DNA from: Poseidonia sp.
GTDB taxonomy: Archaea; Thermoplasmatota; Poseidoniia; Poseidoniales; Poseidoniaceae
Direction of reading: 5' to 3'
Length of the DNA stretch: 64,000 nucleotides
Assembly: GCA_965661285.1 (NCBI GenBank)
Contig: CBFIDD010000001.1
Span: 256,001 to 320,000, forward strand
Below the pieces are notes generated by a model. That model made no database searches, was not told where the DNA came from, and worked only from the letters and a program-made list of their open reading frames with translations. Below are positions 1 through 64,000 of this stretch, one piece after another (positions within the stretch are counted from its first letter, which is position 1; the number at the start of each line of letters is the position of its first letter). The translations under genes were made by a program, and so were the position numbers.

Positions 1-2
1 TA

Positions 3-347
3 TTTTCACTTCGAAATGCACTTGGTGGCAGAAAAAAAGATCTGAAGAAATTGGTCATCAGCCAAATATCTTCAACTGTGTCAATGAATCTTCTCTATGA
101 CCTCTGCAATACTCATGAAGCATTTATCCAATCCGTAATTGATGGTACAGCAACGCCAGTGGATGATTCTCTTCTAGAGTTCTGTATATCTGTTTTAACA
201 GGTGTGGCAAAATCAATTAGCATGGATTACGAAGAGATTTTTTCGGCATTCGTGGGAGACATAGACAAGGTCAGAGAAATAGCACTCAAGATTCAAAATT
301 CCAAAGCAATGGATGCTCTGTTGACTGAATTGGTGAGTTCTTTTTGA
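3..347 (+). CDS. Hypothetical protein, 5'-truncated by the window edge
   Basis: Frame is open from base 3 to TGA at 345-347; AT-richer than the rest of the window; followed by GAGGTG SD and the next gene. Confidence 0.6.
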   Translation, partial: FSLRNALGGRKKDLKKLVISQISSTVSMNLLYDLCNTHEAFIQSVIDGTATPVDDSLLEFCISVLTGVAKSISMDYEEIFSAFVGDIDKVREIALKIQNSKAMDALLTELVSSF

Positions 348-356
348 GGTGAAAAT

Positions 357-1229
357 ATGGCATTAGTATCAGTAAAAAAATTGCAATTGCAAAAAGACAG
401 CACAGCCTCGCGCTCAAAGTTTGTTGAGGGCAAGATCAAACCATTGCACGACCCAACCAAAATATGGGCGAATCCCTTGTGGCCTCTTCCGACCAACGAC
501 GAGGTTGTAGAAGTTGACGGAGTGGAATACAATGAGAATGAAGTTATCAAACTGCTTGACAAAGCGGGTGGTGACTTGAAAAAACTAATTCCTCTATCAA
601 CAACGGAAGAGGCTGCAAGAGTCGCACTAGAAGCGGCAATAGAAGCGCGGAAAATTGCACCATCTGGGGCGAACAAAAAAGCTGCTAAGGCAGTGGAAGC
701 AAAGGCAAAGAAAGTACAGGAAAAGGCGACTGAGGATAAAAATAGTGCCAAAATAAAGATTGAAACAAAACTTGGAATTGCGCTTCATGAATACTTGAAA
801 GACCTGCCAAGGAAGATTCTCTTTGACAACGCTTTTTGGTTCTATCTTTTTTGGAAATCACCAATTTATGGCGTCCATCGATATGAGACTTGGGACCCTC
901 ATGAAAATCAAATAAAGAGCGAGGTCAGAATGTACGGAGGGTGGACAAGAGCGAGTATTCCTGCTGCCTACCTTTCGTATTATCTCGCCAACGAATGCGG
1001 AATTTCTGATGCGGACTACAAGAAGAAGAGATGTGGTGCTCGGTTGCGGATGTGGATTCTTGACGAGTCGCCTCTCATCTCAAACAAACTAAGAAAGAGT
1101 TTTGTATCCGCCGTCATAGGCGGGAAAAACCTTGATGACACATGGAAAGCCTTGTTTCAAAAATTGGGCGCCCTTGATGTTGACACACTGACTCAAGCCC
1201 AGATTGACACTCTGATTGCAGGGCTGTGA
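357..1229 (+). CDS. Hypothetical protein with DUF6339-like C-terminal region (R-M associated)
   Basis: 290 aa; SD GAGGTG upstream; segment LHEYLKDLPRKILFDNAFWFYL...HRY...R resembles DUF6339 proteins, which occur beside cytosine methyltransferases. Confidence 0.55.
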   Translation: MALVSVKKLQLQKDSTASRSKFVEGKIKPLHDPTKIWANPLWPLPTNDEVVEVDGVEYNENEVIKLLDKAGGDLKKLIPLSTTEEAARVALEAAIEARKIAPSGANKKAAKAVEAKAKKVQEKATEDKNSAKIKIETKLGIALHEYLKDLPRKILFDNAFWFYLFWKSPIYGVHRYETWDPHENQIKSEVRMYGGWTRASIPAAYLSYYLANECGISDADYKKKRCGARLRMWILDESPLISNKLRKSFVSAVIGGKNLDDTWKALFQKLGALDVDTLTQAQIDTLIAGL

Positions 1230-1231
1230 TG

Positions 1232-2386
1232 TCAGGATTCTCCTAAGAGAATTATGGCAATGTGCTTGGCCATAAGAGGTGGCACGGCGTTGCCAAGCAT
1301 CTTGTTCAGATTGGTCCGTTTCTGATTGCGGAAGTCGAAGAAGTCCGGGAAGGATTGCACCCTGGCCGCCTCTCGAACAGTGAGGCAGCGTGCCAGCTTC
1401 GGGTGGGTGAACCGACCTCGGCCGTTACACGAGTAGCCGGTCGTGATGGTGGGGGCCGGTCGATCCCAATACATTCGCCCGTACACCGCAGGGTAGGTAT
1501 TGCCGCTTGGCCCGTGTTCGTCGTACTTCTGATGACATTCGGGTCGAAGCTCGGGAGGAAGTTCGTACTCATCGTTCTCAATGAGGTAATCCATACGAGC
1601 CTGGTTCACTTCCTTGGCTGTAGAGGCTGAATTGAGCACATCGTTTTCATCATACACCTCAAGGAGATCCCCAATCGCCCAAGATATGGGCCGCTCTTCA
1701 ATCCCCTGTCGGTGCTGGAATGACGAAAGATTGAGCGTCGAAACCCTGCTGGCGATTGAGAAATGTCGCTTTCGCATTTGTGGCACGCCAACATTTCGGC
1801 CGTCAATCAGGCCTTCAACGGTAGAATAACCCTCAGTCTCCAGCCAATTTTTCGTCTCGCTTACGACGTTTTGTTGCGCCCTTCGAACACCAGCAACATT
1901 CTCAATAATGGCGTATTCTGGCTTGAGTATCTCAATCATTCGAGCCATTCGGAGGTAGAGGAGGTTTCGTTCGTCTGTTCCTCGGGTGTGATTGTTCAGG
2001 TTGGAATTGCCTTGACAAGGGGGGCCACCAACGATGAGATTGATCTCACCAACCGATTCCATGAATTTACGTTCAGATTCGGTCGGAGGTTGCCCGCGTT
2101 CGCCGTCAATCACCGTCTCAATAGGCTCCGATCGAATTTCAACACCGGTGAAATTTTTTGCATAGACCTCTGTTGCGGCCGTGAAAATGTCCCATGCAAT
2201 GACGGGTTGCAATTGGATGTTCAGATCCAAACACGCTGCTTGTACGCCCATGCTGATGCCGCCACACCCAGAAAAAAGGTCAATCATTCGGAGAGTCCGC
2301 TGCGGTAAAGAGCGCAATCCAGGGCGGCGTTTTCTTCGGAGCCACTTCCAGTCTTGGTCCATCTTGGGCCGCTGAACTGACTCCAT
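1232..2386 (-). CDS. DNA (cytosine-5)-methyltransferase
   Basis: Motif I DLFSGCGG, catalytic GGPPCQG, ENV, QMRKR, RCLTVREAARVQSFPD, motif X LGNAVPP. Confidence 0.95.
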   Translation of the reverse strand: MESVQRPKMDQDWKWLRRKRRPGLRSLPQRTLRMIDLFSGCGGISMGVQAACLDLNIQLQPVIAWDIFTAATEVYAKNFTGVEIRSEPIETVIDGERGQPPTESERKFMESVGEINLIVGGPPCQGNSNLNNHTRGTDERNLLYLRMARMIEILKPEYAIIENVAGVRRAQQNVVSETKNWLETEGYSTVEGLIDGRNVGVPQMRKRHFSIASRVSTLNLSSFQHRQGIEERPISWAIGDLLEVYDENDVLNSASTAKEVNQARMDYLIENDEYELPPELRPECHQKYDEHGPSGNTYPAVYGRMYWDRPAPTITTGYSCNGRGRFTHPKLARCLTVREAARVQSFPDFFDFRNQKRTNLNKMLGNAVPPLMAKHIAIILLGES

Positions 2387-2491
2387 GTTATCCTAACGAC
2401 ACCGACAGCATTTAGAGGTTGAGCAGACAATGGTTGAAGTGGAATCTCTCATTGATTAACACTTCAAATAGTCTGGTTGGACATCTCTACC

Positions 2492-3022
2492 ATGACACAC
2501 AAACTGGACCCTGTACTGGACGCTGGACTGCGCTCCAAGGCAAGCTTCATGAAATCTCAAAACGGAGAGAAGTGGGGCTACATTGACACCTTCAAGCACG
2601 AGCAAGGACACTCGAAGTGCGTGTTCGAAACCGATGAAAACGGTTCGTTCCTCCAACTGACCCTGATGAACGAGGACGTCGGTGATGAGCACGTCCCCGA
2701 ACTTCTTGAAGTGATCAACATCATGAACGGCATTCAGGACCAGGTTCGCTTCTTCTATCATCTCGGCAACGGTTCCCTCTTCGCCAAGCGCGAGTTCATC
2801 GTTGAGGGGCGCAAGCCAAAGCAAATTCAGGAGATGGTGTTTGAACGCTACGACCGCATGAAGGACATCTTCGACGACCTGCTCTGGTCCTATGATTGGA
2901 AAGTCAAAACCGGTGGGGATTTCGAAGCCCTCTTCGAGGCCCTTGCCAAGCACAACGAAGACCGCAAAAAACGCAAAGACCGCAACAAAGGAAAGGAAGG
3001 CTTTGACCCTGCTTACGCTTGA
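2492..3022 (+). CDS. Hypothetical protein (possibly YbjN/CesT-like chaperone fold)
   Basis: Host-like codon use; TATA-like TTCAAATA about 22 nt upstream of ATG 2492; fold guess is weak. Confidence 0.6.
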   Translation: MTHKLDPVLDAGLRSKASFMKSQNGEKWGYIDTFKHEQGHSKCVFETDENGSFLQLTLMNEDVGDEHVPELLEVINIMNGIQDQVRFFYHLGNGSLFAKREFIVEGRKPKQIQEMVFERYDRMKDIFDDLLWSYDWKVKTGGDFEALFEALAKHNEDRKKRKDRNKGKEGFDPAYA

Positions 3023-3140
3023 CGCTGGTGCTTCGCCCGCCCTGCACTGGGACAACCGGAAAGGGTGTTGGTTGAGGAATCGTGTTGAGCAGCCGTGAAT
3101 GGAGAGTCAATGTTTTTACTTGTTCCCAAAAGCGAACGCC

Positions 3141-4121
3141 ATGAACGGCAGTGAAAAAGGCCTGCAGGCCCTCAGTCTCGCTGCCATCGTGATCTTGTCA
3201 GCGGTCGTCATGGACCTGTTGAGCGAGCCCGACCAAGACCCTGAAATCGTCTATGTGATGGTTGACAACCGCATCATCATCGATGAAAACACCACTGTGG
3301 AAGAATTGAGCAGAGACGATGTTGCCAGGGTGGCTTCCTTCAACATCAAGGTGTTTGGCGACACCAAGATAAGCAACGCCACCGTCGTAGAGGAACTGGT
3401 GGACCTCTTCCAGCACTACGATTTGGTCGCCGTCCAAGAGATCAAAGACATCGACGAGGAGGTCCCTTTCCTCTTCCTTGATGAGTTGAACGATGTGGGC
3501 GCACAACGCGATGTTCTCAACCAAACGCTCCCGTGGAACATGGTTCTCTCCCAACGAAGTGGCTTGCAAGAGGATGACAGAAACTCTCAGGAGCAGTACG
3601 CCTACTACTACAACCCAACCGTGTTCCGGCCAATGGACAACGGCACCTTGTACGATGACAGCGTGAATGATTCCTTCCAGCGCGAGCCCTTCCTTGCGCG
3701 CTTCATGCTGCTTGATCATGATGGAAATGACACGGGCACCGACATGGTGTTCGTCAACATTCACACCAAACCCACCCGGGCCGTTGAGGAGATGAGCGCC
3801 TTGGGCGATGTCCATGCCTGGGGGCAAACAAACTATTCCGACGACGACGATTACGTCATCCTTGGCGACTTCAACGGCGATTGCTCCTACGCCTCATACA
3901 ACGAGTTGATTGAACTCTCCATCGCTTCGGAGAACTACACGTGGCTGATTCCCGACGATGCTGACACCACGATGGGTGATTCACGATGTGCGTACGACCG
4001 CATCGTGGCCTCAAGCGATTTGGACGGCCGCCTCACAGGCAACTGGGGTATCGATGAACGGGTGAGCAGCGGCGCAGTCTCCGACCACAAACCGGTGTGG
4101 TTTGACATCAAGCGAAGTTGA
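3141..4121 (+). CDS. Membrane-anchored DNase I-like endonuclease/exonuclease/phosphatase
   Basis: N-terminal hydrophobic helix; ASFNIKVFG, AVQEIKD, EQYAYYY, FQREPF, IH, LGDFNGDCSY, CAYDRIV, SDHKPV. Confidence 0.9.
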   Translation: MNGSEKGLQALSLAAIVILSAVVMDLLSEPDQDPEIVYVMVDNRIIIDENTTVEELSRDDVARVASFNIKVFGDTKISNATVVEELVDLFQHYDLVAVQEIKDIDEEVPFLFLDELNDVGAQRDVLNQTLPWNMVLSQRSGLQEDDRNSQEQYAYYYNPTVFRPMDNGTLYDDSVNDSFQREPFLARFMLLDHDGNDTGTDMVFVNIHTKPTRAVEEMSALGDVHAWGQTNYSDDDDYVILGDFNGDCSYASYNELIELSIASENYTWLIPDDADTTMGDSRCAYDRIVASSDLDGRLTGNWGIDERVSSGAVSDHKPVWFDIKRS

Positions 4122-4226
4122 CCTGGCCAAATCGTCTCGAAGGTCATGCCCTTACCTGAATCGAACCGCTCTTGTGCTGACACAATGCTCGCACTCAGGA
4201 AGAGGGAGACACGGGCGGCCTGACGG

Positions 4227-5054
4227 TTAGCCACCCAAGATGAGACTCAGCACCGAAAGGATGAACCCTATGACCATCAGCACCATGAAGCCAGCGATGA
4301 TCACAAAGGATGTACCGAGCCCTTTGGCGAGGGACCAACGCCCGGTGACCGCAGAATATCCAATCATGCCGATAAGCGCAATGGGAACGATGGTGAAGGC
4401 CAGCTGCTGATTTCGAGGTTGTTCAACGTCGTAGTAGTGAGCTTCAGCGCCAAAGTCATGGTAATCAATCCGAAGGCCGATGGATTCGTTGGCTTTACCG
4501 TTGAGTACAAATTCAGCCGTGTGGTTGAGCTGGTCGTATTCGCCGAGTTTGGTCCATTCATACTCCCCACCGCCCACAGCCATGTAGGAGTACATGCACA
4601 CACTTTGCAAGGTTTCAACCTCACAGTTTGCGTAGTAATCGTCTTGATGGAAGTTGTTTAGACCGATGAAAATTTCCGGACGGTAAGCCATGGAGAAGGT
4701 GTTGTAAGAAGGATCGATGAAAATGATGTACACGGATTCTTCCACGCCGTGCGACACCTTGGGGTCTGCATCAAACTGGAAAACGCCGTTGTCATCGCTG
4801 TAAATCGTCCATTCCACCCGTCGATCAAATTCCCAAGCACCTGGCGAAAACAGGCTGCTGTTGGTGAGGAAGAGAACAACGAGTATTGGAATCAAAATAC
4901 CCAACAAAAACAGGGGGCCATTGGCTTCAGGCTCCTGTTGTTCCGGTTCTTCTTCCACCATCGGCGCCGCCTTGACCTCGACTGCGCTCTTGGCTTCCTC
5001 GGGTGAAGAGGCGATGATGACGGGAGCTGGGGCGCTTTCAACCTCATCTGGCAT
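4227..5054 (-). CDS. Hypothetical membrane protein
   Basis: 275 aa; one N-terminal and two C-terminal hydrophobic helices. Confidence 0.75.
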   Translation of the reverse strand: MPDEVESAPAPVIIASSPEEAKSAVEVKAAPMVEEEPEQQEPEANGPLFLLGILIPILVVLFLTNSSLFSPGAWEFDRRVEWTIYSDDNGVFQFDADPKVSHGVEESVYIIFIDPSYNTFSMAYRPEIFIGLNNFHQDDYYANCEVETLQSVCMYSYMAVGGGEYEWTKLGEYDQLNHTAEFVLNGKANESIGLRIDYHDFGAEAHYYDVEQPRNQQLAFTIVPIALIGMIGYSAVTGRWSLAKGLGTSFVIIAGFMVLMVIGFILSVLSLILGG

Positions 5055-5168
5055 GGATTTTCTACGGTTGGGACTGCTATAATGCTGGCCCCTTCAACCG
5101 TCGTTTCATCGAGGTTTCAGGTTCCTTCACGGTGACCACCTGCGATGCACCAACGGATGGAGGTCGGG

Positions 5169-5230
5169 TGGCCCTGGCCGGAATTGAACCGGCTCCTCTG
5201 CTCGCGCAGCGTGCACCTTACACCAAGGGC
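5169..5230 (-). ncRNA. tRNA-like RNA lacking an anticodon (GCGA tetraloop)
   Basis: Minus strand reads GCCCT-TG-GTGT-AAGGT-GCAC-G-CTGC-GCGA-GCAG-AGGA-GCCGG-TTCAATT-CCGGC-C-AGGGC-CA: D arm, perfect T arm, short acceptor stem. Confidence 0.6.
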
Positions 5231-5301
5231 GGGCCGTAGCTCCTCCACCATTCCTCAACCCGAGACACCTGCGTTCGCTTGCCCGTGTGCGAACACCGAC
5301 C

Positions 5302-6846
5302 TCAGTCGGCGCACGAGCCATCGTCAGGGAGGAATTGGAATTGATGCGGCATGGTCGTAACGTCCGTGTAATCGTCCTCGTCCAAGCACACGATGGTCAT
5401 CTCCATCGGCGCTCTGCCCATCATCGGTGGCAGGCAGTCGTAGTACGCCACAACGGCCCTCATCACTTCGCCAAGCGAAGCCGTGCCGTGGGATACGGTC
5501 ACGATGTGCCTGACCTGCATCGATGTGATGCTCGGATACGCCCTGCTGTAGGGTTGTGATTTGGCCAACTCGAGCATCGTTTTGGCGAGCTGCGGCGTGG
5601 CATCCTCGCCCGACCACTTCAGCCTCTTGACGGGATTGCTCATCCACGGCGCTGGCGACTGCAACTCCAGCGTTTGACCAAGCCATCTTGCACACCTTCC
5701 GACGACCTTCTGTCTGAGACTTTCCCTGACCGCCAGCACGGTGTTGGGGCCATGGAGGGCAGGGGCAAGCCTAAGCAGGTCACCGTGGACGATGTGGAGC
5801 TTGAACGCTTCACCCAACAGCCTGTAGGTCCTTTTTGGAAACCCGCCGAGCAAGAGTGAAGGATGGTCGAGCAACCACCTCAGGTAGTCGGCGTAAGCGC
5901 CCGGCGGCCACGCATGCAACGGAGGTGTGGGCCCGAGAAAGGCGGGACCCGGCTCGTGTTCGTCGTGAAACCTTACCCAGTCCCTCATCCACTGTTCATG
6001 TGTCGGTGCATCGGGATGAACGGGCGGGGTGGGTTCGCTGCTGAGCAGGTCGGCCACCGCTTCGGGCGACATCGACACTTCGGGCATGGTCGTCCAAAAC
6101 CAAGGCTGCATGGCGTCGTCCCAGTCTTTCTGCGCGAGGGGACCTTCCACACCGTGATGCACCTCAAACACGCTGGCGCTGTGGGTTTGCATGTTGCCGT
6201 AGAAGTCGGGCGACATCCACTCAACGGGCCCTTTGTTCACGAGCATGGAACCGTTCTCCAGGTGAAGCACGGCCTCACCGCTTGAGGAAAACCACGGATG
6301 TTCCCCGTCAAGGAAATGGGCGTGCTTGAGGTCGAGCACCACGAGACCGCCTTCCCTGATCTTGTGCACGTAAGCACCGATGAGGTGGGGAAACGCTCTG
6401 TCGTCGCCCGTGCTGTGCGGGTCCAACCACTCGAGCCAGTCCACGTAGAGGATGTCCACGGGCGGCGAGGCGGTCAGTTTCGAGAAGGCCTCGTGTTGAA
6501 TGTGAACCTGCCAGTGGGGTGTGGAAAGCGCCGCCTTCCTGTAGACGGCGTGGCCCTGCGACGTGTCTGAAATCCTTTGCCAGGTCGCCATCCCCGCCTC
6601 GTTGGCGTTGATGCCCCAACCATCGGGCGTGTACTCGCTGTACTCCACCACGACATGGATGAAGGGATGACCTGCATCGCTGACCAAACCAAAACTGGCG
6701 TGGTGGTGCATGGCGGCTGCGGGATGGACGATGACCAGCGGCCTTCCCTCAGGCGGCTCGATGGGCAAACCGATGCCAGCGGGCGGCCCGTAAGCCACGC
6801 ACCCACCGAATCCTTGGGGTGCTCTTCTGCTAGCTGCCATGCTCAT
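5302..6846 (-). CDS. Hypothetical protein: SAM-methyltransferase-like N-half plus macro-domain-like C-terminus
   Basis: VDILYVD...KIREGGLVVLD (class I MTase-like); KLHIVHGDL...MTIVCLDEDDY (macro-like ends); TGATG overlap with the upstream gene. Confidence 0.6.
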   Translation of the reverse strand: MSMAASRRAPQGFGGCVAYGPPAGIGLPIEPPEGRPLVIVHPAAAMHHHASFGLVSDAGHPFIHVVVEYSEYTPDGWGINANEAGMATWQRISDTSQGHAVYRKAALSTPHWQVHIQHEAFSKLTASPPVDILYVDWLEWLDPHSTGDDRAFPHLIGAYVHKIREGGLVVLDLKHAHFLDGEHPWFSSSGEAVLHLENGSMLVNKGPVEWMSPDFYGNMQTHSASVFEVHHGVEGPLAQKDWDDAMQPWFWTTMPEVSMSPEAVADLLSSEPTPPVHPDAPTHEQWMRDWVRFHDEHEPGPAFLGPTPPLHAWPPGAYADYLRWLLDHPSLLLGGFPKRTYRLLGEAFKLHIVHGDLLRLAPALHGPNTVLAVRESLRQKVVGRCARWLGQTLELQSPAPWMSNPVKRLKWSGEDATPQLAKTMLELAKSQPYSRAYPSITSMQVRHIVTVSHGTASLGEVMRAVVAYYDCLPPMMGRAPMEMTIVCLDEDDYTDVTTMPHQFQFLPDDGSCAD

Positions 6847-7394
6847 CAGATGCACCTCGGATGATAGAGCGGGACAACCCTGAAGATTCTCTTGGTTTGC
6901 CTCTCAAGTCTGCTGTACGCCTCAGCCTTGCACACACCGCCTGACGTAGCCGACTTGGCCGTGTCGTAGATGGTATCACCGTGCAAGGTGATGATGTGAG
7001 CCGTGCACAACTTCCCCGAAGGTTGCGGGTCGGAAGGCGGGTCCTTGGAGTAGAAGCAGAGGAAGAAGAGGTCGTCGTAGGTCACCAATTCGTCCACGAA
7101 GTATTCCAGTCTCCTGACATCGTTGTTGCAATAGGCCAACTGCATCCCGTAGGGCTTTAGCGCCTCCGACCATGTGTGGGGTGCCTGTGAATTGGTCACC
7201 GCCTTGAAGTCCTCTGGCGTGGTGTTCGCTCCCGTGGCGTTGGCCACCATCGACAGCGTCGTGGCGACGCACGAAGGACCGACCTGCTTGATGTGCTCAA
7301 TGGTCACGTCGCCAAAGAAGGGGCCGTGGGGTTCGCCGTGTCTCTCGCTGTACCACAATGGTGCGGAGGGGTTCGGTCTCCAAGTGACGGTCAT
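6846..7394 (-). CDS. C39-like cysteine peptidase family protein
   Basis: QVGPSCVATTLSM (Q-x4-C) and AHIITLHGDTIYD (H, D); ATGA overlap with the upstream small ORF. Confidence 0.7.
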   Translation of the reverse strand: MTVTWRPNPSAPLWYSERHGEPHGPFFGDVTIEHIKQVGPSCVATTLSMVANATGANTTPEDFKAVTNSQAPHTWSEALKPYGMQLAYCNNDVRRLEYFVDELVTYDDLFFLCFYSKDPPSDPQPSGKLCTAHIITLHGDTIYDTAKSATSGGVCKAEAYSRLERQTKRIFRVVPLYHPRCI

Positions 7395-7618
7395 TCCCAT
7401 TCCTCCCTGAAAGCGTCGTCGAACTCTTGCCACTGCTTTTCGTCGTCGGGCAAGGGTTGTTCGGTCAGGGCTTTCATGATGCAATCTGGGCACGAGCACG
7501 GTCTCTCGATGTACTCGCTCATGTCTTGCACCCTCAGTTTGGTCAACTCGTTCTGGAGCCTGAAAAACTCCATCACCAGCATCATCAGTTTCGTCCATTC
7601 GTTCTCATTTTTCTTCAT
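7391..7618 (-). CDS. Small hypothetical protein with CSCPDC motif
   Basis: 75 aa from ATG 7618 with GGAG SD; fills the gap in the operon. Confidence 0.6.
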   Translation of the reverse strand: MKKNENEWTKLMMLVMEFFRLQNELTKLRVQDMSEYIERPCSCPDCIMKALTEQPLPDDEKQWQEFDDAFREEWE

Positions 7619-7634
7619 CTTTTCATCTCCTTGT

Positions 7635-8456
7635 TCATTGATACTCAAAATCCTCGGGTCTTCCACCCGGCCATTCCCTCTCCATCTCTTCCACATACGC
7701 CTGCCTGTTCTGCGCCTCCTCGTACTGCATCACCCAGATGTGCTGGTCCTCCAAACAGAGGTGAATGAGCGACAAGAGGTTGGAAGGAAAGGTGCCCTCC
7801 AGGTGGTCGATGCAAAAATACTGGTCGTGGGTGTAGACCGTGGTTTGGCCCCCGTATTCGGGAATGTGTTCGGGGCAGGTCCAGTACTCGCCCAGCGAGT
7901 GAGCGACGTTGTTGGCGTACATGTAAGGGGGCGGCGCCCACTTCCACGCCATCGGTTTTGACGCAGCGGCCTTCTTCCTTGCCTGGTATGCGACAAAGGT
8001 CCCGGGCGCACCCCACTTCTCGAGGTCAAGACAGAAATCAAAGGCAAATTCGTGCCCGTTCTTCCCCTGAACGGTGATGGTGTAGCCGTCCATGGAAACG
8101 GTAGGATGGTCATGCACCGTCTCCGCTAAGGCAAGCCAGTGCTCTCTTTGCACCCAATCCTCGTGCGTGTCGATTTCAGGCATCAGGAAATGAAGCCCGA
8201 TGTCCATTGAGGTCAAGCACAACTCCCAGCTGGGCCATGTGTCCCACCTCGTCTTGTTCGCGATGTTGTGCTGGTTGTAGGCCGCAAAGATGCCAAAGAA
8301 GGCTGCAGGCTCGTCCAAGTTGGCGTTATGGTCAATCAGTTCGTCGGGATGGGTGTAGCCGTTGGCCACAAACCACTCCCCTTCTCTGCCAACCACGAAG
8401 GTATCGGGCTTGGCGTGGTGGTTCTTCTCGTTGTTCTGTTCATGTTCGTTGTTCAT
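7635..8456 (-). CDS. Hypothetical Trp-rich protein
   Basis: Start moved to ATG 8456 (AGGAG upstream) so that the ORF does not overlap the tRNA. Confidence 0.7.
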   Translation of the reverse strand: MNNEHEQNNEKNHHAKPDTFVVGREGEWFVANGYTHPDELIDHNANLDEPAAFFGIFAAYNQHNIANKTRWDTWPSWELCLTSMDIGLHFLMPEIDTHEDWVQREHWLALAETVHDHPTVSMDGYTITVQGKNGHEFAFDFCLDLEKWGAPGTFVAYQARKKAAASKPMAWKWAPPPYMYANNVAHSLGEYWTCPEHIPEYGGQTTVYTHDQYFCIDHLEGTFPSNLLSLIHLCLEDQHIWVMQYEEAQNRQAYVEEMEREWPGGRPEDFEYQ

Positions 8457-8501
8457 AGGTCTCGCTCCTGTGTTGCGTTTATGCACCGCCGTGCGTCGAA
8501 T

Positions 8502-8576
8502 TGGCTGGGGCACCGGGATTCGAACCCGGGTCAAAGGTCTCGCAAACCAATATGCTCTCCACTACACCATGCCCCA
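8502..8576 (-). tRNA. tRNA-Arg(GCG), CCA encoded
   Basis: TGGGGCA/TGCCCCA acceptor, D loop with GGA (A20), loop TT-GCG-AG, T arm CCGGG-TTCGAAT-CCCGG, G73-CCA; weak anticodon stem. Confidence 0.85.
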
Positions 8577-8588
8577 ATGGTCGGGAAC

Positions 8589-8663
8589 TGGCAGAGGCAC
8601 CCGGATTCGAACCGGGGTCCAGGGATCCGAAGCCCCTGATGCTATCCGCTACACCATGCCTCC
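8589..8663 (-). tRNA. tRNA-Arg(TCG), CCA encoded
   Basis: GGAGGCA/TGCCTCT acceptor, AGGGG-CT-TCG-GA-TCCCT anticodon arm, CCCGG-TTCGAAT-CCGGG, G73-CCA. Confidence 0.95.
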
Positions 8664-8737
8664 TTGCAGTTCCCAACGAAACGGCGGTTGCACTCAGGGT
8701 GTCAAACGCCGGTTCGCTTGTGCCGTGAATCGTTGGA

Positions 8738-8800
8738 TCAACGGCGATGTCGGGAGGGTCGCTTGGTGTCATTTCGGACGCTGTTGTGTTCATCCATCAT
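8738..8800 (-). CDS. Putative 20-aa Arg-rich leader peptide MMDEHNSVRNDTKRPSRHRR
   Basis: GGAGG SD 7 nt upstream; TATA box at 8840-8847; five CGN codons. Confidence 0.35.
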   Translation of the reverse strand: MMDEHNSVRNDTKRPSRHRR

Positions 8801-8839
8801 GCTCGACCCTCCGGAGTAAAGTGTGGAATGGGCATCAAA

Positions 8840-8847
8840 TATTTAAA
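8840..8847 (-). promoter_or_regulatory. Archaeal TATA box (TTTAAATA) upstream of the tRNA-Arg locus
   Basis: Consensus-like TATA preceded by purine-rich AAAGG in an AT-rich divergent intergenic region. Confidence 0.55.
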
Positions 8848-8968
8848 CCTTTGTGCTACTTTTCATATACTCATCCCACATGAACGCATCATATTTTCCC
8901 AAATCCTCCCCCCAGAACGAGGAAAAGACGCGCAAAAACGCTTGTAACCGACAATGAAGGGTGTATCA

Positions 8969-8974
8969 TTATAA
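8969..8974 (+). promoter_or_regulatory. TATA box for a probably leaderless CD36-like gene
   Basis: TTATAA about 24 nt upstream of ATG 8998; no SD. Confidence 0.5.
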
Positions 8975-8997
8975 CCTCAACGGCCCGAGGTTCGTTC

Positions 8998-11691
8998 ATG
9001 ACAACTGGAATGTCACCCCGAAACATGCTGATTGCCGGAATCGTCTTGGTTCTGCTGAACGTTGCTGCGCTTGCTCCATTGGCCACCGGTGCCGTTGAAG
9101 ACGTGGTGGACGAAACCTTCGAAGATTACTCCAAGGACGCCGTCTGCGCCAACGATGACTGTACCGAAGCCGAGGAAGACTGGGCTTCGTCCACGGCCCA
9201 GCGCGACTACTACGCGTGGGACGTCACCAACCTCGCTGAGGTCATGGGCGGTGCGGCACCGATCACCGAAAAGGTCGGACCCTTCACCTACGACATCACC
9301 ACCACCCGCACCATCAACAACTACGATGCAAATGCCGGTGAATTGACCTACAACGCCGTGAAGACCTTCGAGTGCGCTGCCGACAGCGCCGTCTCCTGCG
9401 ACACCGAGGTCACCCAACTCAACATCCTCTTCCAGGCCCAAGTGATCGGTGCGACCGGTATGGCCATGGGCGGCATCATGGACTTGACCAAGGTCGGGTT
9501 CGCCGTTCAAATGGTCCTTCAGGACATGAACACCACGCAGGCCGGCACCGCCAGTGTGGGCGACATGTGCATGGCCGACATGAACGGCGACGGAACGCCC
9601 GATGCGATTCCATGCCACTCTTGGGCCAACGGTGGACAAGCTGCACTCGCAGTGTCCGAAACCGGCATGGGCATCAAGATGATGAACAACGATGACACTC
9701 TCAACACCACCATGGATTCGGGTGATGCCTTTTCCGAGGGCAGCCTCGACGCCGCCATGACCGGCACGTCCCACCCAGCCGACCCGAACTTCAACATCTC
9801 GTTGATGACGCCGCTCGGCTCTGTGGCCTTCATGGGCCTGGGCGCACCAGAGACGCTAATCTCTGACGTGTTCGCTGACCCTTCCAATTCCACCGTGATG
9901 GCACGAGCCACCACCTATGGCTATCTTGCGATGGCCGACGCCACCACGCCCGACTTCTACACGACCTTTGTTCGAGACTGGGCCATGTACGCAACGGTGG
10001 GTGCCAGTTTCCAGGCTTACGGCGGCGGCAGCGACGCCAACCTCACGAACAACGACGACCTTGCCATGCGACTCCACAACCTTGTCGGCGTCGACATGAC
10101 CGGCGTGAACGCCGTTGGCCTGATGACCGCTGGCCACATGACCGACACCCCAACGGGGATTGTCGCCACCAACGCTGAGGGCACATCCTTCGGCATGGCC
10201 GCTTTCCTCGGCATGGAAGCCGGTGACGTGATGACCTCCTACAACATGACCGCAGAGCAGTACGGCGCTGTAGCAAGTTGGGTCGGAGGATGGGCCACCT
10301 CCCAATCATCTGCACAACTCGGCCTCCTTGGCGGCGTGGGCACCATGAACGCAGAACAATTTGTGAACCAAACCTTCGGAGGCATGAGCCCCGTTGGCGA
10401 CCCCTACCTCGAGCGCTCACTGAACCTCGGCGGCGCCTGGAGCAGCCTGTACGGCAACGAACCGGTTGACTTGACACAGGAACAATCCGCCAAGATCCTC
10501 TACGACCCCATGATTGGACTGACCACGCGAGGCGGTGCAACCCTGTTCATTTACGGCGAGTTGGCCGGCATGACCCCGCCGATTGACTTCACCACGATGG
10601 AATCCGGCACCCCTATGGTCTGGGACGCAGCCACCATCGGCGCCCTCTACGGCATCGACACCAACGCTGCCACCGCCCTGCGAGCCCTCATCATGGGACC
10701 CATCTACGGCACGACGGATGATTCGTTCGTGCCCGACTACCTCATGTCCACGTTTGGCACGACGCCCTACCTCACGCAATCCTTCAACAACTGGCTCATC
10801 GGCTGGCACGACCCCGTCAACGCCTTCCTCGCCACGGGCAACCCGATGGACATGAGCGTCGGGTGGTCATCGCTTGAAAGCAACGCCACCTACTTTGGTT
10901 CGGGCGGCATCGCTAACGGCGACGGCACCAACTACACGATGTGTACGGGTGAAGTGGCCGGATGCGACAAGGGCGAAACCCTGGCTGAAGACGGTTCAAC
11001 GCAACTTTCGTGGCGCAACGACGCCATGATGGCCGCCACCTACGGCCTCATCATGCCCGAGCCCCTCGTCGGCACCACCGGTGGCTTCCTAACCGGCACC
11101 GAGGACAAGGTTGACGTCAGCGGCTACGTGATTGCGGACGTTGAGCGAACCGGCGACAGCACGCTGAAGGGTATCCCCGTCTATGACTACGAAGCCAAGC
11201 AGGACGCACCCGGACGGAGCATCCAAGCCAACCTCATGGAGACCTTCAGTCTGCTCGACGCCACCCCCGGCGCCCTCCCCGTGTACTTCTCCACGGAGAT
11301 CACCATGCAGGCTGAACAACTCTCCGGCCTCATCATCGCTGGCTCCTCGACCAACACCTTCTACCTTGACAACCGTGCACACACGGACCAAGCCAGCACG
11401 CCAACGATGGACGACCTAGATCCCGTGTTCGAGATTCAGTCCTCCTCGATGATCGAAGACGACGACGCAGAAGAGATGGAAAGCGCCATCGTGCAAAACC
11501 AAAACAGTTTGACCTATTGGACGAACTTTGACTCGTGGATTGACTTCGTCACCCTCCTGTTCTGGGTCGGTGGCATCGCCATGATCGGTATCGGCATGGT
11601 TGGCGCAGCCAACACACCCGCCGAGGACGAAGGCAAGGACTTCTCAGCCTCTGCTGGGGACGAAGCTGCTCCAGAAACTGTTCAAGAGTAG
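8998..11691 (+). CDS. CD36/LIMP-2 family-like protein (two terminal TM helices, large ectodomain)
   Basis: YYAWDVTNLAEVMGGAAPITEKVGPFTY resembles the CD36 motif; GWHDP, KGIPVYDY, AEQLSGLII; strongly biased codon use. Confidence 0.7.
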   Translation: MTTGMSPRNMLIAGIVLVLLNVAALAPLATGAVEDVVDETFEDYSKDAVCANDDCTEAEEDWASSTAQRDYYAWDVTNLAEVMGGAAPITEKVGPFTYDITTTRTINNYDANAGELTYNAVKTFECAADSAVSCDTEVTQLNILFQAQVIGATGMAMGGIMDLTKVGFAVQMVLQDMNTTQAGTASVGDMCMADMNGDGTPDAIPCHSWANGGQAALAVSETGMGIKMMNNDDTLNTTMDSGDAFSEGSLDAAMTGTSHPADPNFNISLMTPLGSVAFMGLGAPETLISDVFADPSNSTVMARATTYGYLAMADATTPDFYTTFVRDWAMYATVGASFQAYGGGSDANLTNNDDLAMRLHNLVGVDMTGVNAVGLMTAGHMTDTPTGIVATNAEGTSFGMAAFLGMEAGDVMTSYNMTAEQYGAVASWVGGWATSQSSAQLGLLGGVGTMNAEQFVNQTFGGMSPVGDPYLERSLNLGGAWSSLYGNEPVDLTQEQSAKILYDPMIGLTTRGGATLFIYGELAGMTPPIDFTTMESGTPMVWDAATIGALYGIDTNAATALRALIMGPIYGTTDDSFVPDYLMSTFGTTPYLTQSFNNWLIGWHDPVNAFLATGNPMDMSVGWSSLESNATYFGSGGIANGDGTNYTMCTGEVAGCDKGETLAEDGSTQLSWRNDAMMAATYGLIMPEPLVGTTGGFLTGTEDKVDVSGYVIADVERTGDSTLKGIPVYDYEAKQDAPGRSIQANLMETFSLLDATPGALPVYFSTEITMQAEQLSGLIIAGSSTNTFYLDNRAHTDQASTPTMDDLDPVFEIQSSSMIEDDDAEEMESAIVQNQNSLTYWTNFDSWIDFVTLLFWVGGIAMIGIGMVGAANTPAEDEGKDFSASAGDEAAPETVQE

Positions 11692-11798
11692 GCCCAATGT
11701 TCGAGAAAAGGTCGCAAAACCGGCCTTTTCCCCCCGACTATAGGGGGAAGAACATATAGGGACTCAAACAACGGTAGCACGAAGAGAACATCTCTTCG

Positions 11799-12965
11799 GT
11801 GAACAGCTTGAGTTGCAAGTTGAACCTCCCCCTCGGCCCTTCGCTGCGCGACCAATCCCTCGAGGCTGACCTCCAAGCCCGTTTGGACGATGGACATCGT
11901 CTCTTCGTCGTGGGCGATGTTCACGGGCACATGGCCACCTTCCGAGCGCTTCTCCATCGACTCAACCTCAAGCCGGAGGACCGTGTGGTGTGCCTGGGCG
12001 ATATGATCGACCGTGGTCCAAACGCTGCGGGCCTTGTGGAGCTGCTGCGAAGCCATCCCCAAGTGATTTGCATCAAGGGCAACCACGAGCAGATGGCGGC
12101 ACAATCGATTCAGGCCGACGGCTCTTTTGAAGCGTGGCAGCCGTGGATGCAGCGGGGTGGTAAGTCGACCTACGCCTCCTACATCGTTCAAGCCGAAGGC
12201 GATTTGTGGCAGGCCAAACGGAACATGGTGGACGATTTCATGTGGCTTGACAACCTCCCAACCCAAATCGTGCTTGACGATGTTCGCTTCGTTCACGCCG
12301 GCTATGACCCACGCATGCCTCTGGACATGCAGGGTGAGAAGGAACTCCTCTGGATTCGCAAGGCTTGGACCCAACACGAAGGTGCCGTTGACCCGGCAAG
12401 GACCGTGTTCTTCGGCCACACGACCACCACCAAACTGGGTGACGCTGCCGGAGAAGTCGCCCGCAGCGCAACCTTGCTGCCCGACGGCCGCCCCTCTTGG
12501 GTTGGTTTGGATGTTGGCGCCTACAATCATGTCTCGCCGGCCCTCGCCGCCATGGACGTGCGAACGCTTCGTGTGGTCATGCAGCCCACCCTGCGATGCG
12601 ACCGATGGTTTGAGCGGATCAACCGGCAAAAAGGAAAGAAGGACGCCCTCTGGAAGGGGGAAGGGAACCTCCGTGAAGCAGAAGTCTCCCTCAGTTTTGG
12701 TCTCAAAGCCTTGGCGACACGGGCAAAGAAGGCTCGGGTCTCCACGCACAGAGCCCAGCGAGAACTCGAAGAGGCGGGCGTGGTGTTTCCGCATTCCCAC
12801 GTGAACCAAACCACAGAGGGTTATCGTATCTTCAAACGGGCGGCGCAACGGGCCAAAGAAGCCTCTCTCCCTCGCGGACCCACCTCGTTTCGCGTGTACC
12901 GAAAGCGAACGATGAACGCCAACACGGCAGCAGAACAACGGCGTCGCCTTTCCGGTGTAAGTTAA
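11799..12965 (+). CDS. Calcineurin-like metallophosphoesterase (PrpA/ApaH-like)
   Basis: GDVHG, GDMIDRGP, GNHE, VHAG, FGHT, LDVG; basic C-terminal tail. Confidence 0.9.
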   Translation: MNSLSCKLNLPLGPSLRDQSLEADLQARLDDGHRLFVVGDVHGHMATFRALLHRLNLKPEDRVVCLGDMIDRGPNAAGLVELLRSHPQVICIKGNHEQMAAQSIQADGSFEAWQPWMQRGGKSTYASYIVQAEGDLWQAKRNMVDDFMWLDNLPTQIVLDDVRFVHAGYDPRMPLDMQGEKELLWIRKAWTQHEGAVDPARTVFFGHTTTTKLGDAAGEVARSATLLPDGRPSWVGLDVGAYNHVSPALAAMDVRTLRVVMQPTLRCDRWFERINRQKGKKDALWKGEGNLREAEVSLSFGLKALATRAKKARVSTHRAQRELEEAGVVFPHSHVNQTTEGYRIFKRAAQRAKEASLPRGPTSFRVYRKRTMNANTAAEQRRRLSGVS

Positions 12966-13082
12966 ACACCGAAGTTTCTTTTTACGGAAACTATTTTCCA
13001 CAAATGATTTGATTTCGTCGTTGATGCATCCATGATGCACAGAAAACAACATTAAAGAGGGTGTAACGCATTTTCTTGTTTC

Positions 13083-13253
13083 ATGAAGAACCAATCTGAA
13101 CAAGCCGGTTCCATTCGTGCACTGCAGAAGGCCTACCTCCGTGTGATGGAACAGCGCCATGCGAACGCCTCGATGTTGCGGTGGAGTCTTGACTTCGCTC
13201 GTGCTGAAAAGGAACGCAACTCGGGCTCGGGCGTCACCCTCTACCTGTTGTAG
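13083..13253 (+). CDS. Small hypothetical protein (56 aa, not in the ORF track)
   Basis: MKNQSEQAGSIRALQKAYLRVMEQRHANASMLRWSLDFARAEKERNSGSGVTLYLL; follows an AT-rich promoter-like tract. Confidence 0.45.
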   Translation: MKNQSEQAGSIRALQKAYLRVMEQRHANASMLRWSLDFARAEKERNSGSGVTLYLL

Positions 13254-13295
13254 TGGATGCGCCAACTTTGATGGCCGGCACAACGTGGGTAGAGC

Positions 13296-13910
13296 ATGGA
13301 GCCGCTGGCGTGGGATGTGCTTCTCGCTGCGGGCACCGTGTTTTTCCTCGGCGCCATTTCCCCCGGGCCGAGCCTCATGGTCGTGCTGCGCAACACGATG
13401 ATCGGTGGTCGTCGTCAAGGCGTCATGTGCGCCTTGGGCCACGGTTTAGGCTTCGGCATGTACGCTGGGCTGGCCGTCTTCGGTCTCATCGTCCTGCTCG
13501 AACAAGCCCCGACCGTCTTTACCGGCCTGCAACTGATCGGCTGCGCGTTGCTGGTCTGGTACGGCGTCTCCATGTGGAATGCCAACCACGACGCCCTGTT
13601 CAGCGAAGACACCGGTTCGGGCGCTCAGGGCTTTGCTGAAGGGTTTGCGATTGCGTTTTTCAATCCAAAAATCGCCTTGTTTCTCGTGGCCGTGCTCGCT
13701 CAAGTACTTCAGCCCGACATGAACCTGCTTTCGAAAACCGCCGTTGGCCTGCTCGGCATGACCATCGATGCCCTCTGGTACCTCTTGGTGGCCGTGGTCT
13801 TGACCGGTACACCGTGGCTGGACCGCTTGAAGGACCGAGCCGCCTTCATCCACCGACTGACCGCCCTTGTGCTGTGGGGCTTTGCGGCCAGTGTACTGCT
13901 GAATCTCTGA
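13296..13910 (+). CDS. LysE/RhtB family translocator
   Basis: ISPGPS, FNPKIALF, multiple TM helices. Confidence 0.9.
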   Translation: MEPLAWDVLLAAGTVFFLGAISPGPSLMVVLRNTMIGGRRQGVMCALGHGLGFGMYAGLAVFGLIVLLEQAPTVFTGLQLIGCALLVWYGVSMWNANHDALFSEDTGSGAQGFAEGFAIAFFNPKIALFLVAVLAQVLQPDMNLLSKTAVGLLGMTIDALWYLLVAVVLTGTPWLDRLKDRAAFIHRLTALVLWGFAASVLLNL

Positions 13911-14825
13911 TCATCGCTGGCACGAGGGGCAGAAAAACGTTGAACGGTTGCTCTGAACGATGCGCCGAACCACACCGCCACAGCCCGCCTTCTCACATGG
14001 CTGGCCTTCTCGGCCGTAAACCGAGAAACGGTGGGCGAAATACCCCAAGGTTCCGTCAACGCTGGCGAAATCGTTGAGCGTCGAGCCACCGGCTTGAATC
14101 GCTTCAGCGATGACGTCTTTGATGTGCCCGACCAGGACCTCCAAGCGTTTGGTCGGCCTGCCGTTCTTTCGGACCAGTCCACCGGCTTCACGGCGAGGTG
14201 AAATCCCGGCGCGATGAAGGGATTCGCAGACGTAGATGTTGCCCACGCCAACCACGGTTTTCTGGTCGAGCAAGGCGAGTTTAATGGCGGTTTTTCGGCC
14301 CTTCAAGCGTTGAGCGAGGTCTTCGGCGCCCCACGGGTCGAACGGTTCGGGACCCAGCGATGCCAGCAGCTTGTGGCCGGCTTCGTCCTCGGCTGGAAAG
14401 AGGTCGATGATACCGAAACGACGAGGGTCGGTGTAGACGGCGCGCGAGCCATCGGTGAAGATGAATTCGAGGTGGTCGTGTTTGCCGCCGTGTCCGGTTT
14501 GGTCGCCAAACGAGGACACGGGAACCCCACCGTTGACCGTCCTCAAGAGGGGTTTCGCAGAGGCCGCTTCCTCGCTGTCAAACAGCGTGTAGCGTCCGCT
14601 CATGCCAAGGTGAGAAAGCAGGACGCGGTCGTCATCAAGGTCGATGAGGAGATACTTGGCCCGTCGGCGAATGTCCACCACGGTGGTCCCTGCGAGGGTG
14701 GGCAAGGCATCGGGGAAGGGATAGCGCAGGCCTTCTCGTCGAATCAGCACGTCGTCGAATGTTTTGTTCAGCATGCCTTGAAGAAGACCTTGACGGACGG
14801 TTTCGACCTCAGGAAGTTCGGGCAA
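13911..14825 (-). CDS. mutM: Formamidopyrimidine-DNA glycosylase
   Basis: N-terminal PELPEVE, RRAKY, HLGMSG, DPRRFG, GVGNIY, C-terminal zinc finger. Confidence 0.96.
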   Translation of the reverse strand: MPELPEVETVRQGLLQGMLNKTFDDVLIRREGLRYPFPDALPTLAGTTVVDIRRRAKYLLIDLDDDRVLLSHLGMSGRYTLFDSEEAASAKPLLRTVNGGVPVSSFGDQTGHGGKHDHLEFIFTDGSRAVYTDPRRFGIIDLFPAEDEAGHKLLASLGPEPFDPWGAEDLAQRLKGRKTAIKLALLDQKTVVGVGNIYVCESLHRAGISPRREAGGLVRKNGRPTKRLEVLVGHIKDVIAEAIQAGGSTLNDFASVDGTLGYFAHRFSVYGREGQPCEKAGCGGVVRRIVQSNRSTFFCPSCQR

Positions 14826-14827
14826 GG

Positions 14828-15556
14828 TCAGACCTCCGGCTTTCTGACCACAAACAGGCGATGGTTGTCCTCATAACCCGTTAACTCAATGGCTTCGTCC
14901 ACCGAATAGCCCGCTTGGTGAAGCCGGTCTTCAACACCCTGGAAAAGCGCCGTTTCCCCTTCGCCGGTCCAGCGTTCACTGGCCGCTTTGAGGGAGAGCA
15001 GACCGGTGCCGCCTGCCTGAAGGAATCGCTCACAGGCTGAAAGGAAAATGTCGACTTGACCGGCTTGTGCGACATCTTGGAAGAGCCACGGTACCTTGGT
15101 GGGCAGCAGCACACCCCATGCAGCATGCTTGCGAGCATCACCGAGGACGGGTACCAAACCCGGCCGCCCCTTGGCCATGAAGGTCAAGTCCCGAAGGCAT
15201 CGAGGCGCCAAATCAACGCAAACCAGTCGCCCACCGAACCGATTTTCACTCCCGCAGAGATGGTCGTAGAGATGACTGACCGACGTACCGTGGCCTGCCC
15301 CGAGGTAGAGCACGGTCTCACCTTGCACCGGCAAAAGGTGGGCGGGGTCGCCCTTGGTGCGCAGCATACCGGCACCTAATTTCGAGCGACTCGGGTCCCA
15401 GCGACGGTGTTCCTTCCCCGAAAACCGTCGAAGTGATTCCCCGTACACCGCCTGGCCAGGAACAGCGTTGCGTGTCCAAAGCGTACGGCGGTCGAGGCGA
15501 ACCGTTGAGGAGAGTTGTTGCGGGCCACGCTGGCGGCGCTTCTTTCCTCCACCCAT
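14828..15556 (-). CDS. flpA: Fibrillarin-like rRNA/tRNA 2'-O-methyltransferase
   Basis: VYGE, WDPSRSKLGA, VLYLGAGHGTSVSH, QDVAQ; downstream of nop5. Confidence 0.93.
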   Translation of the reverse strand: MGGGKKRRQRGPQQLSSTVRLDRRTLWTRNAVPGQAVYGESLRRFSGKEHRRWDPSRSKLGAGMLRTKGDPAHLLPVQGETVLYLGAGHGTSVSHLYDHLCGSENRFGGRLVCVDLAPRCLRDLTFMAKGRPGLVPVLGDARKHAAWGVLLPTKVPWLFQDVAQAGQVDIFLSACERFLQAGGTGLLSLKAASERWTGEGETALFQGVEDRLHQAGYSVDEAIELTGYEDNHRLFVVRKPEV

Positions 15557-15568
15557 GATGTCAGCCCC

Positions 15569-16576
15569 TCAACGCCGAGACGGTGGTTGCTTGTTCGCTT
15601 CGCGAAGTGCTTCCACGCGCGCCTCCACCTTCGCCACGTCATCTTCGCCCCAAGGCTCACCCTCGAACGCGTCAATTTTTGCAGCGATGCTGATTTTTCC
15701 AGCGAGCATCCGGGCGATTTTTCCACGTACCCAGCGAGGGGAACGGCTGATCCACGGATGCATGAAGATATGGCCGTGCTTGGGCGAGGGGGCACCCGTT
15801 TTGAGATGGTGGAAAAACGCCTTCTCCGCCCCCAAAATCTGAACCGTTCCCGAAGGGAGGCGGGCCAGTCGTGCTCGGCCGTGGGCTTCAACGCAGAGGC
15901 GAGCGGCAAGAAGGGGGCCAACAAGCGCAGAGACCGAGGGCAGGTGTTCTTCGGCCAGCCAGCGCAGTGCGTTCTCCATCCGGTCCAGTCGACCGTTGGC
16001 TTGGGCTGCGTTTTCTGCCCATTCCACGAGGGAGTTCCATTCCTTTTGTGAAGGAAGTTCAGCTGGGACCTCGATGTCCATGGCTTCAGCAAAGGCGGCC
16101 GGTTCCTTACTCTGAGTGACGGTGCGCACGTAGGCTGCACGGTCGGTGACCGTGGTCATCGGGAAAAACAACCCCGCCCACTCGATGAGTCGGGATTCCA
16201 TGGTCAAATGACTCGCCCGCAGTTCATCGCTACCACGCACCAGATGTTCCAAGCGACGGTCGGGGTCGTTGGCAGCGGCTTGCACGCCCTCAACGGCCAG
16301 GCGCAGGGCGGCTGCGTCGGCCACGGCCTGTTGCTCGGCTGTCGGCACTGGATAGGACGCATCGGGGAGTCGGGGGTCACCGTGGACGCACAGCACCGCC
16401 TCGGGGAAGCGCTGCTTCAATTCCTCTGCTTCTCGTACGGGCTGCCCAGCAGCGATGCGCCGCAGGCGCTCAACGGCGGCATGCTCGGTCATGTGACCGC
16501 CCCATTCGAGGGCATCAACGATGTTGCCGTGCTCGTCCACGACGGCCGCAGCCCGCCAGTCGTACCACAACCACAT
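15569..16576 (-). CDS. nop5: Nop5 (Nop56/58) C/D box sRNP core protein
   Basis: LPSGTVQILGAEKAFF, PKHGHIF, RGKIARMLAGKISIAAKID; start placed at ATG 16576. Confidence 0.92.
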   Translation of the reverse strand: MWLWYDWRAAAVVDEHGNIVDALEWGGHMTEHAAVERLRRIAAGQPVREAEELKQRFPEAVLCVHGDPRLPDASYPVPTAEQQAVADAAALRLAVEGVQAAANDPDRRLEHLVRGSDELRASHLTMESRLIEWAGLFFPMTTVTDRAAYVRTVTQSKEPAAFAEAMDIEVPAELPSQKEWNSLVEWAENAAQANGRLDRMENALRWLAEEHLPSVSALVGPLLAARLCVEAHGRARLARLPSGTVQILGAEKAFFHHLKTGAPSPKHGHIFMHPWISRSPRWVRGKIARMLAGKISIAAKIDAFEGEPWGEDDVAKVEARVEALREANKQPPSRR

Positions 16577-16693
16577 AGGCGACCCTCGGAGCGGTTGATT
16601 TTGACCCTTGCCCTCCACCACAGGCCAGAAAAAGTGGAACGGTGATTCAGCGTTTATAACCAACCTAATATAGGCGCAATTGGAGGCTACCCC

Positions 16694-17044
16694 ATGTTTT
16701 GCCCCAAGTGTGGAACCTTATCCTTCCCTACACCCGCTGGTGACATCTCCTGTACGAATTACAAGTGTGGGTACAACGGGCCAGCCAAACTGAAAGCCAA
16801 AATCGGTGGCAAAGAGGTGGACTTGTCCAAGGCAAGCTCAAGCACAAAGGTGGAGTCTCGAGACTTTGAAATCATCAAAGATTCCGACAACATGCAAGGG
16901 ATTCTGACGACGGGCGACTACATGTGCCCGAAATGCGATTGTATGGAAGTCTACGCCTACCTCGAACAAACCCGGTCGTCGGATGAACCTGAAACTCGGA
17001 TGTTGACCTGCAAAGACTGCGGGAACGGTTGGCGCGAGTACTGA
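16694..17044 (+). CDS. tfs: Transcription factor S (TFS/RpoM family)
   Basis: MFCPKCG N-terminal ribbon; CPKC...QTRSSDEPETRMLTCKDCGNGWREY. Confidence 0.92.
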   Translation: MFCPKCGTLSFPTPAGDISCTNYKCGYNGPAKLKAKIGGKEVDLSKASSSTKVESRDFEIIKDSDNMQGILTTGDYMCPKCDCMEVYAYLEQTRSSDEPETRMLTCKDCGNGWREY

Positions 17045-17046
17045 AA

Positions 17047-17787
17047 TCAGTAGTCGGATTCCACACGTGGCGCCAGGAAGTACAGCACTTCAGCCGCTCC
17101 GTCGTTGAAGGTGAATTCAAGGCTGAGCGGGAAGCTTTCGCCGAAGCCCAGTTTGACGGTGCCCAGCGAGCCGAACACCTTTGACAGCGGCACGAGGTAG
17201 GTCAAGGAGTATTGACTTCGGGCGGGTTTGGAGCAGTTGAGCGACTCCAATTCGTCCTTCGAAAAGCTGACCGTGACCGAGTCGGTTTGGCCCTGGACGT
17301 GGACGGTGAAGTCGTTGGCGTCAATGCTGAACGTCACCAAATCGCCGACCTGCTTGGCTGCTCGTAGTGCTTGAGCAAGGGAGGCCCCGTTGATCTCAAT
17401 CGAGGAGGGGATGTCGATGTTGGGCAGGTTGGGCGAGGTGACCGTGCTCGGGTCCAACGGTCGAATGTTTCGATCAATCTTGCCGAGGTTCAGCGTCAAC
17501 ACGCCAGAATCCTTGGTGTAGGCCATTTCAATCAAATCGTCGGCGCCGCCCAAACTGATGAGTTCCTTCACTTTGCGCAACTCCAGAGCGAGGTCGTTTT
17601 CCTCGATCTCCCACGTGTCAAAGGCGGCAGCGTCGACCTTCATGTCGATCATCGCAACGTGCGATGCATCAACCACCGTGGCCTTCATTTGGTTTTCTTT
17701 GAACTCGAAGCGTGCGTCCTCGACGACCACGCCCAAAGTTTCTACAATCTTGTTCATCAAGTCCTGTCGGGCTGTGACGTTCAACAT
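17047..17787 (-). CDS. pcn: DNA polymerase sliding clamp PCNA
   Basis: VDASHVAMI, SQYSLTYL, YFLAPRVE; 246 aa. Confidence 0.95.
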   Translation of the reverse strand: MLNVTARQDLMNKIVETLGVVVEDARFEFKENQMKATVVDASHVAMIDMKVDAAAFDTWEIEENDLALELRKVKELISLGGADDLIEMAYTKDSGVLTLNLGKIDRNIRPLDPSTVTSPNLPNIDIPSSIEINGASLAQALRAAKQVGDLVTFSIDANDFTVHVQGQTDSVTVSFSKDELESLNCSKPARSQYSLTYLVPLSKVFGSLGTVKLGFGESFPLSLEFTFNDGAAEVLYFLAPRVESDY

Positions 17788-17964
17788 GAGTTCATCCCTC
17801 TCTGCATCAAAAGCCCACCGCGACGGCTTATGAACTTAGCACAAACGCAAGCATGAACGGACGCGTTCGTGCGCGGTTCTAATCACCCACGTAATTCTCC
17901 GCGCATGGCGCTTGTGCGTCAGGTTTCCCTTGATTTCTTATGAGGCGGGCGTGTGGCCTGTTCC

Positions 17965-19101
17965 ATGGGCGAAGGTGAAACCGTCCCCGTTTTGCTCAAA
18001 GAGGACGGGACGCCGTACAAGACGGCCGTGCTGATTCCCACCATCAACAACGCCGATGAACTCGACATCGTCCTCGAGCGCCTCGGCAAGCAAACCTACC
18101 CGCATTTTGAGATCGTCATCTCCGACTCCAAGTCCAAGGACCACACCAAGGCTGTGTGCGAGAAGCACGGCGCCACGTGGATTGACGACCCGTCCCGCAA
18201 CCGTGCCGATGCGTGTAACTTTGCTCTACGCCAAATGGACCACGACCTCGTGTTGTTCACCGACGACGACACCGTCCCGCCCTTGGACTGGGTGGCCAAA
18301 CTCGTGCGATGGTTCGACAACCCCGAGGTCGGCGCCGTGGGCGGCCCCAATTTCGCTCCCGACGACGATCCGTTCGGGGCCAAGTGCGCTGACGTGGCGT
18401 TCTGCACGAAATTCATGACCGCCGGAACACGATACGGTGCCCAGCCGAAGGGTGAACTCGTGCCCATCACCCACAACCCGGGCGTCAACTGCGCTCACCG
18501 CATGGCCAACCTGCGAGAAGTGGATTTCTTTGAGGAAGGCTGCATCGGCGCCGAGGACGTGGTGCTCGACGCCAAGATTCAACGCAAGGGCCACAAGTTG
18601 TTCATCGACCCTTCCAACGTGATGCCCCATCGCCGCCGACGTCCGTTCAAACCCTACATGAAGCAGATGCGAAACTACGGTTACACCCGCATGGTCGCCA
18701 ACAAGCGTTGGCCCGAAATCGCCACCTGGTCGCACACGGCCATCGGGTTCTTCCCGCCACTCGTGGTCCTGGCACTCGCCGCGATGCTCTACGGCGGCCT
18801 GTCGGGTGGTGCTGAAGCCGACCTTTGGTTCACGCTCGCCGGTGATTGGAACCTCGCCCGCATCGCCTTCCACATCCCTTTGGGACTGGTGTGCGCCTAC
18901 ATCGCCATCTCGTGGTTGGGCGCCGCCATCGGCACCTCGCCCCATCGCTCCCTCGGTACCGTGTTTCTCGCGCCACTCTTCGTTTTCCTCGCACAGTGGG
19001 CTTACGGTCAGGGCGTCATCAAAGCCTGGCGTGAAATTCGTCAAACCGGTGGACGGGCTGGCGAAGGCGCCCAAATCGACGACAGGGTCCGAACCGCTTG
19101 A
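17965..19101 (+). CDS. GT2 family glycosyltransferase with C-terminal TM helices
   Basis: LIPTIN, DSKSKDHT, FTDDD, GAED, QMRNYG. Confidence 0.9.
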   Translation: MGEGETVPVLLKEDGTPYKTAVLIPTINNADELDIVLERLGKQTYPHFEIVISDSKSKDHTKAVCEKHGATWIDDPSRNRADACNFALRQMDHDLVLFTDDDTVPPLDWVAKLVRWFDNPEVGAVGGPNFAPDDDPFGAKCADVAFCTKFMTAGTRYGAQPKGELVPITHNPGVNCAHRMANLREVDFFEEGCIGAEDVVLDAKIQRKGHKLFIDPSNVMPHRRRRPFKPYMKQMRNYGYTRMVANKRWPEIATWSHTAIGFFPPLVVLALAAMLYGGLSGGAEADLWFTLAGDWNLARIAFHIPLGLVCAYIAISWLGAAIGTSPHRSLGTVFLAPLFVFLAQWAYGQGVIKAWREIRQTGGRAGEGAQIDDRVRTA

Positions 19102-19179
19102 GCACCGACGCTGTGAAAGAGGCTCGGCTACCGCCTCAGCAGTGCGAAATTTCATGACGGCGTTCAGATTCTCTCGCTC

Positions 19180-19479
19180 ATGGCCCGACCGTCCCTCGCT
19201 GAACGCCTGTCAGCGATGGACCAGCCCTACCATGCCAACGACGCCGATGCGATTTGGGGCTCCGTGCGCCCGTTGCTGGTGCTCGGGCGCATTGTGATGG
19301 TGGGTTTGATCATCGTCATCGGTGAAGTGTTTGACGACGTGCGCTTGGTAGGATTGACCATTGGCGTGTGGGCCCTCATCCTCGGCATACCCCTGTTTTT
19401 GTTGATGTCCATGGTCATCACTTACGGTGACCGGTTCGTGAACAAAACCGGTGAAGGAACCGAAGATTCAACCCCTTAG
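19180..19479 (+). CDS. Small two-TM hypothetical protein
   Basis: 99 aa; two hydrophobic helices. Confidence 0.65.
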   Translation: MARPSLAERLSAMDQPYHANDADAIWGSVRPLLVLGRIVMVGLIIVIGEVFDDVRLVGLTIGVWALILGIPLFLLMSMVITYGDRFVNKTGEGTEDSTP

Positions 19480-19520
19480 AAGAGACGAAGGATGAAAAGG
19501 AAAGCACACGATTTCTAACC

Positions 19521-22016
19521 ATGCGCCAAGGTGCTGCAGTGCTGGTGGTCTTTCTCCTCCTCGCTTTAGCGCCGCTCTCTCTGGTCAACGCCAAGGACGA
19601 CGGCATCTACAATCGGTCCAACGGTTGCGGATGTCATGGCGGCTCAGGCAGCGTCACGGCGCAATTGACGGGGCTGCCCACCGCCTACACCCCCTCAACC
19701 ACCTACAGCCTGACCGTTGCGATGAGCACATCACCCAACACCGGCGGATTCAACCTCGAAGTGAACAGGGGTGCCCTGTCCAACCCCGGCCCCAACGCCC
19801 AAGTGTCCTCCAACGGATTCCAAGCCACCCACGGTTTTTCCCCGGGCACCACCTCGTGGACCGTGCAGTGGACCGCGCCCGCCAGCGGGTCGGGCGTTGC
19901 GCTGTTTGACCTCGCCGTGCTTTCAGCCAACGGCAACGGCGGCACCAGCGGCGACATCTACGACACCCTGTCCATTTCCGTGGGTGAAGACATCAACGCC
20001 AATGCGCCCCCGACCGCGTCCGAACTCACCATCAGCCCCAGCACCCCCCTCACGGGCGACGACCTCACGCTCACCTACGCCTACACCGACGAAGACGGGG
20101 ACGCCGAAAGCGGCACCGTGGTGGCCTGGCACCTCAACGGCGTGGCCGTACCGGGACAGACATCCCTGACCCTTCCAGCATCAGCGACCACGAAAGGCGA
20201 TGCGTGGCATGCCGTGGTCACCCCCTCGGATGGCGAAGATGCTGGGGCCTCGGTGGCTTCGAGTTCCGTTGTGGTCGCCAACACTGCACCAGAGGTGGTC
20301 GCCATCGACGTCAGCAGCGAATCCCCGGACACCAACGACGATGTGTCGTTCACCTTCCAAACCGCCGATGCCGACGGCGATACCATCACCGCATCCGAGG
20401 CTCGATGGTTGTTGGACGGCGCCGTCGTATCCTCCCTCGACAACGCCAGCACCCTCCCCGCCGTGGCCTCGCGTGCTGGCGACATCTGGACCGTGGAGGT
20501 TCGGGTTTCCGACAGCGAGGACTTCTCTGCTTGGTTCGCTTCCGCCGATGTGCTCGTCGGGTCGAGTAACCAACCTCCGGTGGTCAGTGACGTGATGGTT
20601 GGGCCGGAAGGCGCCACCAGCCTCGACGAATTAACCGCCAATTGGACAGCATCGGATGCTGACGGCGACGCTCTGGTCCGAACCGAGCTGATGTGGATGA
20701 AGGACGGCGTCCATCAAGCCGAACTCGACGATGTGAATCCTCTCCCGTCATCATACACGGCGAAAGGGGAAGCCTGGACCGCCGTTGTACGGGTCTCGGA
20801 CGGCGAGGCTTGGTCTCCGACTACCAGCAGTGAGGCGCGCGTGGTCGCCAATGCTGCGCCAACCGTGCTGAACGCTCATCTCATTTCGCCCTCGTTCAGT
20901 GCGCTTCACCCGTTGACCGTGAAGTTGACGACCGATGATGTGGATGGCGATGATGTCGACGTGGCCGCTGTCCGCTGGCACCTGAACGGTGTCGAACAAA
21001 GCGATGGCATCGACAGTCTCGTCTTGAACGCCACCCATCTTCGGCGAAGCGATGCGTGGCATGCGGTCATCACCGTTGATGACGGCATCGACCAGTCCAC
21101 CTTCACCACCGATGCTGTCGTTGTTCTCAACGCCGCACCGCAGGTTGACATCGAGTGGCCTGCAGACGCCAATTCCCTGGTTGATTTGGCTCCCACCATC
21201 CAGGTTCTCGACCTCGATGGTGACGCCACTTCGATGACCACGACATGGTACAAGAACGGGTTCCGAGATGCCGGACAGACCAACGCCTCCTCGGTGGAAG
21301 CAGCAAAACTCGCACCCAACCAAGACTGGCGGCTGGTCGTCGAGGTGTCGGACGGGGAACTCACGACGGTGAGCGAGGCGAGCATCGTCCTCATGAACCT
21401 CGAACCGGTTGCGGACATCGGCGTAGCTTCCTCCCATGTGTGGTACAACGAAACCACCGTGCTGTCCGCTGAAGCCTCGAGCGACAGCGACGGAACGCTT
21501 GTTGAATACGCATGGTCGTGGAACGGCGGCGTTGCACGAGGCGCGACCGTCGCCTTGGTCCTCACCGAAGACACCGAAGTTCGATTGGTGGTCAGCGACG
21601 ACTCGGGTGCCAGCGATGAAACCACCCTGCTTGTTGAGGTCGAGGCCGGACCGACGGTACAGAACCTTCGCCTGGTCAACGACGGGGCCGGGAACATCGA
21701 CCTCGCGTGGGCGTGGCCCGGCGACGAGGTGACGTTCAACATCCTGCGCAACGGCGAGCCGATCGCCACCACGAGCAGCCCCGCCTATCGAGACCAACCC
21801 CCCATGAGCGGGGTCAACACCTACGCCGTTCAGCCCGTCAACGACGAGCGCGTGTTCCTCAACGGCATGGACACGATTTCGACCTCGGTGGAGCCCGTTG
21901 TTGTTGAGGCTCCCGGTCCGGCAACAGGCCTCGGGCTCAGCCTTGGTGGCCTGATGTTGCTGGCGCTCGTGGCCGCACCGTTGCTCGGAAAACGGGAAGG
22001 AGGTGCGTTGGAATGA
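19521..22016 (+). CDS. Secreted Reeler/choice-of-anchor-V-like protein with Ig-like repeats, PKD domain and C-terminal TM anchor
   Basis: Signal peptide; GCGCH; GGFNL...WTAP; repeated N.pP...D.DGD...W...GD.W...V.vSDG units. Confidence 0.8.
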   Translation: MRQGAAVLVVFLLLALAPLSLVNAKDDGIYNRSNGCGCHGGSGSVTAQLTGLPTAYTPSTTYSLTVAMSTSPNTGGFNLEVNRGALSNPGPNAQVSSNGFQATHGFSPGTTSWTVQWTAPASGSGVALFDLAVLSANGNGGTSGDIYDTLSISVGEDINANAPPTASELTISPSTPLTGDDLTLTYAYTDEDGDAESGTVVAWHLNGVAVPGQTSLTLPASATTKGDAWHAVVTPSDGEDAGASVASSSVVVANTAPEVVAIDVSSESPDTNDDVSFTFQTADADGDTITASEARWLLDGAVVSSLDNASTLPAVASRAGDIWTVEVRVSDSEDFSAWFASADVLVGSSNQPPVVSDVMVGPEGATSLDELTANWTASDADGDALVRTELMWMKDGVHQAELDDVNPLPSSYTAKGEAWTAVVRVSDGEAWSPTTSSEARVVANAAPTVLNAHLISPSFSALHPLTVKLTTDDVDGDDVDVAAVRWHLNGVEQSDGIDSLVLNATHLRRSDAWHAVITVDDGIDQSTFTTDAVVVLNAAPQVDIEWPADANSLVDLAPTIQVLDLDGDATSMTTTWYKNGFRDAGQTNASSVEAAKLAPNQDWRLVVEVSDGELTTVSEASIVLMNLEPVADIGVASSHVWYNETTVLSAEASSDSDGTLVEYAWSWNGGVARGATVALVLTEDTEVRLVVSDDSGASDETTLLVEVEAGPTVQNLRLVNDGAGNIDLAWAWPGDEVTFNILRNGEPIATTSSPAYRDQPPMSGVNTYAVQPVNDERVFLNGMDTISTSVEPVVVEAPGPATGLGLSLGGLMLLALVAAPLLGKREGGALE

Positions 22017-22984
22017 GACGCTTGTCGGTGCTGGCTTTGGTGCTGGCCTTGTTGATGGCGCCCACCTTCGGGTCAGCCAACCCCAACGGTGTCGGGTCGG
22101 GCACCTTTGATGCCCAATGCGGCGGAGCATGCCACGGCGACGCCGATATGAATCGCTCCTCCTCCGCTTCGGTGTCGGTTCACGCACCCAGCATCGCCTA
22201 CGAGGGATTGCTCACCAGCGTCTCCGTCACCGTCTCCAACATCGAGACCACCCAAACCGGCTTGCTCGGTTTCTTCCTTCTCTCCGACCTCAGCGGTGCC
22301 GAAGATACGCCAGCGGATGCAGGGTGGACCATCGTTTCCAACAGCGAAGGCGGAAGCGAGAACTACGTCGAAGCCACGATTGCTCCCGGACAGACCGAGC
22401 ACACCGTTCACTGGACGCTGCGCGCCCCGCAGGTCGGCACAGCCACGCTCTACGCCGCCATCCATCACGGCACTGAGGACGGCAGCGAAGCCCCGTTCTT
22501 CGGAGCCTCAACACAACCGGCGACCGTTGAGGTTCGCGAGGTCCCCGAAAACCTCCCCCGTCTTGCTGCAGACTTCGAGCCGCCGGTGCGAAGAGATGTG
22601 GGCAAGTCCACCATGCTACGCCTACCAACCGAGGACGTCTCCGCCGTTTCGGTTGAATGGCGGATTGCCGGTGGAGAGGTTAGGGCCGCTTCGGTTTCAT
22701 CGGTTGATGAGGCCGTCTGGGCGCTTGAACTTCCAGCCAGTCTTCAACCGGTTCAACTGGAATGGCGAGCGGTCCTGAAAGGGGAAGGCCCCGCACAGAC
22801 GACCCCGTGGTTCCAACTCCAAAGCGATGAGCCTGCCTGGACGGTGGATGAAACCGCAGCCTATGTCCAATCCTTTGCCATGCTTCTGGTGTTCATGGTC
22901 GCCTTCCTGTCCCTCCAGCGGCAGCCCATCGATGGGCCAAAGGCGTTCGATGACGCCTTCCTTGACGACGAGGTGATGGACTGA
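22013..22984 (+). CDS. Secreted Reeler-like protein with CGGACH motif and C-terminal TM
   Basis: ATGA overlap with the upstream gene; signal peptide; W-x-L-x-AP. Confidence 0.75.
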   Translation: MRRLSVLALVLALLMAPTFGSANPNGVGSGTFDAQCGGACHGDADMNRSSSASVSVHAPSIAYEGLLTSVSVTVSNIETTQTGLLGFFLLSDLSGAEDTPADAGWTIVSNSEGGSENYVEATIAPGQTEHTVHWTLRAPQVGTATLYAAIHHGTEDGSEAPFFGASTQPATVEVREVPENLPRLAADFEPPVRRDVGKSTMLRLPTEDVSAVSVEWRIAGGEVRAASVSSVDEAVWALELPASLQPVQLEWRAVLKGEGPAQTTPWFQLQSDEPAWTVDETAAYVQSFAMLLVFMVAFLSLQRQPIDGPKAFDDAFLDDEVMD

Positions 22985-23544
22985 TGGTGTCGGCAGCGAC
23001 CCTTCACGTGGTCACGACCGAACTGGCCGTTGGCTCCTACGCTCTGGCCGGCCTTGGCTTTCTTCTCGCTGGCCTCGCCAGTCATGGATGGCTTGGCATG
23101 AAACGACATCTGCAACTCGCAGACCATGTCGCTCACTTCGCCTTGGCGTTCGGACTGCTTGCACTCCCCTTCGCCATCATTACCGGCATTCAGTCCAGTC
23201 CGGGCGAGGGCATCGACCACCCCTTGCTCATCAACAAGATGCTCCTCGGCTCGTCCGCCTTTGGGCTTGCCCTCGGTGTGCTCTTCGCTCGTCGGGCCCA
23301 CGGCGCTGGCATCTGGCATCGTGCTGCTGGACGACGATGGCAGACGCTCGGTGGATTGGCTGCGGTGGGTATGGTGCTCTTGACCGCTTCACTGGGTGGC
23401 ACTTTCACTCGGGGTGAATCGCTGTTGTCGTGGCTGCCGATGTCCTTTGACAGCGTTCCCTTGATGCCGATGTGGTTCTCGGGATTGCTGGTCATCACGG
23501 CCCTGGTGAACCTCGGCCTGATGCGCAGAGCGAACTCAGCGTGA
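22984..23544 (+). CDS. Polytopic membrane protein (DUF2231-like)
   Basis: TGATG overlap; about 5 TM helices; N-terminal LH motif. Confidence 0.7.
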   Translation: MVSAATLHVVTTELAVGSYALAGLGFLLAGLASHGWLGMKRHLQLADHVAHFALAFGLLALPFAIITGIQSSPGEGIDHPLLINKMLLGSSAFGLALGVLFARRAHGAGIWHRAAGRRWQTLGGLAAVGMVLLTASLGGTFTRGESLLSWLPMSFDSVPLMPMWFSGLLVITALVNLGLMRRANSA

Positions 23545-25398
23545 TCACAGGCCCGCCATATCGCCGGTTTGAATGGTCCACTGGCTGGCATACACACCGC
23601 CCGACGCCACCAAATCATCGTGCAAGCCTCGCTCGACGATGGCGCCGTCAACCATGGAGAGAATTTCGTTGGCGTTGCGAATGGTGCTCAAGCGGTGAGC
23701 AACGGCGATGGTGGCTCGTTCCTTGCCAGAAGAGAGAAGATTCTCCTGAATGCGACGTTCGGTTTCGGCGTCCAAGGCGCTGCTGGCCTCGTCGAGGATG
23801 AGCAGACTTGGAGCCTTCAAAATGGCACGAGCAAGCGAAACACGTGCACGCTGCCCTCCACTAAGCATGGCGCCACGGTCACCGACCATGGTGTTGACAC
23901 CGTCTTCCAATTCTTGGACGAAATCCCATGCGCCGGCCATTTTGAGCGCTTCAACGAGTTGGTCCTCGCTGGCCTCTTGGTTGTAGACGACGTTGTCCTT
24001 GACGCTGCCGTAGAACAAGAAGGGGTCCTGACTCACGAAACCGATGGCTTCGCGCAGCGAGTACAGCGTGAAGTCGGTAATGGGGCGGCCGTTGACCAGC
24101 ACGTCGCCACTGTCAGGCGTGTAGTATCGCATCAAGAGTTTGAGAATCGTCGTTTTACCCGCACCGGTGTGGCCCATAACGCCGAGGAACTCACCCTCGC
24201 TGAGCTTGAAGGAAATGCCGTTCAGGACCTTGATGGTGGTGTTGGGGTAGGTGAAGTACACATCGCTGAATTCAACGGTTTTGATGCCGCCTTCCAGCTC
24301 GATGGCGTTCTCGTCGTCAACGATGGTCGGCTCGAGGTCGATGGCAGCAAACACCCGACGAGCAGCAGCCTCGCCGCGTTGAAGTTGGTTGACGAGGATG
24401 CCGAAGATGAACATCGGCATGGTCATGCGCGTGCTGATGAGCAGGAAGGTGACCAGTTGACCGGTGGTGATGTCCCCTTCACTCGCAAGGTAGCCACCGC
24501 CTGTCACGAGCAAACCGAAGGCCACACCTGCCGTGGCGTAAATCATCGGAATGAAGCGATTGCGGTCTTTGCTCGCGCCCATGGCTTGGTCCCGGTAGGA
24601 GCCCGACTCGGAGGCGACGCGGTCAGCCTCCCACGATTCAGCGTTGTAGGCCTGGACTACGGCGATACCTGAAATGAGGTTTTCAAGAACGGCGTGGATG
24701 TCCCCGGTCGATTCCCGTTGCTTCCGGTACTTTCGCTGTACACGGGTCGAAAACCAATAAACAGCGGGCACGATGAACAAGATGGGCGTGAACAACACGG
24801 CCGCCAACCTCCACGACATCAGCACGAGGATGAGAAAGGCGGTGGCAAAGGTGATGATGATTCGGATGATCGAGGTGGATGAATCCGATACCACGTCTTC
24901 GAGTTGGTTGACGTCGCTTGAGAGCACAGACATGATTTGCCCTGTTTGCCTCAAATCGTAATAGGAGGCTTCCATGGCGATCAGCGACCGCGTGGCGTCC
25001 ATCCGAAGATCGTGTTGGATGTTGTAGCCAAGGGTCTGCCAGGCGTACTCCGAGATGCCTTGGAACACAGCCAAACAGAGGAACCCGAGGAAGATAAGCA
25101 CCCCATAACCGATGGCGGGATTGCTGTGGAGCGTGGTCACGGCGTCCTGAACGATTTGAGGTCCAGAGAGCATATCGGTGGTGAAATAATCCACCGCCAG
25201 TCCGATGGCGACGAAGGGCATGAGGTCAAAGAAACGAGCAGCAGCGTTGGCGAAAATGCCCGTAAGGGCCCGTTTTGGGTATTTCTTGGCGTAGGGAACA
25301 ACACGCCAAATCTGTCTTCCAAGAACGTCAGCGCCCTTGTTGATGTCTTCGGGAGACATCTTGTCGCTGTTGGCTTTTGCAGCGTGGGCCCTCGTCAT
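23545..25398 (-). CDS. ABC exporter, fused permease/ATP-binding (MsbA-like)
   Basis: GHTGAGKT, LSGGQRAR, LILDEASS, AHRLST; N-terminal TM domain. Confidence 0.95.
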   Translation of the reverse strand: MTRAHAAKANSDKMSPEDINKGADVLGRQIWRVVPYAKKYPKRALTGIFANAAARFFDLMPFVAIGLAVDYFTTDMLSGPQIVQDAVTTLHSNPAIGYGVLIFLGFLCLAVFQGISEYAWQTLGYNIQHDLRMDATRSLIAMEASYYDLRQTGQIMSVLSSDVNQLEDVVSDSSTSIIRIIITFATAFLILVLMSWRLAAVLFTPILFIVPAVYWFSTRVQRKYRKQRESTGDIHAVLENLISGIAVVQAYNAESWEADRVASESGSYRDQAMGASKDRNRFIPMIYATAGVAFGLLVTGGGYLASEGDITTGQLVTFLLISTRMTMPMFIFGILVNQLQRGEAAARRVFAAIDLEPTIVDDENAIELEGGIKTVEFSDVYFTYPNTTIKVLNGISFKLSEGEFLGVMGHTGAGKTTILKLLMRYYTPDSGDVLVNGRPITDFTLYSLREAIGFVSQDPFLFYGSVKDNVVYNQEASEDQLVEALKMAGAWDFVQELEDGVNTMVGDRGAMLSGGQRARVSLARAILKAPSLLILDEASSALDAETERRIQENLLSSGKERATIAVAHRLSTIRNANEILSMVDGAIVERGLHDDLVASGGVYASQWTIQTGDMAGL

Positions 25399-25502
25399 GT
25401 CTGCGTGGCAATGACCGAGACTCTTGAACCCTCGCGAGACGAGCAAGGTTGGGCTGACCGTTCAACCAATCTTTGATGAGGTTCTCCGGTTTGGTTCGTC
25501 TC

Positions 25503-28500
25503 ATGCAGACGCAACGCCGCAGAACCTCACTCGTTTTCTTTGCGCTTCTTTTGGTTCAGGTGTTGTCGCCGTTGGCGTTTGTCCAAGCGGACCAATCGAC
25601 CTACCAACCCGATACCGATGCGGCGTTGGAGTGGCTCGAGCAGGTCGGTGTTTCTCCCACCACCACCGCTGAACACGGGTGGATGAATGCAGATGAAGCG
25701 GCCGGTTCCAGCGCCCTGCTCTATCGAGACGTGCAACTGGTGGCCACCGAAGAATGGCGTGAGCGCACCGGGGAAACGCAGGTGGACGGCTACCACATTT
25801 TGGGCCATACCTACCCCGTGCCCAGCGAGTGGTTCAACGAGCTCGCTGATGCGGGCATCGATTGTTTCTCCTTCCTTCCTCCGGCGAGTTTCCACTGCCA
25901 CGTCAACGGCCAGACGCCGGCTCAACTGGAACAACTCGATGTGCTCGGATTGGCGGCCATGGACGCCAGCGACAAAGTCCAAACCGACCTGCTTCGCGGC
26001 CTCCTCGGTCTTGACATGGTGGCCTACAACCCCTTCGTGAACGACGAAGGAGCCATCGTGAACGTCGTCTTGTCGGGTGAAACCCTCCCGGAAGGCTTGA
26101 CGCAACGCAGCGATATCGTCCTCGACACGCACAGCGGCCGATTCGCCACGATGGCCATTGACACCGATGGTTTGGCGTGGTTGGTTCAACAAGATGCGGT
26201 CGAGTGGGTTGAGCCCCGTCCGTTCTATGAGATCATGAACTCAAAGGGCATCGAAGTGATGAACGTCGACGACATGTGGAGTTCCACCAACATGGCCAAC
26301 ATCGACAGTTCGTGGGCCGGGCTGGACGGCAGTGGCATCATTGTGACCGTCGCCGACACCGGATTGGACAACGGCGTGAACAACAGTAACATGCACCCGG
26401 ATTTCAGCGACCACATCACGGGCATTCTCTCGTTCCCCCCGCCCGCATCGGTGTGCACGGCCTTCAGCCTGAGTCCTTGCGGCGACGATGCTGAAGACCA
26501 CGACGGACACGGAACCCACGTGGCGGGCTCGGTCCTTGGTGACGGCACCCACAGCAACGGCGACATCATCGGTGCGGCGCCCGAAGCCCACCTGTTGTTC
26601 CATGCCATTGCCACCACCCACAACAGCGAGGAGAAACTTCTCGGCATTCCAAACGATCTTGACGACATGTTCGCACTCGCCTGGGAGAACGACAGCCGGA
26701 TTCACACCAACTCGTGGGGGTCAGCGGTTGCAGGACAATACACCTCCTCATCCATGCAAGCGGACGCCAGCGCCCGAACGCACGACGAGATGGTGATTCT
26801 CTTTGCTGCAGCCAATGAAGGTGCGGACGCCGACCGCAACGGTGAGATCGACCTCGATTCCATGGGTTCACCGGCGACAGCCAAAAACGTCCTCACCGTG
26901 GGTGCGAGTGAAAACGACCGCGGGAACATGACCTGGGTTTGGGGCAGCACCGATTACGGCTCACCCATCTCCAACGACCGTCTAGCGGATAATCCGGAAG
27001 GCATGGCGGCGTTTTCCTCCCGAGGACCCACCGACGACGGCCGCCTAAAGCCCGATTTCTCAGCACCGGGCACCATGATTCTCTCTGCAAAGAGTCGAAG
27101 CACAACCGATACGGGTTGGTTGGCGCACAACGCCAGCTACACCTACATGGGCGGGACGAGCATGGCCACGCCGCTCACGGCCGGTGCATCGGCGCTGTTG
27201 CTTGAGCACCTGATGGAAAACCTCGGGGAAAGCAACCCAACCTCTGCGCTGGTGAAGGCCATCTTTACCGCCAGCGCTCACGACATGACCGGACAATATT
27301 CCTCCTCCACCAACGGAGCGGGCGAAGCGGCACCCAACGACCACGAAGGCTGGGGTCGAATCAACATGTCCCAAGCCATCAACACGTCCTATCTGTACAA
27401 CCACTCGGTGACCACCGACGCCGACTCAGGGTGGTCGTTCAACGTCCCAGCAAGTGCGGATGACATCAACATCGCCCTGGCATGGACCGACCCGGCCTCA
27501 ACGCCGGCGGCCTCCACCAACTTGGTCAACGACCTTGATTTGGCCCTCAAGAGCCCATCAGGCACCTGGACGAATTTGAGCAACAACCTCGACAATTTGC
27601 GAGGACTGACGCTCGCCTCACCGGCCCAAGGCACATGGGAGGTCCACGTGGTGGGCACCAGCGTGCCAACCGGCCCGCAATTCTTCGCTTTGGCCATGAC
27701 GGGAGACTACACCCTCACGAATCTGACGCAGGACGCCGACATGGACGGTTACGAAGACGATGATGATGACTGCAACAACACGGCGGGCACCTCAACCGCT
27801 GATCGAACCGGGTGCCCCGACACCGACGGGGACGGCTATTCCAACCCGGACAGCAACTGGACCGTCAACCAAGGTGCGGATGCCTTCCCAAGCGAACCGA
27901 CGCAGTGGGCCGACAGCGATTACGACGGCTACGGCGACAACGCCGTTGGCGATGAGCCGGACGCTTGCACCTCCACGGCTGGAAACTCCACCGGCGACCG
28001 GTTCGGCTGTACCGATACCGATGGCGATGGGTATTCCGATCCCGATAGCGGTTGGACCGTCGCCAACGGAGCAGACGCGTGCACGAGCGTCGCCGGCCCC
28101 TCAAGCCAAGACCGCAACGGCTGCGCTGACCAAGACGGTGATGGCTACTCCGACCCTGACGGTTCGTGGGGTACAACCAACGGTGCGGATGCTTTCCCCA
28201 CCGATGCCACCCAATGGGCGGACGCCGACGGCGATGGCTACGGCGATAACCCGCCGCCGGCGACATCAGGTGATGCCTGCCCGAGCACCAACGGCGGGTC
28301 CGATCAAGACCGCTACGGATGCACGGACACGGACGGCGACGGCTACTCCGACCCCGACAGCGGTTGGACCGTCGCCAACGGGGCCGACGCTTTTGCCTCC
28401 GATGCGACCCAGTGGGTCGACACCGACGGTGACGGTTATGGCGACAACGCCAGCGGAAACAGTCCTGACGCCTGCCCGACACAGGCCGGCACCTCCACAC

Positions 28501-31094
28501 AAGCGGGCCGCTTAGGATGCGCCGACACCGATAGCGACGGGTACGCCGATGTTGACGATGCCTTCCCCAACGAAGGAACGCAATGGGCCGACAGCGACGG
28601 CGATGGTTACGGCGACGAGGCCTCTGGATTCCAAGGCGATGCGTGCCCCTCGACCGTTGGTACGTCCTCCCGAGACCGGTTCGGGTGCACCGATTCGGAC
28701 AACGACGGCTCTTCAGACGGCGACGCGACGTGGACGGTGGCCAACGGTGCCGATGCGTACCCCAGCGACAGCACCCAATGGGCGGACACCGACGGCGATG
28801 GCTACGGCGATAACCCATCGGGCACCAACGGCGATGCATGCCCCTCACAAGCAGGAAACTCCACGTCCGACCGACTCGGATGTCCCGACACCGACGGCGA
28901 TGGTTATTCCGACCCCGATGGGGCATGGGGCGTGAACGAAGGCGCCGATGCTTATCCCAACGACCCGAACCGTTGGGGCGACATCGATGGCGACGGCTAC
29001 GATGACGGCTTGGACGATGACTGTCCAGCCCTCTACGGCACATCCATGCACGACCGAAACGGCTGTCCCGACCAAGACGGTGATGGCTATTCCGACCCTG
29101 ACAGCGTCTGGACAACAGCCGAGGGAGCTGATGCATTCATGACCGATGCCACGCAATGGAACGACACCGACGGCGATGGCTACGGCGATAACCCCGGTGG
29201 AACCCTTCCCGATGCGTGCCCTGCAGTGTTTGGTTCTTCGTGGCAAAACAACACCTACGGCTGCCCAGACGGCGACCTCGACGGTTGGGCCGATAGCGAA
29301 GATACCCATCCCGACGACAACACGCAATGGGCCGATAGCGATGGGGATGGCTACGGCGACAATCCTGGCGGCACCCTACCCGATGCCTGCGTCAACCAGT
29401 GGGGCAATTCCACGCTCGGAAACCGCATGGGTTGCCCCGATAACGACGGCGACGGGTGGGAAAACAACATCGATGCCTTGCCCGAACTACCAACCCAGTG
29501 GCTGGACCAGGACGGAGACGGCTACGGCGACAATGCGACGGGCCTGCAACCCGATGCGTGCCCCGGTGAAGCAGGAACGTCTTCCATCGGTTTACTGGGT
29601 TGTGTCGACGATGACGGAGACGGCCATGCCAACCTCACCGACGATTTCCCGAACGACCCAACACGATGGATCGACACGGACAACGACGGATTTGACGACG
29701 CTGAGGACAACTGTCCGCTCCTTTTCGGAAATTCCACCACCGACCGCACCGGCTGTGTTGACAGCGACGGTGACGGGGTCTCGGACCCCACGCTCCCCGT
29801 CGGAAACACCAGCGGATGGAACACCACAGACGGTGCCGATGCCTTCCCGGCTGACCCCACGCAAAGCGCCGACGCCGATGGCGATGGCTTCGGAGACGAC
29901 CCTGCCGGTTATCAGGCGGACGTGTGCCCTTCCGAAGCCGGCTTTTCAAACGTGGACCGGTTTGGCTGCGTGGATGAGGACGGCGACGGCATCTCAGATG
30001 CCAACGATGCCTTCCTCGCCGATGCCACGCAGTGGAGCGACGGTGACGGCGATGGCTACGGCGACAACCCCAACGGAAGCCAACCCGATGGTTGTCCTGC
30101 GGTCTCCGGGACGTCCACCCTCGGCACTTTCGGTTGCCCTGACGGAGATGGCGATGGGGCCGGCGATGCTGAGGACTTGTGGCCAAGCGATGCAAGCCAG
30201 TGGTTTGACAGCGACGGCGACGGTTACGGCGATGAAACGAGCGGTACGGACGGAGATGCTTGCCCCAACCAAATGGGGACCTCGGCCGCTGGTGGCACCT
30301 TTGGATGTCCGGACCAAGACGGCGATGGCTGGGCCGACAGCGATGATGCCTTCCCAGAGCAACGCAGCCAATATACTGACAGCGATGGCGATGGATGGGG
30401 CGACAACGCCTCCCTTGGCGCACACAAGCCCGACCACTGGCCCAACGACGCCTCTCGGAGTTCGGCTGAAGCGTCCATGACCTGTACGCCCCTCACCATC
30501 GATGTGGACCTCGCCGCTAGCGGCTGGTTCACCTTTACGTGCACCATCACCACCTCCATGAGTTCGGCCTTTGCTGCGAATGTGAATTGGCAAGCGACCG
30601 CGAGCATCGCCGGAGAAACCTCTGGCCACCTGCTGACCTTTACTTCAGCGACAGGCAACACGCAGACGGTCACCTTCTCTGGAAATGCCAAAGATGTCGG
30701 GAATCATCAGTTGTTGCTCTCAGCGACCGAGCCCGGTGCAGAATACCCGATGGACACCGTCACCGTGGTCATCAAAGCCAGCGATTCCAATGCGCCCGTC
30801 GAGGTGGCCGATGAAACCGAAAGTTCCCTTATCACCGTCATGACCGAGAACACGATGGTTCAGGCCGCCCTTGCCGGCCTGGTGCTCTTTGTCCTGATGG
30901 GGACCTTGATGATTCGAGGGCAGAACAGGAAGGCTCGGGAAGACGACCGCCGCATGATGCGCGCTGCAGAACTGCGCCAGTCCCGCGGACTGGCGGACCT
31001 GCCCGCTCGCAACCTGGTGCAAAACCAATCGCAGCCACGCGTCCCACGAGAGCGTACGGACTCCGTGTTCAGTGATTTCAGGAGAAAACGGTGA
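25503..31094 (+). CDS. Secreted S8 subtilase with long thrombospondin type 3-like repeat region and C-terminal TM anchor
   Basis: Catalytic triad VADTG / HGTHVAG / GTSMATP; DxDGDG repeats. Confidence 0.95.
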   Translation: MQTQRRRTSLVFFALLLVQVLSPLAFVQADQSTYQPDTDAALEWLEQVGVSPTTTAEHGWMNADEAAGSSALLYRDVQLVATEEWRERTGETQVDGYHILGHTYPVPSEWFNELADAGIDCFSFLPPASFHCHVNGQTPAQLEQLDVLGLAAMDASDKVQTDLLRGLLGLDMVAYNPFVNDEGAIVNVVLSGETLPEGLTQRSDIVLDTHSGRFATMAIDTDGLAWLVQQDAVEWVEPRPFYEIMNSKGIEVMNVDDMWSSTNMANIDSSWAGLDGSGIIVTVADTGLDNGVNNSNMHPDFSDHITGILSFPPPASVCTAFSLSPCGDDAEDHDGHGTHVAGSVLGDGTHSNGDIIGAAPEAHLLFHAIATTHNSEEKLLGIPNDLDDMFALAWENDSRIHTNSWGSAVAGQYTSSSMQADASARTHDEMVILFAAANEGADADRNGEIDLDSMGSPATAKNVLTVGASENDRGNMTWVWGSTDYGSPISNDRLADNPEGMAAFSSRGPTDDGRLKPDFSAPGTMILSAKSRSTTDTGWLAHNASYTYMGGTSMATPLTAGASALLLEHLMENLGESNPTSALVKAIFTASAHDMTGQYSSSTNGAGEAAPNDHEGWGRINMSQAINTSYLYNHSVTTDADSGWSFNVPASADDINIALAWTDPASTPAASTNLVNDLDLALKSPSGTWTNLSNNLDNLRGLTLASPAQGTWEVHVVGTSVPTGPQFFALAMTGDYTLTNLTQDADMDGYEDDDDDCNNTAGTSTADRTGCPDTDGDGYSNPDSNWTVNQGADAFPSEPTQWADSDYDGYGDNAVGDEPDACTSTAGNSTGDRFGCTDTDGDGYSDPDSGWTVANGADACTSVAGPSSQDRNGCADQDGDGYSDPDGSWGTTNGADAFPTDATQWADADGDGYGDNPPPATSGDACPSTNGGSDQDRYGCTDTDGDGYSDPDSGWTVANGADAFASDATQWVDTDGDGYGDNASGNSPDACPTQAGTSTQAGRLGCADTDSDGYADVDDAFPNEGTQWADSDGDGYGDEASGFQGDACPSTVGTSSRDRFGCTDSDNDGSSDGDATWTVANGADAYPSDSTQWADTDGDGYGDNPSGTNGDACPSQAGNSTSDRLGCPDTDGDGYSDPDGAWGVNEGADAYPNDPNRWGDIDGDGYDDGLDDDCPALYGTSMHDRNGCPDQDGDGYSDPDSVWTTAEGADAFMTDATQWNDTDGDGYGDNPGGTLPDACPAVFGSSWQNNTYGCPDGDLDGWADSEDTHPDDNTQWADSDGDGYGDNPGGTLPDACVNQWGNSTLGNRMGCPDNDGDGWENNIDALPELPTQWLDQDGDGYGDNATGLQPDACPGEAGTSSIGLLGCVDDDGDGHANLTDDFPNDPTRWIDTDNDGFDDAEDNCPLLFGNSTTDRTGCVDSDGDGVSDPTLPVGNTSGWNTTDGADAFPADPTQSADADGDGFGDDPAGYQADVCPSEAGFSNVDRFGCVDEDGDGISDANDAFLADATQWSDGDGDGYGDNPNGSQPDGCPAVSGTSTLGTFGCPDGDGDGAGDAEDLWPSDASQWFDSDGDGYGDETSGTDGDACPNQMGTSAAGGTFGCPDQDGDGWADSDDAFPEQRSQYTDSDGDGWGDNASLGAHKPDHWPNDASRSSAEASMTCTPLTIDVDLAASGWFTFTCTITTSMSSAFAANVNWQATASIAGETSGHLLTFTSATGNTQTVTFSGNAKDVGNHQLLLSATEPGAEYPMDTVTVVIKASDSNAPVEVADETESSLITVMTENTMVQAALAGLVLFVLMGTLMIRGQNRKAREDDRRMMRAAELRQSRGLADLPARNLVQNQSQPRVPRERTDSVFSDFRRKR
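27730..30450 (+). repeat. Intragenic degenerate tandem repeats encoding TSP3-like Ca-binding units
   Basis: Recurring DAFP.D.TQW.D.DGDGYGDN...DACP...G.S..DR.GC.D.DGDG unit. Confidence 0.9.
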
Positions 31095-31154
31095 GCAAAC
31101 CATCCGAACCGATTGCCTCAAAGAGGAGAGGCTTGTCGCCGTGATTACCACACT

Positions 31155-31226
31155 GCGGATATGGTGAAGTGGTTATCATCTGAGGTTTCCAACCTTATGT
31201 CGTGGGTTCGACTCCCGCTATCCGCA
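31155..31226 (+). tRNA. tRNA-Gly(TCC)
   Basis: GCGGATA/TATCCGC acceptor, TGAGG-TT-TCC-AA-CCTTA anticodon arm, GTGGG-TTCGACT-CCCGC, A73. Confidence 0.95.
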
Positions 31227-31326
31227 CCTCCCAATCGGTCAAGAGAGCGCCCGTTTTCGCGGGTCAACCGGGCAAGCATGAAAGGCTCAACAGCACAACG
31301 AGCATCCAACACCTCGGTGATGATGC

Positions 31327-31980
31327 ATGGATTTCCTCTCGCTTTGTTTGCTCACGCTTTGGCTCTACCTTCCCGGCTTTTTGGCCAACACCTTCGCCAT
31401 GATGTGGGGGAAATGGTTGCCCAAAACCGGCTACGGCCCCTGGCCCATCGACGGGGGGCGCGTGCTTGCTGACGGCAACCGGATGTTGGGGGACGGAAAG
31501 ACATGGAACGGGCTGATCGGCGGCTCCCTCACATCAGGCCTGTTGTGCATGCTTCTGGCTTCCTTGGTCAGCACGGGGGACATGGCAACCGCCTTCGATG
31601 ATGGGGCAACGGTCTTTGCCCACCCCCTGACGGGTTCCGAGGGGGCGTGGTTTTCCATCGGGGGCGCCAACACCACGGCTTTTGTTCTGGGAAGCTTCCT
31701 CGGATTTGCATGTCTGGTCGGCGACAGCACGGGCTCCTTTTTCAAGCGCCGACGAGGGCTGAAGCGAGAGGGTGACATCTCCTCCAAAGCACCGCTTTTG
31801 GACACCCTGCCCTTCGCCATCATGGTCTTCCTATGGGGCCAATTATTCCTCGGCTCATCCATTCTGGCAGCCGAGGAATTGCGCCTTCCTATGTTGGCAC
31901 TGGTGGCCATCACGCCGGTGCTGCACCGTTCGTTCAACCTCATCGGGTACAAAATTGGGTGGAAAGATGTCCCCTACTGA
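31327..31980 (+). CDS. carS: CDP-archaeol synthase (DUF46)
   Basis: PIDGGR...DG.R.LGDGKTW.G, GD..GSFFKRR, APLLD, KDVPY. Confidence 0.92.
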   Translation: MDFLSLCLLTLWLYLPGFLANTFAMMWGKWLPKTGYGPWPIDGGRVLADGNRMLGDGKTWNGLIGGSLTSGLLCMLLASLVSTGDMATAFDDGATVFAHPLTGSEGAWFSIGGANTTAFVLGSFLGFACLVGDSTGSFFKRRRGLKREGDISSKAPLLDTLPFAIMVFLWGQLFLGSSILAAEELRLPMLALVAITPVLHRSFNLIGYKIGWKDVPY

Positions 31981-32035
31981 ACCTGGACTTAGGACCGAAG
32001 CGAACCGCTATGAAGACGGGCCTAACCCGATGGTC

Positions 32036-33454
32036 ATGAGCATGCGAGGCCAAGCGGTTTCTCGGGCGTTTTTGCTTGGCTTGTTGATGGTGGTTGCGCC
32101 GCTCTCAGGGTGCATCGGAGAAGGCGAAACCGCCTCGACCGTTGACCTTGATGCAGCCCTCACCATCGACGGTTCGTCTCCGCAAGACGCCCAAGTTCGA
32201 GCAGGCGAATGGCACGATGTGCTTCTCCTGGGCGAGGATCTGCGCCTCTCGGCCCCCGCCCACGATGTGCTCTTGTTTGTTGATGGCGTCATCGACATCG
32301 ACAGTTCTGTCCCTGTAGATGGTGACCGTGTGCTCGTCCAGATGTTGACCACGCCCTACACCGAATTTGTTGAACTGGTCGTGTGGCACAAGGATGGAAC
32401 AAAATCGGTGTTCAACCGCACGGTGAGCAACGGCACCCCCATTCTTGCGGGTGAGGCGTGGTACGAAAAGATGGATTACATCACCTGCGACACACCTTCG
32501 GACGATTGCGGTGCGTACAACGGACGATGGATGGGAAGTCCAAACCCCCAATTCGAACGTGCTGCATCGTATTTCCAAGGCCACTTTGAGGGGCTTGGCT
32601 ATGAGACTCACCTGATGCGTGTGGTCGACCACCTCAACCCGAGTCAGCCTGAATCGCTCAATGTCATTGCGTGGAAGCGTGGCACCTCGGACGATTGCGT
32701 GCAGGGCATGGGCTCGCACATGGACATCGCTCCCCCCGGAGGCCCTCCCGGCGGTGGAACCGCCGAAGGTGCTTACGACAACACCGCCGGCACGGTGGTC
32801 ATGATGCTCTACGCACAGGCACTGGTTGACATTGAAGTGGAGTGCGACACCTTCCTCGGCTTGTGGTCCTCCGAAGAAGAAGGACTACGAGGCTCCAACG
32901 CGTTTGCCAACAACGATTGTGAGGCGTGTTTGCCTCAGGACAAAGAACTCCGATTTTACATCAACATGGACATGATGGGCATCTCATGGCCCGCCCACAA
33001 AGAAAACGGCGACCCCTTCCCCTATCACGCATGGTCCGGCCCCGACATCGACCCAGAAGTGCAGGATGTTGAAATTACCAGCATCGTTGACCACGTGCAT
33101 CGAAACGTGCTCAACGCACCCATGGACCTGCGCATCGACGGGACCTACGGAGCGGGTTGCGACAACCACTGGGAGGAACACAGCGACTTGGTCATGGACG
33201 TGCATGAGGACAGTTTCGGTCGGTCCGACCACGTCACCTTCCGTAACCTTGGCGCACAGACCATTTTCCACCTGGGAGCCTACGACGACGATTACTCGGC
33301 CTACCACTCGCCTCAAGACACGTTGGAAAACATGGTCGCAGTGGTCGGTGGGCAAGAAAACCTCGAGGAAAGTTTGGAATTTGTCATGTGGGCGGCGTTC
33401 CTTGAGTTCATTTTCGCCGACCAAACTCCCGAAATTCGAAACGTCAACGCCTGA
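32036..33454 (+). CDS. M28 family metallopeptidase, lipoprotein-like
   Basis: LSGCIG lipobox-like, SHMD, GAYDNTAG, EEEGLRGS, NMDM, RSDH, YHSPQD; exact start uncertain (32030/32036/32042). Confidence 0.9.
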   Translation: MSMRGQAVSRAFLLGLLMVVAPLSGCIGEGETASTVDLDAALTIDGSSPQDAQVRAGEWHDVLLLGEDLRLSAPAHDVLLFVDGVIDIDSSVPVDGDRVLVQMLTTPYTEFVELVVWHKDGTKSVFNRTVSNGTPILAGEAWYEKMDYITCDTPSDDCGAYNGRWMGSPNPQFERAASYFQGHFEGLGYETHLMRVVDHLNPSQPESLNVIAWKRGTSDDCVQGMGSHMDIAPPGGPPGGGTAEGAYDNTAGTVVMMLYAQALVDIEVECDTFLGLWSSEEEGLRGSNAFANNDCEACLPQDKELRFYINMDMMGISWPAHKENGDPFPYHAWSGPDIDPEVQDVEITSIVDHVHRNVLNAPMDLRIDGTYGAGCDNHWEEHSDLVMDVHEDSFGRSDHVTFRNLGAQTIFHLGAYDDDYSAYHSPQDTLENMVAVVGGQENLEESLEFVMWAAFLEFIFADQTPEIRNVNA

Positions 33455-33498
33455 GGGTTTGAACGAAACTTCTTGTAGAACATAACACAAGTTGCCGT

Positions 33499-35154
33499 GT
33501 GGATGTCTACGGGGCGTCGAGTTCTGATGAGACGGTTTCACCGTCATGGCTTAAGCACCCCGCTTTGGCCATTGGTGTCGGGTTTCTCCTGGCCTTTGGC
33601 GAGATGATCGTCCGTTTGCTCAGTGGTAAGAATACAGTGGACGCCATTTGGCCCCACGCTGTTCGTTCGCTGGAATGGACCATGACACTGCGCAACGCTC
33701 CAACACTGACGCTGACCTTCATGTTCATCGTGGCTGGGGCAGCCTACGCCTTACGAAAAGCCATCACACGGCATGAGCGCCAACCGGGTTGGACGCTGTT
33801 CCCTCTCGCTTGTGTGGGTTTCCTGCTCGGGCTCATCTCGCTTCACGTTCTGATGGATGTCTTCTACCTTCGAGGTGCGTTTCTTCTTCTCCCGACGCTC
33901 ATGGGGTGGACGTTGGCCTGCTTGCTCGTGGGGCTTTGGGGACCTCCGGTCTTGCGCCGTTCGGGCGAATCTAAGGTGGCCCCCGCTCGGGTGGTCCACA
34001 TGCTCGGCGTGTTTTTCGCAGCCTGGCTCGTTATGCCGGGTGTCCCGGCCGTCGTCGGCTTTGCACCCGCACCCCCGGCAACTCCCTCGATGGGCTACGG
34101 CTCCTTCCCCGGACCCTTCACGGTGGAACAATACCGCTCGCCCTACACGCTTCCTGACGAGGTGCTTGCGGTTCAGGGCGATTTGGAGGACGATGTGGAA
34201 TTTAGCGTGTACATCACCCTGCCCAACCTTCCCGAAGACATCACCTTCAGCAGCATGCCGTTGGCGGTTCTCCTCCACGGATTTGGCTATCCTGATGTTG
34301 ACGCCTACCAGGATTGGATCAATCACCTTGCTGGAAAAGGGATGGCGGTCGCCTTCATTCAATACCCCTCCGACCTTCGTCCAGAAGGGCATGAAACGCA
34401 CGAAGCCACCTACGACCAAGGCATGACGGATTACCTGCAACACGTCCAACGAGACCTTGCGATTCGAGCTGCCCTTGACCATCTGGATGCGATTCTGCTT
34501 CAACCAGAGCGAGAACCCCAGCTGGAAGAACACCTCGGTCAGCGCCATGTTGACCCGTCGGTGCTGTGGGCAGGCGGCCACAGCCTGGGTGCTGCTTACA
34601 CATTCATCACGCTCGACGATGTGCTGAAACATGGATGGGGCAGTCGCGCTCTCGTGGTTGCCCTCGAATCGCCTGCACATCGCCCCATGCAGCCTCATCT
34701 CCACCCTGACCTCTCCCAACTTCCCAACGAGACACTGGTCCAAATCGGAATTCCGGAAGACGACATGACCGTGGGTGTCTGCCCCGGAGCGTTCCACCAA
34801 CAACTCTTTTCTTCGCTCCCCGAAGAGCGCAACCAACTTCTCGAAATTCAATCCGACCTCTACGGGTTCCCACGACTGGTCGCTAGCCACTACCTCCAAA
34901 CCGACCCGGCCCACGACACCCTCTCCGATTGGAGTTTTTACCGACGCGTCGACGCCCAAGCGGATTACCTGGTCGCCATGGGGCGAGAAGACACCTTTAC
35001 GGCCGATTGGGCCTATCAGTATCTGACGGACGAAACCATGCTGACCGACATGGGAGCGTGGTCCGACGGCACGCCCGTGTTGCCGCTGATTTGGCACACC
35101 AACGCCATTGAGGAAGTCTCTGCGTTCCAGGACTGCCTTGCGAACACAACTTGA
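33499..35154 (+). CDS. Membrane-anchored alpha/beta hydrolase
   Basis: N-terminal TM helices, LLHGFG, GHSLG nucleophile elbow; start uncertain. Confidence 0.82.
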   Translation: MDVYGASSSDETVSPSWLKHPALAIGVGFLLAFGEMIVRLLSGKNTVDAIWPHAVRSLEWTMTLRNAPTLTLTFMFIVAGAAYALRKAITRHERQPGWTLFPLACVGFLLGLISLHVLMDVFYLRGAFLLLPTLMGWTLACLLVGLWGPPVLRRSGESKVAPARVVHMLGVFFAAWLVMPGVPAVVGFAPAPPATPSMGYGSFPGPFTVEQYRSPYTLPDEVLAVQGDLEDDVEFSVYITLPNLPEDITFSSMPLAVLLHGFGYPDVDAYQDWINHLAGKGMAVAFIQYPSDLRPEGHETHEATYDQGMTDYLQHVQRDLAIRAALDHLDAILLQPEREPQLEEHLGQRHVDPSVLWAGGHSLGAAYTFITLDDVLKHGWGSRALVVALESPAHRPMQPHLHPDLSQLPNETLVQIGIPEDDMTVGVCPGAFHQQLFSSLPEERNQLLEIQSDLYGFPRLVASHYLQTDPAHDTLSDWSFYRRVDAQADYLVAMGREDTFTADWAYQYLTDETMLTDMGAWSDGTPVLPLIWHTNAIEEVSAFQDCLANTT

Positions 35155-35179
35155 AAAGGAATACAAGAGATTTGTAACC

Positions 35180-35605
35180 ATGGCGGAAGCCCATGTTACC
35201 AACGATGTCAAATCGTTGTGGAAGTGGATAGGGGGATCGGCTTTCCTCGCCTCCATGTGTTGCTTCCCAAGCGTCGTTCTCGTCCTCTTTGGGCTTGCCA
35301 GCGTTTCAAGCGCAGCAGCCCTGTCAAACGATTTGTATTGGGGGACCAACGGTATGTGGTGGTTCCGACCGCTTTTGACGGCGCTCAGCGCAGGTCTTGT
35401 CGCCCTCGGCCTGTTCATTTATTTCCGAAACCAAGGCATCTGCTCACTTGACGAGGCAAAACGCCAGCGAAAGCGGATTGTCAACACGTCGTTGGTCGTG
35501 TTCCTGTTGTCAACCATCACGTACATCGTGTTCAATTTCGTCGTGTTGACCGAACTCGGTGTGGCCCTTGACCTGCCGTGGGAGAGCAGCCGATTGTGGA
35601 ATTGA
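35180..35605 (+). CDS. MerT-like small membrane protein
   Basis: ASMCC.P in the first TM, WFRP, further Cys; 3 TM helices. Confidence 0.6.
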   Translation: MAEAHVTNDVKSLWKWIGGSAFLASMCCFPSVVLVLFGLASVSSAAALSNDLYWGTNGMWWFRPLLTALSAGLVALGLFIYFRNQGICSLDEAKRQRKRIVNTSLVVFLLSTITYIVFNFVVLTELGVALDLPWESSRLWN

Positions 35606-35606
35606 T

Positions 35607-36377
35607 TCAGGCACCGCTTCGTTGGGTTTTACACCCAACACCCCAATCCGGCTCGGCCTCCATCGCCCTGCGTGTTTGTTCGAGAAGCACGTCCTCGGGC
35701 GTCGGTGAGGTAGGGGTTGCGGACGTGTACGCCAGCGATAAATGATAACCGCTTTCCGTCCAATATTGCAATTGGATTTTTGATTTTTCAATTGAAATTT
35801 GGTCGGTTTCATTCTCAATTGGAATTTCAATTTCCCGGGGGTTGAGGTGCATCCCTTGGCCCAGACATTTTTGCACCGCTTCCTTCCCCGTCCACAAACG
35901 GAAAACATGCTCCGGTGCTTTGCGAAGGCGCTCGAGTTCGCTGCCTTTGGCCATCATATCGAAGGCGTTCTCTGCGAGGGTTCGGTCAACGGGTTCTGCA
36001 TCAAGTCCCACCCGAAGAGCAGGGGGTGCGAGGGCGACAAACGCCATGCCGTCACTGTGAGAAATCGAAACATTCGGTAGCGGCGTTCGTCTCCAAACAC
36101 CTTGAATGAAATGGATGGAAGGTGCCCTGAACTCGTCCCTTCGTACTTCCAGCACCGAGAGGTCGCCCACGCCCCACCATTCGAGCGCCTCTCCCAAGAG
36201 GCGGCGGCCCGTCAAGTGTTCACAACGACGCTTTCCGGTGACGAACGTCTGAACCTCGCTCGCCTGTGCAAGAGGAACCTCCGCAAGGTTCCAGTCCCGC
36301 ACGGGCATGACAAACACCTCCACCTTTCCATCGGGAGGCGTGAGCCGTTGAATCCCCACGCCAGACCCCTCGCTCAT
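35607..36377 (-). CDS. Sfp-type 4'-phosphopantetheinyl transferase
   Basis: SISHS, VGLDAE, WTGKEAVQKCLGQG; ATGA overlap with the megasynthase stop. Confidence 0.92.
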   Translation of the reverse strand: MSEGSGVGIQRLTPPDGKVEVFVMPVRDWNLAEVPLAQASEVQTFVTGKRRCEHLTGRRLLGEALEWWGVGDLSVLEVRRDEFRAPSIHFIQGVWRRTPLPNVSISHSDGMAFVALAPPALRVGLDAEPVDRTLAENAFDMMAKGSELERLRKAPEHVFRLWTGKEAVQKCLGQGMHLNPREIEIPIENETDQISIEKSKIQLQYWTESGYHLSLAYTSATPTSPTPEDVLLEQTRRAMEAEPDWGVGCKTQRSGA

Positions 36378-39300
36378 CGCTCCAGTGAAAACCGTTGGTT
36401 GTCATCAACCGTAGCCATGGCTTTGAGTTGCAACCCTTTGAGGGCCAACACAGGAGCATCGTCCTCACCGACGATAACAACGTCGTGAACGGTGATGCCA
36501 TCACCCGGGGCGCCAACTTGGAGGCTTCGCAACCGAAGCGTTTCATCAGCATCGGGAACCCTCAGCATGGTCGACCAGGCGATACCCACGGGAAGGCTGC
36601 TGTAGCCAAGCAGTTCCATGGCCACGAGGCCTGCGTTCTGGAAGCCAGCTTCGATCAGCATCGGGAGCGCTTCGAGCAACACCTGCTCACCGTCAGATTC
36701 CAAGGCAAACTGGTCTGTTTCGGGGAGTTGATGTCGCATCAACGCCAGCCCGTCAATACCTTGTCGGCCTTCATCACCAACGCCTCGAAGCACACCTCCG
36801 TGAGATTGGAAGCGTGGGCCGTGGAAGTACCGGTCGTAGATGAAGGAGGCGGGATGGAGCACATCGCCCGATGGAGGTGTGCCCGTTTCGGGTAATTCAT
36901 CGACTTCACCTTGCAAGAACGGCCGCAGGTCTTCGTGCTTCTCGATAAGACGAACAAGCGCCGAGTGGTGTTCTCGCTCGCCGAACACTTCGCCCTTTGA
37001 GTTGGCCAAATCTGACACCAAACGACAACGCACCCATGTAAGGTCGCCTTCGGAGCGTTCGATATTGACCTCAACACGAACCGTCATCGGGCCTTTCAGA
37101 AGTTTGACGGGCAGCCCAAAGCTGACCTCTTCAAAACCAGCTAAACATGTGGTGGGGAGGAGAAGCAGCGAGGATTGGGCAAACATTTCGAGGGCCATCA
37201 CGCCAGGGTGGTAAGGGACGCCCTCAATGGCATGGTCGGTCAAGAAAGGATGGTCCTCCTCCGAAAGGGTGGTCTGGGTGACCATGTGCTGGTGTTCTTC
37301 CAAGGCCACGACCTTGTCGACGAACGGGAACCGTGTGGGGTCAGCGATGGTGGCGGCCATGCTCGGAGGCAACTTCAGCGGTGCTTCTCGGAACGAATCA
37401 AAGCGGTCCATCACGCCCAGCGTACCGCACCCAAGCACCCTGCGTTTTCCACCCTGAAGGGCTTCGGCAACGAAGAGGGCCACGCCGTCCTCAACGGCGA
37501 GCGTCTCAATACCTGCAGCAGCGAAGACCGCTTCAATGGAGCCTCGGGTGGCCATGCCAACATCGCGCCAACCCGTCCAACCGATGGCCACCGCCCTGCA
37601 GGCCGTGGTCGCCGTCAGGCGTGCCATTTCAGCATCCAGGACCGAGTTGGCGGCAGCGTAGTCTGTTTGTCCGCCGTTTCCAAACCGACCGGCCACGCTG
37701 GTGAAACAGCAAGCGAAGTCGGGAACGTCCCGTCCCGAAGCCTGAACGGCCGACATCAAAGCCCGCCAACCGTCAATCTTCACCCGAACAACCCGATCGA
37801 ACACCTCGTAGGCTTTGTCGGCAACGAGCTTTGAGTCTTCCAAACCTGCGCCGTGAACGATTCCGGTGATGGGGCGTCCAAGCGACGCCCCAAGTTGTGC
37901 AAGGCCTTCGTGGTCCATCACGTCGATGGAGTGGTAGGTAGCCTGATTGCCGGTTTGAACGATGGCGTCCAGCGTGAGATAGACATCGCGACTGCGAGTA
38001 AAGCGTTGCCACGCAGTATTCCATTCCACCATGGTGACCTTTCCGGTTTCACTGGCCTCGATGAGGCGCTCACGCAGGGCGTTCTTCTCCTCAGCGAGTT
38101 GGTCTTCGGTCCAGCCAATCCAATCGGCGGTCGATTCGATAAGGGTTGAGCGACCAAGCAACTCGAAGTGCGCTCCGGCCTTTGGACTCGCTTGAGCGAC
38201 GCCGATGATGGACGCAGCCGTCACACCAGAGCCACCGCCGGACACCAACCACGTATCTTCGGCTGTCAACGGTTGGACCTCCTCCACAACGTCCTCTGCG
38301 AAAGCGACCAGCGACCAGCGGCGTCCGTCTCGGTCAAGACCAATCTCGACTTCTCCCGCAAGACCGAGCAGGTCCTTTTCGATGCGCTGTGCAGCATCGT
38401 CGGCCTCCAAAACAAAGTCAGGATGAAGGTCCAGCGCACGACAACGAAGGTCGGGACGCTCGAAGGCATACGACTTCGTGATGCCGCTGGCGGCACATTG
38501 GATCGCATTGAAGCGGTCGCCCTTGTTTCCGTGCCGTCCGTCGAGAGAAGAAACAGAGGCGATAAAGCCGGAGGAATCAGTTGGGATGCTCTGGCCCAAT
38601 TCCTTGAGAAGGCCAAACCAGCCCTGGGCTGCGAGCGCGATTTGAGAGGATGGATAGGTGTCTTCGGACCACTGCTCTGATGCGAGTTTCATCGGCGCCA
38701 TGTGAACCAGGCCTGCAAGGCGAACGCCGGCGAGTTGGGTTGCAATCCAAGCCAAATGCTCGGGTTGTTCGGGGTCGGCTCGGAACACGGTGCGACCGGC
38801 TTCTTCCTGACGAGATGCATCGCGAATGCGGCTCTCAAAGCCAATGCGAACAGCGCTCAAACCTCGCGCCTCCATGCGCTGACAAAAGGCTTCAGCGATG
38901 CCCCAGCCGTCGTCAGACACGACCACCGTGCCTTCGGGATGCAGCGGAGCGGCCACACCCGGACATCCTTCTATTTCCACTTGCCATCGGCGAGGACCCT
39001 CTGCGTGGGTCGAGGACGAGACGGGGGCAGAGATTTCGGCCACCTCATCAGCAACCTCAACCTCAGGTGCCTTTGGCGTCGGGCTTCCGCCCTGCATCTT
39101 CACGATGTAGGCGGTGAAGTGGTTCAGCGTCGGATGGTCTGCGAGCACAAAGTCTTCGTCAACGGGCAGCGAGAAGCGGTCCCTGATTTCGGCCATGATC
39201 TCGGCTTGTTTGACCGTATCAATGCCCAGTTCACCCTCGAGATCCTGGTCCAATTCGATGAAATCCGCTGGGTAGCCTGTGTGGTCGACGACGACCGAAA

Positions 39301-42300
39301 CGAGCACACCTTCGATTTCGGGGTGCGATTGGTTGGCCGCTGTGGAAGGCGATGGTGCGGTGGGCGCAGGCGTCGGGGCGGGCGTTGCGGGGGCTGGTGC
39401 TGGAGGAGTGGCTCTAGTCGCTGTTTGAGCGGCAGCACCGCCCTGCATGCGCTGGATGTAGCCAATCATGTGATTCAGTGTCGGGTGGTCGGCCAGGACG
39501 AAGTCCTCGTCAACGGGCAGACTGAATTTGTCGCGAATATCAGCCATGATTTCGGCTTGCTTGACGGTATCAATACCCAATTCGCCCTCGAGGTCCTGGT
39601 CGAGTTCAATGAAATCAGCGGGGTAGCCCGTGTGATCAACGACCACGGCGACGACCGTGGCGGTCATCTCGGCATCGTCAAGCGGAGCGGCAGGAGCAGA
39701 AGCTGCGGGGGCTGATGCTGGAGCTTGAGCCGAAACGGGTTCGGGGACGGCCAGTGCAGCGACTTCTGCGGGGGTTGATGGTGCGGGCTCGCCACTCGTC
39801 ATGCGTTGAATGTAGCCGATCATATGGTTGAGGGTGGGGTAGTCGGCGAGCACGAAATCCTCGTCGATGGGGAGTCCAAACCTGTCGCGTATGTCAGCCA
39901 TAATTTCGGCTTGCTTCACCGTATCAATGCCCAATTCGCCCTCAAGGTCTTGGTCGAGTTCAACAAAGTCAGCCGGATATCCGGTGTGGTTGACCACCAC
40001 GTCGATCACGGTGGCGACCATGTTCTCGTCGTTCACGACAGTTGGGGCAGCAGCGGGTACAGCGGGTGCAGCGGGTGCTGCAGGAGCGAGCGAGGATTCC
40101 ACCGGCGCGGCCGTTGGTGCTGGTTCCGGCTTCGGGGAAGGCTGCATTGGTTGAGGGGTGGACACTGAGGGCTTGCCCTCCCACGGTGCTGTGTACGGCC
40201 ATGGCTCGCCTTGGATGCCACCGTGGAGGTTGTTCTCTCCGTCGACATATGCCACGAGTTTGTTCTGGAGAACCCGCATGACCACATCGTCCGTGCCCGC
40301 AAGTCCTCTGGCCCAAGCGAGTAAGCGAGCACCGTCGATACGCTCGCCTTCCACTGGCCATCTTCGCATCAACGACAAAGCGATTTGTGAACCAAAGCCA
40401 GCTGCAAAGCGCAAACCGTATTCCAATTCGGGATAGTCGCCTCCGGTGGAAAGGTTGAGGTCGCCCAATTCAGGGTCCTTTTCCTTGTGGTTGGCGATGG
40501 GGGGAATGCGTCGTGTCTTCAGGCCGTAGAACATGCTGGCATCTTCGATACCAACCGCCATCGGATGGCCGGTGAAGCCTTTCGTATTGGCAATCACCAA
40601 TTTGTTGGTCGATTCACCAAAGGTGTCGCGCAGCGCCTTGACCTCGGATTGGGCCGAACCGCCACGGGCCGGCGTGTAGGTTTCGTGGGAGAAGAAGACC
40701 GTGTTCGGGGCCATGGCGTGTCGGTCAAGCCCCCAGCGTCGCTCCATATCGGTGATGAAGCTGTTGACCACCTGGCCCACGTGCTCCACATCCAAGCGCG
40801 TGCCGTGGTAGGCAGAATTGGCGGTGGTGGAACCGAGGAACTCAGCGATGGGTTGCACGCCACGCTGTTGGGCCTCTGAGTTGCGCTCCACGACAAAGGC
40901 GGCTGCACCCATGCCCAAAATGAGCCCGTTTCGACGGCGATCAAAGGGCAGGGCGGTTTCTTCGACGACGTTGTTGGTCGCTGCGGCACCCGAGGCGGCA
41001 AAGCCGCCAGCGATCCACTCCCAAAGGTCGTCGCCCGTCACATCGTCACCGCTGATGATGACCACGCGGTCAACCCGGCCGGCGTCAAGCCAGTCCTCTG
41101 CAACACCAAAAGCAGCGGTTGCTGAGGCACATGCGAGGTTGATGGTGGTGTTTGGTCCTCGAATACCGGTGTATTGTGCGAACTGAGAATGGCCCATGTT
41201 CAGCGTTTGGAACAGGTAGCGTCGGTCGAACCGACCCTCACCGTCATCGCCGTTGGTCTTGGCGTGTTTGGACGCCATCTGAAGGCCGGGGAAACAGGAT
41301 GAGAAGACGATGCCCGTGCGCTCTCGTTGGATTTGAGGCACCTGCCAGTTGCGAATCAGGCGGAGTCCACCCTTTCCGATTTGTTCAACCGGCGTCAGCG
41401 GAATACCTGCGTCTCGCAGCGCCAGCAAACCAGCAGCCACCGCCAGTTGGGTACTGATATCCCACGCCACGATGGCTTTCGGGTCAATACCAAATTCTTC
41501 GGCGAGGTCAAAGGCACCCTTCAGCCCTGCAAGCTGAGGGATGTCACCAAACACGGTGGCTTGGTCCATGTTGACCGAGCCATCTCTGCCCTTGATGAGG
41601 CGAACGATGTTTTTGTCCAAGAGACGCTGCTTGTATTCGTCCGAAACTTCGCTGATGCAGGTCTCGCCTCGAACCAGTTTCTCAAAGGCGTCTTCCGAGA
41701 AGACCCGGTCCATACCGGGCAAACCGAGCGAAACACCGGTGACCACGTACGGGTCAGCATCCCGCCTCGTGCCCTGTTGAAGCATCGAGACGGTGGAGAC
41801 CGGCGCCACCTTGAGATTGGAGGGGGCTGAAACCGAGGTCATCGGCGACCAGGAGGAGGGCGGTGTGCGAACCCAGCGAGCGAGGTCTCCAGCCGTTTGG
41901 GCGGCGGTCCCATCAAACTCAGGGTCGATTTCTGCCTCCGAAGCGATGGTGGCCACGACCCGTTGGACTTCGTCGGCGGTGAGGCCCAAACCCGCTGTGA
42001 GCGATACCTGGCCGTGACAAAAGGAGGCAGGATAGCCGCTGTGAGCCGCGATTCGGTCGCCGACATAGGCCCTGATGGCGCGGTCGAGTGCAAACTGTGA
42101 ATCCATCGGGCCGGTATGGACGGTCGCTGCTGGTGCGACTGGGGTCGGGCTTGCCCCACTTCCAGGCAACGGTCGTGCCCGGGTGCGCAGGGATTCCTGT
42201 GCGGCACTGGAGGATGAGGAGGAGAGAGGAGCAGCCTGGCGGGCTTCAAGCGGTCCCGCCTTGAAAGCGTCCTGGAGCGCATCCGAATCAAGCGAAGGCC

Positions 42301-45205
42301 AAGATGGAGGGCGACCGGCGAGCGCCAAGGCACCAAGAGCCGTCATGAAACTCGCAATACCGCCCTGTTTTGGATGGTTGGTCATGATGGGCACGTGAGG
42401 CTGACCCTCGAGGATTTGCATAGCAAACATGGTCAACGCACGCTTTGGACCGACCTCAACAAACAAGCGTCCGCCGGCAGCGTACATGGTTTCGATCTGC
42501 TTGGTCCATTCTACCGAGGAAGCCATTTGCGGAGCGAGTTTCTCCAAAATGGCCGTCTTGGCGTCGTCGCCTTTGTCGGGATAGAACGTGCCGTCGACAT
42601 TGGCGGTGATGGGGACCTCAGGCCAGCGGATTTCCAAGCCCTCCAAGAACCGGCGAAGCGGTTCGTTTGCTGGGGCTACGATTCGAGAGTGGAAGGCGTG
42701 TGAGGTCGCCAAGGCAACGCAGGAGAACCCTTGCGCCTCAAACATCTCCATGGCGGCCTTGACGGGTTCGGTTTCTCCGGCAATGACCGTCATCTTGGGC
42801 GAGTTTTTGTTGGCCGCGATCACATACCCCTCGGTCGCTTCAAGCACCGCCTCGACCGCCTCATAGGGCGCGGTTACGCTGGCCATCAAGCCCTTGTCGT
42901 CGATTTCAACGGCGCCCATTTCCGTTCCGCGCGCTGCGGCGGCGCGCAGTGCTCCGTCCATATCCAAAATACCAGAGGACATGAGGGCGGCGTATTCACC
43001 CAACGAGTGGCCTGCGACCATGTCAGGTGAGTGCCCGTAGGTTTGGAGAGTCCGCTCAATCGCCAAGTCGGCGGTGAGCATCGCAGGTTGCGTGTATTCG
43101 GTCTGCTTGAGTTTGTGCTCTGCTTCTTTCAATTCATCCTTAGAGAGCGCCGAGCGCAAGACAAATCCTGAGAGGGTCTCGCCTCCCAGCACCTCAACCA
43201 TCGTTTCATCGGCCTGTTCCCAAACGGCTGCGGGGGCCGTGAAGCGTTGCACCAAATCGGCGGTCATCCCGACGTATTGACTCCCCTGCCCGGGGTACAT
43301 GTGAACGGTTTTTGCCTCGGCCGGCATGGCAGGCTGGTCGGTCAGCAACACACCTTGTGCCTGCAAGAAGCCCCACTTCTCGGCGTCCATCATGGCCTGG
43401 CTCGCCAGGGTTTGTCGCTTCGCAAATTCGGCCCAAGACGTCGCCACGAGTGCCATGCGAACCGCTTGATTGGAATCAAAGGCCGAACTCGCGGTTTGCA
43501 GCGCCTCAGAGAGTCGGCGACCCTTCGGGTCGTCATCGAACAAGGGGGCGTCAAACGAGACCTGAGTCAGCTGTGCATGAAGCGCCTCAAGGGAGTCATC
43601 GGAGAGCAGCAACACGCCGCCTTCAACGGCTTTGAGCGCCTCGTGCGACATGGTTGCAGGAATGGACGGGTCAAAAATCGAGGGAGCACTGACCTCCGCT
43701 TGCCCGCTGTAGGCCGTCCAACGGGCGTCCCAATCCGAAGCCAACGGCACGTGATAGTCGGGCTCATAGCCCTCGAGAGCGATGTGGAAGTTCGTGCCAC
43801 CAAAGCCGAACGCCGAAACACCTGCACGTCGAGGATGGCCTTCGGGCCGTGGCCATTCAAGCGGTGCCGTGGGAACAAAGAAGGGAATGTTGGACCAGTC
43901 CACCGTTGGATTGGGCGTCTCGAAATTCGCACTCGGAGGGATGGTTCGGTGGTGCAAAGCCATGACCGATTTCATAATGCCCGCAATGCCAGCAGCTGCC
44001 TTGAGGTGCCCAATTTGGGATTTGATGGAGCCAACGGCGACGTTGCCGCTCCCCTCAACGCCCGTCCACAACCTGGAGAGCGTGGAAAGTTCGGTTGCAT
44101 CACCAACCTTGGTCGACGTCCCGTGAGCTTCCACCAGTTCAACCGTCGATGCAGGGTAGCCTGCTTGGCTGTACGCTCGGGCAATGGCCTGAATTTGACC
44201 TCGCTGGCTCGGGGCCGTGATGCCTTTTCCTCGGCCATCAGAAGAGCCCCCAACCCCGCGTATCACGCTGTAGATTTCATCATCATCCCGAATGGCATCG
44301 CTCAGCCGCTTCAGCACCAGAACACCTGCACCCTCACCCATGACGAAGCCGTTGGCTCGGGCGTCAAAAGGCGACGAGTGGGAGGGCGAAAGGGCGCCGA
44401 TAGCCGAGAACTTCGCAAAGGTTGCAGGGTCCATGGTTCGGTCGGTTGCCCCTGCGAGCATGACGTCCACCTGGCGTGTTTGAAGCAGGCGACACGCATC
44501 GAGAACTGCAGCCATCGAGGAGGCGCATGCGGCGTCCATGGCGTGATTGGGCCCTTGCAAATCCAGCAGATTCGCGACACGTCCCGAAACCACGTTGGCC
44601 AGTTCACCGGGCATGGTGTCTTCATCCACCCGAGGCGTGCCCTCAAGAATCGCTTCGGCAAACTCGTCTGCTTTTCCTTCGGGCAGACCGTGTTGCTTCG
44701 CCACGTTCGTTGTGTGGTTGGACCACACGCGAATGTTCGACAAGTTGCGGTTTTCTCCACCAAGCGCATTGGCGAAGACGACCCCGGTTTTTGTTCGGTC
44801 AATGTCGCGTGAGTCCCCATCATAACCAGCGTGCTCGATGGCGTCTGCGGAAACGGAAACGGCCCACAACTGACACGGATCGATTTGCGGCAATGTTCCG
44901 GGTGGTTGACGCCACCTGCGCCAGTCAAACTCAGCATCGGAGACCAATGCGCCAATCTTGGCGTAGGTGTACCCTTCGGTGTGTTGCCCGGGGCCGCCCT
45001 CTTTCCAGAAATGGTTGATTGGACCGGGCCAACGCCCCTCTGGAAGCGGTCGGATGCTCACTTTGGCGTCGAGAATGTTTTGCCAAAACGCATTGATATC
45101 CGGCGCATCTGGCATGAGGGCGCCAAGACCGATGACGGCAATCGGCTCGAAGGGCCCCTGCTCGATCCCCTCGCATGGTTTGCCGTCTGCTGTCGTCAAC
45201 GTCAT
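36374..45205 (-). CDS. Type I PKS/FAS megasynthase (PfaA-related): KS-AT-pseudoACP-KS-ACP-ACP-ACP-KR-DH
   Basis: KS1 DAACASS/EAHGTST/GHLK; AT GQGSQ/GHSLG/HAFH; KS2 NLACAS/SHET/KGFTGH; three LGIDTVKQ ACPs; KR GGGSGV/YAAAN; DH H-x3-G-x4-P (DHAIEGVPYHP). Confidence 0.95.
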   Translation of the reverse strand: MTLTTADGKPCEGIEQGPFEPIAVIGLGALMPDAPDINAFWQNILDAKVSIRPLPEGRWPGPINHFWKEGGPGQHTEGYTYAKIGALVSDAEFDWRRWRQPPGTLPQIDPCQLWAVSVSADAIEHAGYDGDSRDIDRTKTGVVFANALGGENRNLSNIRVWSNHTTNVAKQHGLPEGKADEFAEAILEGTPRVDEDTMPGELANVVSGRVANLLDLQGPNHAMDAACASSMAAVLDACRLLQTRQVDVMLAGATDRTMDPATFAKFSAIGALSPSHSSPFDARANGFVMGEGAGVLVLKRLSDAIRDDDEIYSVIRGVGGSSDGRGKGITAPSQRGQIQAIARAYSQAGYPASTVELVEAHGTSTKVGDATELSTLSRLWTGVEGSGNVAVGSIKSQIGHLKAAAGIAGIMKSVMALHHRTIPPSANFETPNPTVDWSNIPFFVPTAPLEWPRPEGHPRRAGVSAFGFGGTNFHIALEGYEPDYHVPLASDWDARWTAYSGQAEVSAPSIFDPSIPATMSHEALKAVEGGVLLLSDDSLEALHAQLTQVSFDAPLFDDDPKGRRLSEALQTASSAFDSNQAVRMALVATSWAEFAKRQTLASQAMMDAEKWGFLQAQGVLLTDQPAMPAEAKTVHMYPGQGSQYVGMTADLVQRFTAPAAVWEQADETMVEVLGGETLSGFVLRSALSKDELKEAEHKLKQTEYTQPAMLTADLAIERTLQTYGHSPDMVAGHSLGEYAALMSSGILDMDGALRAAAARGTEMGAVEIDDKGLMASVTAPYEAVEAVLEATEGYVIAANKNSPKMTVIAGETEPVKAAMEMFEAQGFSCVALATSHAFHSRIVAPANEPLRRFLEGLEIRWPEVPITANVDGTFYPDKGDDAKTAILEKLAPQMASSVEWTKQIETMYAAGGRLFVEVGPKRALTMFAMQILEGQPHVPIMTNHPKQGGIASFMTALGALALAGRPPSWPSLDSDALQDAFKAGPLEARQAAPLSSSSSSAAQESLRTRARPLPGSGASPTPVAPAATVHTGPMDSQFALDRAIRAYVGDRIAAHSGYPASFCHGQVSLTAGLGLTADEVQRVVATIASEAEIDPEFDGTAAQTAGDLARWVRTPPSSWSPMTSVSAPSNLKVAPVSTVSMLQQGTRRDADPYVVTGVSLGLPGMDRVFSEDAFEKLVRGETCISEVSDEYKQRLLDKNIVRLIKGRDGSVNMDQATVFGDIPQLAGLKGAFDLAEEFGIDPKAIVAWDISTQLAVAAGLLALRDAGIPLTPVEQIGKGGLRLIRNWQVPQIQRERTGIVFSSCFPGLQMASKHAKTNGDDGEGRFDRRYLFQTLNMGHSQFAQYTGIRGPNTTINLACASATAAFGVAEDWLDAGRVDRVVIISGDDVTGDDLWEWIAGGFAASGAAATNNVVEETALPFDRRRNGLILGMGAAAFVVERNSEAQQRGVQPIAEFLGSTTANSAYHGTRLDVEHVGQVVNSFITDMERRWGLDRHAMAPNTVFFSHETYTPARGGSAQSEVKALRDTFGESTNKLVIANTKGFTGHPMAVGIEDASMFYGLKTRRIPPIANHKEKDPELGDLNLSTGGDYPELEYGLRFAAGFGSQIALSLMRRWPVEGERIDGARLLAWARGLAGTDDVVMRVLQNKLVAYVDGENNLHGGIQGEPWPYTAPWEGKPSVSTPQPMQPSPKPEPAPTAAPVESSLAPAAPAAPAVPAAAPTVVNDENMVATVIDVVVNHTGYPADFVELDQDLEGELGIDTVKQAEIMADIRDRFGLPIDEDFVLADYPTLNHMIGYIQRMTSGEPAPSTPAEVAALAVPEPVSAQAPASAPAASAPAAPLDDAEMTATVVAVVVDHTGYPADFIELDQDLEGELGIDTVKQAEIMADIRDKFSLPVDEDFVLADHPTLNHMIGYIQRMQGGAAAQTATRATPPAPAPATPAPTPAPTAPSPSTAANQSHPEIEGVLVSVVVDHTGYPADFIELDQDLEGELGIDTVKQAEIMAEIRDRFSLPVDEDFVLADHPTLNHFTAYIVKMQGGSPTPKAPEVEVADEVAEISAPVSSSTHAEGPRRWQVEIEGCPGVAAPLHPEGTVVVSDDGWGIAEAFCQRMEARGLSAVRIGFESRIRDASRQEEAGRTVFRADPEQPEHLAWIATQLAGVRLAGLVHMAPMKLASEQWSEDTYPSSQIALAAQGWFGLLKELGQSIPTDSSGFIASVSSLDGRHGNKGDRFNAIQCAASGITKSYAFERPDLRCRALDLHPDFVLEADDAAQRIEKDLLGLAGEVEIGLDRDGRRWSLVAFAEDVVEEVQPLTAEDTWLVSGGGSGVTAASIIGVAQASPKAGAHFELLGRSTLIESTADWIGWTEDQLAEEKNALRERLIEASETGKVTMVEWNTAWQRFTRSRDVYLTLDAIVQTGNQATYHSIDVMDHEGLAQLGASLGRPITGIVHGAGLEDSKLVADKAYEVFDRVVRVKIDGWRALMSAVQASGRDVPDFACCFTSVAGRFGNGGQTDYAAANSVLDAEMARLTATTACRAVAIGWTGWRDVGMATRGSIEAVFAAAGIETLAVEDGVALFVAEALQGGKRRVLGCGTLGVMDRFDSFREAPLKLPPSMAATIADPTRFPFVDKVVALEEHQHMVTQTTLSEEDHPFLTDHAIEGVPYHPGVMALEMFAQSSLLLLPTTCLAGFEEVSFGLPVKLLKGPMTVRVEVNIERSEGDLTWVRCRLVSDLANSKGEVFGEREHHSALVRLIEKHEDLRPFLQGEVDELPETGTPPSGDVLHPASFIYDRYFHGPRFQSHGGVLRGVGDEGRQGIDGLALMRHQLPETDQFALESDGEQVLLEALPMLIEAGFQNAGLVAMELLGYSSLPVGIAWSTMLRVPDADETLRLRSLQVGAPGDGITVHDVVIVGEDDAPVLALKGLQLKAMATVDDNQRFSLER
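39095..40025 (-). repeat. Three tandem near-identical ACP domains separated by Pro/Ala linkers
   Basis: HTGYPADFxELDQDLEGELGIDTVKQAEIM...DEDFVLADxPTLNH occurs three times. Confidence 0.92.
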
Positions 45206-45214
45206 GTGAACACC

Positions 45215-46006
45215 TCAATTCATGATGCTTTCCGGCACCATCGTGATGGAATAGCCCGCATCAACGTAAACGCATTGACCTGTGACGCCCGCTGAGAGTG
45301 GACTGGCAAGCCACAAGGTTGCACCGGCCACATCGGCCTGACTGACGTTTCTTCGGAGCGGTGCGTTCGCTTCAACGTGATCTAAAATTCGGTCAAATCC
45401 AGGTATGCCGCTGGCAGCGATGGTCCGTATGGGCCCGGAGGAAATGGCATTGACACGATGACCCTCTGGCCCGAGATGGCAGGCGAGTTCACGTGTCCAG
45501 CACTCCAAAGCCGCTTTTGCCATGGACATGATGCCGTAACTGGGAACGAATCGATTGGAAGCCGCATACGTCAGTGTGATGGTTGAGGAACCGGGATTGA
45601 GGTAGGGGAGGGCGTGCTTGAGGCAGCGCTGAAGCGAATTCGCCGAGATGGTCATGGCGGTGTTGATGTCGTCGTCTTCAACAAAAAGAATGGGCCGGTC
45701 AAAACACGAGCGAGGCGCAAACCCGATGGCGTGGACCAAGATGTCCGCCTTCTTACCGGGGTGGTCTGCGGCAAAGGCGGTGAAAAATTCCTGCGTGGTG
45801 CTGTCCGAAGCGACGTCGAGCGGATAGAAACCACCGATGGCGGGAAGTTCGTCCTTGAGTTTGAACACACGACTCATGAATCGCTTCTGGTACCCCAGAT
45901 AGAGCGTGACCCCAGCCGCTGCCAATTGCTTGCAAATCGCCCATGCAATGGAGTCTTCGCTTGCCACTCCAAACACAAAGGCCGTTTTTCCTTCCAGTCC
46001 AAGCAT
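45215..46006 (-). CDS. fabI: Enoyl-ACP reductase (NADH), FabI type
   Basis: GVASEDSIAW, HAIGFAP, YGIMSMAK, NAISSGPIRT, YVDAG; GAGGAGG SD. Confidence 0.92.
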   Translation of the reverse strand: MLGLEGKTAFVFGVASEDSIAWAICKQLAAAGVTLYLGYQKRFMSRVFKLKDELPAIGGFYPLDVASDSTTQEFFTAFAADHPGKKADILVHAIGFAPRSCFDRPILFVEDDDINTAMTISANSLQRCLKHALPYLNPGSSTITLTYAASNRFVPSYGIMSMAKAALECWTRELACHLGPEGHRVNAISSGPIRTIAASGIPGFDRILDHVEANAPLRRNVSQADVAGATLWLASPLSAGVTGQCVYVDAGYSITMVPESIMN

Positions 46007-46123
46007 GAAAATCCTCCTCGGGGATTAGGTGTAGTGCGCTACACCAAGCCTTTGAGTGTTACCTCTCAAATCGTGCCACATCGGCCGAGTTCAAGACCGT
46101 AGAAGGAGCGCCAAAACGCAAGG

Positions 46124-47221
46124 TCAAAGGTCGGCGAAAACGTCGTCAAATTCGTCTTCTTCGTCCTCAGGGAACAAATCGTCCAGATCGGAGAGGTCCA
46201 AATCATCCAAGTCGTCATCCTCTGGCTCGTCCTCCACATCAACGGGAGGCACATACATCGGTTGAGCGTTGGCTCGTCGACGAATAGTTCGAGCCAAAGC
46301 CACAACAAAGATCAGGCCGAAAAGAACGGCAGCCCCGATGCTCCCGTACATCACGAGGGTGTCTTTGTCAACCTCTTCCAAGCCGCCGCCAAGTCCGCCA
46401 GCCGTGTTGCTGACCTCGAGTTGAATGGAGATGCTGGTCTCGCTCACGGGGGCTTCGCCATCGTTCTCACTTTCGGCTTGGAAAATAACCTGGAGCCGTT
46501 CCTCAGCGGCCACTTCCGAGGGCGCCCTGATGGTCAATTCGCGCACCGTTGAAACGCCGCCTTCGGTGACGTCTTCAGCCACGAACGTGCCGCTAGGGAA
46601 GGTGAAACCAGCCTGCTCAAGTTCGGCGGCATTGGTGATGGAAACACGAATCTTATCGTCGTCGTTACCGTTGTTTTGGAATTGGAACGTGATGGCGACT
46701 TCATCGCCCTGAGCCATGGTTCGTGTGCTCTTGTCAGAAATGTCAAGGTCCACCATACCAAAGGTCGCTACGTTGAGGTCGCCGTTCACCGTTGCGTTTG
46801 ACGAGAGCCCTTCCGGCCAGTCAAGCATCCCGACATTGGTGACCGTAGCGGTCAAGGTGAATTCGTAGGAGACCTCGGCTGAAAGGCGGGTTTGACCGTT
46901 GAAGGTGACTTTGAAATCTTCTTCTTCATCAGGACCGAGGTCAAAGGAATCCTCCTCCAACATCATGTCGACTTCAAGACCGTCCCACTCCTTTTCGACA
47001 GCGATGGTTTCTTGGAACGAGGAGGGGTTCCTGACGGTGCAGGTGATCTCCACCACGGGTTCACTGAGCGGATGAACATCGAGTTCGGGCTGTTTTTCGT
47101 CGCAGTCGATCTCAACGCCGGGCGCCGTGGGAGCTTGAGCTTGGACAGAGCCTGCGAGACTGCACAGCAAGAGCGCCACCACAACCCATCCAAAGCGGCG
47201 TGAAGCTAGCATGGCCCTCAT
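46124..47221 (-). CDS. Secreted Ig-like surface protein with C-terminal TM
   Basis: Signal peptide after ATG 47221; NNGNDDD motif; TM helix and acidic tail. Confidence 0.75.
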   Translation of the reverse strand: MRAMLASRRFGWVVVALLLCSLAGSVQAQAPTAPGVEIDCDEKQPELDVHPLSEPVVEITCTVRNPSSFQETIAVEKEWDGLEVDMMLEEDSFDLGPDEEEDFKVTFNGQTRLSAEVSYEFTLTATVTNVGMLDWPEGLSSNATVNGDLNVATFGMVDLDISDKSTRTMAQGDEVAITFQFQNNGNDDDKIRVSITNAAELEQAGFTFPSGTFVAEDVTEGGVSTVRELTIRAPSEVAAEERLQVIFQAESENDGEAPVSETSISIQLEVSNTAGGLGGGLEEVDKDTLVMYGSIGAAVLFGLIFVVALARTIRRRANAQPMYVPPVDVEDEPEDDDLDDLDLSDLDDLFPEDEEDEFDDVFADL

Positions 47222-47291
47222 GGTCCCCTGTGGTTTCTCTTTCATCAATGTGATGGGGTGTTGTCGGCAAAAATATGCGTTCATAAACACC

Positions 47292-48161
47292 TCATTCTTC
47301 TCCGTAGACAACGGCCGGCAGGACGCTGTGCGTGTTCCACATGACGTCTTCGTCAACGCCTGCAGCCAGCAATTGTTGGGTCCGTTTCGGCACGGTTTTG
47401 GGGCCCAGCACGGCACCGGGACGACGAGGGTCATCCATGTAATCGGTTTCGAGGAAAAACCCGTTTTTCGCCATGCGATGGGTTTCAACCAACCGTTCCA
47501 AAGCGCCTTTTCCGCACAACACGCTGGGCGTGAGGCCGTGGGTGTGTTCAGCACGAACATCGGGGGGAGAATAATGGCGCACCAGTTTTCTCAAATCCAT
47601 CCCTTGACGAAGCGCTCGACGAGACAAATCGCCGTAGGTGTCCTCTCGCTCGCCTTCCACGTGAAGTTGAAGTGGCAATCCCTCTTGAGCAGCAAGGTGC
47701 ATCGTTTCATCGAGAAGTTGGTTTGAAAGGTCCCAAATTTCGTCCGAAACAGGCCAATGAGGTCGCCCCACCTCGCCGATGGCGTGAGCCTGCCCCTCGT
47801 GGACAAACCCAAGGGCGGCTTCAATGGAATGGCGGTAATTCTCAATCGCACGCTCCTTTCCAGCATCCCCTTCGTTGGAGACCCAGCGCTCGAATTGATG
47901 GGCGAAGGCCGCAGGATGCGGGCCGAGAACGACACGTACGCCAAGGCCAACGTCCTCTCGTACCGACGCCGCCATCCGAATCGTGTCGGCGTAGGCGTTG
48001 CGATGGCCTTCAAAGGTCTCGGGAGGTGCGGAAAAATCAGGGCAGTGAACGAGCACGAGGTCGGTTCCGCCCACGCGCTGAAAAGAGCGTGCTGCATCAA
48101 GGAACAATCCCTTTCGGTTGAGGTGAAAGTGGTTGTCCAAAATCGGACCGTCATAGACCAT
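47292..48161 (-). CDS. TatD family hydrolase (archaeal type)
   Basis: DNHFH, GPHP, IGEVGRPH, QLH, ETDYMDDPRRPGAVLGPKTVP. Confidence 0.9.
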   Translation of the reverse strand: MVYDGPILDNHFHLNRKGLFLDAARSFQRVGGTDLVLVHCPDFSAPPETFEGHRNAYADTIRMAASVREDVGLGVRVVLGPHPAAFAHQFERWVSNEGDAGKERAIENYRHSIEAALGFVHEGQAHAIGEVGRPHWPVSDEIWDLSNQLLDETMHLAAQEGLPLQLHVEGEREDTYGDLSRRALRQGMDLRKLVRHYSPPDVRAEHTHGLTPSVLCGKGALERLVETHRMAKNGFFLETDYMDDPRRPGAVLGPKTVPKRTQQLLAAGVDEDVMWNTHSVLPAVVYGEE

Positions 48162-48170
48162 GGAGTTCCC

Positions 48171-48713
48171 TCAAATTCGGTCGACGAAATAGCCGTTATC
48201 GCTGAACACGCCGTTCCAGTAGACCGCCGCCATGGCCACCATGTTCGGATGACGGGCATCCGCCACGATGCACTTGCCGTTGGGCCAAATCTGAACGGTC
48301 AAGCTGTGTCGGGTGTCGGTCAACGTGGTGCAGCCGAGGCGAGCGTCAAACTCGGCGGCCCCTGAGGGCAGGCTGGCTGGAATGGCCTCCAAATTGAGGG
48401 CTCGGTCGAACTGAAACGACACGACGACGGGGCCCATCTCCGCAACAAGACCGCTGTCGTCCATGCCCATGCGGAGCAGGAGTTCCTTGGCAGCAGCACG
48501 AGCGGCTTCTACACGGTGCGTACCGTGGACAACAATCCTGCCTTCCTCATCGATCACGAGGGTGGCGCGAGGGCGTTCCATGGCTTTGATGACCACGCCG
48601 CTGTTGCGCTGGCCGCCGACTTCAGCGATGACGGTGTCGTGGTTGAGGGGAACAGGGCAGACAAAGCGAACGAGTTGGTTCTCCACGCGAACGTCGATGG
48701 AACCTGTGGCCAT
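48171..48713 (-). CDS. Divergent TATA-binding-protein-like protein
   Basis: 180 aa, two repeats: VEN...PRATLVIDEEGRIVVHG and LNLEAI...VQIWPNGKCIV. Confidence 0.65.
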   Translation of the reverse strand: MATGSIDVRVENQLVRFVCPVPLNHDTVIAEVGGQRNSGVVIKAMERPRATLVIDEEGRIVVHGTHRVEAARAAAKELLLRMGMDDSGLVAEMGPVVVSFQFDRALNLEAIPASLPSGAAEFDARLGCTTLTDTRHSLTVQIWPNGKCIVADARHPNMVAMAAVYWNGVFSDNGYFVDRI

Positions 48714-48714
48714 A

Positions 48715-49518
48715 TCATTCCTCCTCCGTGTCGGTGGTGTGGGTCAATGTTGATGAAATCTCCTCAGGTGATGGGCGTTGATTCAACGCCTCCATCATCG
48801 CCGCGCAATGGGGCAAATGCGCCACCAAGAGAAGGGTCGCATCCTTCCCCACCACGCCACGCAACGTCGCCAGCGCCCCCCGAATGCGAGCGGCATATCG
48901 TGCATTTCGGCGCTGCGCCAGTTCGGGCGTGCTGAGCCATTCAGAGAGTTCCCACCAAGCAGATGCCAAGACGCTTGCCGTGGAGTAGTCCACAGACTGC
49001 CCCTTGGGCGGGGGCTGGGCATTGAAGAGATGATGCTTCACGCTCTTCTTCCATCGTTTGGTGACGCGGACCATTCCCAGCAATTTCTTCCAGTGCGAAA
49101 CCGCCCGTGCCTCCTGGGTCAGGTAGTCGCCCCAATCCTCGTCGTCGGCCAAGGGTTCGATGAAAAACACCGGACGGTTGTGCCGGTCTGCATTGCGTTG
49201 CAGTCGGCGTGGTTCGGGGTCAGGAAAACGCCCACCCTGCAGGTGCTCCAGGGTAGAAATTCCCTCCACGTACTTACCGAACGCCCCGCCCGAGAGCATG
49301 GCGTGGGTGAGGTTCACGCCTTGGGATTCCACTTCGTCCGCTTCTTCCTGAATCCAAAGGTCAACCACATCGGGCGATTCGAGCAGAGCCAATCCGTGCC
49401 ATGCCGTACGAGGCCGCATGGCGTTGGGATAGACCACGGTGGGCATCGTTCCGTGGATGATCACGGTGCCTCCGTCCGGGTCTTCCCAGACCGAATCGGT
49501 CCAATCCTCGGCCGCCAT
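48715..49518 (-). CDS. Hypothetical protein
   Basis: 267 aa; tight operon spacing on both sides. Confidence 0.75.
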   Translation of the reverse strand: MAAEDWTDSVWEDPDGGTVIIHGTMPTVVYPNAMRPRTAWHGLALLESPDVVDLWIQEEADEVESQGVNLTHAMLSGGAFGKYVEGISTLEHLQGGRFPDPEPRRLQRNADRHNRPVFFIEPLADDEDWGDYLTQEARAVSHWKKLLGMVRVTKRWKKSVKHHLFNAQPPPKGQSVDYSTASVLASAWWELSEWLSTPELAQRRNARYAARIRGALATLRGVVGKDATLLLVAHLPHCAAMMEALNQRPSPEEISSTLTHTTDTEEE

Positions 49519-49527
49519 GAAGGTGCC

Positions 49528-52500
49528 TCACTGGTTGTTGACCCAGTCTTGCAGCGACTCAACGGTCCACCCTTGGTCAAAGTAACCCTGGATTTCCTCC
49601 TGCGTCCACTGCGGGAAGGTTTGCATGGCGCGGGCCATTTCCGGATGAACATCAGCAGGAATCTCTGCGAGGACCTTGCTCTCCGTGTATCCGACATCGT
49701 CGTCATCTTCGTATTCATACTCGTCATCGAGCATGGACGCACCGCCACCACGGCGGGCAAGCACGAGAACAAGCGTGCCGAGGACACCGATAACGACCAC
49801 GAGAAGCACCACGATGAGCAACATGTTGCCCGAGTCTTCCTCGGCCTGAACCTTAACGTTGAACACGTCCGCCCATTGGGGTTGCGAACCATCGTAGATG
49901 TTCTCGCTGGTACCGTTGAGGCTGATGGTGTAGTACATGCCCGTGGTCTGGGTGGCGAATGGTGCGAGGGTCACTTCGACCCAATCACTCACTTCCTGGA
50001 TGCCCAGTTCGGGCGTTGCGACCGTGTCTTCCACAACAGGCGTTCCACCGTCGGTGACCGACTTGATGACCAACTCGGCAACGCCGGCCATCGAACCGGT
50101 GTTCTTGACCTTGATTCGCAGTTTCATGCTCTCGCCAACTCGCGGGTCTTCGCTGAGAAGAACGTCTTGAATCTCAAATGTCGCCTTTTCTTCGATGAAG
50201 GTGTACTGTGACTCATGCTGGGCTTGTGCCGTCGAGATGATAGGAAGGATGGACCCGCCCTCTTGAGGTCCTCCACCGAATCGAACGGTCGAACCGGCAG
50301 AGTCAGCGCCGGACACCCAGAACACGAGCGTGGGCTGCTGCGTTTCGTCCACTTCGGCATCGAACACACGTGGTTCACTGTCGGAGAGCGGCCAAAGGTC
50401 CAAGCAGGTGGCCGTTGCGAGATAGCCGCCGTCCAAGGTGCTGAGCGAGAGGGTTTCGGAAGAGGGTTCGAATCCGAAATACTCGGCGTATTCGGACCAT
50501 GGCGTGTAGTCGATGGTGTTGCTGTAGAACATCCAGTTGACCTGGAGGTCGCCGGGGAAGATGGCTTCCTGCTCTTTGATTTGCAATTGAATGTCCACGC
50601 AGTGGTAGTTGGCGGTTGACAACGTGTTGGCGATGATGCGGCCATCTGCACCTGCTGGCAGGGCTCCCTTCTCAGCAAGCCATGTGTTGGACAACACTTC
50701 CGGAGGCGTTCGGTCGACCTTCAACGTGAACTCGCCGCATCCATAGGAGGTCGAGGTAGCACAAAGCGAAGATGTGACATCCACTGCACCGTTTGGCAGA
50801 CTGTAATCTTCTTCAGCATCACATGAATCAGCTTCATCGCTTGGCGGACACAACCTGTAGGTGTACTGATATTCATTGGTGAACACAGGGGCCGTTATGT
50901 TGATGTCGAAAACACCGCCTGAGAAGGTGTGGTAAATGGTCTCACCGGGATACTGGATGTAGCCCTTGCTGCTGTCATCCAAGGCGTCAAGGCGAATGAT
51001 TTCCATGGTCATTTCAATTTCTGGGTTGATGTAGACGCTGTTGTAGATTCCATCTCGGAATGCATACTGACCAGTGAATCGAATTGTATCTCCTGCGTAG
51101 ACGAATCCTTGCCGGACATCGCTGGTGAACGGTTCACTCGCGTCTTCAAACATCGGCGTAACCATGAGGTTGTTGACCTCGTCCGTTCTGAAATCAAGTT
51201 GCATGATATCGGCATAACGCCAAATTTGGATGTAGCGTCCCGGCACACCAGAAAGCATCGTGTAGAGCGGGTTGTCAAGGTCCTGCATCTGCAATTTGGG
51301 TTCGATGTCCTTGCCGTCCATACCGACAATCCCCCAATCGATGCGAATAGGGATGTTGAGGATGAAGTCCGACTCAAACGGGTCGATGAGGGCCGTGCCG
51401 TCCATGGTGAGCATGGTTGGACCCACATCACCGTCGTAAACAATGTCCATGTGTGGGCTGTCTGTCCAGGCCGTCTGATTTCGTGGTGAGTACCAAATCG
51501 TCATGTCGTCTGCTGTTTTATCGAGGTTAAGCTGGAAGAAATCTACGTCTCGCCAACCGTTGTCATCGCTGGCCTCCAAAATCAGGTGGTAGACGTTTCC
51601 GGCATACATGGTCTGGTTCCACGTTCCGTCCCATCGCAATTCGTTGGCGTTCAGGAACGGATTGCCTTTCGAATCCTCGATGAAGAAGTTGCGAATCACC
51701 GGATTCTTTGACGACATGGATACATACGAGACTCGGTCGTTGTCAAATCCGGGTCCACCACCGTCGATGGTGTTCCCTGCGAGATCGTAGCCTTCAATCC
51801 AAATTGAGACCTTGCCTTCGAGTCCTTCGTTTGCAATGTCGTTGTATTGACCGGTGTAGTTGGCCGTTGGTACCTCGCCATCGCCGTTCAACGTGATGAT
51901 GGTGTATTCATTCGCATCGGGGAGACCGTCGCCGTTAGCGTCGTGGTCGTTTTCAACCCAAAGGTGCATGTCCAAGGTTGCGGGTGGGTTTGGTATGTCC
52001 TGACTGGACATTCGAATTTGTTGCGCACTGTTTGGCACGACCCATGTATCATCGAGAAGAGTTCTCCAGTTTGAATCAACATTGGGGTCCGTCCCCGCAC
52101 TCAACACCTGGAGGTCAAGGAGGTTGGGCTCGTAGGTATCGATCATGACGTCAAAGGGGATGGCACACGTCTCGTCAGGGTTGTAAATTGAGGGCGGGCA
52201 GAGCAAATCACCGTCTTCATAACCTCGAAGGGCAAATCGGTAGGTCTCGCTACCAGCTGCGGTACCAAGGTCGACATTCCAGTTGAAATTGCCACCAATC
52301 ACACCCGAGCGATTCGCCACCTCTTCCCATTCCACTGTGATGTTGCCGTCGGTGGTGTTGACATGCTTCAGCTCGAGAACGAGGAAGTAGGAGGTAGGGT
52401 CGGGAGAAACGGTGAGGTCTTCAAGCCGAATTTCACCGACGAGGTTGATTTGTCTTCCAGATTGGGCACCTGTCAGGGCTTGAGGCTGACCAATGCCGTT

Positions 52501-55470
52501 TTGCAGTTCAAAACTGGTGATACCCGCATCGTTCTCGACAGCGTTGCCCACCAAGGGGTCCAACAGGGCCGCATCGGGCAGGCCGTTAACACCGTTGGTT
52601 GCGGTGAGGCCGGCGTAGAGGCGAACGGCAGAGGTATCGTCCCAAGAGGGGTTGACCCTGAAGTGCCAGGTGATTTCCTTCCCGTTGGTGATGTCAACCG
52701 CAGAGGATGTCGCTTCAAGTTGTACGTGGTCGAGATCATCCATTTCAGAGAATCGGGTGAAATCGTTCCATTCAAATCCGAGGGAATTTGCTCCGTATTC
52801 AAACATCAACGAGGCCCCGGAAAGCGCAGCACCCGTCAGTGGATCAACGGTGTGGGTGGTCACGATCTCGTAGATTTCTCCGTTTGGATAAAGGCCGTTC
52901 GGATTATCGGTGATCGTCAGTGAATTGTCATATCCCGTGCTTGAGGAAATGCTCAGGTCGCTGAGAGCGATGCCACCACCGGAACTTGTGGACACAGCGA
53001 TGGGTACCTCGGCTGTTGCTCCACCGGTCCACAACGCAACGCCCTGATTGAGTTCGATGTCAAAACCATCGGCCTCGTTGAGCACCGTTTCGTAATCGTA
53101 AACAATATCCAGGTCAACAAGGTTGAGCGAAGTACCCGATGACGCGTTGGGTGAATCGACCATAAAGCGGAACATCACCCAGTTGCGGCCAAATTCATCT
53201 TGATGGTTACCGGCCACCGAGGGGTTGTTGAGCAACGAATTGATCGCACCTATGAAGTCCATTTGAGGGCTCAGAATTTCCTGTGTGATGGTGGTGCTGT
53301 TTGGCATATCACCCAACACAACGGACTGAGAGCCGGTCATCAATTTCAGTTCAAAACCTTCTTCCGCATCAGAATTGGAATTGATGGAAACCTGGTCCAT
53401 TCCAAAATCAGCAGCCGTTACCTCTGCTCCCTCCGGCAAGAGGAAGAAACCGCCCGTGGCTTGACCGTTGACGCCGAGGGTAAGGGTCGCCTCATCGGCG
53501 GCGAGGTTTACACCGTCAACCGTCCCCGCCACGAAGGTGGTTTGTCGGCCGAACATGTCAAACGCAGGCTCGGCCAAACCAAACTCAACATCCCCGTCGT
53601 TTGCAACATCGATCATCAAATCCTTAGCGTGGTGGGCAAATTCCAAATCAAACCAGATTCCTGCGACATCGCAAGGATTCTGGTAGGACGTAAGGGAGTA
53701 AAATCCGAGGATGGGGTCGTCAAGGACCTTCTTGACGCCGTCTTGAACCGTGATGGGGCTGGATGAGCCGGTTGGCACGATTTCAATATCGGGCGATTCA
53801 CTGCACGAATCTTCGATCATCGGCGTAATGGAGGTGATCGGATGACTGAACTTGCTACGCTCCAACGTGGAAGCGTAGGCCTGTTGCTCAACCAGCGGAA
53901 CGTAAAACATGGGCTCGCCTCCACCCATGGTCTGCCAAACGCCGTTGGAGATCTGTGGGGAACCCGGCATGGTCGCGTTGAACCCGGTCCCCACCCGGGT
54001 TCCGATACTGTAGCCGTGGAACACTGGAGAAGTCAAACGCTCGGGGCCGGAATCGAAATTGAATCTGAATTTGACATTGGGGTAGTCCGATGAATCGATC
54101 TCCCAAAGTTCGATGATGTCGCCCGAAAGCCCGGACATGACCGTTCCGTCTTTGCCCACAACGAGGTTGTCATTCGCATCGAGAACATCCACGGTCAGCG
54201 TTGCGGAAGCCGTTGTTTCTGCTTCCATGGTCAGCACACCATACCCGTTGGGGTGGTTCAGGCCACCGGCGGCCGATGGCAGCATACCGCGGACCGTCAT
54301 GCTTCCGTTTTGGGGAAGAAGTTCTCCCAATCTGAAGTTGTCGACATACCAGCCGGACATGTTGTCATCAACGTTCAGTGCCGTGGAGGCTGTGTGGTCC
54401 ATCACAAACCGGATTTGGACGTAGTCCCCGATGTATTGGTCCAAGTTGACCGCAATGTTGGCCCAGCCGGACGGGTTCTGTGCGGTCGTGGAGGAACCGG
54501 CGATTCCCCAACCCCACTGACTGCTGCTCAACTGCAGCCCATCGCATTGACGATTGATACGATTGTCTTGGTTCCAAGTGGAGCCTGTGCCCTGGGCGTA
54601 ATTTTTCCCGAAGACAAGCCCCGTACTGTTTTGTTGGTCAATGGGCAGATAGTTGAATCCACTGGTGTCGGGTGGGAAGGATCCCGGGACAGGGGAGGAA
54701 CGGATTTGGAGATAGCCGCAATCCCTGAAAATGAGCGAGTTTTGAGCAGAGCCCGTTGAGGTCTCCAGATTCCACCACGAGTCGAAATACGCCGTGCTGC
54801 TCTTGAGGAGCGGATCGACATGGAGTTCGGCTGTCGTCATTCCAAGCGTATAAGGGTCATAGGTCGGGGGCGTGTTTCCATCGGGGTTGTCGTCCGTGTA
54901 GTTGGTGTCGGCGATGTTGGTGCCCCAACATTCCATGCCCGAAGCACAGCCACCCGGCACATCGTTTGGCCCAAGGAAGCCGTGCTCCCAGCCAGGACCG
55001 GTGGAGGGCATCTCTGCGGAGTCGGTTGAATCCGAGAATCCTCCATTGGTCCCCTCAAAGTCTGTTAGGAAACCTTCCGAAACCAACGATACAGGTGTCG
55101 CTTGGCTACCGTCATCGTAAGTGAAGAGTGCCTCGTCCGAGAATTCTGTCAATTTGCTGTTGTAGTCGGGGTTCCACACGCGATAATTCCCGGACCCATC
55201 GAGGTCGGTTTGGGTATCAATTCGGGTTTGGTGGCCATGTTCGACGGCGTTGGTTTTGATTTTCACACTCGCAGAGGTGACCGTCTCGCCGTCCGGGAGG
55301 GCGACCGTACCGTCGACGATGTTTTCGAGCAAGGCGCCTTCGCGGATTTCAACATCGGCCTCGGATGACCCGTCGGCAAAGGTGGTGACATTGGCCGAAG
55401 CCATCGGAGCAAGAAGCATCAGCAGCATGAGGAAAATTGGCGTAGCTTTACGGTGTGATTTGTTTGACAT
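49528..55470 (-). CDS. Giant acidic secreted/surface protein with CARDB-like domain and C-terminal TM
   Basis: About 1980 aa; signal peptide; GWYVD motif; VKNTG CARDB-like domain; TM helix and short cytoplasmic tail. Confidence 0.85.
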   Translation of the reverse strand: MSNKSHRKATPIFLMLLMLLAPMASANVTTFADGSSEADVEIREGALLENIVDGTVALPDGETVTSASVKIKTNAVEHGHQTRIDTQTDLDGSGNYRVWNPDYNSKLTEFSDEALFTYDDGSQATPVSLVSEGFLTDFEGTNGGFSDSTDSAEMPSTGPGWEHGFLGPNDVPGGCASGMECWGTNIADTNYTDDNPDGNTPPTYDPYTLGMTTAELHVDPLLKSSTAYFDSWWNLETSTGSAQNSLIFRDCGYLQIRSSPVPGSFPPDTSGFNYLPIDQQNSTGLVFGKNYAQGTGSTWNQDNRINRQCDGLQLSSSQWGWGIAGSSTTAQNPSGWANIAVNLDQYIGDYVQIRFVMDHTASTALNVDDNMSGWYVDNFRLGELLPQNGSMTVRGMLPSAAGGLNHPNGYGVLTMEAETTASATLTVDVLDANDNLVVGKDGTVMSGLSGDIIELWEIDSSDYPNVKFRFNFDSGPERLTSPVFHGYSIGTRVGTGFNATMPGSPQISNGVWQTMGGGEPMFYVPLVEQQAYASTLERSKFSHPITSITPMIEDSCSESPDIEIVPTGSSSPITVQDGVKKVLDDPILGFYSLTSYQNPCDVAGIWFDLEFAHHAKDLMIDVANDGDVEFGLAEPAFDMFGRQTTFVAGTVDGVNLAADEATLTLGVNGQATGGFFLLPEGAEVTAADFGMDQVSINSNSDAEEGFELKLMTGSQSVVLGDMPNSTTITQEILSPQMDFIGAINSLLNNPSVAGNHQDEFGRNWVMFRFMVDSPNASSGTSLNLVDLDIVYDYETVLNEADGFDIELNQGVALWTGGATAEVPIAVSTSSGGGIALSDLSISSSTGYDNSLTITDNPNGLYPNGEIYEIVTTHTVDPLTGAALSGASLMFEYGANSLGFEWNDFTRFSEMDDLDHVQLEATSSAVDITNGKEITWHFRVNPSWDDTSAVRLYAGLTATNGVNGLPDAALLDPLVGNAVENDAGITSFELQNGIGQPQALTGAQSGRQINLVGEIRLEDLTVSPDPTSYFLVLELKHVNTTDGNITVEWEEVANRSGVIGGNFNWNVDLGTAAGSETYRFALRGYEDGDLLCPPSIYNPDETCAIPFDVMIDTYEPNLLDLQVLSAGTDPNVDSNWRTLLDDTWVVPNSAQQIRMSSQDIPNPPATLDMHLWVENDHDANGDGLPDANEYTIITLNGDGEVPTANYTGQYNDIANEGLEGKVSIWIEGYDLAGNTIDGGGPGFDNDRVSYVSMSSKNPVIRNFFIEDSKGNPFLNANELRWDGTWNQTMYAGNVYHLILEASDDNGWRDVDFFQLNLDKTADDMTIWYSPRNQTAWTDSPHMDIVYDGDVGPTMLTMDGTALIDPFESDFILNIPIRIDWGIVGMDGKDIEPKLQMQDLDNPLYTMLSGVPGRYIQIWRYADIMQLDFRTDEVNNLMVTPMFEDASEPFTSDVRQGFVYAGDTIRFTGQYAFRDGIYNSVYINPEIEMTMEIIRLDALDDSSKGYIQYPGETIYHTFSGGVFDINITAPVFTNEYQYTYRLCPPSDEADSCDAEEDYSLPNGAVDVTSSLCATSTSYGCGEFTLKVDRTPPEVLSNTWLAEKGALPAGADGRIIANTLSTANYHCVDIQLQIKEQEAIFPGDLQVNWMFYSNTIDYTPWSEYAEYFGFEPSSETLSLSTLDGGYLATATCLDLWPLSDSEPRVFDAEVDETQQPTLVFWVSGADSAGSTVRFGGGPQEGGSILPIISTAQAQHESQYTFIEEKATFEIQDVLLSEDPRVGESMKLRIKVKNTGSMAGVAELVIKSVTDGGTPVVEDTVATPELGIQEVSDWVEVTLAPFATQTTGMYYTISLNGTSENIYDGSQPQWADVFNVKVQAEEDSGNMLLIVVLLVVVIGVLGTLVLVLARRGGGASMLDDEYEYEDDDDVGYTESKVLAEIPADVHPEMARAMQTFPQWTQEEIQGYFDQGWTVESLQDWVNNQ

Positions 55471-55601
55471 GGTGTCACCTGCACCTGTGCGAAGGTTTGC
55501 CCCCATAAAATCTCGTCGCTTTCCCGATACCGTACCGTATTCCTCTTCCTTTGCTTACTGTTGTGAACATGAGTTATGAGGGTGGACCTTGTGGAACGAG
55601 C

Positions 55602-56072
55602 ATGGAGCCGTATTCCACCGAACCCGTGACCCTTATCGAGGAGGTGTTTCCACAAGACACGAACGCCTACAACACCCTGTTCGGCGGCCGCCTTCTGTCC
55701 CTGATGGACAAGGCTGGCGGCATCGCATGCGCCAAATTCGCCCATCGCGAATTTGTCACGATTTCCATCGACACGCTGACCTTCATCGCCCCTGCACGGC
55801 AGGGCGATCTTCTCGAGGTTTCAGGGCAAGTGGTGTTCACCAGCAGCCATACGGCGTGCACCAAAGTCACGGCCTACACCATGAGCAAGGCAACGTGGGA
55901 AAAGAGCATCATTTGCGAAGGATACTTCTTTTTCGTGGCCATTGACTCCATGATGCGCCCCATCCCTGTTCCCCAGTTCACGCCACAATCCGAAGAAGAA
56001 AAAGCGGAATGGACCAAGGCGAAAGCCATTCGGGACAACATGTTGGCGCAAAAGGCCAAGCGGGACGCTTGA
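55602..56072 (+). CDS. Hotdog-fold acyl-CoA thioesterase (YciA-like)
   Basis: VFPQDTNAYNTLFGGRLLSLMD, VTISID, FVAID. Confidence 0.9.
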   Translation: MEPYSTEPVTLIEEVFPQDTNAYNTLFGGRLLSLMDKAGGIACAKFAHREFVTISIDTLTFIAPARQGDLLEVSGQVVFTSSHTACTKVTAYTMSKATWEKSIICEGYFFFVAIDSMMRPIPVPQFTPQSEEEKAEWTKAKAIRDNMLAQKAKRDA

Positions 56073-56112
56073 CCACCCATTGCTTCTTCAAGCGCAGCCA
56101 ACTCGCCGGAGC

Positions 56113-57138
56113 ATGGTCGTGTTGAACGTCGCCGTCATCGCCTCAGATGAACTTGCTCGAAGCATCGCTAAACCCGCCGACCAGCGAGACGTCCACACCT
56201 ATGTCCACAAAGAAAACGGCCCGGATGGGGCACGTATTCTCTCGCTCATACGACCGGCAAAGTTCCCCGAACGCCTGCCGCCGTTTCTCAATGCCCTCTC
56301 AACCTCCCATGCGGGAATTCTTGAAATCAGCGCTGTTGATGCCACCCTCGGTGAGGCACTGGTGGCCTTCGCAAGCGCTGGAATTCATCACGGTCTTGCG
56401 GTCATCAACCCCGGTGAGGGCGGCTGGGTTGACGAAGACCAAGTGAAGATGCTGTTCAAACAGGCCGGCTTGGCGTCGTGGACCTTTGAGGCCAACGATG
56501 GCATCCACCTCCGGGAACGCATGTACGATCTGATGGACGACATCAAAAACGTGCTCGAAGCCAACGCTAACGCTCCGTTGGTGCTTCCCGTCGATCAGTA
56601 CTTCAACGTGAAAGGCATTGGATTGGTCGCCATCGGCTATGTCCAATCCGGACGCGTCAACGTGCACGACGAGGTGTTGCTCCTCCCCGCAAACGGAACG
56701 GGCAGCGCCAAATCCCTCCAGGTCATGGACGACGATGTCGAGGTCGCCACCGCCGGCGACCGTGTTGGTCTTGCACTACGAAACGCCAAGGAGGAGCATC
56801 TAACGGGCAACACCATCATCGTTCATCCCCCCGTGGAGGACAAGCGAGCCGATGTGTTCACGCCGATGGCCCTTGACCAACATCAGCGGTCCACCGTTGA
56901 GCTGACCACATCACCTTTCCAAAAGCGTGTCCTGGCCGAGGGTGATGTCATCCACGCCAGCGTCGACCTCCAATTTGTTGTTGGACGGATTCAACGGGTT
57001 GAAGGAAACACACTGACCGTAGCGTGGGACCACCCCCTCTTCATCAGAAAAGACGACCCGCCGGCCGTGCTCATCGCCCAGTTGGATTCCAAACCACGCA
57101 TCATGGGTTCGGCCGTGGTCACCGCCGACAACCCCTGA
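56113..57138 (+). CDS. SelB/EF-Tu-like protein with degenerate G domain
   Basis: VDQYFNVKGIGLVAIG, KSLQ, AGDRVGLAL (EF-Tu domain II); no intact P-loop. Confidence 0.8.
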   Translation: MVVLNVAVIASDELARSIAKPADQRDVHTYVHKENGPDGARILSLIRPAKFPERLPPFLNALSTSHAGILEISAVDATLGEALVAFASAGIHHGLAVINPGEGGWVDEDQVKMLFKQAGLASWTFEANDGIHLRERMYDLMDDIKNVLEANANAPLVLPVDQYFNVKGIGLVAIGYVQSGRVNVHDEVLLLPANGTGSAKSLQVMDDDVEVATAGDRVGLALRNAKEEHLTGNTIIVHPPVEDKRADVFTPMALDQHQRSTVELTTSPFQKRVLAEGDVIHASVDLQFVVGRIQRVEGNTLTVAWDHPLFIRKDDPPAVLIAQLDSKPRIMGSAVVTADNP

Positions 57139-57228
57139 CGGCGCGGAAAACAATCCGCTGTTTTGGACGGGGCCCCTCGTCGCTCGTGCGGTGGGTTGAT
57201 AACCCCACACATCTCGCTCGGAGCCGGG

Positions 57229-58701
57229 ATGCGCGAGATTGGGCAGGGGACTGTACCAACCGGCGAGATGGAAAAGGAAACCTTCCTTTCTCTTCGGTTG
57301 GCAGAGCCTTCAGAACGGGTCAATATCACCCTGGATGAGCGCATGCTGAGCATTGAAGGGAAGCGGAGTGCCACGGTCGACCTGCGCCTCAGTGCCATCA
57401 CCACCATGCGACATCACTCGTCAAATTTGGTGCCAACGTGGCTCATATTATTGGGCATGGCCTTTGTGTGGATAGGCTATCGTGTCTTGGTGCCAACGAT
57501 CTACAGAATGATCTTCATCGGTATGGGCGCTGGATTCATCTCAGCACGCCTGTTGACAAAAAAACCTACGCTGACCATTCAAACCTCATCGGGCGACACC
57601 CACGTGCTCTACGGAAACGAACGGGAGTTGAATCGGTTGAGTTTCATGTTCAATCATTTAGCCAACAACAAGAGCATGGCCGAGGTGCGAGCAAAACTTG
57701 CCGCCATTGAAGCTGAACTCGGCGGAGGATGGCGCGAGACAACCGTGCCCCCTGCCCCGGTGTTGCCGGGCTTGCTCGACGTGCCTCAAACCGTTGACCG
57801 GTTCTTGGCGGAAGGCGAGCCGAACGCTGTTCTTTCTGCAGAACCCGAACCCGAATGGGTGCCAACCCACGAACCTGCACCTCAGGCCAGCCCGCAAGTG
57901 GTTGGTTTCATCCCCAGTTTCCAGCCCGTCGTCTCTGCCCCGCAGTCTTCCCAATACCCACCCGACCACCGCCCATCACCCATCAACCGGCCTGTCCTTA
58001 TCCCAGAACAGACCCCGCCCATGTACCAAATGACGGATCAGGAGGGCCGCCCGTTCTTACCCTCATTTTTCAGCCAAGATGCCGCCCACGTCCCGGGTTT
58101 GAATACCAGCGAATCACAAGAAGAGGAGGAGGAAGCCGAAGATTCGCTCGGCCTCGATGCTGAGTTGCTCGATGCCTTCGAGGCGAGCATTGTTCCTGAA
58201 CCGGAGCCTGCCGAAGACCGGTCGGCACCGGCTCCCCGACGTGAATCATCTTTCAAGCCCAAAGACCGGCGAAAGGTTGAGCAAACGTCGTTCCGGCCAC
58301 GCCGAACACAGCAACTTCGTCCGCGCGAGAGCCGAGGAAACGGTCTTTGGAGCCGTATTCGTGAAACATCGAACGACCTCATCAGGCGAGGCAGCGACGG
58401 TTCACGAAGCCGAGCCGTAGCAACGACGGAAACCTCTGGTGGCCTTCGAGCCCAGGCCGCTGCTTCAGCGGCGGAACTCAATGCCGCCCGCCTCCACGAT
58501 TCACTCTCCGAGGAACGAGGCGGGGTCTTGGCAGCGGCGGAGGCAGAACGCCTCAATCAGCACGCTCAACGCCTTCTCACCACGGCGAATGAACTGGCGC
58601 AATCCGGAGAAGATGAGTTGGACGCCATCTCGTTTAGTGACCTTCGCTCAACCACGGAAGACGACGAGAACGTGCATGTTCCGCGGCTGGACGATGACTG
58701 A
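57229..58701 (+). CDS. Hypothetical membrane protein with long disordered tail
   Basis: Two TM helices followed by a Pro/Glu/Arg-rich low-complexity region. Confidence 0.75.
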   Translation: MREIGQGTVPTGEMEKETFLSLRLAEPSERVNITLDERMLSIEGKRSATVDLRLSAITTMRHHSSNLVPTWLILLGMAFVWIGYRVLVPTIYRMIFIGMGAGFISARLLTKKPTLTIQTSSGDTHVLYGNERELNRLSFMFNHLANNKSMAEVRAKLAAIEAELGGGWRETTVPPAPVLPGLLDVPQTVDRFLAEGEPNAVLSAEPEPEWVPTHEPAPQASPQVVGFIPSFQPVVSAPQSSQYPPDHRPSPINRPVLIPEQTPPMYQMTDQEGRPFLPSFFSQDAAHVPGLNTSESQEEEEEAEDSLGLDAELLDAFEASIVPEPEPAEDRSAPAPRRESSFKPKDRRKVEQTSFRPRRTQQLRPRESRGNGLWSRIRETSNDLIRRGSDGSRSRAVATTETSGGLRAQAAASAAELNAARLHDSLSEERGGVLAAAEAERLNQHAQRLLTTANELAQSGEDELDAISFSDLRSTTEDDENVHVPRLDDD

Positions 58702-59625
58702 TCAGTGCCCGAGCATGGAGCGATAGGCTTCAAGTCGATGGTCAAAAGCAGGGCCGCTGAGTTCCCGAAGCGCGGTTGTCCCGAACGCCTCAAGCGTGAA
58801 ACTGGCCATCACGGTGGCCATCATCAAACCCTCACGCAGTTCATCCAGCGTCAACGCATCCGAACCGGAAGCGAAGTGAGCCGCCAAAGCGCCGGCGAAC
58901 GTATCGCCACAACCGGTTGGGTCGACCACGTCTGCTGTGGGGAAAGCTGGAAGGGCGAGCACCGCGCCCTCGTGGAGGGCGAGCACGCCGTGTTCACCCC
59001 GCTTGACGATGAGGGTTGGTGTGTTCGTTTCTTTTGCAAGGACGTGCATGGCACGCACGAGGTTTTCATCCTCTGTCAGCATTCGTGCTTCCCCGTCGTT
59101 GATGATGATGAGGTCAACGGACTGCATAACCTCGAGCAGCGCCGGCTTGGCGATGGTGATCCACAGGTTCATCGAATCAAGCATGGTCAGCCTTTGCGCC
59201 GTTGTTTGCTCGAGAACGCTGTGCTGAAGAGCCGGATGGAGGTTGGCGCAGAACACAACGCTGGGTTGCTCCCATCGCTTGGGAACGGCGGGTTGGAAAT
59301 GTTCGAACACGTTGAGGTAGGTTGCACGGGTTTCTGCCTCGGCCATCGACCCCTGATAAGCACCTTCCCAACGGAATGTCTCGCCTTCCGCCGTTTCTAC
59401 GCCCTCAAGGTCAAGACCGGCATCAGAAAGGAGTTGGCGATCCTTTTCGGCAAAATCCTCGCCGACCACACCCACAAGACCCGTGTCCATGCCCTTGCGA
59501 TGGCGTTGAACGAAACGGCACGACAAACCGCCGTAGGTAGCAGAACCACCCAGGGCACGGTCGACCGAGCCTGCAGGGGACTGGACTGAATCGTAGGCGA
59601 TGCTTCCAACAATGAGGACCGTCAT
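58702..59625 (-). CDS. PfkB family carbohydrate/nucleoside kinase
   Basis: GSIAYD, LGGSA, GVVGEDF, KRGEHG, DPTGCGDTFAG. Confidence 0.92.
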   Translation of the reverse strand: MTVLIVGSIAYDSVQSPAGSVDRALGGSATYGGLSCRFVQRHRKGMDTGLVGVVGEDFAEKDRQLLSDAGLDLEGVETAEGETFRWEGAYQGSMAEAETRATYLNVFEHFQPAVPKRWEQPSVVFCANLHPALQHSVLEQTTAQRLTMLDSMNLWITIAKPALLEVMQSVDLIIINDGEARMLTEDENLVRAMHVLAKETNTPTLIVKRGEHGVLALHEGAVLALPAFPTADVVDPTGCGDTFAGALAAHFASGSDALTLDELREGLMMATVMASFTLEAFGTTALRELSGPAFDHRLEAYRSMLGH

Positions 59626-59636
59626 GAAGGCTCACC

Positions 59637-60977
59637 TCAACCAAGCAACGCCTGGTGCATGTCAATGTACTGAATCGTGATGTCGCCGTTGTTGAAGTCT
59701 TCCTCGTCCATGATGCGACGATGAAGCGGAATCAAATGCTCCACACCCGTGATCATTGTTTCATCCAGCGCCGTCTTCATGCGGCGAATCGCATCTTCAC
59801 GGTCCCGGCCCCACACCAAGAGTTTCGCCAGCAAGGAGTCGAAGCATCCCGGCATTTCGTAGCCGGGGTGGGCGTGGGTGTCGCAACGAATACCGAATCC
59901 GCTTGGGAAGTGGCATTCCCACAAGCGGCCGGGGCTTGGAACAAATTCGCGCGGGTCTTCGGCGTTCAAACGGCACTGGATGGCGTGGCCTCGCCACGCG
60001 ATGTCCTCTTGCTTGAGCGGCAGCGCTTCACCTTGAGCGACGCGAATACCGAGTTCGACGAGGTTGTGGCCGGTGATGAGTTCGGTGACCGTGTGCTCCA
60101 CCTGGACACGGGGATTCACTTCAAGGAAGTAGAAATCGCCGTTGGCGTCGCGCAGGAATTCAAAGGTTGCGAGACCCTTGTAGCCCACCGATTCTGCACC
60201 CTTGCACACAAGTTCTCCGATTTCAGCACGCTTTTCATCGGTCAACCAAGGGCCCTCTTCGACCAGTTTTTGGTGGCGGCGCTGAATGGAGCAGAAGCGT
60301 TCACCAAAATGGATGGCATTCTTGCCGTCAGCCAAGACTTGGAATTCAACGTGTTGCGCACCCTGAATGTACTTCTCAACGAACACTCGTTCATCACCGA
60401 AGGCCGACTTGGCTCGGGACTGACAGAGTTTGAGGGCACTCTCGAACTCGTCGGCCTGCTGCACGATTTGCATCCCGATACCACCGCCACCCGCAGCCGC
60501 TTTGATGATAACAGGGTAGCCGATTTCATCGGCGAGCGCACTGGCGACATCGGCACTGGCAATGGGTTCAGACGAACCCTTTGCGGTTGGGAGGCCAGCC
60601 GCCTCCATCGCCGCTCGGGCTTCGATTTTATCACCGAGCAAGGTGATGACACCGGAGGCAGGGCCGATGAAGGTGATGCCTTCTTCCTCGAGGCGAGCGA
60701 CAAAGGCGGCGTTCTCGGCCAAAAAGCCGTAGCCGGGATGAACAGCATCGCACTCGAGCTCTTTCGCTGCTTGCACCACGGCTTCGATATCAAGATAGGA
60801 GTCCAAGGGGTTCGTCCGGTAGTTGGGATAGGCGATATCGGCCATTTGAACTGGCAGGGAGAGACGGTCTTCCCGTCCGTGGATGATGGCGGCTTCGATA
60901 CCCATATCACGGAGGGTTCGCAAGATGCGAAGAGCGATTTCTCCACGGTTGGCGATGAGGACGCGCTTGAATCCCAT
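59637..60977 (-). CDS. Biotin carboxylase subunit (acyl-CoA/pyruvate carboxylase)
   Basis: LIANRGEIA, HPGYGFLAEN, KAAAGGGGIGM, CSIQRRHQK, EVNPRVQVEH. Confidence 0.95.
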   Translation of the reverse strand: MGFKRVLIANRGEIALRILRTLRDMGIEAAIIHGREDRLSLPVQMADIAYPNYRTNPLDSYLDIEAVVQAAKELECDAVHPGYGFLAENAAFVARLEEEGITFIGPASGVITLLGDKIEARAAMEAAGLPTAKGSSEPIASADVASALADEIGYPVIIKAAAGGGGIGMQIVQQADEFESALKLCQSRAKSAFGDERVFVEKYIQGAQHVEFQVLADGKNAIHFGERFCSIQRRHQKLVEEGPWLTDEKRAEIGELVCKGAESVGYKGLATFEFLRDANGDFYFLEVNPRVQVEHTVTELITGHNLVELGIRVAQGEALPLKQEDIAWRGHAIQCRLNAEDPREFVPSPGRLWECHFPSGFGIRCDTHAHPGYEMPGCFDSLLAKLLVWGRDREDAIRRMKTALDETMITGVEHLIPLHRRIMDEEDFNNGDITIQYIDMHQALLG

Positions 60978-61063
60978 GGACACCCGTCGGCCGACGCAAT
61001 CTATGAGCAAAGCGGTCCGACGGTGAGAATTTTACCCGACGCCGAGCGGAGACCCCCCGCCCT

Positions 61064-62071
61064 TCACTGGACGGTTGAGGCCTCATCCTGAGGGTACACG
61101 TCCCACGGCTTCGTGCCCCGCTTGCGAAACATGGACTTGCGCATGGAGCGGAGAATATCCCTCGCGAAACGCAACGACCGTCGAAGAGATTGGAACGGAT
61201 GAAGCACATACCACAGCGGATTCCGCCATCCCTTGAACGGATGACGTAATTGCCGAAGGATGCCATCGGGTACGGGTTCGTTTACCCCATAGGACTGTGG
61301 CCGTCGGTCCTTGGGCATGAAATAGGTCCCGAACAATTGGTCCCAAAGCGGCAGGAACGTGGAGTAGTTCGTCCAAATCGCATCCCGCTCATTGGTGTGA
61401 TGCCAGTGGTGAAATTCCGGCGTGATGATGAGGCGGTGCAGCCACTTGAGTCGCCAGCGCACATTGGCGTGAAGAAACAATCCGAGAATGATTTGAGCTG
61501 CAGCAAGTGCCCCCGTCAATTCGAAGGAAAAGCCCGCGGTGACAAGAAACACGAACGCAGGAGCCAAGATGGTCCCATCGAGCGGATGAGCACGGAATCC
61601 GCTGGCCCAATCCAGATGCTCGGTGGAGTGATGAATGGCATGAAACTTCCACAACACCGGTATCTCGTGATAGAAGCGGTGCGTCCAGTACACCAGCGCA
61701 TCGAACAGCAGGAAGCCAACCACGGGCATGTAGGCCTCGGGAATTTTGGCCACATACGGCGCAAGCAGGAGACCCGGAATCCATGCGAGACTGAGCAGCC
61801 CAATGACGATGGCCACAACGCCCGTCAGGAGGCCCATCAGCGGTGATGCGAGCGCATAGCCCACATCCGTGTCCAAATGAGGTCGTCTGACCTTTTGTCC
61901 TCGGTGACGGGGGAAGAGTTTCTCAAACGGTACGACGAGGACGAACAGCAACGCTACAATCACAATGCCTTCGGTGGAGATCATCAAGGCGACGGCGATC
62001 AGCCCCAAGGTCATCAGGCGCAGGAGCATGGAGACCAATCGAGCCTTGAAGCCGATGCGCTCTTCCTCCAT
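61064..62071 (-). CDS. Sterol desaturase/fatty-acid hydroxylase family di-iron membrane enzyme
   Basis: His boxes YWTHRFYH, FHAIHH, FLHAN, FHHWHH; NY...WDQLFGT. Confidence 0.92.
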   Translation of the reverse strand: MEEERIGFKARLVSMLLRLMTLGLIAVALMISTEGIVIVALLFVLVVPFEKLFPRHRGQKVRRPHLDTDVGYALASPLMGLLTGVVAIVIGLLSLAWIPGLLLAPYVAKIPEAYMPVVGFLLFDALVYWTHRFYHEIPVLWKFHAIHHSTEHLDWASGFRAHPLDGTILAPAFVFLVTAGFSFELTGALAAAQIILGLFLHANVRWRLKWLHRLIITPEFHHWHHTNERDAIWTNYSTFLPLWDQLFGTYFMPKDRRPQSYGVNEPVPDGILRQLRHPFKGWRNPLWYVLHPFQSLRRSLRFARDILRSMRKSMFRKRGTKPWDVYPQDEASTVQ

Positions 62072-62149
62072 GCCAGCGACATGGCCCTTCGGGTTTTGAG
62101 GGCTTGGTGCACATGTGCACGAGAAAACGCGCTTGGTGAGCGCTCCTGA

Positions 62150-63400
62150 TCAGTAAACGTCTCGCAAGTAACGCTTTTCTTCTCGCATCATGGTTTTCTC
62201 GATGAAGTGCGTGGCGTCGTCCTCGGACATGCCGCCGTGCTCCATGGCGATTTCGATGAGGGCACGGTGAACATCCTTGGCCATGTACTGCTTGTCGCCG
62301 CAGATGTAGAAGTAGGCGCCTCGCTCGAACCACTCCCAAACTTCAGCGCCGTGTTCCTTCAATCGGTGCTGAACGTAGATTTTCTCCGCTTGGTCGCGAG
62401 ACCATGCCGTCGTAAAGCGCCAAAGGTGTCCCTCGTCAATCCAGGATTCAATCTCGTCCTTGTAGTAGAATTCGGTTTTGGCGGACTGGTCGCCAAAGAA
62501 CAACCAGTTCTTTCCGGAGCCTCCGTCGTGGACACGCTGCTCCATGAACGCACGGAAGGGTGCGATGCCCGTACCCGGACCGACCATGATGATGTCCGTG
62601 TCCTTGTCTTCGGGGAGGATGAAGGACTTGGTAGGCGACATGAACACGCCGATGGGAGCGCCAGACGTGTTGATCTCATCGGCCATGAACTGCGTGCAGA
62701 GGCCACCACGGGCTCGGCCGTTGTACTCGAAGCGGACGATGCCCACGGTCAGCTCAACAAAGCCAGGGTGGGCGTCGTGGGATGAAGCGATGGAATAGAG
62801 CCGAGGCTTGAGGCGGTCGGCCAGTTCAAGGAATTCCTCTGGTGAGTACTTGACCTCGAATTCACGCATGATGTCGACGTAATCGCGAGTCCACAGGTAG
62901 TCCTCGATCGCCTTGGTGTCGGCGGTGATGGCCTCGACCTGTGCAGCAGGGTCGTCCGATGGCACGGACGGGCGGAGTGCAGGAGGCGTCTGCTGGTTGT
63001 CGGTGGCGGACCACGAGGCGTCGTTTCGGGTGCGAGACACGATGCTCATGCTGATCTTCATGCCGCTCGAGACGACTTTTTCTGCGAGGGATTGGACGAA
63101 TTTTTTGTTGGCCATGTGGACCTCAAAATCCTTCTTGAGGGCATCATAGAGCGTTCGCTCGCCGTTGTGGGTGGTGACGGTGGCGTCCCGGTCCCAACCT
63201 TGGACATCGAGGAGTTCCTCAACGATGTGCGGTGGGTTCTCTGCGATGACGCCAAGGGCGTCGCCGACCTTGTAGTCCAGGCCCGAATCTCCGATAGCGA
63301 AGACGATGTGTCGCGTCTCCTTGCGAGAGCCTTCTCCGTTGAGGATGTAGTTCTCGGTTATGTGAGTCATGTAGGGATTTTTTGCAGACCAGTTTGTCAT
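62150..63400 (-). CDS. FAD/NADPH-dependent reductase (CysJ/CPR-like FNR module, no flavodoxin domain)
   Basis: RLYSIASS, GLCT, MVGPGTGIAPF, LFFG, YICGD, RYLRDVY. Confidence 0.9.
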   Translation of the reverse strand: MTNWSAKNPYMTHITENYILNGEGSRKETRHIVFAIGDSGLDYKVGDALGVIAENPPHIVEELLDVQGWDRDATVTTHNGERTLYDALKKDFEVHMANKKFVQSLAEKVVSSGMKISMSIVSRTRNDASWSATDNQQTPPALRPSVPSDDPAAQVEAITADTKAIEDYLWTRDYVDIMREFEVKYSPEEFLELADRLKPRLYSIASSHDAHPGFVELTVGIVRFEYNGRARGGLCTQFMADEINTSGAPIGVFMSPTKSFILPEDKDTDIIMVGPGTGIAPFRAFMEQRVHDGGSGKNWLFFGDQSAKTEFYYKDEIESWIDEGHLWRFTTAWSRDQAEKIYVQHRLKEHGAEVWEWFERGAYFYICGDKQYMAKDVHRALIEIAMEHGGMSEDDATHFIEKTMMREEKRYLRDVY

Positions 63401-63531
63401 CTCGTCACCTCATTCCACGGGGGATGATTTTCGCACTCAAGGTCGCTATATCATCGTTGGTATCGTTTCACATCCTCGCTACCAAAGCCCCGAACCGATG
63501 AGAAGAAGAAGCACCGTGCAGTCCGGGCGAC

Positions 63532-64000
63532 ATGGTGCACCGTATCGAAATGTTGGGGACGGGCAACGCCTTCCTCCCACATGGCCGGCACCATTCCTTC
63601 GCGCTCTTCGACGGGCGCCACATCATCGACGCTCCCCCCACAGCCCTTGCCGGTCTTCGGCGGGCCGGTCACGATGTCGCTGGTATCGAAACGGTGTTCG
63701 TGACCCATGTTCACGGCGACCATGTGTTTGGATTTCCCTTTCTCTTATTGGAACGCAAGTACATCTCTGACAGGGAGGGACAGCAACCCCTCACCGTGGT
63801 TGGAACACCGTTTGTGAAGAAACGGTTGACCCACCTCTGTGAATTGGCCTTTCCCGGTTCACTCGACAGCATGCTCGACCACGTCACTTGGGTAATGGAC
63901 GACACGGGTGAACTGAACGACGGCTGGCGGTGGGAGCGGTTTGAAGTTCACCATGAAGACGCTGTCGAACCGCACGGCTATCGGTTTGAGCACACCGACG
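63532..64000 (+). CDS. RNase Z-like metallo-beta-lactamase, 3'-truncated (not in the ORF track)
   Basis: MVHRIEMLGTGNAF...THVHGDH; frame open to the window end. Confidence 0.85.
   Translation, partial: MVHRIEMLGTGNAFLPHGRHHSFALFDGRHIIDAPPTALAGLRRAGHDVAGIETVFVTHVHGDHVFGFPFLLLERKYISDREGQQPLTVVGTPFVKKRLTHLCELAFPGSLDSMLDHVTWVMDDTGELNDGWRWERFEVHHEDAVEPHGYRFEHTD

Follow-up and report, generated by a model that had tools for sequence, protein, structure and literature searches.

Marine Group II (MGII) archaea are among the commonest microbes at the sea surface and are uncultured. They are thought to live on proteins and lipids, and the portions of the literature consulted name transporters for peptides and amino acids and no route of lipid entry. 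The window, i.e., the whole stretch of 64,000 nucleotides analysed here, stems from an MGII archaeon whose relatives carry the labels Ca. Poseidoniaceae, Thalassarchaeaceae or Poseidoniales. It contains an intact open reading frame of 897 amino acids (8998..11691, forward strand as for all parts of this gene), in which a sequence-only reading recognized a CD36/scavenger-receptor-like protein. Is this a class B scavenger receptor (SR-B), and what might it do in an archaeon? We argue that the protein is a real, archaeal and new variant of the CD36 family. With slightly better than even chances, it would act as a scavenger receptor on the cell surface, capturing lipid-like cargo and delivering it to the cell membrane.

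Family membership and membrane topology

The protein matches the CD36 profile PF01130 with 54.8 bits (E 7.6e-15, cut-off 26.5), and PF01130 is the only Pfam family that it matches at E<=0.1. At that threshold PF01130 matches 34 of 34 family members, whereas PorA/DUF3068 (PF11271) matches 6 of 34, weakly (best E 0.0038). Family profiles searched against 177,635 PDB sequences give eight matches, all of them LIMP-2 or CD36 (best E 3.3e-7). The alignment to LIMP-2 consists of three colinear segments, the second and third of which are weak alone (7.2 and 0.4 bits); the segments probably represent the SR-B motifs of the long strands and the apex strand-helix linker (M1, M2, M6 and M17, assigned from the published text).

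The structure model predicts an asymmetric antiparallel beta-barrel across the ectodomain that matches the CD36 barrel core. The N-terminal barrel half (aa 34-142, 9097..9423) is supported by the PF01130 match (aa 56-173) and the LIMP-2 alignment and carries YYAWDVTN (aa 71-78, 9208-9231) and KVGPFTY (aa 92-98, 9271-9291). The C-terminal half (aa 614-831, 10837..11490), placed by LIMP-2 alignment and structure comparison, contains GIPVYDY (aa 725-731) and AEQLSG (aa 772-777). Directly before it, apex elements of SR-Bs are retained (aa 577-613, 10726..10836), namely a helix, the strand-helix TQSFNNWLIGWHDP, aligned to LIMP-2 VTHTVDELLWGYKD, and the next helix; W599, L600, G602, W603, D605 and P606 are conserved in at least 90% of 70 homologs. 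Hence, the CD36 assignment of the sequence-only reading, including all four of its motifs, is borne out by profile and structural match.

The C-terminal barrel half also weakly resembles PorA/DUF3068. PF11271 stays below its cut-off of 29.5 bits, with 13.9 bits on window positions 11149-11421 and 17.0 bits in the best homolog. Profile-profile comparison of the Poseidoniales family with PorA-type proteins of the sister family and of other Thermoplasmatota yields probabilities of 2.6% and 4.4%, respectively, based on shallow alignments (5 and 12 sequences). PorA-type proteins are thus not detectably close to this family.

Hydropathy marks just two hydrophobic stretches (windows 5-34 and 846-872), and the model places helices at aa 7-30 (9016..9087) and 847-871 (11536..11610). 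According to hydropathy and model, on which this topology rests, a complete CD36-type barrel sits between two membrane anchors, in line with the hairpin topology of the earlier reading. The N-terminal helix, in which G14 is conserved in at least 90% of 70 homologs, may be cleaved as a signal peptide. A short acidic tail of low model confidence follows the C-terminal helix up to 11688. Upstream of the start codon, TATA-like TTATAA (8969-8974) and Shine-Dalgarno-like GAGGT (8987-8991) are consensus matches. The gene is single copy, being the sole PF01130 and sole family-profile match across its own genome.

The helical cap and its exchangeable tip

According to the structure model and the LIMP-2 alignment, a mostly helical cap is inserted at the barrel apex (aa 143-576, 9424..10725), where about 430 residues replace residues 115-128 of the LIMP-2 construct, between residues 114 and 129. 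The insert opens with a predicted 45-residue helix (145-189). Folded alone (aa 143-590), it reaches a pLDDT of 95.0 and a pTM of 0.88 and consists mainly of helices, indicating a large cap that folds independently at the position of the three-helix ligand-binding apex of animal CD36. It is poor in Lys and Arg (about 2% together) and, as the earlier reading stated, rich in Gly, Ala and Met compared to 885 called genes: Met reaches 7.8% (aa 185-364) and 6.6% (365-590) vs 2.7%, Gly 10.6-14.2% vs 8.6% and Ala 10.6-13.9% vs 9.3%. The position of the insert agrees with the variable helical alpha4/alpha5 apex of SR-Bs, at which protist SR-Bs are described to expand independently (10.1101/2023.11.13.566873). 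Our searches, which were weak, found no sequence link between the insert and any eukaryotic SR-B expansion.

Within the insert lies an exchangeable tip module (aa 185-364, 9551..10089), recognized by in-frame replacement between near-identical flanks. A contig of run X3 departs from the window at 1 letter over 8953-9550 and at 10 over 10090-11818, and in between 521 different letters replace the window's 539, a difference of 18 that preserves the frame. Contigs of run X2 break off and resume at the same two boundaries. Among homologs, identity to P0010 amounts to 93-100% across core, stalk and the base of the cap and to 29% over aa 185-270; the group containing P0066 shows 83-90% over aa 591-700 and 12-16% over aa 185-270. 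More distant proteins, with about 50% identity in the N-terminal core, mostly retain 42-48% over aa 185-270. The most variable part comprises aa 181-260. Trees of core, tip and cap base are mutually rejected in AU tests (p <= 3.2e-4; 39 selected sequences), which used fast trees, short alignments and related sequences. Codon adaptation is lowest in the tip (0.68 vs 0.74-0.83 for the remainder of the gene). Alignable tip alleles are under purifying selection (dN/dS 0.18-0.23), and the variation thus looks more like a swapping of long-standing alleles than like fast point mutation. The barrel is under purifying selection while the cap tip swaps between strains. As the tip starts at the far end of the modelled helix 145-189, it is probably membrane-distal. 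It could either tune the bound ligand or vary to evade viruses, between which we do not choose, and is a likely virus- or ligand-contact surface.

A cap that makes up half of the ectodomain and carries a hypervariable, exchanged tip might belong to an adhesion or recognition receptor that binds particles, algal surfaces or partner cells, with the barrel mostly as a stalk and little transport. Eukaryotic apex expansions have been proposed to determine ligand specificity (10.1101/2023.11.13.566873), and MGII are described as particle-associated. We nevertheless consider it unlikely because the barrel is complete and conserved, yet three of the species groups sampled have caps about 170 to 280 residues shorter, which argues that the barrel holds the indispensable function. 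In genus g163 about aa 190-370 are missing, and in two species of g17 about aa 160-440. Each of the two groups among long relatives with 100% support, so that secondary loss is probable. Such naturally shortened proteins, of about 620 and 730 aa, are ready-made tests of the role of the cap.

Distribution, gene neighbourhood and origin

According to profile searches, 310 of 356 Poseidoniales genomes contain the gene, as against none of 45 other genomes of the class. Among the genomes searched, it is absent from the genera g5 (0/11), g18 (0/11) and g14 (0/2), and a divergent query, in a search that had no positive control, gave no match in five genomes of these genera. Outside the order, 306 genomes of a phylum sample contain five marginal PF01130 matches (E 0.008-0.01), none above the cut-off. 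The core tree is not congruent with genera, as g1, g2, g3 and g16 hold two divergent types each. In g16, two divergent paralogs also stand head to head less than 100 bp apart (L070 2923-8165; L071 2852-8121).

PF11271 shows a complementary distribution: it is found in 1 of 94 Poseidoniales genomes vs 8 of 10 genomes of the class's sister family and 64 of 306 outside the order. PorA is described in the literature consulted as exclusively actinobacterial, contrary to these matches in Thermoplasmatota. Proteins of about 740 aa with several tandem PorA/DUF3068 matches occur in other Thermoplasmatota, and split PorA-type forms of 680-1090 aa lie beside the proteasome ATPase in the sister family (L035, L036, L041, L055 and L063-L067, both forms listed jointly).

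The gene's neighbours vary by genus, and no order-wide neighbourhood with lipid genes was found among 38 loci. In the window, two tRNA-Arg genes lie upstream and genes for a metallophosphoesterase, LysE and Fpg downstream. In four genera of family f2, which from relatives' labels and likeness to published MGIIb genes we take to be Thalassarchaeaceae (f1 being Poseidoniaceae), the gene has a TctA-family gene on one side and one for a secreted lamin-tail/phospholipase-D-like protein on the other; these two adjoin each other on another contig of the window's genome. In three f2 genera the receptor gene and a PF01553 acyltransferase are arranged divergently. At L073 and L081, the gene directly downstream encodes a secreted protein in which lamin-tail, PhoX phosphatase and phospholipase-D-like domains are fused and which could act on phospholipids or DNA. 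Directly downstream of the receptor gene in g163 and one related lineage are genes for an ABC ATPase and a double FtsX-type permease (L118 4001-9305; L121). We regard these recurrent neighbours as leads and not as an operon.

Both the ABC pair in g163 and at L121 and the complementary distribution are compatible with a role in envelope biogenesis, in which the protein would carry lipids or glycolipids of the cell itself outward, in the manner of mycobacterial LmcA/PgfA, and replace the PorA/DUF3068 proteins of sister lineages; PgfA is reported to coordinate lipid trafficking. Such a role is nonetheless rather unlikely. The ABC pair lies about 166 kb from the gene in the window's genome, receptor-less genera have no PorA-type substitute in the few genomes tested (g5 0/3, g14 0/1, g18 0/1), a strain-swapped tip is unexpected in a housekeeping exporter, and the modelled structure is far closer to SR-Bs than to LmcA.

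SR-BI and NinaD take up carotenoid/retinal in animals. This family precedent and two rhodopsin matches in the host genome would fit a dedicated uptake of carotenoid or retinal for proteorhodopsin, which the uncoupled distributions of receptor and rhodopsin across the same 401 genomes largely refute and render very unlikely: the receptor occurs without rhodopsin in g17 (14/14 vs 0/14) and mostly without it in g16 (18/18 vs 3/18) and g13 (10/12 vs 1/12), and rhodopsin without receptor in g5 (receptor 0/11, rhodopsin 10/11) and g18 (0/11, 7/11). Eukaryotic contamination, an assembly error or a fortuitous motif resemblance can be dismissed, although eukaryotes are the source from which the CD36 family has been described. 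The gene is free of introns, has host-adapted codons and is present in 310 genomes; here it stands beside those for fibrillarin, Nop and PCNA, on the largest contig in a genome that is 93% complete and 0.08% contaminated.

Acquisition at the base of Poseidoniales is indicated by the restriction to one order and by motifs specific to SR-Bs. As rough estimates, a eukaryotic donor falls just short of an even chance, and an Asgard donor or a shared archaeal SR-B lineage is a serious, somewhat less than even possibility. Descent from a local PorA with convergence is distinctly unlikely. Three rows of PMC12962969 (supplementary file 3) give rise to the Asgard option, namely the ESPs cog.006344 and cog.010189 and one iESP; their best structural match is SCARB1 or CD36, and two of the rows are credited to Liu et al. 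2021. None of the 150 phmmer matches listed is clearly Asgard or eukaryotic. In term searches of the main texts of PMC12962969 and Liu et al. 2021 we found no mention of these entries, and 'archaea' and 'prokaryot' are absent from the main text of a survey of 279 SR-Bs in 165 eukaryotes, in which deep SR-B nodes have poor resolution (10.1101/2023.11.13.566873). An archaeal CD36-like protein is thus already catalogued, but we did not find it discussed in the texts searched. The earlier view that the family is usually regarded as eukaryotic therefore holds for main texts and not for published bacterial structural relatives or the Asgard supplement. As a possibility that is distinctly less likely than not, we envisage that the Poseidoniales ancestor gained an SR-B from a eukaryote or Asgard archaeon, dropped PorA-type barrels and made the receptor its main lipid scavenger, with the tip now a recombining cassette under virus- or prey-type pressure. 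If true, a dominant ocean heterotroph would possess a prokaryotic scavenger receptor whose specificity changes with the swapped allele.

Several further features of the window can be described. A variable region (293-8812), with lower GC at its left end, ends at the two tRNA-Arg genes (8502-8663). It holds a C5 DNA methyltransferase along with several ORFs that match no Pfam family, and divergence between related strains is about 10-14% here vs about 1% or less from 8953 onward. A 1873-aa protein (25473-31094, forward) comprises a subtilase, a long Asp/Gly/Cys-rich repeat run and a C-terminal hydrophobic anchor. On the reverse strand, an archaeal iterative type I polyketide/fatty-acid synthase of 2943 aa (35607-46006; KS, AT, three ACP, KR, DH) lies between a phosphopantetheinyl transferase and an enoyl-ACP reductase and has close homologs in four of five other tested genomes of the order. 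A 1992-aa acidic, apparently secreted and C-terminally anchored protein (49528-55506, reverse; no Pfam match at E<=1e-5) is a candidate surface-layer or adhesion protein, and a 93-nt tRNA-like gene (57805-57897, reverse), to which ARAGORN assigns no anticodon, possibly contains an intron.

Proposed lipid capture and comparison with known systems

By analogy with the family, a scavenger receptor capturing lipids would expose its ectodomain outside the cell, and the cap would dock on lipid-bearing material such as membrane fragments, vesicles or phytodetritus. A hydrophobic molecule might then travel down the barrel cavity to the outer leaflet without an energy source, and the delivered lipid could feed beta-oxidation. 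Animal SR-Bs serve adhesion and sensing too. Several observations speak against lipid uptake: all four tested genomes of receptor-less genera retain 3-hydroxyacyl-CoA dehydrogenase, most LIMP-2 tunnel charges are gone, a conserved lipid operon was not found at the loci compared, and transcription is moderate. In codon adaptation, the gene ranks 42nd of 1,269 called genes of at least 150 aa (EF-2 ranks 50th), based on home-made gene calls and a reference of 20 ORFs of the ribosomal-protein cluster. The supplement of PMC9723583 labels two MGIIb genes 'CD36 family PF01130', and one of them reaches 0.88-1.34 coverage per million in the metatranscriptome samples FN140-FN151, in which EF-1alpha reaches 3.4-5.5, proteorhodopsin 6.5-30.8, dnaG 0.58-1.13 and cysS 0.12-0.37. 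The homolog is transcribed, higher than several housekeeping genes and at a moderate rather than extreme level. Hence, the high expression hinted at earlier agrees with a codon bias in the top 3-4% but not with a transcript level about a quarter of EF-1alpha. The gene is a specific, expressible candidate for lipid entry into MGII.

The closest known systems are the eukaryotic SR-Bs of PF01130, CD36 (5LGD), LIMP-2/SCARB2 (4F7B, 4Q4B), SR-BI and insect SNMP1. In contrast to these, the Poseidoniales protein is archaeal and acidic throughout, its ectodomain comprises about 810 instead of about 400 aa, and its tip is exchangeable. The spacing between the landmarks NI and WL.GW is 456 residues vs 37 in LIMP-2. 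Most LIMP-2 tunnel charges are replaced: of the five that can be mapped (E93, R95, K97, K381, E413), only K97 stays charged, as R104, and the others map to I100, T102, S784 and S815 in low-scoring HMM alignments. Protist SR-Bs (Dictyostelium LmpA, Phytophthora, Tetrahymena) are described with a helical expansion at the same alpha4/alpha5 position, made of helices without known homologs, and the Poseidoniales ectodomain falls inside their reported range of 413-2294 aa (10.1101/2023.11.13.566873). The PorA/DUF3068 relatives compared are mycobacterial LmcA/PgfA (7N3V) and the PorA-type proteins of other Thermoplasmatota. The apex helix bundle is absent from LmcA, and part of it is kept by the CD36-type protein in the LIMP-2-aligned residues 577-613. 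Two of the Asgard ESPs, known from their table rows, match over residues 19-796 and 20-696 and may thus carry inserts too (PMC12962969). Together with LmcA, the Asgard entries place prokaryotic proteins on either side of the SR-B/PorA divide, which bears on the origin of CD36-type receptors.

What the first reader, a model, noticed from the sequence alone, without database searches (positions are those of the whole stretch)
35607..46006. Self-contained ACP-dependent type I FAS/PKS operon in an archaeon: fabI + megasynthase + PPTase
Seen: three coupled genes (9-nt gap with GAGGTG SD; ATGA overlap) that together supply KS, AT (GHSLG, HAFH), ACPs, KR and DH, a stand-alone FabI for the ER step the megasynthase lacks, and its own PPTase. 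Known: HAFH is the malonyl-selective AT motif; archaea generally lack ACP-based fatty-acid synthesis; canonical Pfa PUFA synthases use PfaB/C and the flavin ER PfaD, none of which is here. Inference: a hybrid type I/II iterative system able to run a full reductive cycle and make long acyl chains or a specialised lipid. This bears directly on the archaeal-bacterial lipid divide. I cannot check from here whether homologs were already reported.
Basis: partly seen in the sequence, partly recalled or inferred. Interest (0 to 1): 0.92.

Follow-up and report, generated by a model that had tools for sequence, protein, structure and literature searches.

The report
Archaeal fatty-acid megasynthase with threonine carrier domains
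A marine archaeon carries a compact three-gene set that looks able to build fatty-acid-like chains the bacterial way, on carrier domains that unusually have threonine where serine is expected, which bears on how archaeal and bacterial membranes came to differ.

Summary
On the minus strand lie a FabI-like reductase (45215-46006), a 2943-aa megasynthase (36374-45205) and an Sfp-type PPTase (35607-36377). They are joined by a 9-nt gap with GAGGTG and by an ATGA overlap. The contig is archaeal and independently assembled.

- The megasynthase has a second ketosynthase with an intact Cys-His-His triad. Its order is KS-AT-KS2-ACPx3-KR-DH.
- All three ACPs carry Thr (GIDTVK) at the phosphopantetheine serine position. 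This holds across the family: 1433 Thr, 26 Ser, 1 Gly in 1460 repeats.
- The family was catalogued in bacteria as the "Type R secondary lipid synthase" (Shulse & Allen 2011), product unknown.

The gene is not a one-off. It was found in 98 of 99 sampled genomes of the window's family, 33 of 99 of the sister family, and 105 of 301 sampled Thermoplasmatota. FabI co-occurs with it genus by genus. In other families the PPTase is fused to the synthase.

This genome holds no other carrier domain or PPTase.

Best reading: an iterative, malonyl-fed synthase of reduced acyl chains. Product, release step and expression are untested. I rate it a new variant of a known kind, of high interest.

The parts
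45215..46006 (-). fabI-like enoyl reductase gene (263 aa, P0001). SDR with Tyr157-x6-Lys164.
   Evidence: Pfam adh_short_C2 E 3e-69. The best NCBIfam hits are all FabI equivalogs, but at 220 bits against a cutoff of 391. YGIMSMAK at residue 157. Adjacent to the megasynthase in 16 of 16 Poseidoniales loci. Its presence by genus matches the megasynthase's in 23 of 24 genera.
45206..45214 (-). 9-nt spacer between the fabI-like stop and the megasynthase ATG. GAGGTG (45211-45216) overlaps the stop codon.
   Evidence: Sequence read.
36374..45205 (-). Megasynthase gene (2943 aa, P0002): KS1-AT-linker-KS2-ACPx3-KR-DH.
   Evidence: Pfam and NCBIfam. Full-length open frame in the relatives.
43673..45148 (-). 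KS1 (residues 20-511). Cys227, His361, His400.
   Evidence: All three residues are conserved in 45 of 45 aligned family members.
42407..43306 (-). Acyltransferase (residues 634-933). GHSLG with Ser734; HAFH at 836-839.
   Evidence: Ser is conserved in 45 of 45. Column 836 reads H in 33, A in 11 and G in 1, followed by AFH in 45 of 45.
40226..41755 (-). KS2 (residues 1151-1660). A divergent FabF-like ketosynthase with Cys1359, His1507, Lys1542 and His1547, so it is not a chain-length factor.
   Evidence: Alignment to FabF 2gqd. NCBIfam fabF E 3e-40. The four residues are conserved in 45 of 45.
39071..40033 (-). Three tandem carrier (ACP) domains (residues 1725-2045). Each reads LGIDTVKQAEI. The Thr codons are at 39920-39922, 39566-39568 and 39215-39217.
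   Evidence: PP-binding x3. Thr aligns with the pantetheinylated Ser of PigH and AcpM chains. Codons are ACG/ACC/ACG.
37406..38263 (-). Ketoreductase (residues about 2315-2600). GGGSGVT at 2323; YAAAN with Tyr2516.
36377..37327 (-). PKS-type dehydratase (residues 2627-2943). HxxxGxxxxP with His2658; YFHGPRF at 2793.
   Evidence: PKS_DH_N. Motifs.
35607..36377 (-). Sfp-type 4'-phosphopantetheinyl transferase gene (256 aa, P0003). Its start overlaps the megasynthase stop (ATGA).
   Evidence: Pfam ACPS E 2.2e-10. GLDAE at 124 and WTGKEAVQK at 162. It is the only PF01648 match in the genome. Overlap read.

Best explanation
The three genes encode an iterative type I fatty-acid/polyketide-type synthase. 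It belongs to the PfaA-like 'Type R secondary lipid synthase' family, here in a Poseidoniales (Marine Group II) archaeon.

Inferred mechanism:
1. The PPTase puts a phosphopantetheine arm on the Thr of each of the three tandem carrier domains.
2. The AT loads malonyl units from malonyl-CoA.
3. Two active ketosynthases (KS1, KS2) share priming and elongation, probably at different chain lengths.
4. KR and DH act in cis.
5. The separately encoded FabI-like reductase saturates the enoyl intermediate in trans.

Largely or fully reduced long acyl chains therefore grow on the enzyme.

Release is not encoded in the operon. The most likely route is direct transfer by one of the genome's three PlsC-type acyltransferases, or hydrolysis by an unlinked thioesterase.

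Shown here: gene order, domains, catalytic residues, conservation, co-inheritance and genomic context.
Inferred: Thr pantetheinylation, the division of labour between the KSs, the product, its release and its cellular role.
For: Domains and residues:
- Domains are called with strong E-values.
- KS1 Cys-His-His, AT Ser and KS2 Cys-His-Lys-His are conserved in 45 of 45 diverse family members.
- The catalytic motifs I searched are present in 119 of 119 full-length close homologs, apart from a few strict-pattern misses.
- FabI has Tyr-x6-Lys and the PPTase has GxDxE and WxxKEAxxK.

Selection and inheritance:
- An uninterrupted ~2900-aa frame was found in 134 of 201 sampled genomes of the order: f1 98/99, f2 2/2, f3 33/99.
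- fabI-megasynthase-PPTase are adjacent and co-oriented in 16 of 16 Poseidoniales loci, with TBP and a neighbouring gene also syntenic.
- The FabI ortholog occurs in 130 of 201 genomes. Its genus pattern equals the synthase's in 23 of 24 genera.

The carrier-PPTase pair is closed in this genome (93% complete):
- The only PP-binding matches are the three in the synthase.
- The only PPTase is the operon's.

Thr as the attachment residue:
- It aligns with the modified Ser of solved ACPs.
- The position is T 1433, S 26, G 1 in 1460 repeats from 400 proteins. Three proteins mix S and T.
- One Poseidoniales genus uses Ser in both of its repeats.

Reduction and malonyl supply belong to the system in other Thermoplasmatota families:
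- The PPTase is fused C-terminally in 5 of 5 C-terminal extensions tested and in a split second ORF.
- A PfaD/NMO-type ER is fused N-terminally in 2 of 4 N-terminal extensions tested (weak in a third).
- Carboxyltransferase, biotin carboxylase and BioY flank the gene in some loci.

No cis-double-bond machinery was found: FabA/FabZ (PF07977) gave no match in the genome.
Against: - No biochemical or expression data exist. No RNA run holding the stretch was listed.
- Thr pantetheinylation has, to my recollection, no characterised precedent. E. coli ACP S36T is recalled as unmodifiable.
- There is no thioesterase or release domain.
- PlsX and PlsY were not found.
- PlsC-type acyltransferases occur in 201 of 201 genomes of the order, including those without the synthase. 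There is therefore no co-occurrence signal linking the product to them.
- The synthase was not found in several small-genome genera of the sister family, so it is dispensable there.
- In bacteria the family coexists with ordinary type II FAS (inference from the taxa). That argues its ancestral role is a secondary lipid rather than bulk fatty acids.
- NCBIfam PfaA and FabI scores fall below the curated cutoffs.
Confidence: 0.7

Rival explanations
1. It makes a specialised secondary lipid rather than general membrane fatty acids. Examples would be a very-long-chain, hydroxylated or partly unsaturated chain, or a hydrocarbon or glycolipid precursor. FabI would act in only some cycles.
For: - The family was defined as a 'secondary lipid synthase' with unknown product (PMC3098273, passages).
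- Tandem ACPs and best similarity to PfaA.
- Bacterial members occur in Chloroflexota, Myxococcota, Actinomycetota and Acidobacteriota. These phyla normally have type II FAS (recalled).
- The synthase is lost in streamlined genera.
- PlsC shows no co-occurrence with it.
- A fatty-acid-hydroxylase-family gene and a flavoprotein reductase lie 15 kb away.
Against: - The archaeal hosts have no other carrier protein, no KS other than thiolases, and no FabA/Z in this genome. Any acyl chain they make de novo would come from this enzyme.
- An ER is recruited every time, either as FabI or as a fused NMO domain.
- Acetyl-CoA carboxylase genes flank it in other families, as expected for a high-flux primary pathway.
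Confidence: 0.25
2. The carrier domains are dead because Thr replaces Ser, and the locus is a decaying or repurposed relic that does not run ACP-dependent chemistry.
For: - Thr sits at the Ser position in all three repeats.
- The recalled inability of AcpS to modify E. coli ACP S36T.
Against: - Full-length frames without stops across 134 of 201 genomes, at 48-98% identity.
- Catalytic residues invariant in 45 of 45.
- A PPTase is always adjacent or fused, and it is the genome's only one.
- The position is restricted to Thr or Ser, with mixed proteins.
Confidence: 0.03
3. The operon is bacterial DNA wrongly binned or assembled into an archaeal contig.
For: The closest characterised relatives are bacterial.
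Against: - TBP lies 2 kb away and Nop56/58 lies in the window.
- The same flanking genes occur in 16 of 16 Poseidoniales loci, one of them on a single-contig 2.06-Mb genome.
- Homologs sit on contigs of up to 2.04 Mb.
- Contigs of an independent run bridge 33000-39923 and 41229-49550.
- GC is 0.592 in the operon against 0.579 in the window.
- Genome contamination is 0.08%.
Confidence: 0.01

Closest known systems
'Type R' secondary lipid synthase cluster (Shulse & Allen 2011, PMC3098273; Roseiflexus, Koribacter, Solibacter, Elusimicrobium)
   Same: - One pfaA homolog described as KS-MAT-CLF-ACP(3-6)-KR, followed by a PPTase gene, and sometimes next to acetyl-CoA carboxylase genes.
- The window protein is collinear with a Roseiflexus sp. 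protein: 42% identity over KS-AT and 48% over KS2.
- That Roseiflexus protein also has four GVDTVK carrier repeats.
   Different: - The host is an archaeon. 'Archaea' occurs 0 times in that paper's text.
- The 'CLF' here keeps the catalytic Cys, so it is a second KS.
- A fabI-like gene is recruited into the operon.
- A DH is recognisable after the KR.
- The Thr at the ACP site is not mentioned in that paper ('threonine' occurs 0 times).
- The product of Type R is unknown in that paper.
PfaA of the bacterial pfaABCDE polyunsaturated fatty acid synthase
   Same: - Best NCBIfam hit, TIGR02813 at 868.6 bits.
- KS-AT ... tandem ACPs-KR-DH order.
- Needs a dedicated Sfp-type PPTase.
   Different: - The score is below the 1010.1 cutoff.
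- An extra KS sits between the AT and the ACPs.
- ACPs carry Thr instead of Ser.
- There are no PfaB, PfaC or PfaD genes, and no FabA-like DH/isomerase in the genome.
- The ER is a FabI-type SDR.
Archaeal ACP-independent fatty acid synthase complex of Sulfolobus acidocaldarius (bioRxiv 10.1101/2024.07.05.601840)
   Same: It is a proposed route to de novo fatty acids in an archaeon.
   Different: That system uses CoA thioesters, a thiolase/DUF35 complex, and separate SDR, MaoC and MDR enzymes. [quoted passage not shown] The window's system is a carrier-domain megasynthase with its own PPTase.
Enediyne PKSE-type iterative PKS (KS-AT-ACP-KR-DH-PPTase; architecture recalled)
   Same: Other Thermoplasmatota members of the family carry a C-terminal fused PPTase after the DH.
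   Different: PKSE has one ACP, no second KS and no ER partner. No sequence comparison was made here.

Membership tests
Type R secondary lipid synthase (Shulse & Allen 2011) | A single pfaA homolog with the order KS-MAT-'CLF'-ACP(3-6)-KR. | tested here: met
   KS1-AT-KS2-ACPx3-KR(-DH). The 'CLF' position holds a KS with an intact Cys.
Type R secondary lipid synthase (Shulse & Allen 2011) | A PPTase gene immediately downstream. | tested here: met
   ATGA-overlapping PPTase. Adjacent in 16 of 16 Poseidoniales loci.
Type R secondary lipid synthase (Shulse & Allen 2011) | Homology to the founding members (Roseiflexus, Koribacter, Solibacter, Elusimicrobium). | tested here: inconclusive
   Collinear 42-48% identity to a protein labelled Roseiflexus sp.. 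Acidobacteriia-labelled relatives were also found. The exact founding strains' genes were not compared, and their KS tree was not reproduced.
PfaA (canonical PUFA synthase subunit A) | A score at or above the curated TIGR02813 cutoff. | tested here: not met
   868.6 bits against 1010.1.
PfaA (canonical PUFA synthase subunit A) | Partner genes pfaB, pfaC (KS-CLF with FabA-like DH) and pfaD. | tested here: not met
   Neighbours carry none of these domains. PF07977 was not found in the 93%-complete genome. PF03060 was not searched in the own genome.
Acyl carrier protein / PP-binding domain | A conserved Ser that receives phosphopantetheine. | tested here: not met
   Thr sits at the aligned position in all three repeats. 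Whether Thr is modified cannot be tested with these tools.
FabI enoyl-ACP reductase | An SDR fold with catalytic Tyr-x6-Lys, and a score at the equivalog cutoff. | tested here: inconclusive
   adh_short_C2 at 233.6 bits, with Y157-x6-K164. The best FabI equivalog scores 220.2 bits against a cutoff of 391.
Sfp-type PPTase | The ACPS domain plus the GxDxE and WxxKEAxxK motifs in a ~230-260-aa two-lobed protein. | tested here: met
   PF01648 at 41 bits (cutoff 25). 4PPT_N is weak, at 18.4 bits against 27. Motifs at residues 124 and 162.

The most novel reading that the evidence does not exclude
Two linked claims.

1. A whole family of megasynthases, spread through Thermoplasmatota archaea and several bacterial phyla, carries its acyl chains on phosphopantetheine attached to threonine rather than serine. 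The cognate PPTase, fused or adjacent, installs it. This would be a new post-translational linkage.

2. In Marine Group II and many other Thermoplasmatota this enzyme is the primary de novo fatty-acid synthase. It would feed PlsC-type acyltransferases in cells that have a G3P dehydrogenase but no detectable G1P dehydrogenase. Some of the ocean's most abundant archaea would then build acyl-ester or mixed membranes by a carrier-protein route thought to be missing from Archaea.
Probability: 0.35. Interest if true: 0.92.

Novelty: new variant of a known kind. Interest (0 to 1): 0.76.

Why it matters
Marine Group II archaea are among the most abundant planktonic archaea, are uncultured, and their membrane lipids are unknown.
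- Published genomics notes that they lack the G1P-backbone enzyme while having G3P dehydrogenase (PMC6461757, passages). [quoted passage not shown] Here a compact, cloneable three-gene unit supplies carrier domains, a PPTase and every elongation activity. It is near-universal in one MGII family and common in other Thermoplasmatota. That makes the question 'do these archaea make fatty acids, and how?' directly testable by expression and lipidomics.

The invariant Thr at the carrier site is a separate biochemical puzzle. It has practical consequences, because generic PPTases may not activate these enzymes.

Tried and rejected
- **Expression.** The look-up of sequencing runs listed no RNA holder, so expression could not be examined. 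The contigs laid were used only to check assembly continuity.
- **Link to acyltransferases.** PF01553 is present in 201 of 201 genomes of the order, so there is no co-occurrence signal with the synthase. PlsX and PlsY were not found in the own genome.
- **Asgard relatives.** One family member (P0156, Ser-type ACPs, fused PPTase) is labelled Heimdallarchaeota in NCBI. A genome-contig scan with a 694-aa piece of it returned only 2 Bradymonadales loci at 44-46% identity. The Asgard label is therefore unverified, and I draw no conclusion from it.
- **PPTase adaptation to Thr versus Ser.** An alignment of six Poseidoniales PPTases, one of them from the Ser-type genus, shows 25-50% identity and no informative pattern.
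- **Strict motif patterns.** On the 32 diverse sequences these gave many false 'missing' calls. I replaced them with alignment columns.
- **Tree of KS1-to-KS2 pieces (FastTree, 45 rows).** Poseidoniales are monophyletic (support 100). The 16 bacterial-labelled rows (15 with a taxon name, one labelled only 'bacterium') form one clade (support 100) among Thermoplasmatota lineages at a midpoint root. However, the bacterial rows were picked as neighbours of one query, 10 rows have no taxon label, and there is no outgroup. I infer no direction of transfer.
- **ESM Atlas.** It returned only generic KS/PP-binding clusters.
- **Recurrent neighbours without a family.** The 5-locus neighbour cluster gave no Pfam family for the two members tested. 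It partly overlaps other genes, so it may be spurious.
- **Literature.** Ten full-text searches found no paper that describes this megasynthase in Archaea or a Thr-type carrier domain.
  - Only survey listings were found: PMC10434046 (retracted) and PMC9902471, which reports PKS transcripts from four Thermoplasmatota MAGs.
  - Villanueva 2017 and PMC4019937 are not held.
  - Supplements are closed. The supplementary figures and tables of Rinke 2018 and others may list these genes.
- **Not run.** I did not run complex prediction, structure prediction or fold search. A pass for a PPTase-carrier pair would mostly reflect likeness to solved complexes and would not address Thr.

Full report
**1.

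Three co-oriented ORFs lie on the minus strand:
- 45215-46006, 263 aa (P0001)
- 36374-45205, 2943 aa (P0002)
- 35607-36377, 256 aa (P0003)

The first stop (TGA) is followed by 9 nt and then the megasynthase ATG, with GAGGTG overlapping the stop. The megasynthase stop and the third gene's start overlap as ATGA. GAGGAGG precedes the first gene.

Pfam gives:
- P0001: the enoyl-ACP-reductase SDR family (E 3e-69).
- P0002: two ketoacyl-synthase stretches, an acyltransferase, three PP-binding domains, a KR and a PKS dehydratase.
- P0003: an ACPS-family PPTase.

GHSLG and HAFH are present at residues 732 and 836.

**2. The host is an archaeon and the assembly is sound**

- A TBP gene lies at 48171-48713 and a Nop56/58 gene at 15569-16663.
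- The window is C1:256001-320000 of a 1.98-Mb, 8-contig genome, 93.2% complete with 0.08% contamination.
- The 120 best full-length homologs are 69-98% identical. Where they carry names, these are mostly Poseidonia sp., Poseidoniaceae or Poseidoniales, with one Euryarchaeota archaeon label and one generic JGI label. They sit on contigs of up to 2.04 Mb.
- NCBI taxonomy places Poseidoniales in Thermoplasmatota, with the families Poseidoniaceae and Thalassarchaeaceae.
- The same gene order, including TBP and its neighbour, recurs in 16 of 16 Poseidoniales loci examined. One of these lies on a single-contig 2.06-Mb genome.
- Contigs of an independent run bridge 33000-39923 and 41229-49550.
- GC is 0.592 in the operon and 0.579 in the window.

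**3.

*(a) A second active ketosynthase.* Residues ~1151-1660 form a second, divergent FabF-like ketosynthase (E 1e-25 to FabF 2gqd; fabF E 3e-40).
- Its Cys1359, His1507, Lys1542 and His1547 are invariant in 45 of 45 aligned family members.
- So are KS1 Cys227/His361/His400 and AT Ser734.
- It is therefore an active KS, not a chain-length factor.

*(b) Threonine at the carrier site.* Each carrier domain reads LGIDTVKQAEI.
- The Thr aligns with the pantetheinylated Ser of solved ACPs (PigH, AcpM).
- The codons are ACG, ACC and ACG.
- All 121 close sequences (the window's protein plus its 120 homologs) have GIDTVK in every repeat: 106 with three repeats, 14 with four and 1 with two.
- Of the 417 long family sequences I held, 400 had at least one matching repeat. 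Their 1460 repeats have T 1433, S 26 and G 1. Of these proteins, 391 are all-Thr, 5 all-Ser and 3 mix Ser and Thr. These counts are not independent, because many sequences are close kin.
- One Poseidoniales genus (locus L029) has Ser in both repeats, and one other Thermoplasmatota protein has S-T-T-T.
- A position confined to the two hydroxyl residues and interchangeable within one protein is what an attachment site would show.

*(c) KR, DH, FabI and PPTase.* Their motifs are intact.

*(d) No release domain.* No thioesterase or other release domain is present.

**4. The genome around it** (93% complete, so 'not found' is not 'absent')

- The three carrier domains are the only PF00550 matches.
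- The operon's PPTase is the only PF01648 match.
- The only other PF00109 hits are two thiolases.
- FabA/FabZ, PlsX and PlsY were not found.
- Three carboxyltransferases and three PlsC-type acyltransferases are present.
- A biotin carboxylase lies at 59637-61010 in the window.
- GGGPS and a GpsA-type G3P dehydrogenase are present, and the G1P-dehydrogenase family was not found. This agrees with Rinke 2018 (PMC6461757, passages).

**5. Distribution**

In a sample of 201 genomes of the order:
- The megasynthase was found in 134: own family f1 98/99, f2 2/2, f3 33/99. Within f3 the pattern follows genera.
- The FabI ortholog was found in 130. Its genus pattern agrees in 23 of 24 genera. The one discordant genus, g19, has a single weak megasynthase match (E 4.2e-30) and no FabI.
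- Genera without either gene have smaller genomes (1.2-1.7 Mb).

In a sample of 301 Thermoplasmatota genomes, the KS2-ACP piece matched in 105. The matches include several other families (f10 9/9, f19 23/24, f28 5/6, f29 10/10). There were none in f4 of the same class (0/8), f6 (0/36) or f16 (0/35).

Those other families keep the core KS1-AT-KS2-ACPn-KR-DH order, with these differences:
- The PPTase is fused to the C-terminus. This was seen in 5 of 5 C-terminal extensions tested and in one Heimdallarchaeota-labelled protein, and in a split second ORF.
- A PfaD/NMO-type ER is fused at the N-terminus in 2 of 4 N-terminal extensions tested, weak in a third and absent in the fourth.
- FabI is adjacent in only 1 of 13 loci.
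- Some loci are flanked by carboxyltransferase, biotin carboxylase and BioY, or by a 2-oxoacid:ferredoxin oxidoreductase.

An ER and a PPTase are thus recruited repeatedly by different genetic routes, and the malonyl-CoA supply is sometimes linked.

**6. What it is related to**

- NCBIfam's best model is PfaA, but below its cutoff (868.6 against 1010.1 bits).
- An HMMER scan of 1.84 billion representatives with the KS2-ACP piece gave 1129 proteins at E <= 1e-30. The best 150 are mostly 2000-4000-aa proteins with KS2 followed by Thr-type repeats.
- Named relatives come from Chloroflexota (Chloroploca, Oscillochloris, Kouleothrix, Roseiflexus, Caldilineaceae, Anaerolineae), Myxococcota, Actinomycetota, Leptospiraceae and Acidobacteriota.
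- Shulse & Allen 2011 (PMC3098273, passages) describe a 'Type R' secondary lipid synthase in Roseiflexus, Koribacter, Solibacter and Elusimicrobium. It is one pfaA homolog, KS-MAT-CLF-ACP(3-6)-KR, followed by a PPTase gene, in one case with an acetyl-CoA carboxylase gene between them. Its product is unknown.
- The window's protein is collinear with a Roseiflexus sp. protein, at 42% identity over KS-AT and 48% over KS2. That protein also has GVDTVK repeats.
- I therefore file the locus as an archaeal member of this family. The caveat is that the founding strains' genes were not compared directly.
- That paper's text contains neither 'archaea' nor 'threonine'.

**7. Mechanism**

Shown: domains, residues, coupling, co-inheritance, and a closed carrier-PPTase pair.

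Inferred:
- The PPTase loads phosphopantetheine on Thr.
- The AT loads malonyl. The HAFH motif is recalled as malonyl-selective.
- The two KSs prime and elongate.
- KR and DH act in cis and FabI acts in trans, giving reduced chains.
- Absence of FabA-type dehydratase/isomerases argues against cis-polyunsaturated products.

Release is unknown. Whether the product is bulk fatty acid for ester lipids or a specialised lipid is open. I put the first somewhat ahead in these archaea because no other acyl-chain machinery was found. The family's bacterial members and the losses in streamlined genera keep the second alive.

**8. Novelty and literature**

- The ten full-text searches listed under Tried and rejected found no description of this enzyme in Archaea.
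- Two antiSMASH-type surveys list PKS clusters in Poseidoniaceae or Thermoplasmatota without analysis. These are PMC10434046 (retracted) and PMC9902471, which reports transcripts from four Thermoplasmatota MAGs.
[quoted passage not shown] I could not read that paper or any supplements, so it may already count these genes.

On this basis the locus is a new variant of a known kind. The family is known. New are:
- the archaeal host range and its breadth;
- the recruited FabI;
- the active second KS;
- the family-wide Thr carrier site.

Noticed in passing
window 8998-11691 (+): An 897-aa ORF has a partial match to the CD36 family (PF01130, E 7.6e-15, residues 56-173). I recall this family as eukaryotic lipid and scavenger receptors, which is odd in an archaeon said to consume fatty acids.
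   Followed up: no
window 59637-63400 (-): Three adjacent genes: a biotin carboxylase (59637-61010), a fatty-acid-hydroxylase-family protein with its best NCBIfam hit to OlsE (61064-62071), and a CysJ-like NADPH flavoprotein reductase (62150-63400). This may be a lipid-modifying module about 14-17 kb from the operon.
   Followed up: partly
window 46124-47560 (-): The gene just upstream of fabI is a 'choice-of-anchor T' family protein (NF041740, E 6.4e-34). It is syntenic within the genus and is probably an unrelated surface protein.
   Followed up: partly
window 25473-31094 (+) and 49528-55506 (-): Two giant ORFs. One is a 1873-aa subtilase (Peptidase_S8, E 3.2e-40). The other is 1992 aa with no Pfam family.
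   Followed up: no
window 57805-57897 (-): ARAGORN reports a 93-nt tRNA-like call with an undetermined anticodon inside a 512-aa ORF. Rfam did not confirm it at gathering score. It is probably a false call.
   Followed up: partly
window 1-2400: GC is low (0.466 in the first 2 kb against about 0.58 in the window). A C-5 cytosine DNA methylase lies at 1232-2386. This may be a restriction-modification or mobile island.
   Followed up: no
L033, L040, L042 (other Thermoplasmatota) and P0258: Some family members carry extra Thr-type carrier domains before KS1 or between KS1 and the AT. Many bacterial members have a G[IL]DALR motif just before KS2, which may be a degenerate carrier-like linker.
   Followed up: no
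P0156 (protein labelled Heimdallarchaeota): A 3234-aa family member with Ser-type carrier domains and a fused PPTase is labelled as from a Heimdallarchaeota MAG, on a 158-kb contig. Its nearest GTDB-representative loci were Bradymonadales bacteria at 44-46% identity, so the Asgard origin is unverified.
   Followed up: partly

What the first reader, a model, noticed from the sequence alone, without database searches (positions are those of the whole stretch)
39095..40025. All three ACP domains have threonine instead of the phosphopantetheine-accepting serine
Seen: each ACP reads ELGIDTVKQ. The Thr codons are ACG (39922-39920), ACC (39568-39566) and ACG (39217-39215), residues 1762, 1880 and 1997. 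Neighbouring synonymous sites also differ between copies, so this is not a single sequencing error. No Ser-type ACP is visible in the operon, yet the KS and AT sites are intact and a PPTase is translationally coupled. Known: PPTases modify the conserved Ser of the LG(I/L)DS motif, which is LGIDSIK in PfaA. Inference: phosphopantetheinylation on threonine by a dedicated PPTase, a non-canonical carrier chemistry.
Basis: partly seen in the sequence, partly recalled or inferred. Interest (0 to 1): 0.86.

Follow-up and report, generated by a model that had tools for sequence, protein, structure and literature searches.

The report
Carrier domains with threonine anchor site
A giant lipid-building enzyme of an abundant marine archaeon, and its many bacterial relatives, carries threonine where every studied acyl carrier protein has the serine that holds its swinging arm, so the arm is probably fixed to threonine, a linkage I could not find described.

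Summary
All three ACP domains of the 2943-aa synthase (36374-45205, minus strand) read LGIDTVKQ, with Thr codons ACG, ACC and ACG at the stated places. The Thr aligns with the arm-bearing Ser of solved ACPs.

It is a family trait, not a local oddity. The gene is a 'Type R secondary lipid synthase' (Shulse & Allen 2011) in a Marine Group II (Poseidoniales) archaeon, flanked by FabI and an ATGA-coupled Sfp-type PPTase. Thr is invariant in 475 of 475 ACP domains of 118 relatives (word-seeded search). It also holds in 92 of the best 150 hits of an unbiased search, and all four Thr codons are used.

Some Poseidoniales genera carry the same operon with Ser (DSIKQ). So Ser and Thr have exchanged at least once among orthologues.

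In this genome the three Thr-ACPs are the only carrier domains and the PPTase is the only PPTase. Across 81 Poseidoniales genomes the two co-occur (51 both, 25 neither).

Best reading (about 0.75): Thr is phosphopantetheinylated. No biochemical proof exists here. Six literature searches found no report of it, and E. coli ACP S36T is reported as unmodifiable.

The parts
45215..46006 (-). FabI-like enoyl-ACP reductase, first gene of the operon
   Evidence: Pfam adh_short_C2, 233.6 bits. The best NCBIfam FabI models give 220 bits, below the equivalog cut-off of 391. The gene is syntenic in 9 other Poseidoniales loci.
36374..45205 (-). 2943-aa PfaA-like iterative synthase: KS1, AT, degenerate ACP, KS2, three ACPs, KR, DH (Type R architecture)
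   Evidence: Pfam domains; TIGR02813, 868.6 bits, below the cut-off of 1010.1; active-site motifs.
43916..45148 (-). KS1 (residues 20-430), Cys-His-His motifs present
   Evidence: PF00109 and PF02801. DAACASS at 224, EAHGTST at 359, GHLKAAAG at 399.
42407..43306 (-). Acyltransferase (residues 634-933), GHSLGE
   Evidence: PF00698, 128.7 bits. GHSLGE at 732.
41861..42160 (-). Degenerate ACP-like domain (residues 1016-1115), Ala at the Ser position
   Evidence: Iterated jackhmmer from this segment converges on true ACP domains. GLTAD aligns with GIDSI.
40871..41746 (-). KS2, N-terminal ketoacyl-synthase domain (called CLF by Shulse & Allen, but the Cys is present)
   Evidence: Second PF00109 match at G000:C1:296871-297746. 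LACASAT at 1357, SHETYT at 1506, GFTGHP at 1543.
39809..40009 (-). ACP1; Thr1762 codon ACG at 39920-39922
   Evidence: PF00550 match.
39455..39658 (-). ACP2; Thr1880 codon ACC at 39566-39568
   Evidence: PF00550 match.
39104..39304 (-). ACP3; Thr1997 codon ACG at 39215-39217
   Evidence: PF00550 match.
37562..37978 (-). Ketoreductase (residues 2410-2548)
   Evidence: PF08659, 82.7 bits.
37055..37327 (-). PKS-type dehydratase N-terminal part (residues 2627-2717), HxxxGxxxxP present
   Evidence: PF21089, 37.7 bits. HAIEGVPYHP at 2658.
35607..36377 (-). Sfp-type 4'-phosphopantetheinyl transferase; its start overlaps the synthase stop (ATGA)
   Evidence: PF01648, 41 bits. Overlap shown. It is the only PF01648 match in the genome. 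The family profile hits Sfp 4mrt at E 1.9e-19 with the GxDxE and WxxKEA motifs aligned.

Best explanation
The operon FabI, synthase, PPTase encodes a bacterial-type, carrier-dependent iterative fatty-acyl/polyketide synthase. It belongs to the 'Type R secondary lipid synthase' family and sits in a Marine Group II (Poseidoniales) archaeon.

Its three tandem ACP domains carry Thr instead of Ser at the N-terminus of helix II. The translationally coupled Sfp-type PPTase would transfer 4'-phosphopantetheine from CoA onto the Thr hydroxyl, giving an O-(pantetheine-4'-phosphoryl)threonine linkage. After that the enzyme would work like any PfaA-type synthase. The AT loads malonyl units, KS1 and KS2 condense, and KR, DH and the trans-acting FabI reduce.

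What is shown:
- The Thr is homologous to the attachment Ser.
- It is conserved across the family.
- Ser and Thr exchange among orthologues.
- ACP and PPTase are exclusive partners in these genomes.

What is inferred:
- The modification itself.
- The reason for Thr. Possible reasons are insulation from housekeeping AcpS or AcpH enzymes, or a more stable phosphodiester.
- The product, probably a saturated or mono-unsaturated acyl chain.
For: **Position.** Thr aligns with the D-S Ser of solved ACPs. The ACP cores hold no conserved alternative Ser. Each of the three cores has 1-2 Ser, and none is at a position shared by all three copies.

**Conservation.**
- In 118 of 120 listed relatives every ACP domain has Thr: 475 of 475 domains, always followed by Val. 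That search is seeded by shared words, so it favours the motif.
- In an unbiased HMMER search of 1.84 billion representatives, 92 of the best 150 are all-Thr.
- In 80 bacterial loci from about 10 phyla, 279 of 279 ACP motifs have Thr. Codons are ACA 12, ACC 136, ACG 117 and ACT 14.
- None of the 88 loci in which the motif was found (90 were scanned: loci L001-L080, L099-L107 and the window) mixes Ser and Thr.

**Ser/Thr exchange among orthologues.**
- Poseidoniales genomes G015, G009, G059 and G061 have the same FabI-synthase-PPTase operon with LGIDSIKQAEIM, using TCA and TCG.
- Metagenome protein P0217, 46-48% identical to P0001 over its length, has LGVDSVKQA in both ACPs.
- In the ML tree the Ser forms lie inside the archaeal clade, which has 100% support.
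- Thr (ACN) and Ser (TCN) are one base apart.

**PPTase.**
- Its catalytic motifs are intact and align with those of Sfp.
- It is the only PF01648 match in the genome, and the Thr-ACPs are the only PF00550 matches.
- In 81 Poseidoniales genomes, 51 have both, 25 have neither, 3 have ACP only and 2 have PPTase only. No genome has more than one PPTase match, and where the PPTase and ACP matches lie on one contig they are about 3-4 kb apart.
- All PF00550 matches lie in giant frames of 1071-3058 aa. No stand-alone ACP was seen.
- A PPTase homologue lies downstream on the same strand in 64 of 80 bacterial loci. Of the 16 misses, 14 are truncated loci.
Against: - There is no direct evidence of modification: no mass spectrometry, no structure, and no RNA run was listed.
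- In the one system for which I read a report, E. coli ACP S36T 'cannot be post-translationally modified by 4'-PP' and does not complement an acpP deletion (PMC3340395, passages read). So at least an AcpS-type enzyme rejects Thr.
- I found no residue that sets PPTases linked to Thr-ACPs apart from the three linked to Ser-ACPs.
- The direction and number of Ser/Thr switches are not settled. The ML tree implies two inside the archaeal clade, but a single Ser clade is not rejected (AU p = 0.218).
- The bacterial loci were found with a pattern containing DTVKQAE. Thr in at least one ACP per locus is therefore by construction.
Confidence: 0.75

Rival explanations
1. Thr is phosphopantetheinylated, but nothing about the PPTase is special. 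Sfp-type enzymes in general accept Thr in this ACP context, so the Thr is a near-neutral or mildly advantageous variant and not part of a co-adapted, orthogonal pair.
For: No Thr-specific residue was seen in the PPTase alignment, and the catalytic motifs are the ordinary Sfp ones. Ser and Thr forms exchange within one archaeal order without any change of operon structure.
Against: Thr is never mixed with Ser within a protein: 0 of the 88 loci with the motif, and 0 true mixed proteins among the 120 and 150 hits. Thr is invariant over very deep divergence, which argues for constraint and against neutrality. PPTases linked to Thr-ACPs are more conserved relative to their synthase (identity ratio 0.51-0.72) than those of the Ser clade (0.39-0.56), though this rests on one Ser clade only. 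E. coli S36T is reported as dead, but that concerns AcpS, not Sfp-type enzymes.
Confidence: 0.3
2. The Thr-ACP domains stay unmodified. They would be structural or docking repeats, the synthase would act on CoA- or otherwise-bound substrates, and the PPTase homologue would have another role.
For: The canonical Ser is missing, and Thr is a standard 'dead' substitution in E. coli ACP. Archaea are generally held to make fatty acids without ACP (recalled, not from a call).
Against: - The whole DTVKQAE helix-II motif is invariant across phyla under synonymous turnover.
- Ser-bearing orthologues exist in the same clade.
- The PPTase with intact catalytic residues is kept only where the synthase is.
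- A truly degenerate ACP-like domain in the same protein (residues 1016-1115) shows what decay looks like: Ala, Pro or His at that site.
Confidence: 0.1
3. The prosthetic arm is attached at another residue, or a different group is attached, and the Thr is only a neighbour.
For: None that is positive. The possibility remains only because the site was not mapped.
Against: No other hydroxyl residue is conserved across the three ACP cores. ACP1 has Gly where ACP2 and ACP3 have the only loop Ser. The Lys of DTVK is equally present in Ser-type PfaA ACPs (DSIK).
Confidence: 0.04
4. Sequencing or assembly artefact, or a decaying pseudogene.
For: None.
Against: The three copies use different codons. 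The frame of 2943 aa is intact. Independent metagenome contigs agree. Hundreds of homologues have the same residue.
Confidence: 0.01

Closest known systems
Type R secondary lipid synthase cluster (Shulse & Allen 2011, PLoS One 6:e20146, PMC3098273; passages and section 8 read)
   Same: One pfaA homologue with KS-MAT-'CLF'-ACP(3-6)-KR, followed by a downstream PPTase. The PPTase is of the hShxH (P1b') type, here VSISH. Hosts include Elusimicrobium minutum, Acidobacteria and Chloroflexi, the same phyla as my bacterial loci (L072 is an E. minutum MAG). The product is unknown.
   Different: The paper lists no archaeal member and never uses the word threonine ('archaea' occurs 0 times in a term search; 'threonine' has 0 occurrences in this paper). 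Here FabI is a separate upstream gene, and the second KS keeps its active-site Cys, so it is not a classical CLF. Its supplementary figures could not be seen.
PfaA of PUFA synthases (TIGR02813), e.g. the thraustochytrid subunit A found as P0008 and P0093
   Same: Tandem ACP domains with the helix-II motif LGID-x-[IV]K, KS-AT ahead of them and KR-DH behind, and an Sfp-type PPTase partner.
   Different: PfaA has Ser (LGIDSIKRV). P0001 scores 868.6 bits against a cut-off of 1010.1. It carries an extra KS2 inside the protein. No PfaB, PfaC or PfaD-like partner was seen, and the only KS domains in the genome are in this gene.
Sfp / Sfp-type PPTases (PDB 4mrt, 1qr0; human AASDHPPT 2cg5)
   Same: Two-lobed, about 230-260 aa. 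GxDxE and W(S/T)xKEA motifs are conserved. Profile E-value 1.9e-19.
   Different: All described acceptors are Ser (recalled). Here the only available acceptor is Thr.
E. coli ACP S36T mutant (PMC3340395, passages read)
   Same: The same Ser-to-Thr substitution at the attachment site.
   Different: There it abolishes modification and function. Here it is the conserved wild-type state of a whole family.

Membership tests
Acyl carrier protein / PP-binding domain (PF00550) | Sequence match to the family model above its cut-off | tested here: met
   93.2 bits against a cut-off of 20.8, three stretches. Each domain scores 38-39 bits in the genome search.
Acyl carrier protein / PP-binding domain (PF00550) | Conserved Ser in the (D/H)S(L/I) motif at the start of helix II as the Ppant acceptor | tested here: not met
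   Thr at the aligned position in all three domains.
Acyl carrier protein / PP-binding domain (PF00550) | Four-helix-bundle fold | not tested
   No structure was predicted. Only sequence alignments to solved ACPs were made.
Acyl carrier protein / PP-binding domain (PF00550) | Conversion to the holo form by a PPTase | not testable with these tools
   Needs mass spectrometry.
Type R secondary lipid synthase (Shulse & Allen 2011) | Single pfaA homologue with KS-MAT-CLF/KS-ACP(3-6)-KR | tested here: met
   Domain order; three ACPs.
Type R secondary lipid synthase (Shulse & Allen 2011) | PPTase gene directly downstream | tested here: met
   ATGA overlap and PF01648.
Type R secondary lipid synthase (Shulse & Allen 2011) | KS phylogeny groups with the reference Type R strains | tested here: inconclusive
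   The reference strains' proteins were not placed in a tree. An E. minutum MAG locus (L072) shares the ACP motif and the PPTase. In my KR-DH tree the bacterial Thr clade and the archaeal clade lie in one 99%-supported group, but its backbone is unresolved.
PfaA, PUFA synthase subunit A (TIGR02813) | Score above the curated cut-off | tested here: not met
   868.6 bits, below 1010.1.
PfaA, PUFA synthase subunit A (TIGR02813) | Partner subunits PfaB, PfaC and PfaD | tested here: not met
   No further KS-bearing gene in the genome apart from two thiolase-like weak hits. PfaD itself was not searched for.
Sfp-type PPTase (PF01648) | Family match and catalytic Asp/Glu (GxDxE) and Glu/Lys (WxxKEAxxK) | tested here: met
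   41 bits against a cut-off of 25. G124, D126, W162, E166 and K170 are invariant in 27 sequences. Aligned to Sfp GIDIE and WSMKES.
FabI enoyl-ACP reductase | NCBIfam equivalog cut-off | tested here: not met
   Best 220.2 bits against a cut-off of 391. Pfam adh_short_C2 is met at 233.6 bits.

The most novel reading that the evidence does not exclude
O-(4'-phosphopantetheinyl)threonine is a natural, so far undescribed protein modification. It would be the obligatory anchor of the carrier arm in a whole, widespread synthase family: Type R, found in at least ten bacterial phyla and in the globally abundant Marine Group II archaea. It would be installed by a co-inherited Sfp-type PPTase. The Thr/Val pair (DTV in place of DSI) would make the carrier orthogonal to the housekeeping AcpS, AcpH and AcpP machinery. 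This would explain two things: why the PPTase always travels with the synthase, and why reversion to Ser was seen only in archaea, which have no other carrier system.
Probability: 0.45. Interest if true: 0.9.

Novelty: new variant of a known kind. Interest (0 to 1): 0.8.

Why it matters
Serine as the phosphopantetheine acceptor is treated as universal for fatty-acid, polyketide and non-ribosomal peptide carriers. Motif definitions, annotation rules and 'dead' control mutants (Ser to Thr or Ala) all rest on it.

A large natural family that uses Thr would have several consequences:
- It would add a new post-translational linkage.
- It would show that PPTase acceptor specificity is wider than assumed, or can be re-tuned.
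- It would offer a possibly orthogonal carrier/PPTase pair for engineering.
- It would warn that motif-based tools may call these domains inactive.

There is a second point. This synthase is the only carrier-dependent acyl-chain machinery in Marine Group II archaea. Whether it is active bears on the open question of whether these abundant archaea make fatty acids.

The claim can be tested directly with one co-expression and intact-mass experiment. Cultured bacterial hosts of the family also exist.

Tried and rejected
**Technical slips and a dropped step**
- One search used the wrong frame. It was corrected.
- An alignment of the two ACP domains of P0217, meant as a query to fish further Ser-type loci from metagenome contigs, was not run and the step was dropped. 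The metagenome scan was never used, so the wider distribution of Ser variants outside the held genomes stays open.

**Searches that gave little**
- A single-sequence PDB search with the PPTase gave only a weak hit (E 0.17). The family profile worked.
- I looked for PPTase residues that track Ser- versus Thr-type acceptors. Nothing convincing appeared, with only three Ser-linked sequences from one clade. The identity ratios are a weak hint only.
- The KS2 active-site count across the family was unreliable: my pattern missed 50 of 119 proteins. It is not used.

**Phylogeny**
- The AU test for two independent Ser origins did not reject a single Ser clade (p = 0.218). I therefore claim only at least one switch.

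**Expression and reads**
- No RNA holder was listed.
- Parts of the stretch had no cover in run X7. That is no evidence either way.

**Literature**
- looked for Thr-linked phosphopantetheine, the DTVKQ motif, and threonine in tandem ACPs. No relevant paper turned up.
- Searches (Poseidoniales or Marine Group II with PKS or FAS; follow-ups of Type R) also found no relevant paper.
- Hits opened and rejected as irrelevant: PMC5811116, PMC8049014 and the ladderane preprint.

**Not done**
- Structure and complex prediction were not run. A PPTase-ACP pair would probably pass by likeness to solved complexes and would not say whether Thr is modified.

Full report
**Observation**

The ORF 36374-45205 (minus strand, 2943 aa, P0001) has the Pfam domains KS, AT, a second KS, three PP-binding domains, KR and a PKS-type DH. 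Thr1762, Thr1880 and Thr1997 are encoded by ACG (39922-39920), ACC (39568-39566) and ACG (39217-39215). Each lies within ELGIDTVKQAEIMA, and the neighbouring codons differ synonymously between copies.

In phmmer alignments to solved carrier proteins (PigH 5y08, AcpM 1klp and 7bvc) the Thr falls on the Ser of the D-S motif. The active-site motifs of KS1, AT, KS2 and DH are present.

The next ORF (35607-36377, minus strand) is a 4'-phosphopantetheinyl transferase (PF01648). Its ATG overlaps the synthase stop as ATGA. The ORF upstream (45215-46006) is a FabI-like enoyl reductase.

Contigs from four independent marine metagenome runs cover the ACP region. None of the 40 differences printed lies on a Thr codon; 7 further differences were not printed.

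**Whose genome this is**

Named relatives of the synthase are 'Candidatus Poseidoniales', 'Poseidoniaceae' and 'Poseidonia' archaea. A TBP-domain ORF lies nearby. The genome held is 1.98 Mb in 8 contigs and 93% complete. It is a Marine Group II archaeon.

In this genome the three Thr-ACPs are the only PF00550 matches. The coupled gene is the only PF01648 match. The only real ketosynthase domains are in this gene. Carboxyltransferases (3 matches) and PlsC-type acyltransferases (3 matches) exist elsewhere in the genome.

A fourth, ACP-like segment between AT and KS2 (residues 1016-1115) has Ala at the Ser position. Orthologues have Pro or His there. So there is no hidden Ser-ACP, and this segment shows what a decayed site looks like.

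**A family trait**

- A word-seeded search with the ACP region found 3145 proteins at E <= 1e-3 among 8000 scored.
- Of the 120 listed, 118 have Thr in every ACP: 475 of 475 domains, always followed by Val. The other two are thraustochytrid PfaA proteins with LGIDSIKRV. Because that search is seeded by shared words, it favours the motif.
- I therefore ran one ACP domain through an unseeded HMMER search of 1.84 billion cluster representatives. It gave 4859 hits at E <= 1e-3. Of the best 150, 92 are all-Thr, 57 all-Ser and 1 has Thr plus one Ala domain.
- The Ser proteins are mostly two other clades, with LGIDSIKRV (PfaA type) and LGIDSIKKA.
The 80 loci kept come from Acidobacteriota, Myxococcota, Chloroflexota, Gemmatimonadota, Elusimicrobiota (including an Elusimicrobium minutum MAG), Leptospiraceae, Bacteroidota, Rhodothermales, Actinomycetota and Burkholderiales.
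- That scan used a pattern containing DTVKQAE, so Thr in one ACP per locus is given. All other ACPs of the same genes also have Thr: 279 of 279, with all four Thr codons in use (ACA 12, ACC 136, ACG 117, ACT 14).
- None of the 88 loci in which the motif was found (90 were scanned, bacterial and archaeal) mixes Ser and Thr.

**What the family is called**

Shulse & Allen 2011 (PMC3098273; passages and section 8 read) describe a 'Type R' secondary lipid synthase. It is one pfaA homologue with KS-MAT-CLF-ACP(3-6)-KR, followed by a PPTase gene. Its hosts are Koribacter, Solibacter, Elusimicrobium minutum and Roseiflexus, and its product is unknown.

This matches the gene here. The paper does not contain the word threonine (one search lists 0 occurrences for it) and lists no archaeal member ('archaea' occurs 0 times).

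Two earlier notes of this scan on other Marine Group II genomes reached the same Type R assignment. Neither mentions the Thr.

**Ser and Thr exchange among orthologues**

This is the key comparative result. I fetched the ACP regions of 18 Poseidoniales genomes and nine whole operons.

- Four genomes of three genera in family f3 (G015, G009, G059, G061) carry LGIDSIKQAEIM, using TCA and TCG.
- Genomes of family f1 (4 of 4 fetched), family f2 (G001; G004 reads LGIDTVRQ) and the other f3 genera carry LGIDTVKQAEIM.
- All ten operons compared, the window's included, have the order FabI-synthase; the PPTase follows in nine, and the tenth (G059) is cut at the contig end.
- A metagenome protein (P0217, 46-48% identical to P0001 over its whole length) has LGVDSVKQA in both ACPs.
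- A Heimdallarchaeota MAG protein (P0227) has LGIDSVKVA.

I built an ML tree of the KR-DH part, leaving the ACP columns out (41 rows, 862 columns, quick search).

- The Poseidoniales sequences form one clade with 100% support.
- The three Ser genomes form a nested clade, also at 100%.
- P0217 groups at 97% with Thr-type sequences.
- Fitch counting gives 5 Ser/Thr changes on the tree, 2 of them inside the archaeal clade.
- An AU test does not reject a single archaeal Ser clade (p = 0.218), so I claim at least one switch.

Thr (ACN) and Ser (TCN) differ by one base. At a site that tolerates nothing else, exchange between exactly the two hydroxyl residues is what one expects if the hydroxyl is the functional group.

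The next residue co-varies with the acceptor. Thr is followed by Val in 351 of 359 domains, and Ser by Ile in 267 of 274 domains, in the unbiased set. This looks like a volume-compensating pair.

**The PPTase**

An alignment of 27 cluster PPTases has R50, G124, D126, W162, E166 and K170 invariant. The set holds 6 archaeal Thr-linked, 3 archaeal Ser-linked and 18 bacterial sequences. The profile hits Sfp (4mrt, 1qr0) at E 1.9e-19 and human AASDHPPT at 1.4e-17. The GxDxE and WxxKEA motifs align on Sfp's GIDIE and WSMKES. It is an ordinary Sfp-type enzyme by sequence.

A homologue lies downstream on the same strand in 64 of 80 bacterial loci. Of the 16 misses, 14 are loci cut by contig ends. L024 and L052 are full-length loci without one.

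In 81 Poseidoniales genomes the counts are as follows.

| Feature | Genomes |
|---|---|
| PF00550 match | 54 |
| PF01648 match | 53 |
| Both | 51 |
| Neither | 25 |
| ACP only | 3 (G078, G009, G059) |
| PPTase only | 2 (G017, G029) |

- No genome has more than one PPTase match, and where the PPTase and ACP matches lie on one contig they are about 3-4 kb apart.
- G009, counted as ACP only, does have a PPTase by phmmer.
- G017 and G029, counted as PPTase only, are both fragmented assemblies.
- All five genera without the synthase also lack the PPTase.
- These genomes are kin, so the counts are not independent.
- Every PF00550 match lies in a frame of 1071-3058 aa. No stand-alone ACP was seen.

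So in the Thr-type archaea a conserved PPTase has no other recognisable substrate than the Thr-ACPs.

Five bacterial hosts have AcpS-sized PPTases and stand-alone ACPs as well. The E. minutum MAG, for example, has two PPTases, one AcpP-like ACP and four Thr-ACPs.

I found no residue that separates Thr-linked from Ser-linked PPTases. PPTases of the Ser clade are more diverged relative to their synthases: the identity ratio is 0.39-0.56, against 0.51-0.72 among Thr-type pairs. This is one clade and only a weak hint.

**Literature**

Six searches found no report of Thr-linked phosphopantetheine, of the DTVKQ motif, or of threonine in tandem ACPs. Three more found nothing on this synthase in Poseidoniales or Marine Group II, and no follow-up of Type R. 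The library holds open-access papers and preprints only, and supplements were closed.

The one experimental datum I read goes the other way for a different enzyme class. E. coli ACP(S36T) 'cannot be post-translationally modified by 4'-PP', cannot be acylated, and does not complement an acpP deletion (PMC3340395, passages read). That no Thr entry exists in lists of known protein modifications is my recollection, not a call.

**Conclusion**

The best explanation, at about 0.75, is that the Thr hydroxyl carries the phosphopantetheine arm, put there by the co-inherited Sfp-type PPTase.

The main open sub-question is whether the PPTase is specially adapted, making an orthogonal pair, or whether Sfp-type enzymes simply tolerate Thr in this context.

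The rivals are unmodified domains, another attachment site, and artefact. They are disfavoured by the conservation pattern, by the Ser orthologues, and by the exclusive pairing of ACP and PPTase.

The product and the reason for Thr remain inferred. One co-expression and intact-mass experiment would settle the central claim.

Noticed in passing
window 41861-42160 (-), residues 1016-1115 of the synthase: A degenerate ACP-like domain lies between AT and KS2. Iterated search from it converges on true ACPs. The acceptor position is Ala here, Pro in P0217 and His in G004. Pfam does not call it.
   Followed up: partly
window 40871-41746 (-) and residues about 1350-1550: The second KS, which Shulse & Allen call a chain-length factor, keeps a Cys-His-His set (LACASAT, SHETYT, GFTGHP). 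It may be a working ketosynthase and not a CLF.
   Followed up: partly
ACP helix II, position +1 after the acceptor (family-wide): The acceptor and the next residue co-vary. Thr is followed by Val (351 of 359) and Ser by Ile (267 of 274) in the unbiased hit set. This is a possible steric compensation for the Thr methyl.
   Followed up: partly
window 39192-39226: A 35-base contig piece covering the DTVKQAEI-coding DNA of ACP3 appears at depth 57-390 in three of four metagenome runs, against 5-30 around it. The motif DNA seems to be shared nearly letter for letter by many organisms in those samples.
   Followed up: no
P0227 (NCBI MCY3414055.1, Candidatus Heimdallarchaeota archaeon MAG): An Asgard-archaeal MAG encodes a 3234-aa relative of this synthase with five Ser-type ACPs (LGIDSVKVA). 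In the tree it sits on a long branch joined to an Elusimicrobium protein, a placement that is not reliable.
   Followed up: no
Poseidoniales genomes: The synthase and PPTase were found in all sampled family f1 genomes (39 of 39 plus the window's own). They were found in only 12 of 39 family f3 genomes. The five genera lacking both have the smallest genomes (1.2-1.6 Mb).
   Followed up: partly
L107 (G002:C4:46000-65999): The synthase is split there into two overlapping frames of 1981 and 969 aa. This is a frameshift or an assembly error in that genome.
   Followed up: no
window 48171-48713 (-): An ORF with a TATA-binding-protein domain (PF00352, E 6.9e-10). This was the first sign that the window is archaeal.
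   Followed up: no
window 49528-55506 (-) and 46124-47560 (-): A 1992-aa ORF with no Pfam match and a 478-aa 'choice-of-anchor T' family protein (NF041740, 117 bits) lie just upstream of the operon on the same strand. Any relation to the synthase is unknown.
   Followed up: no
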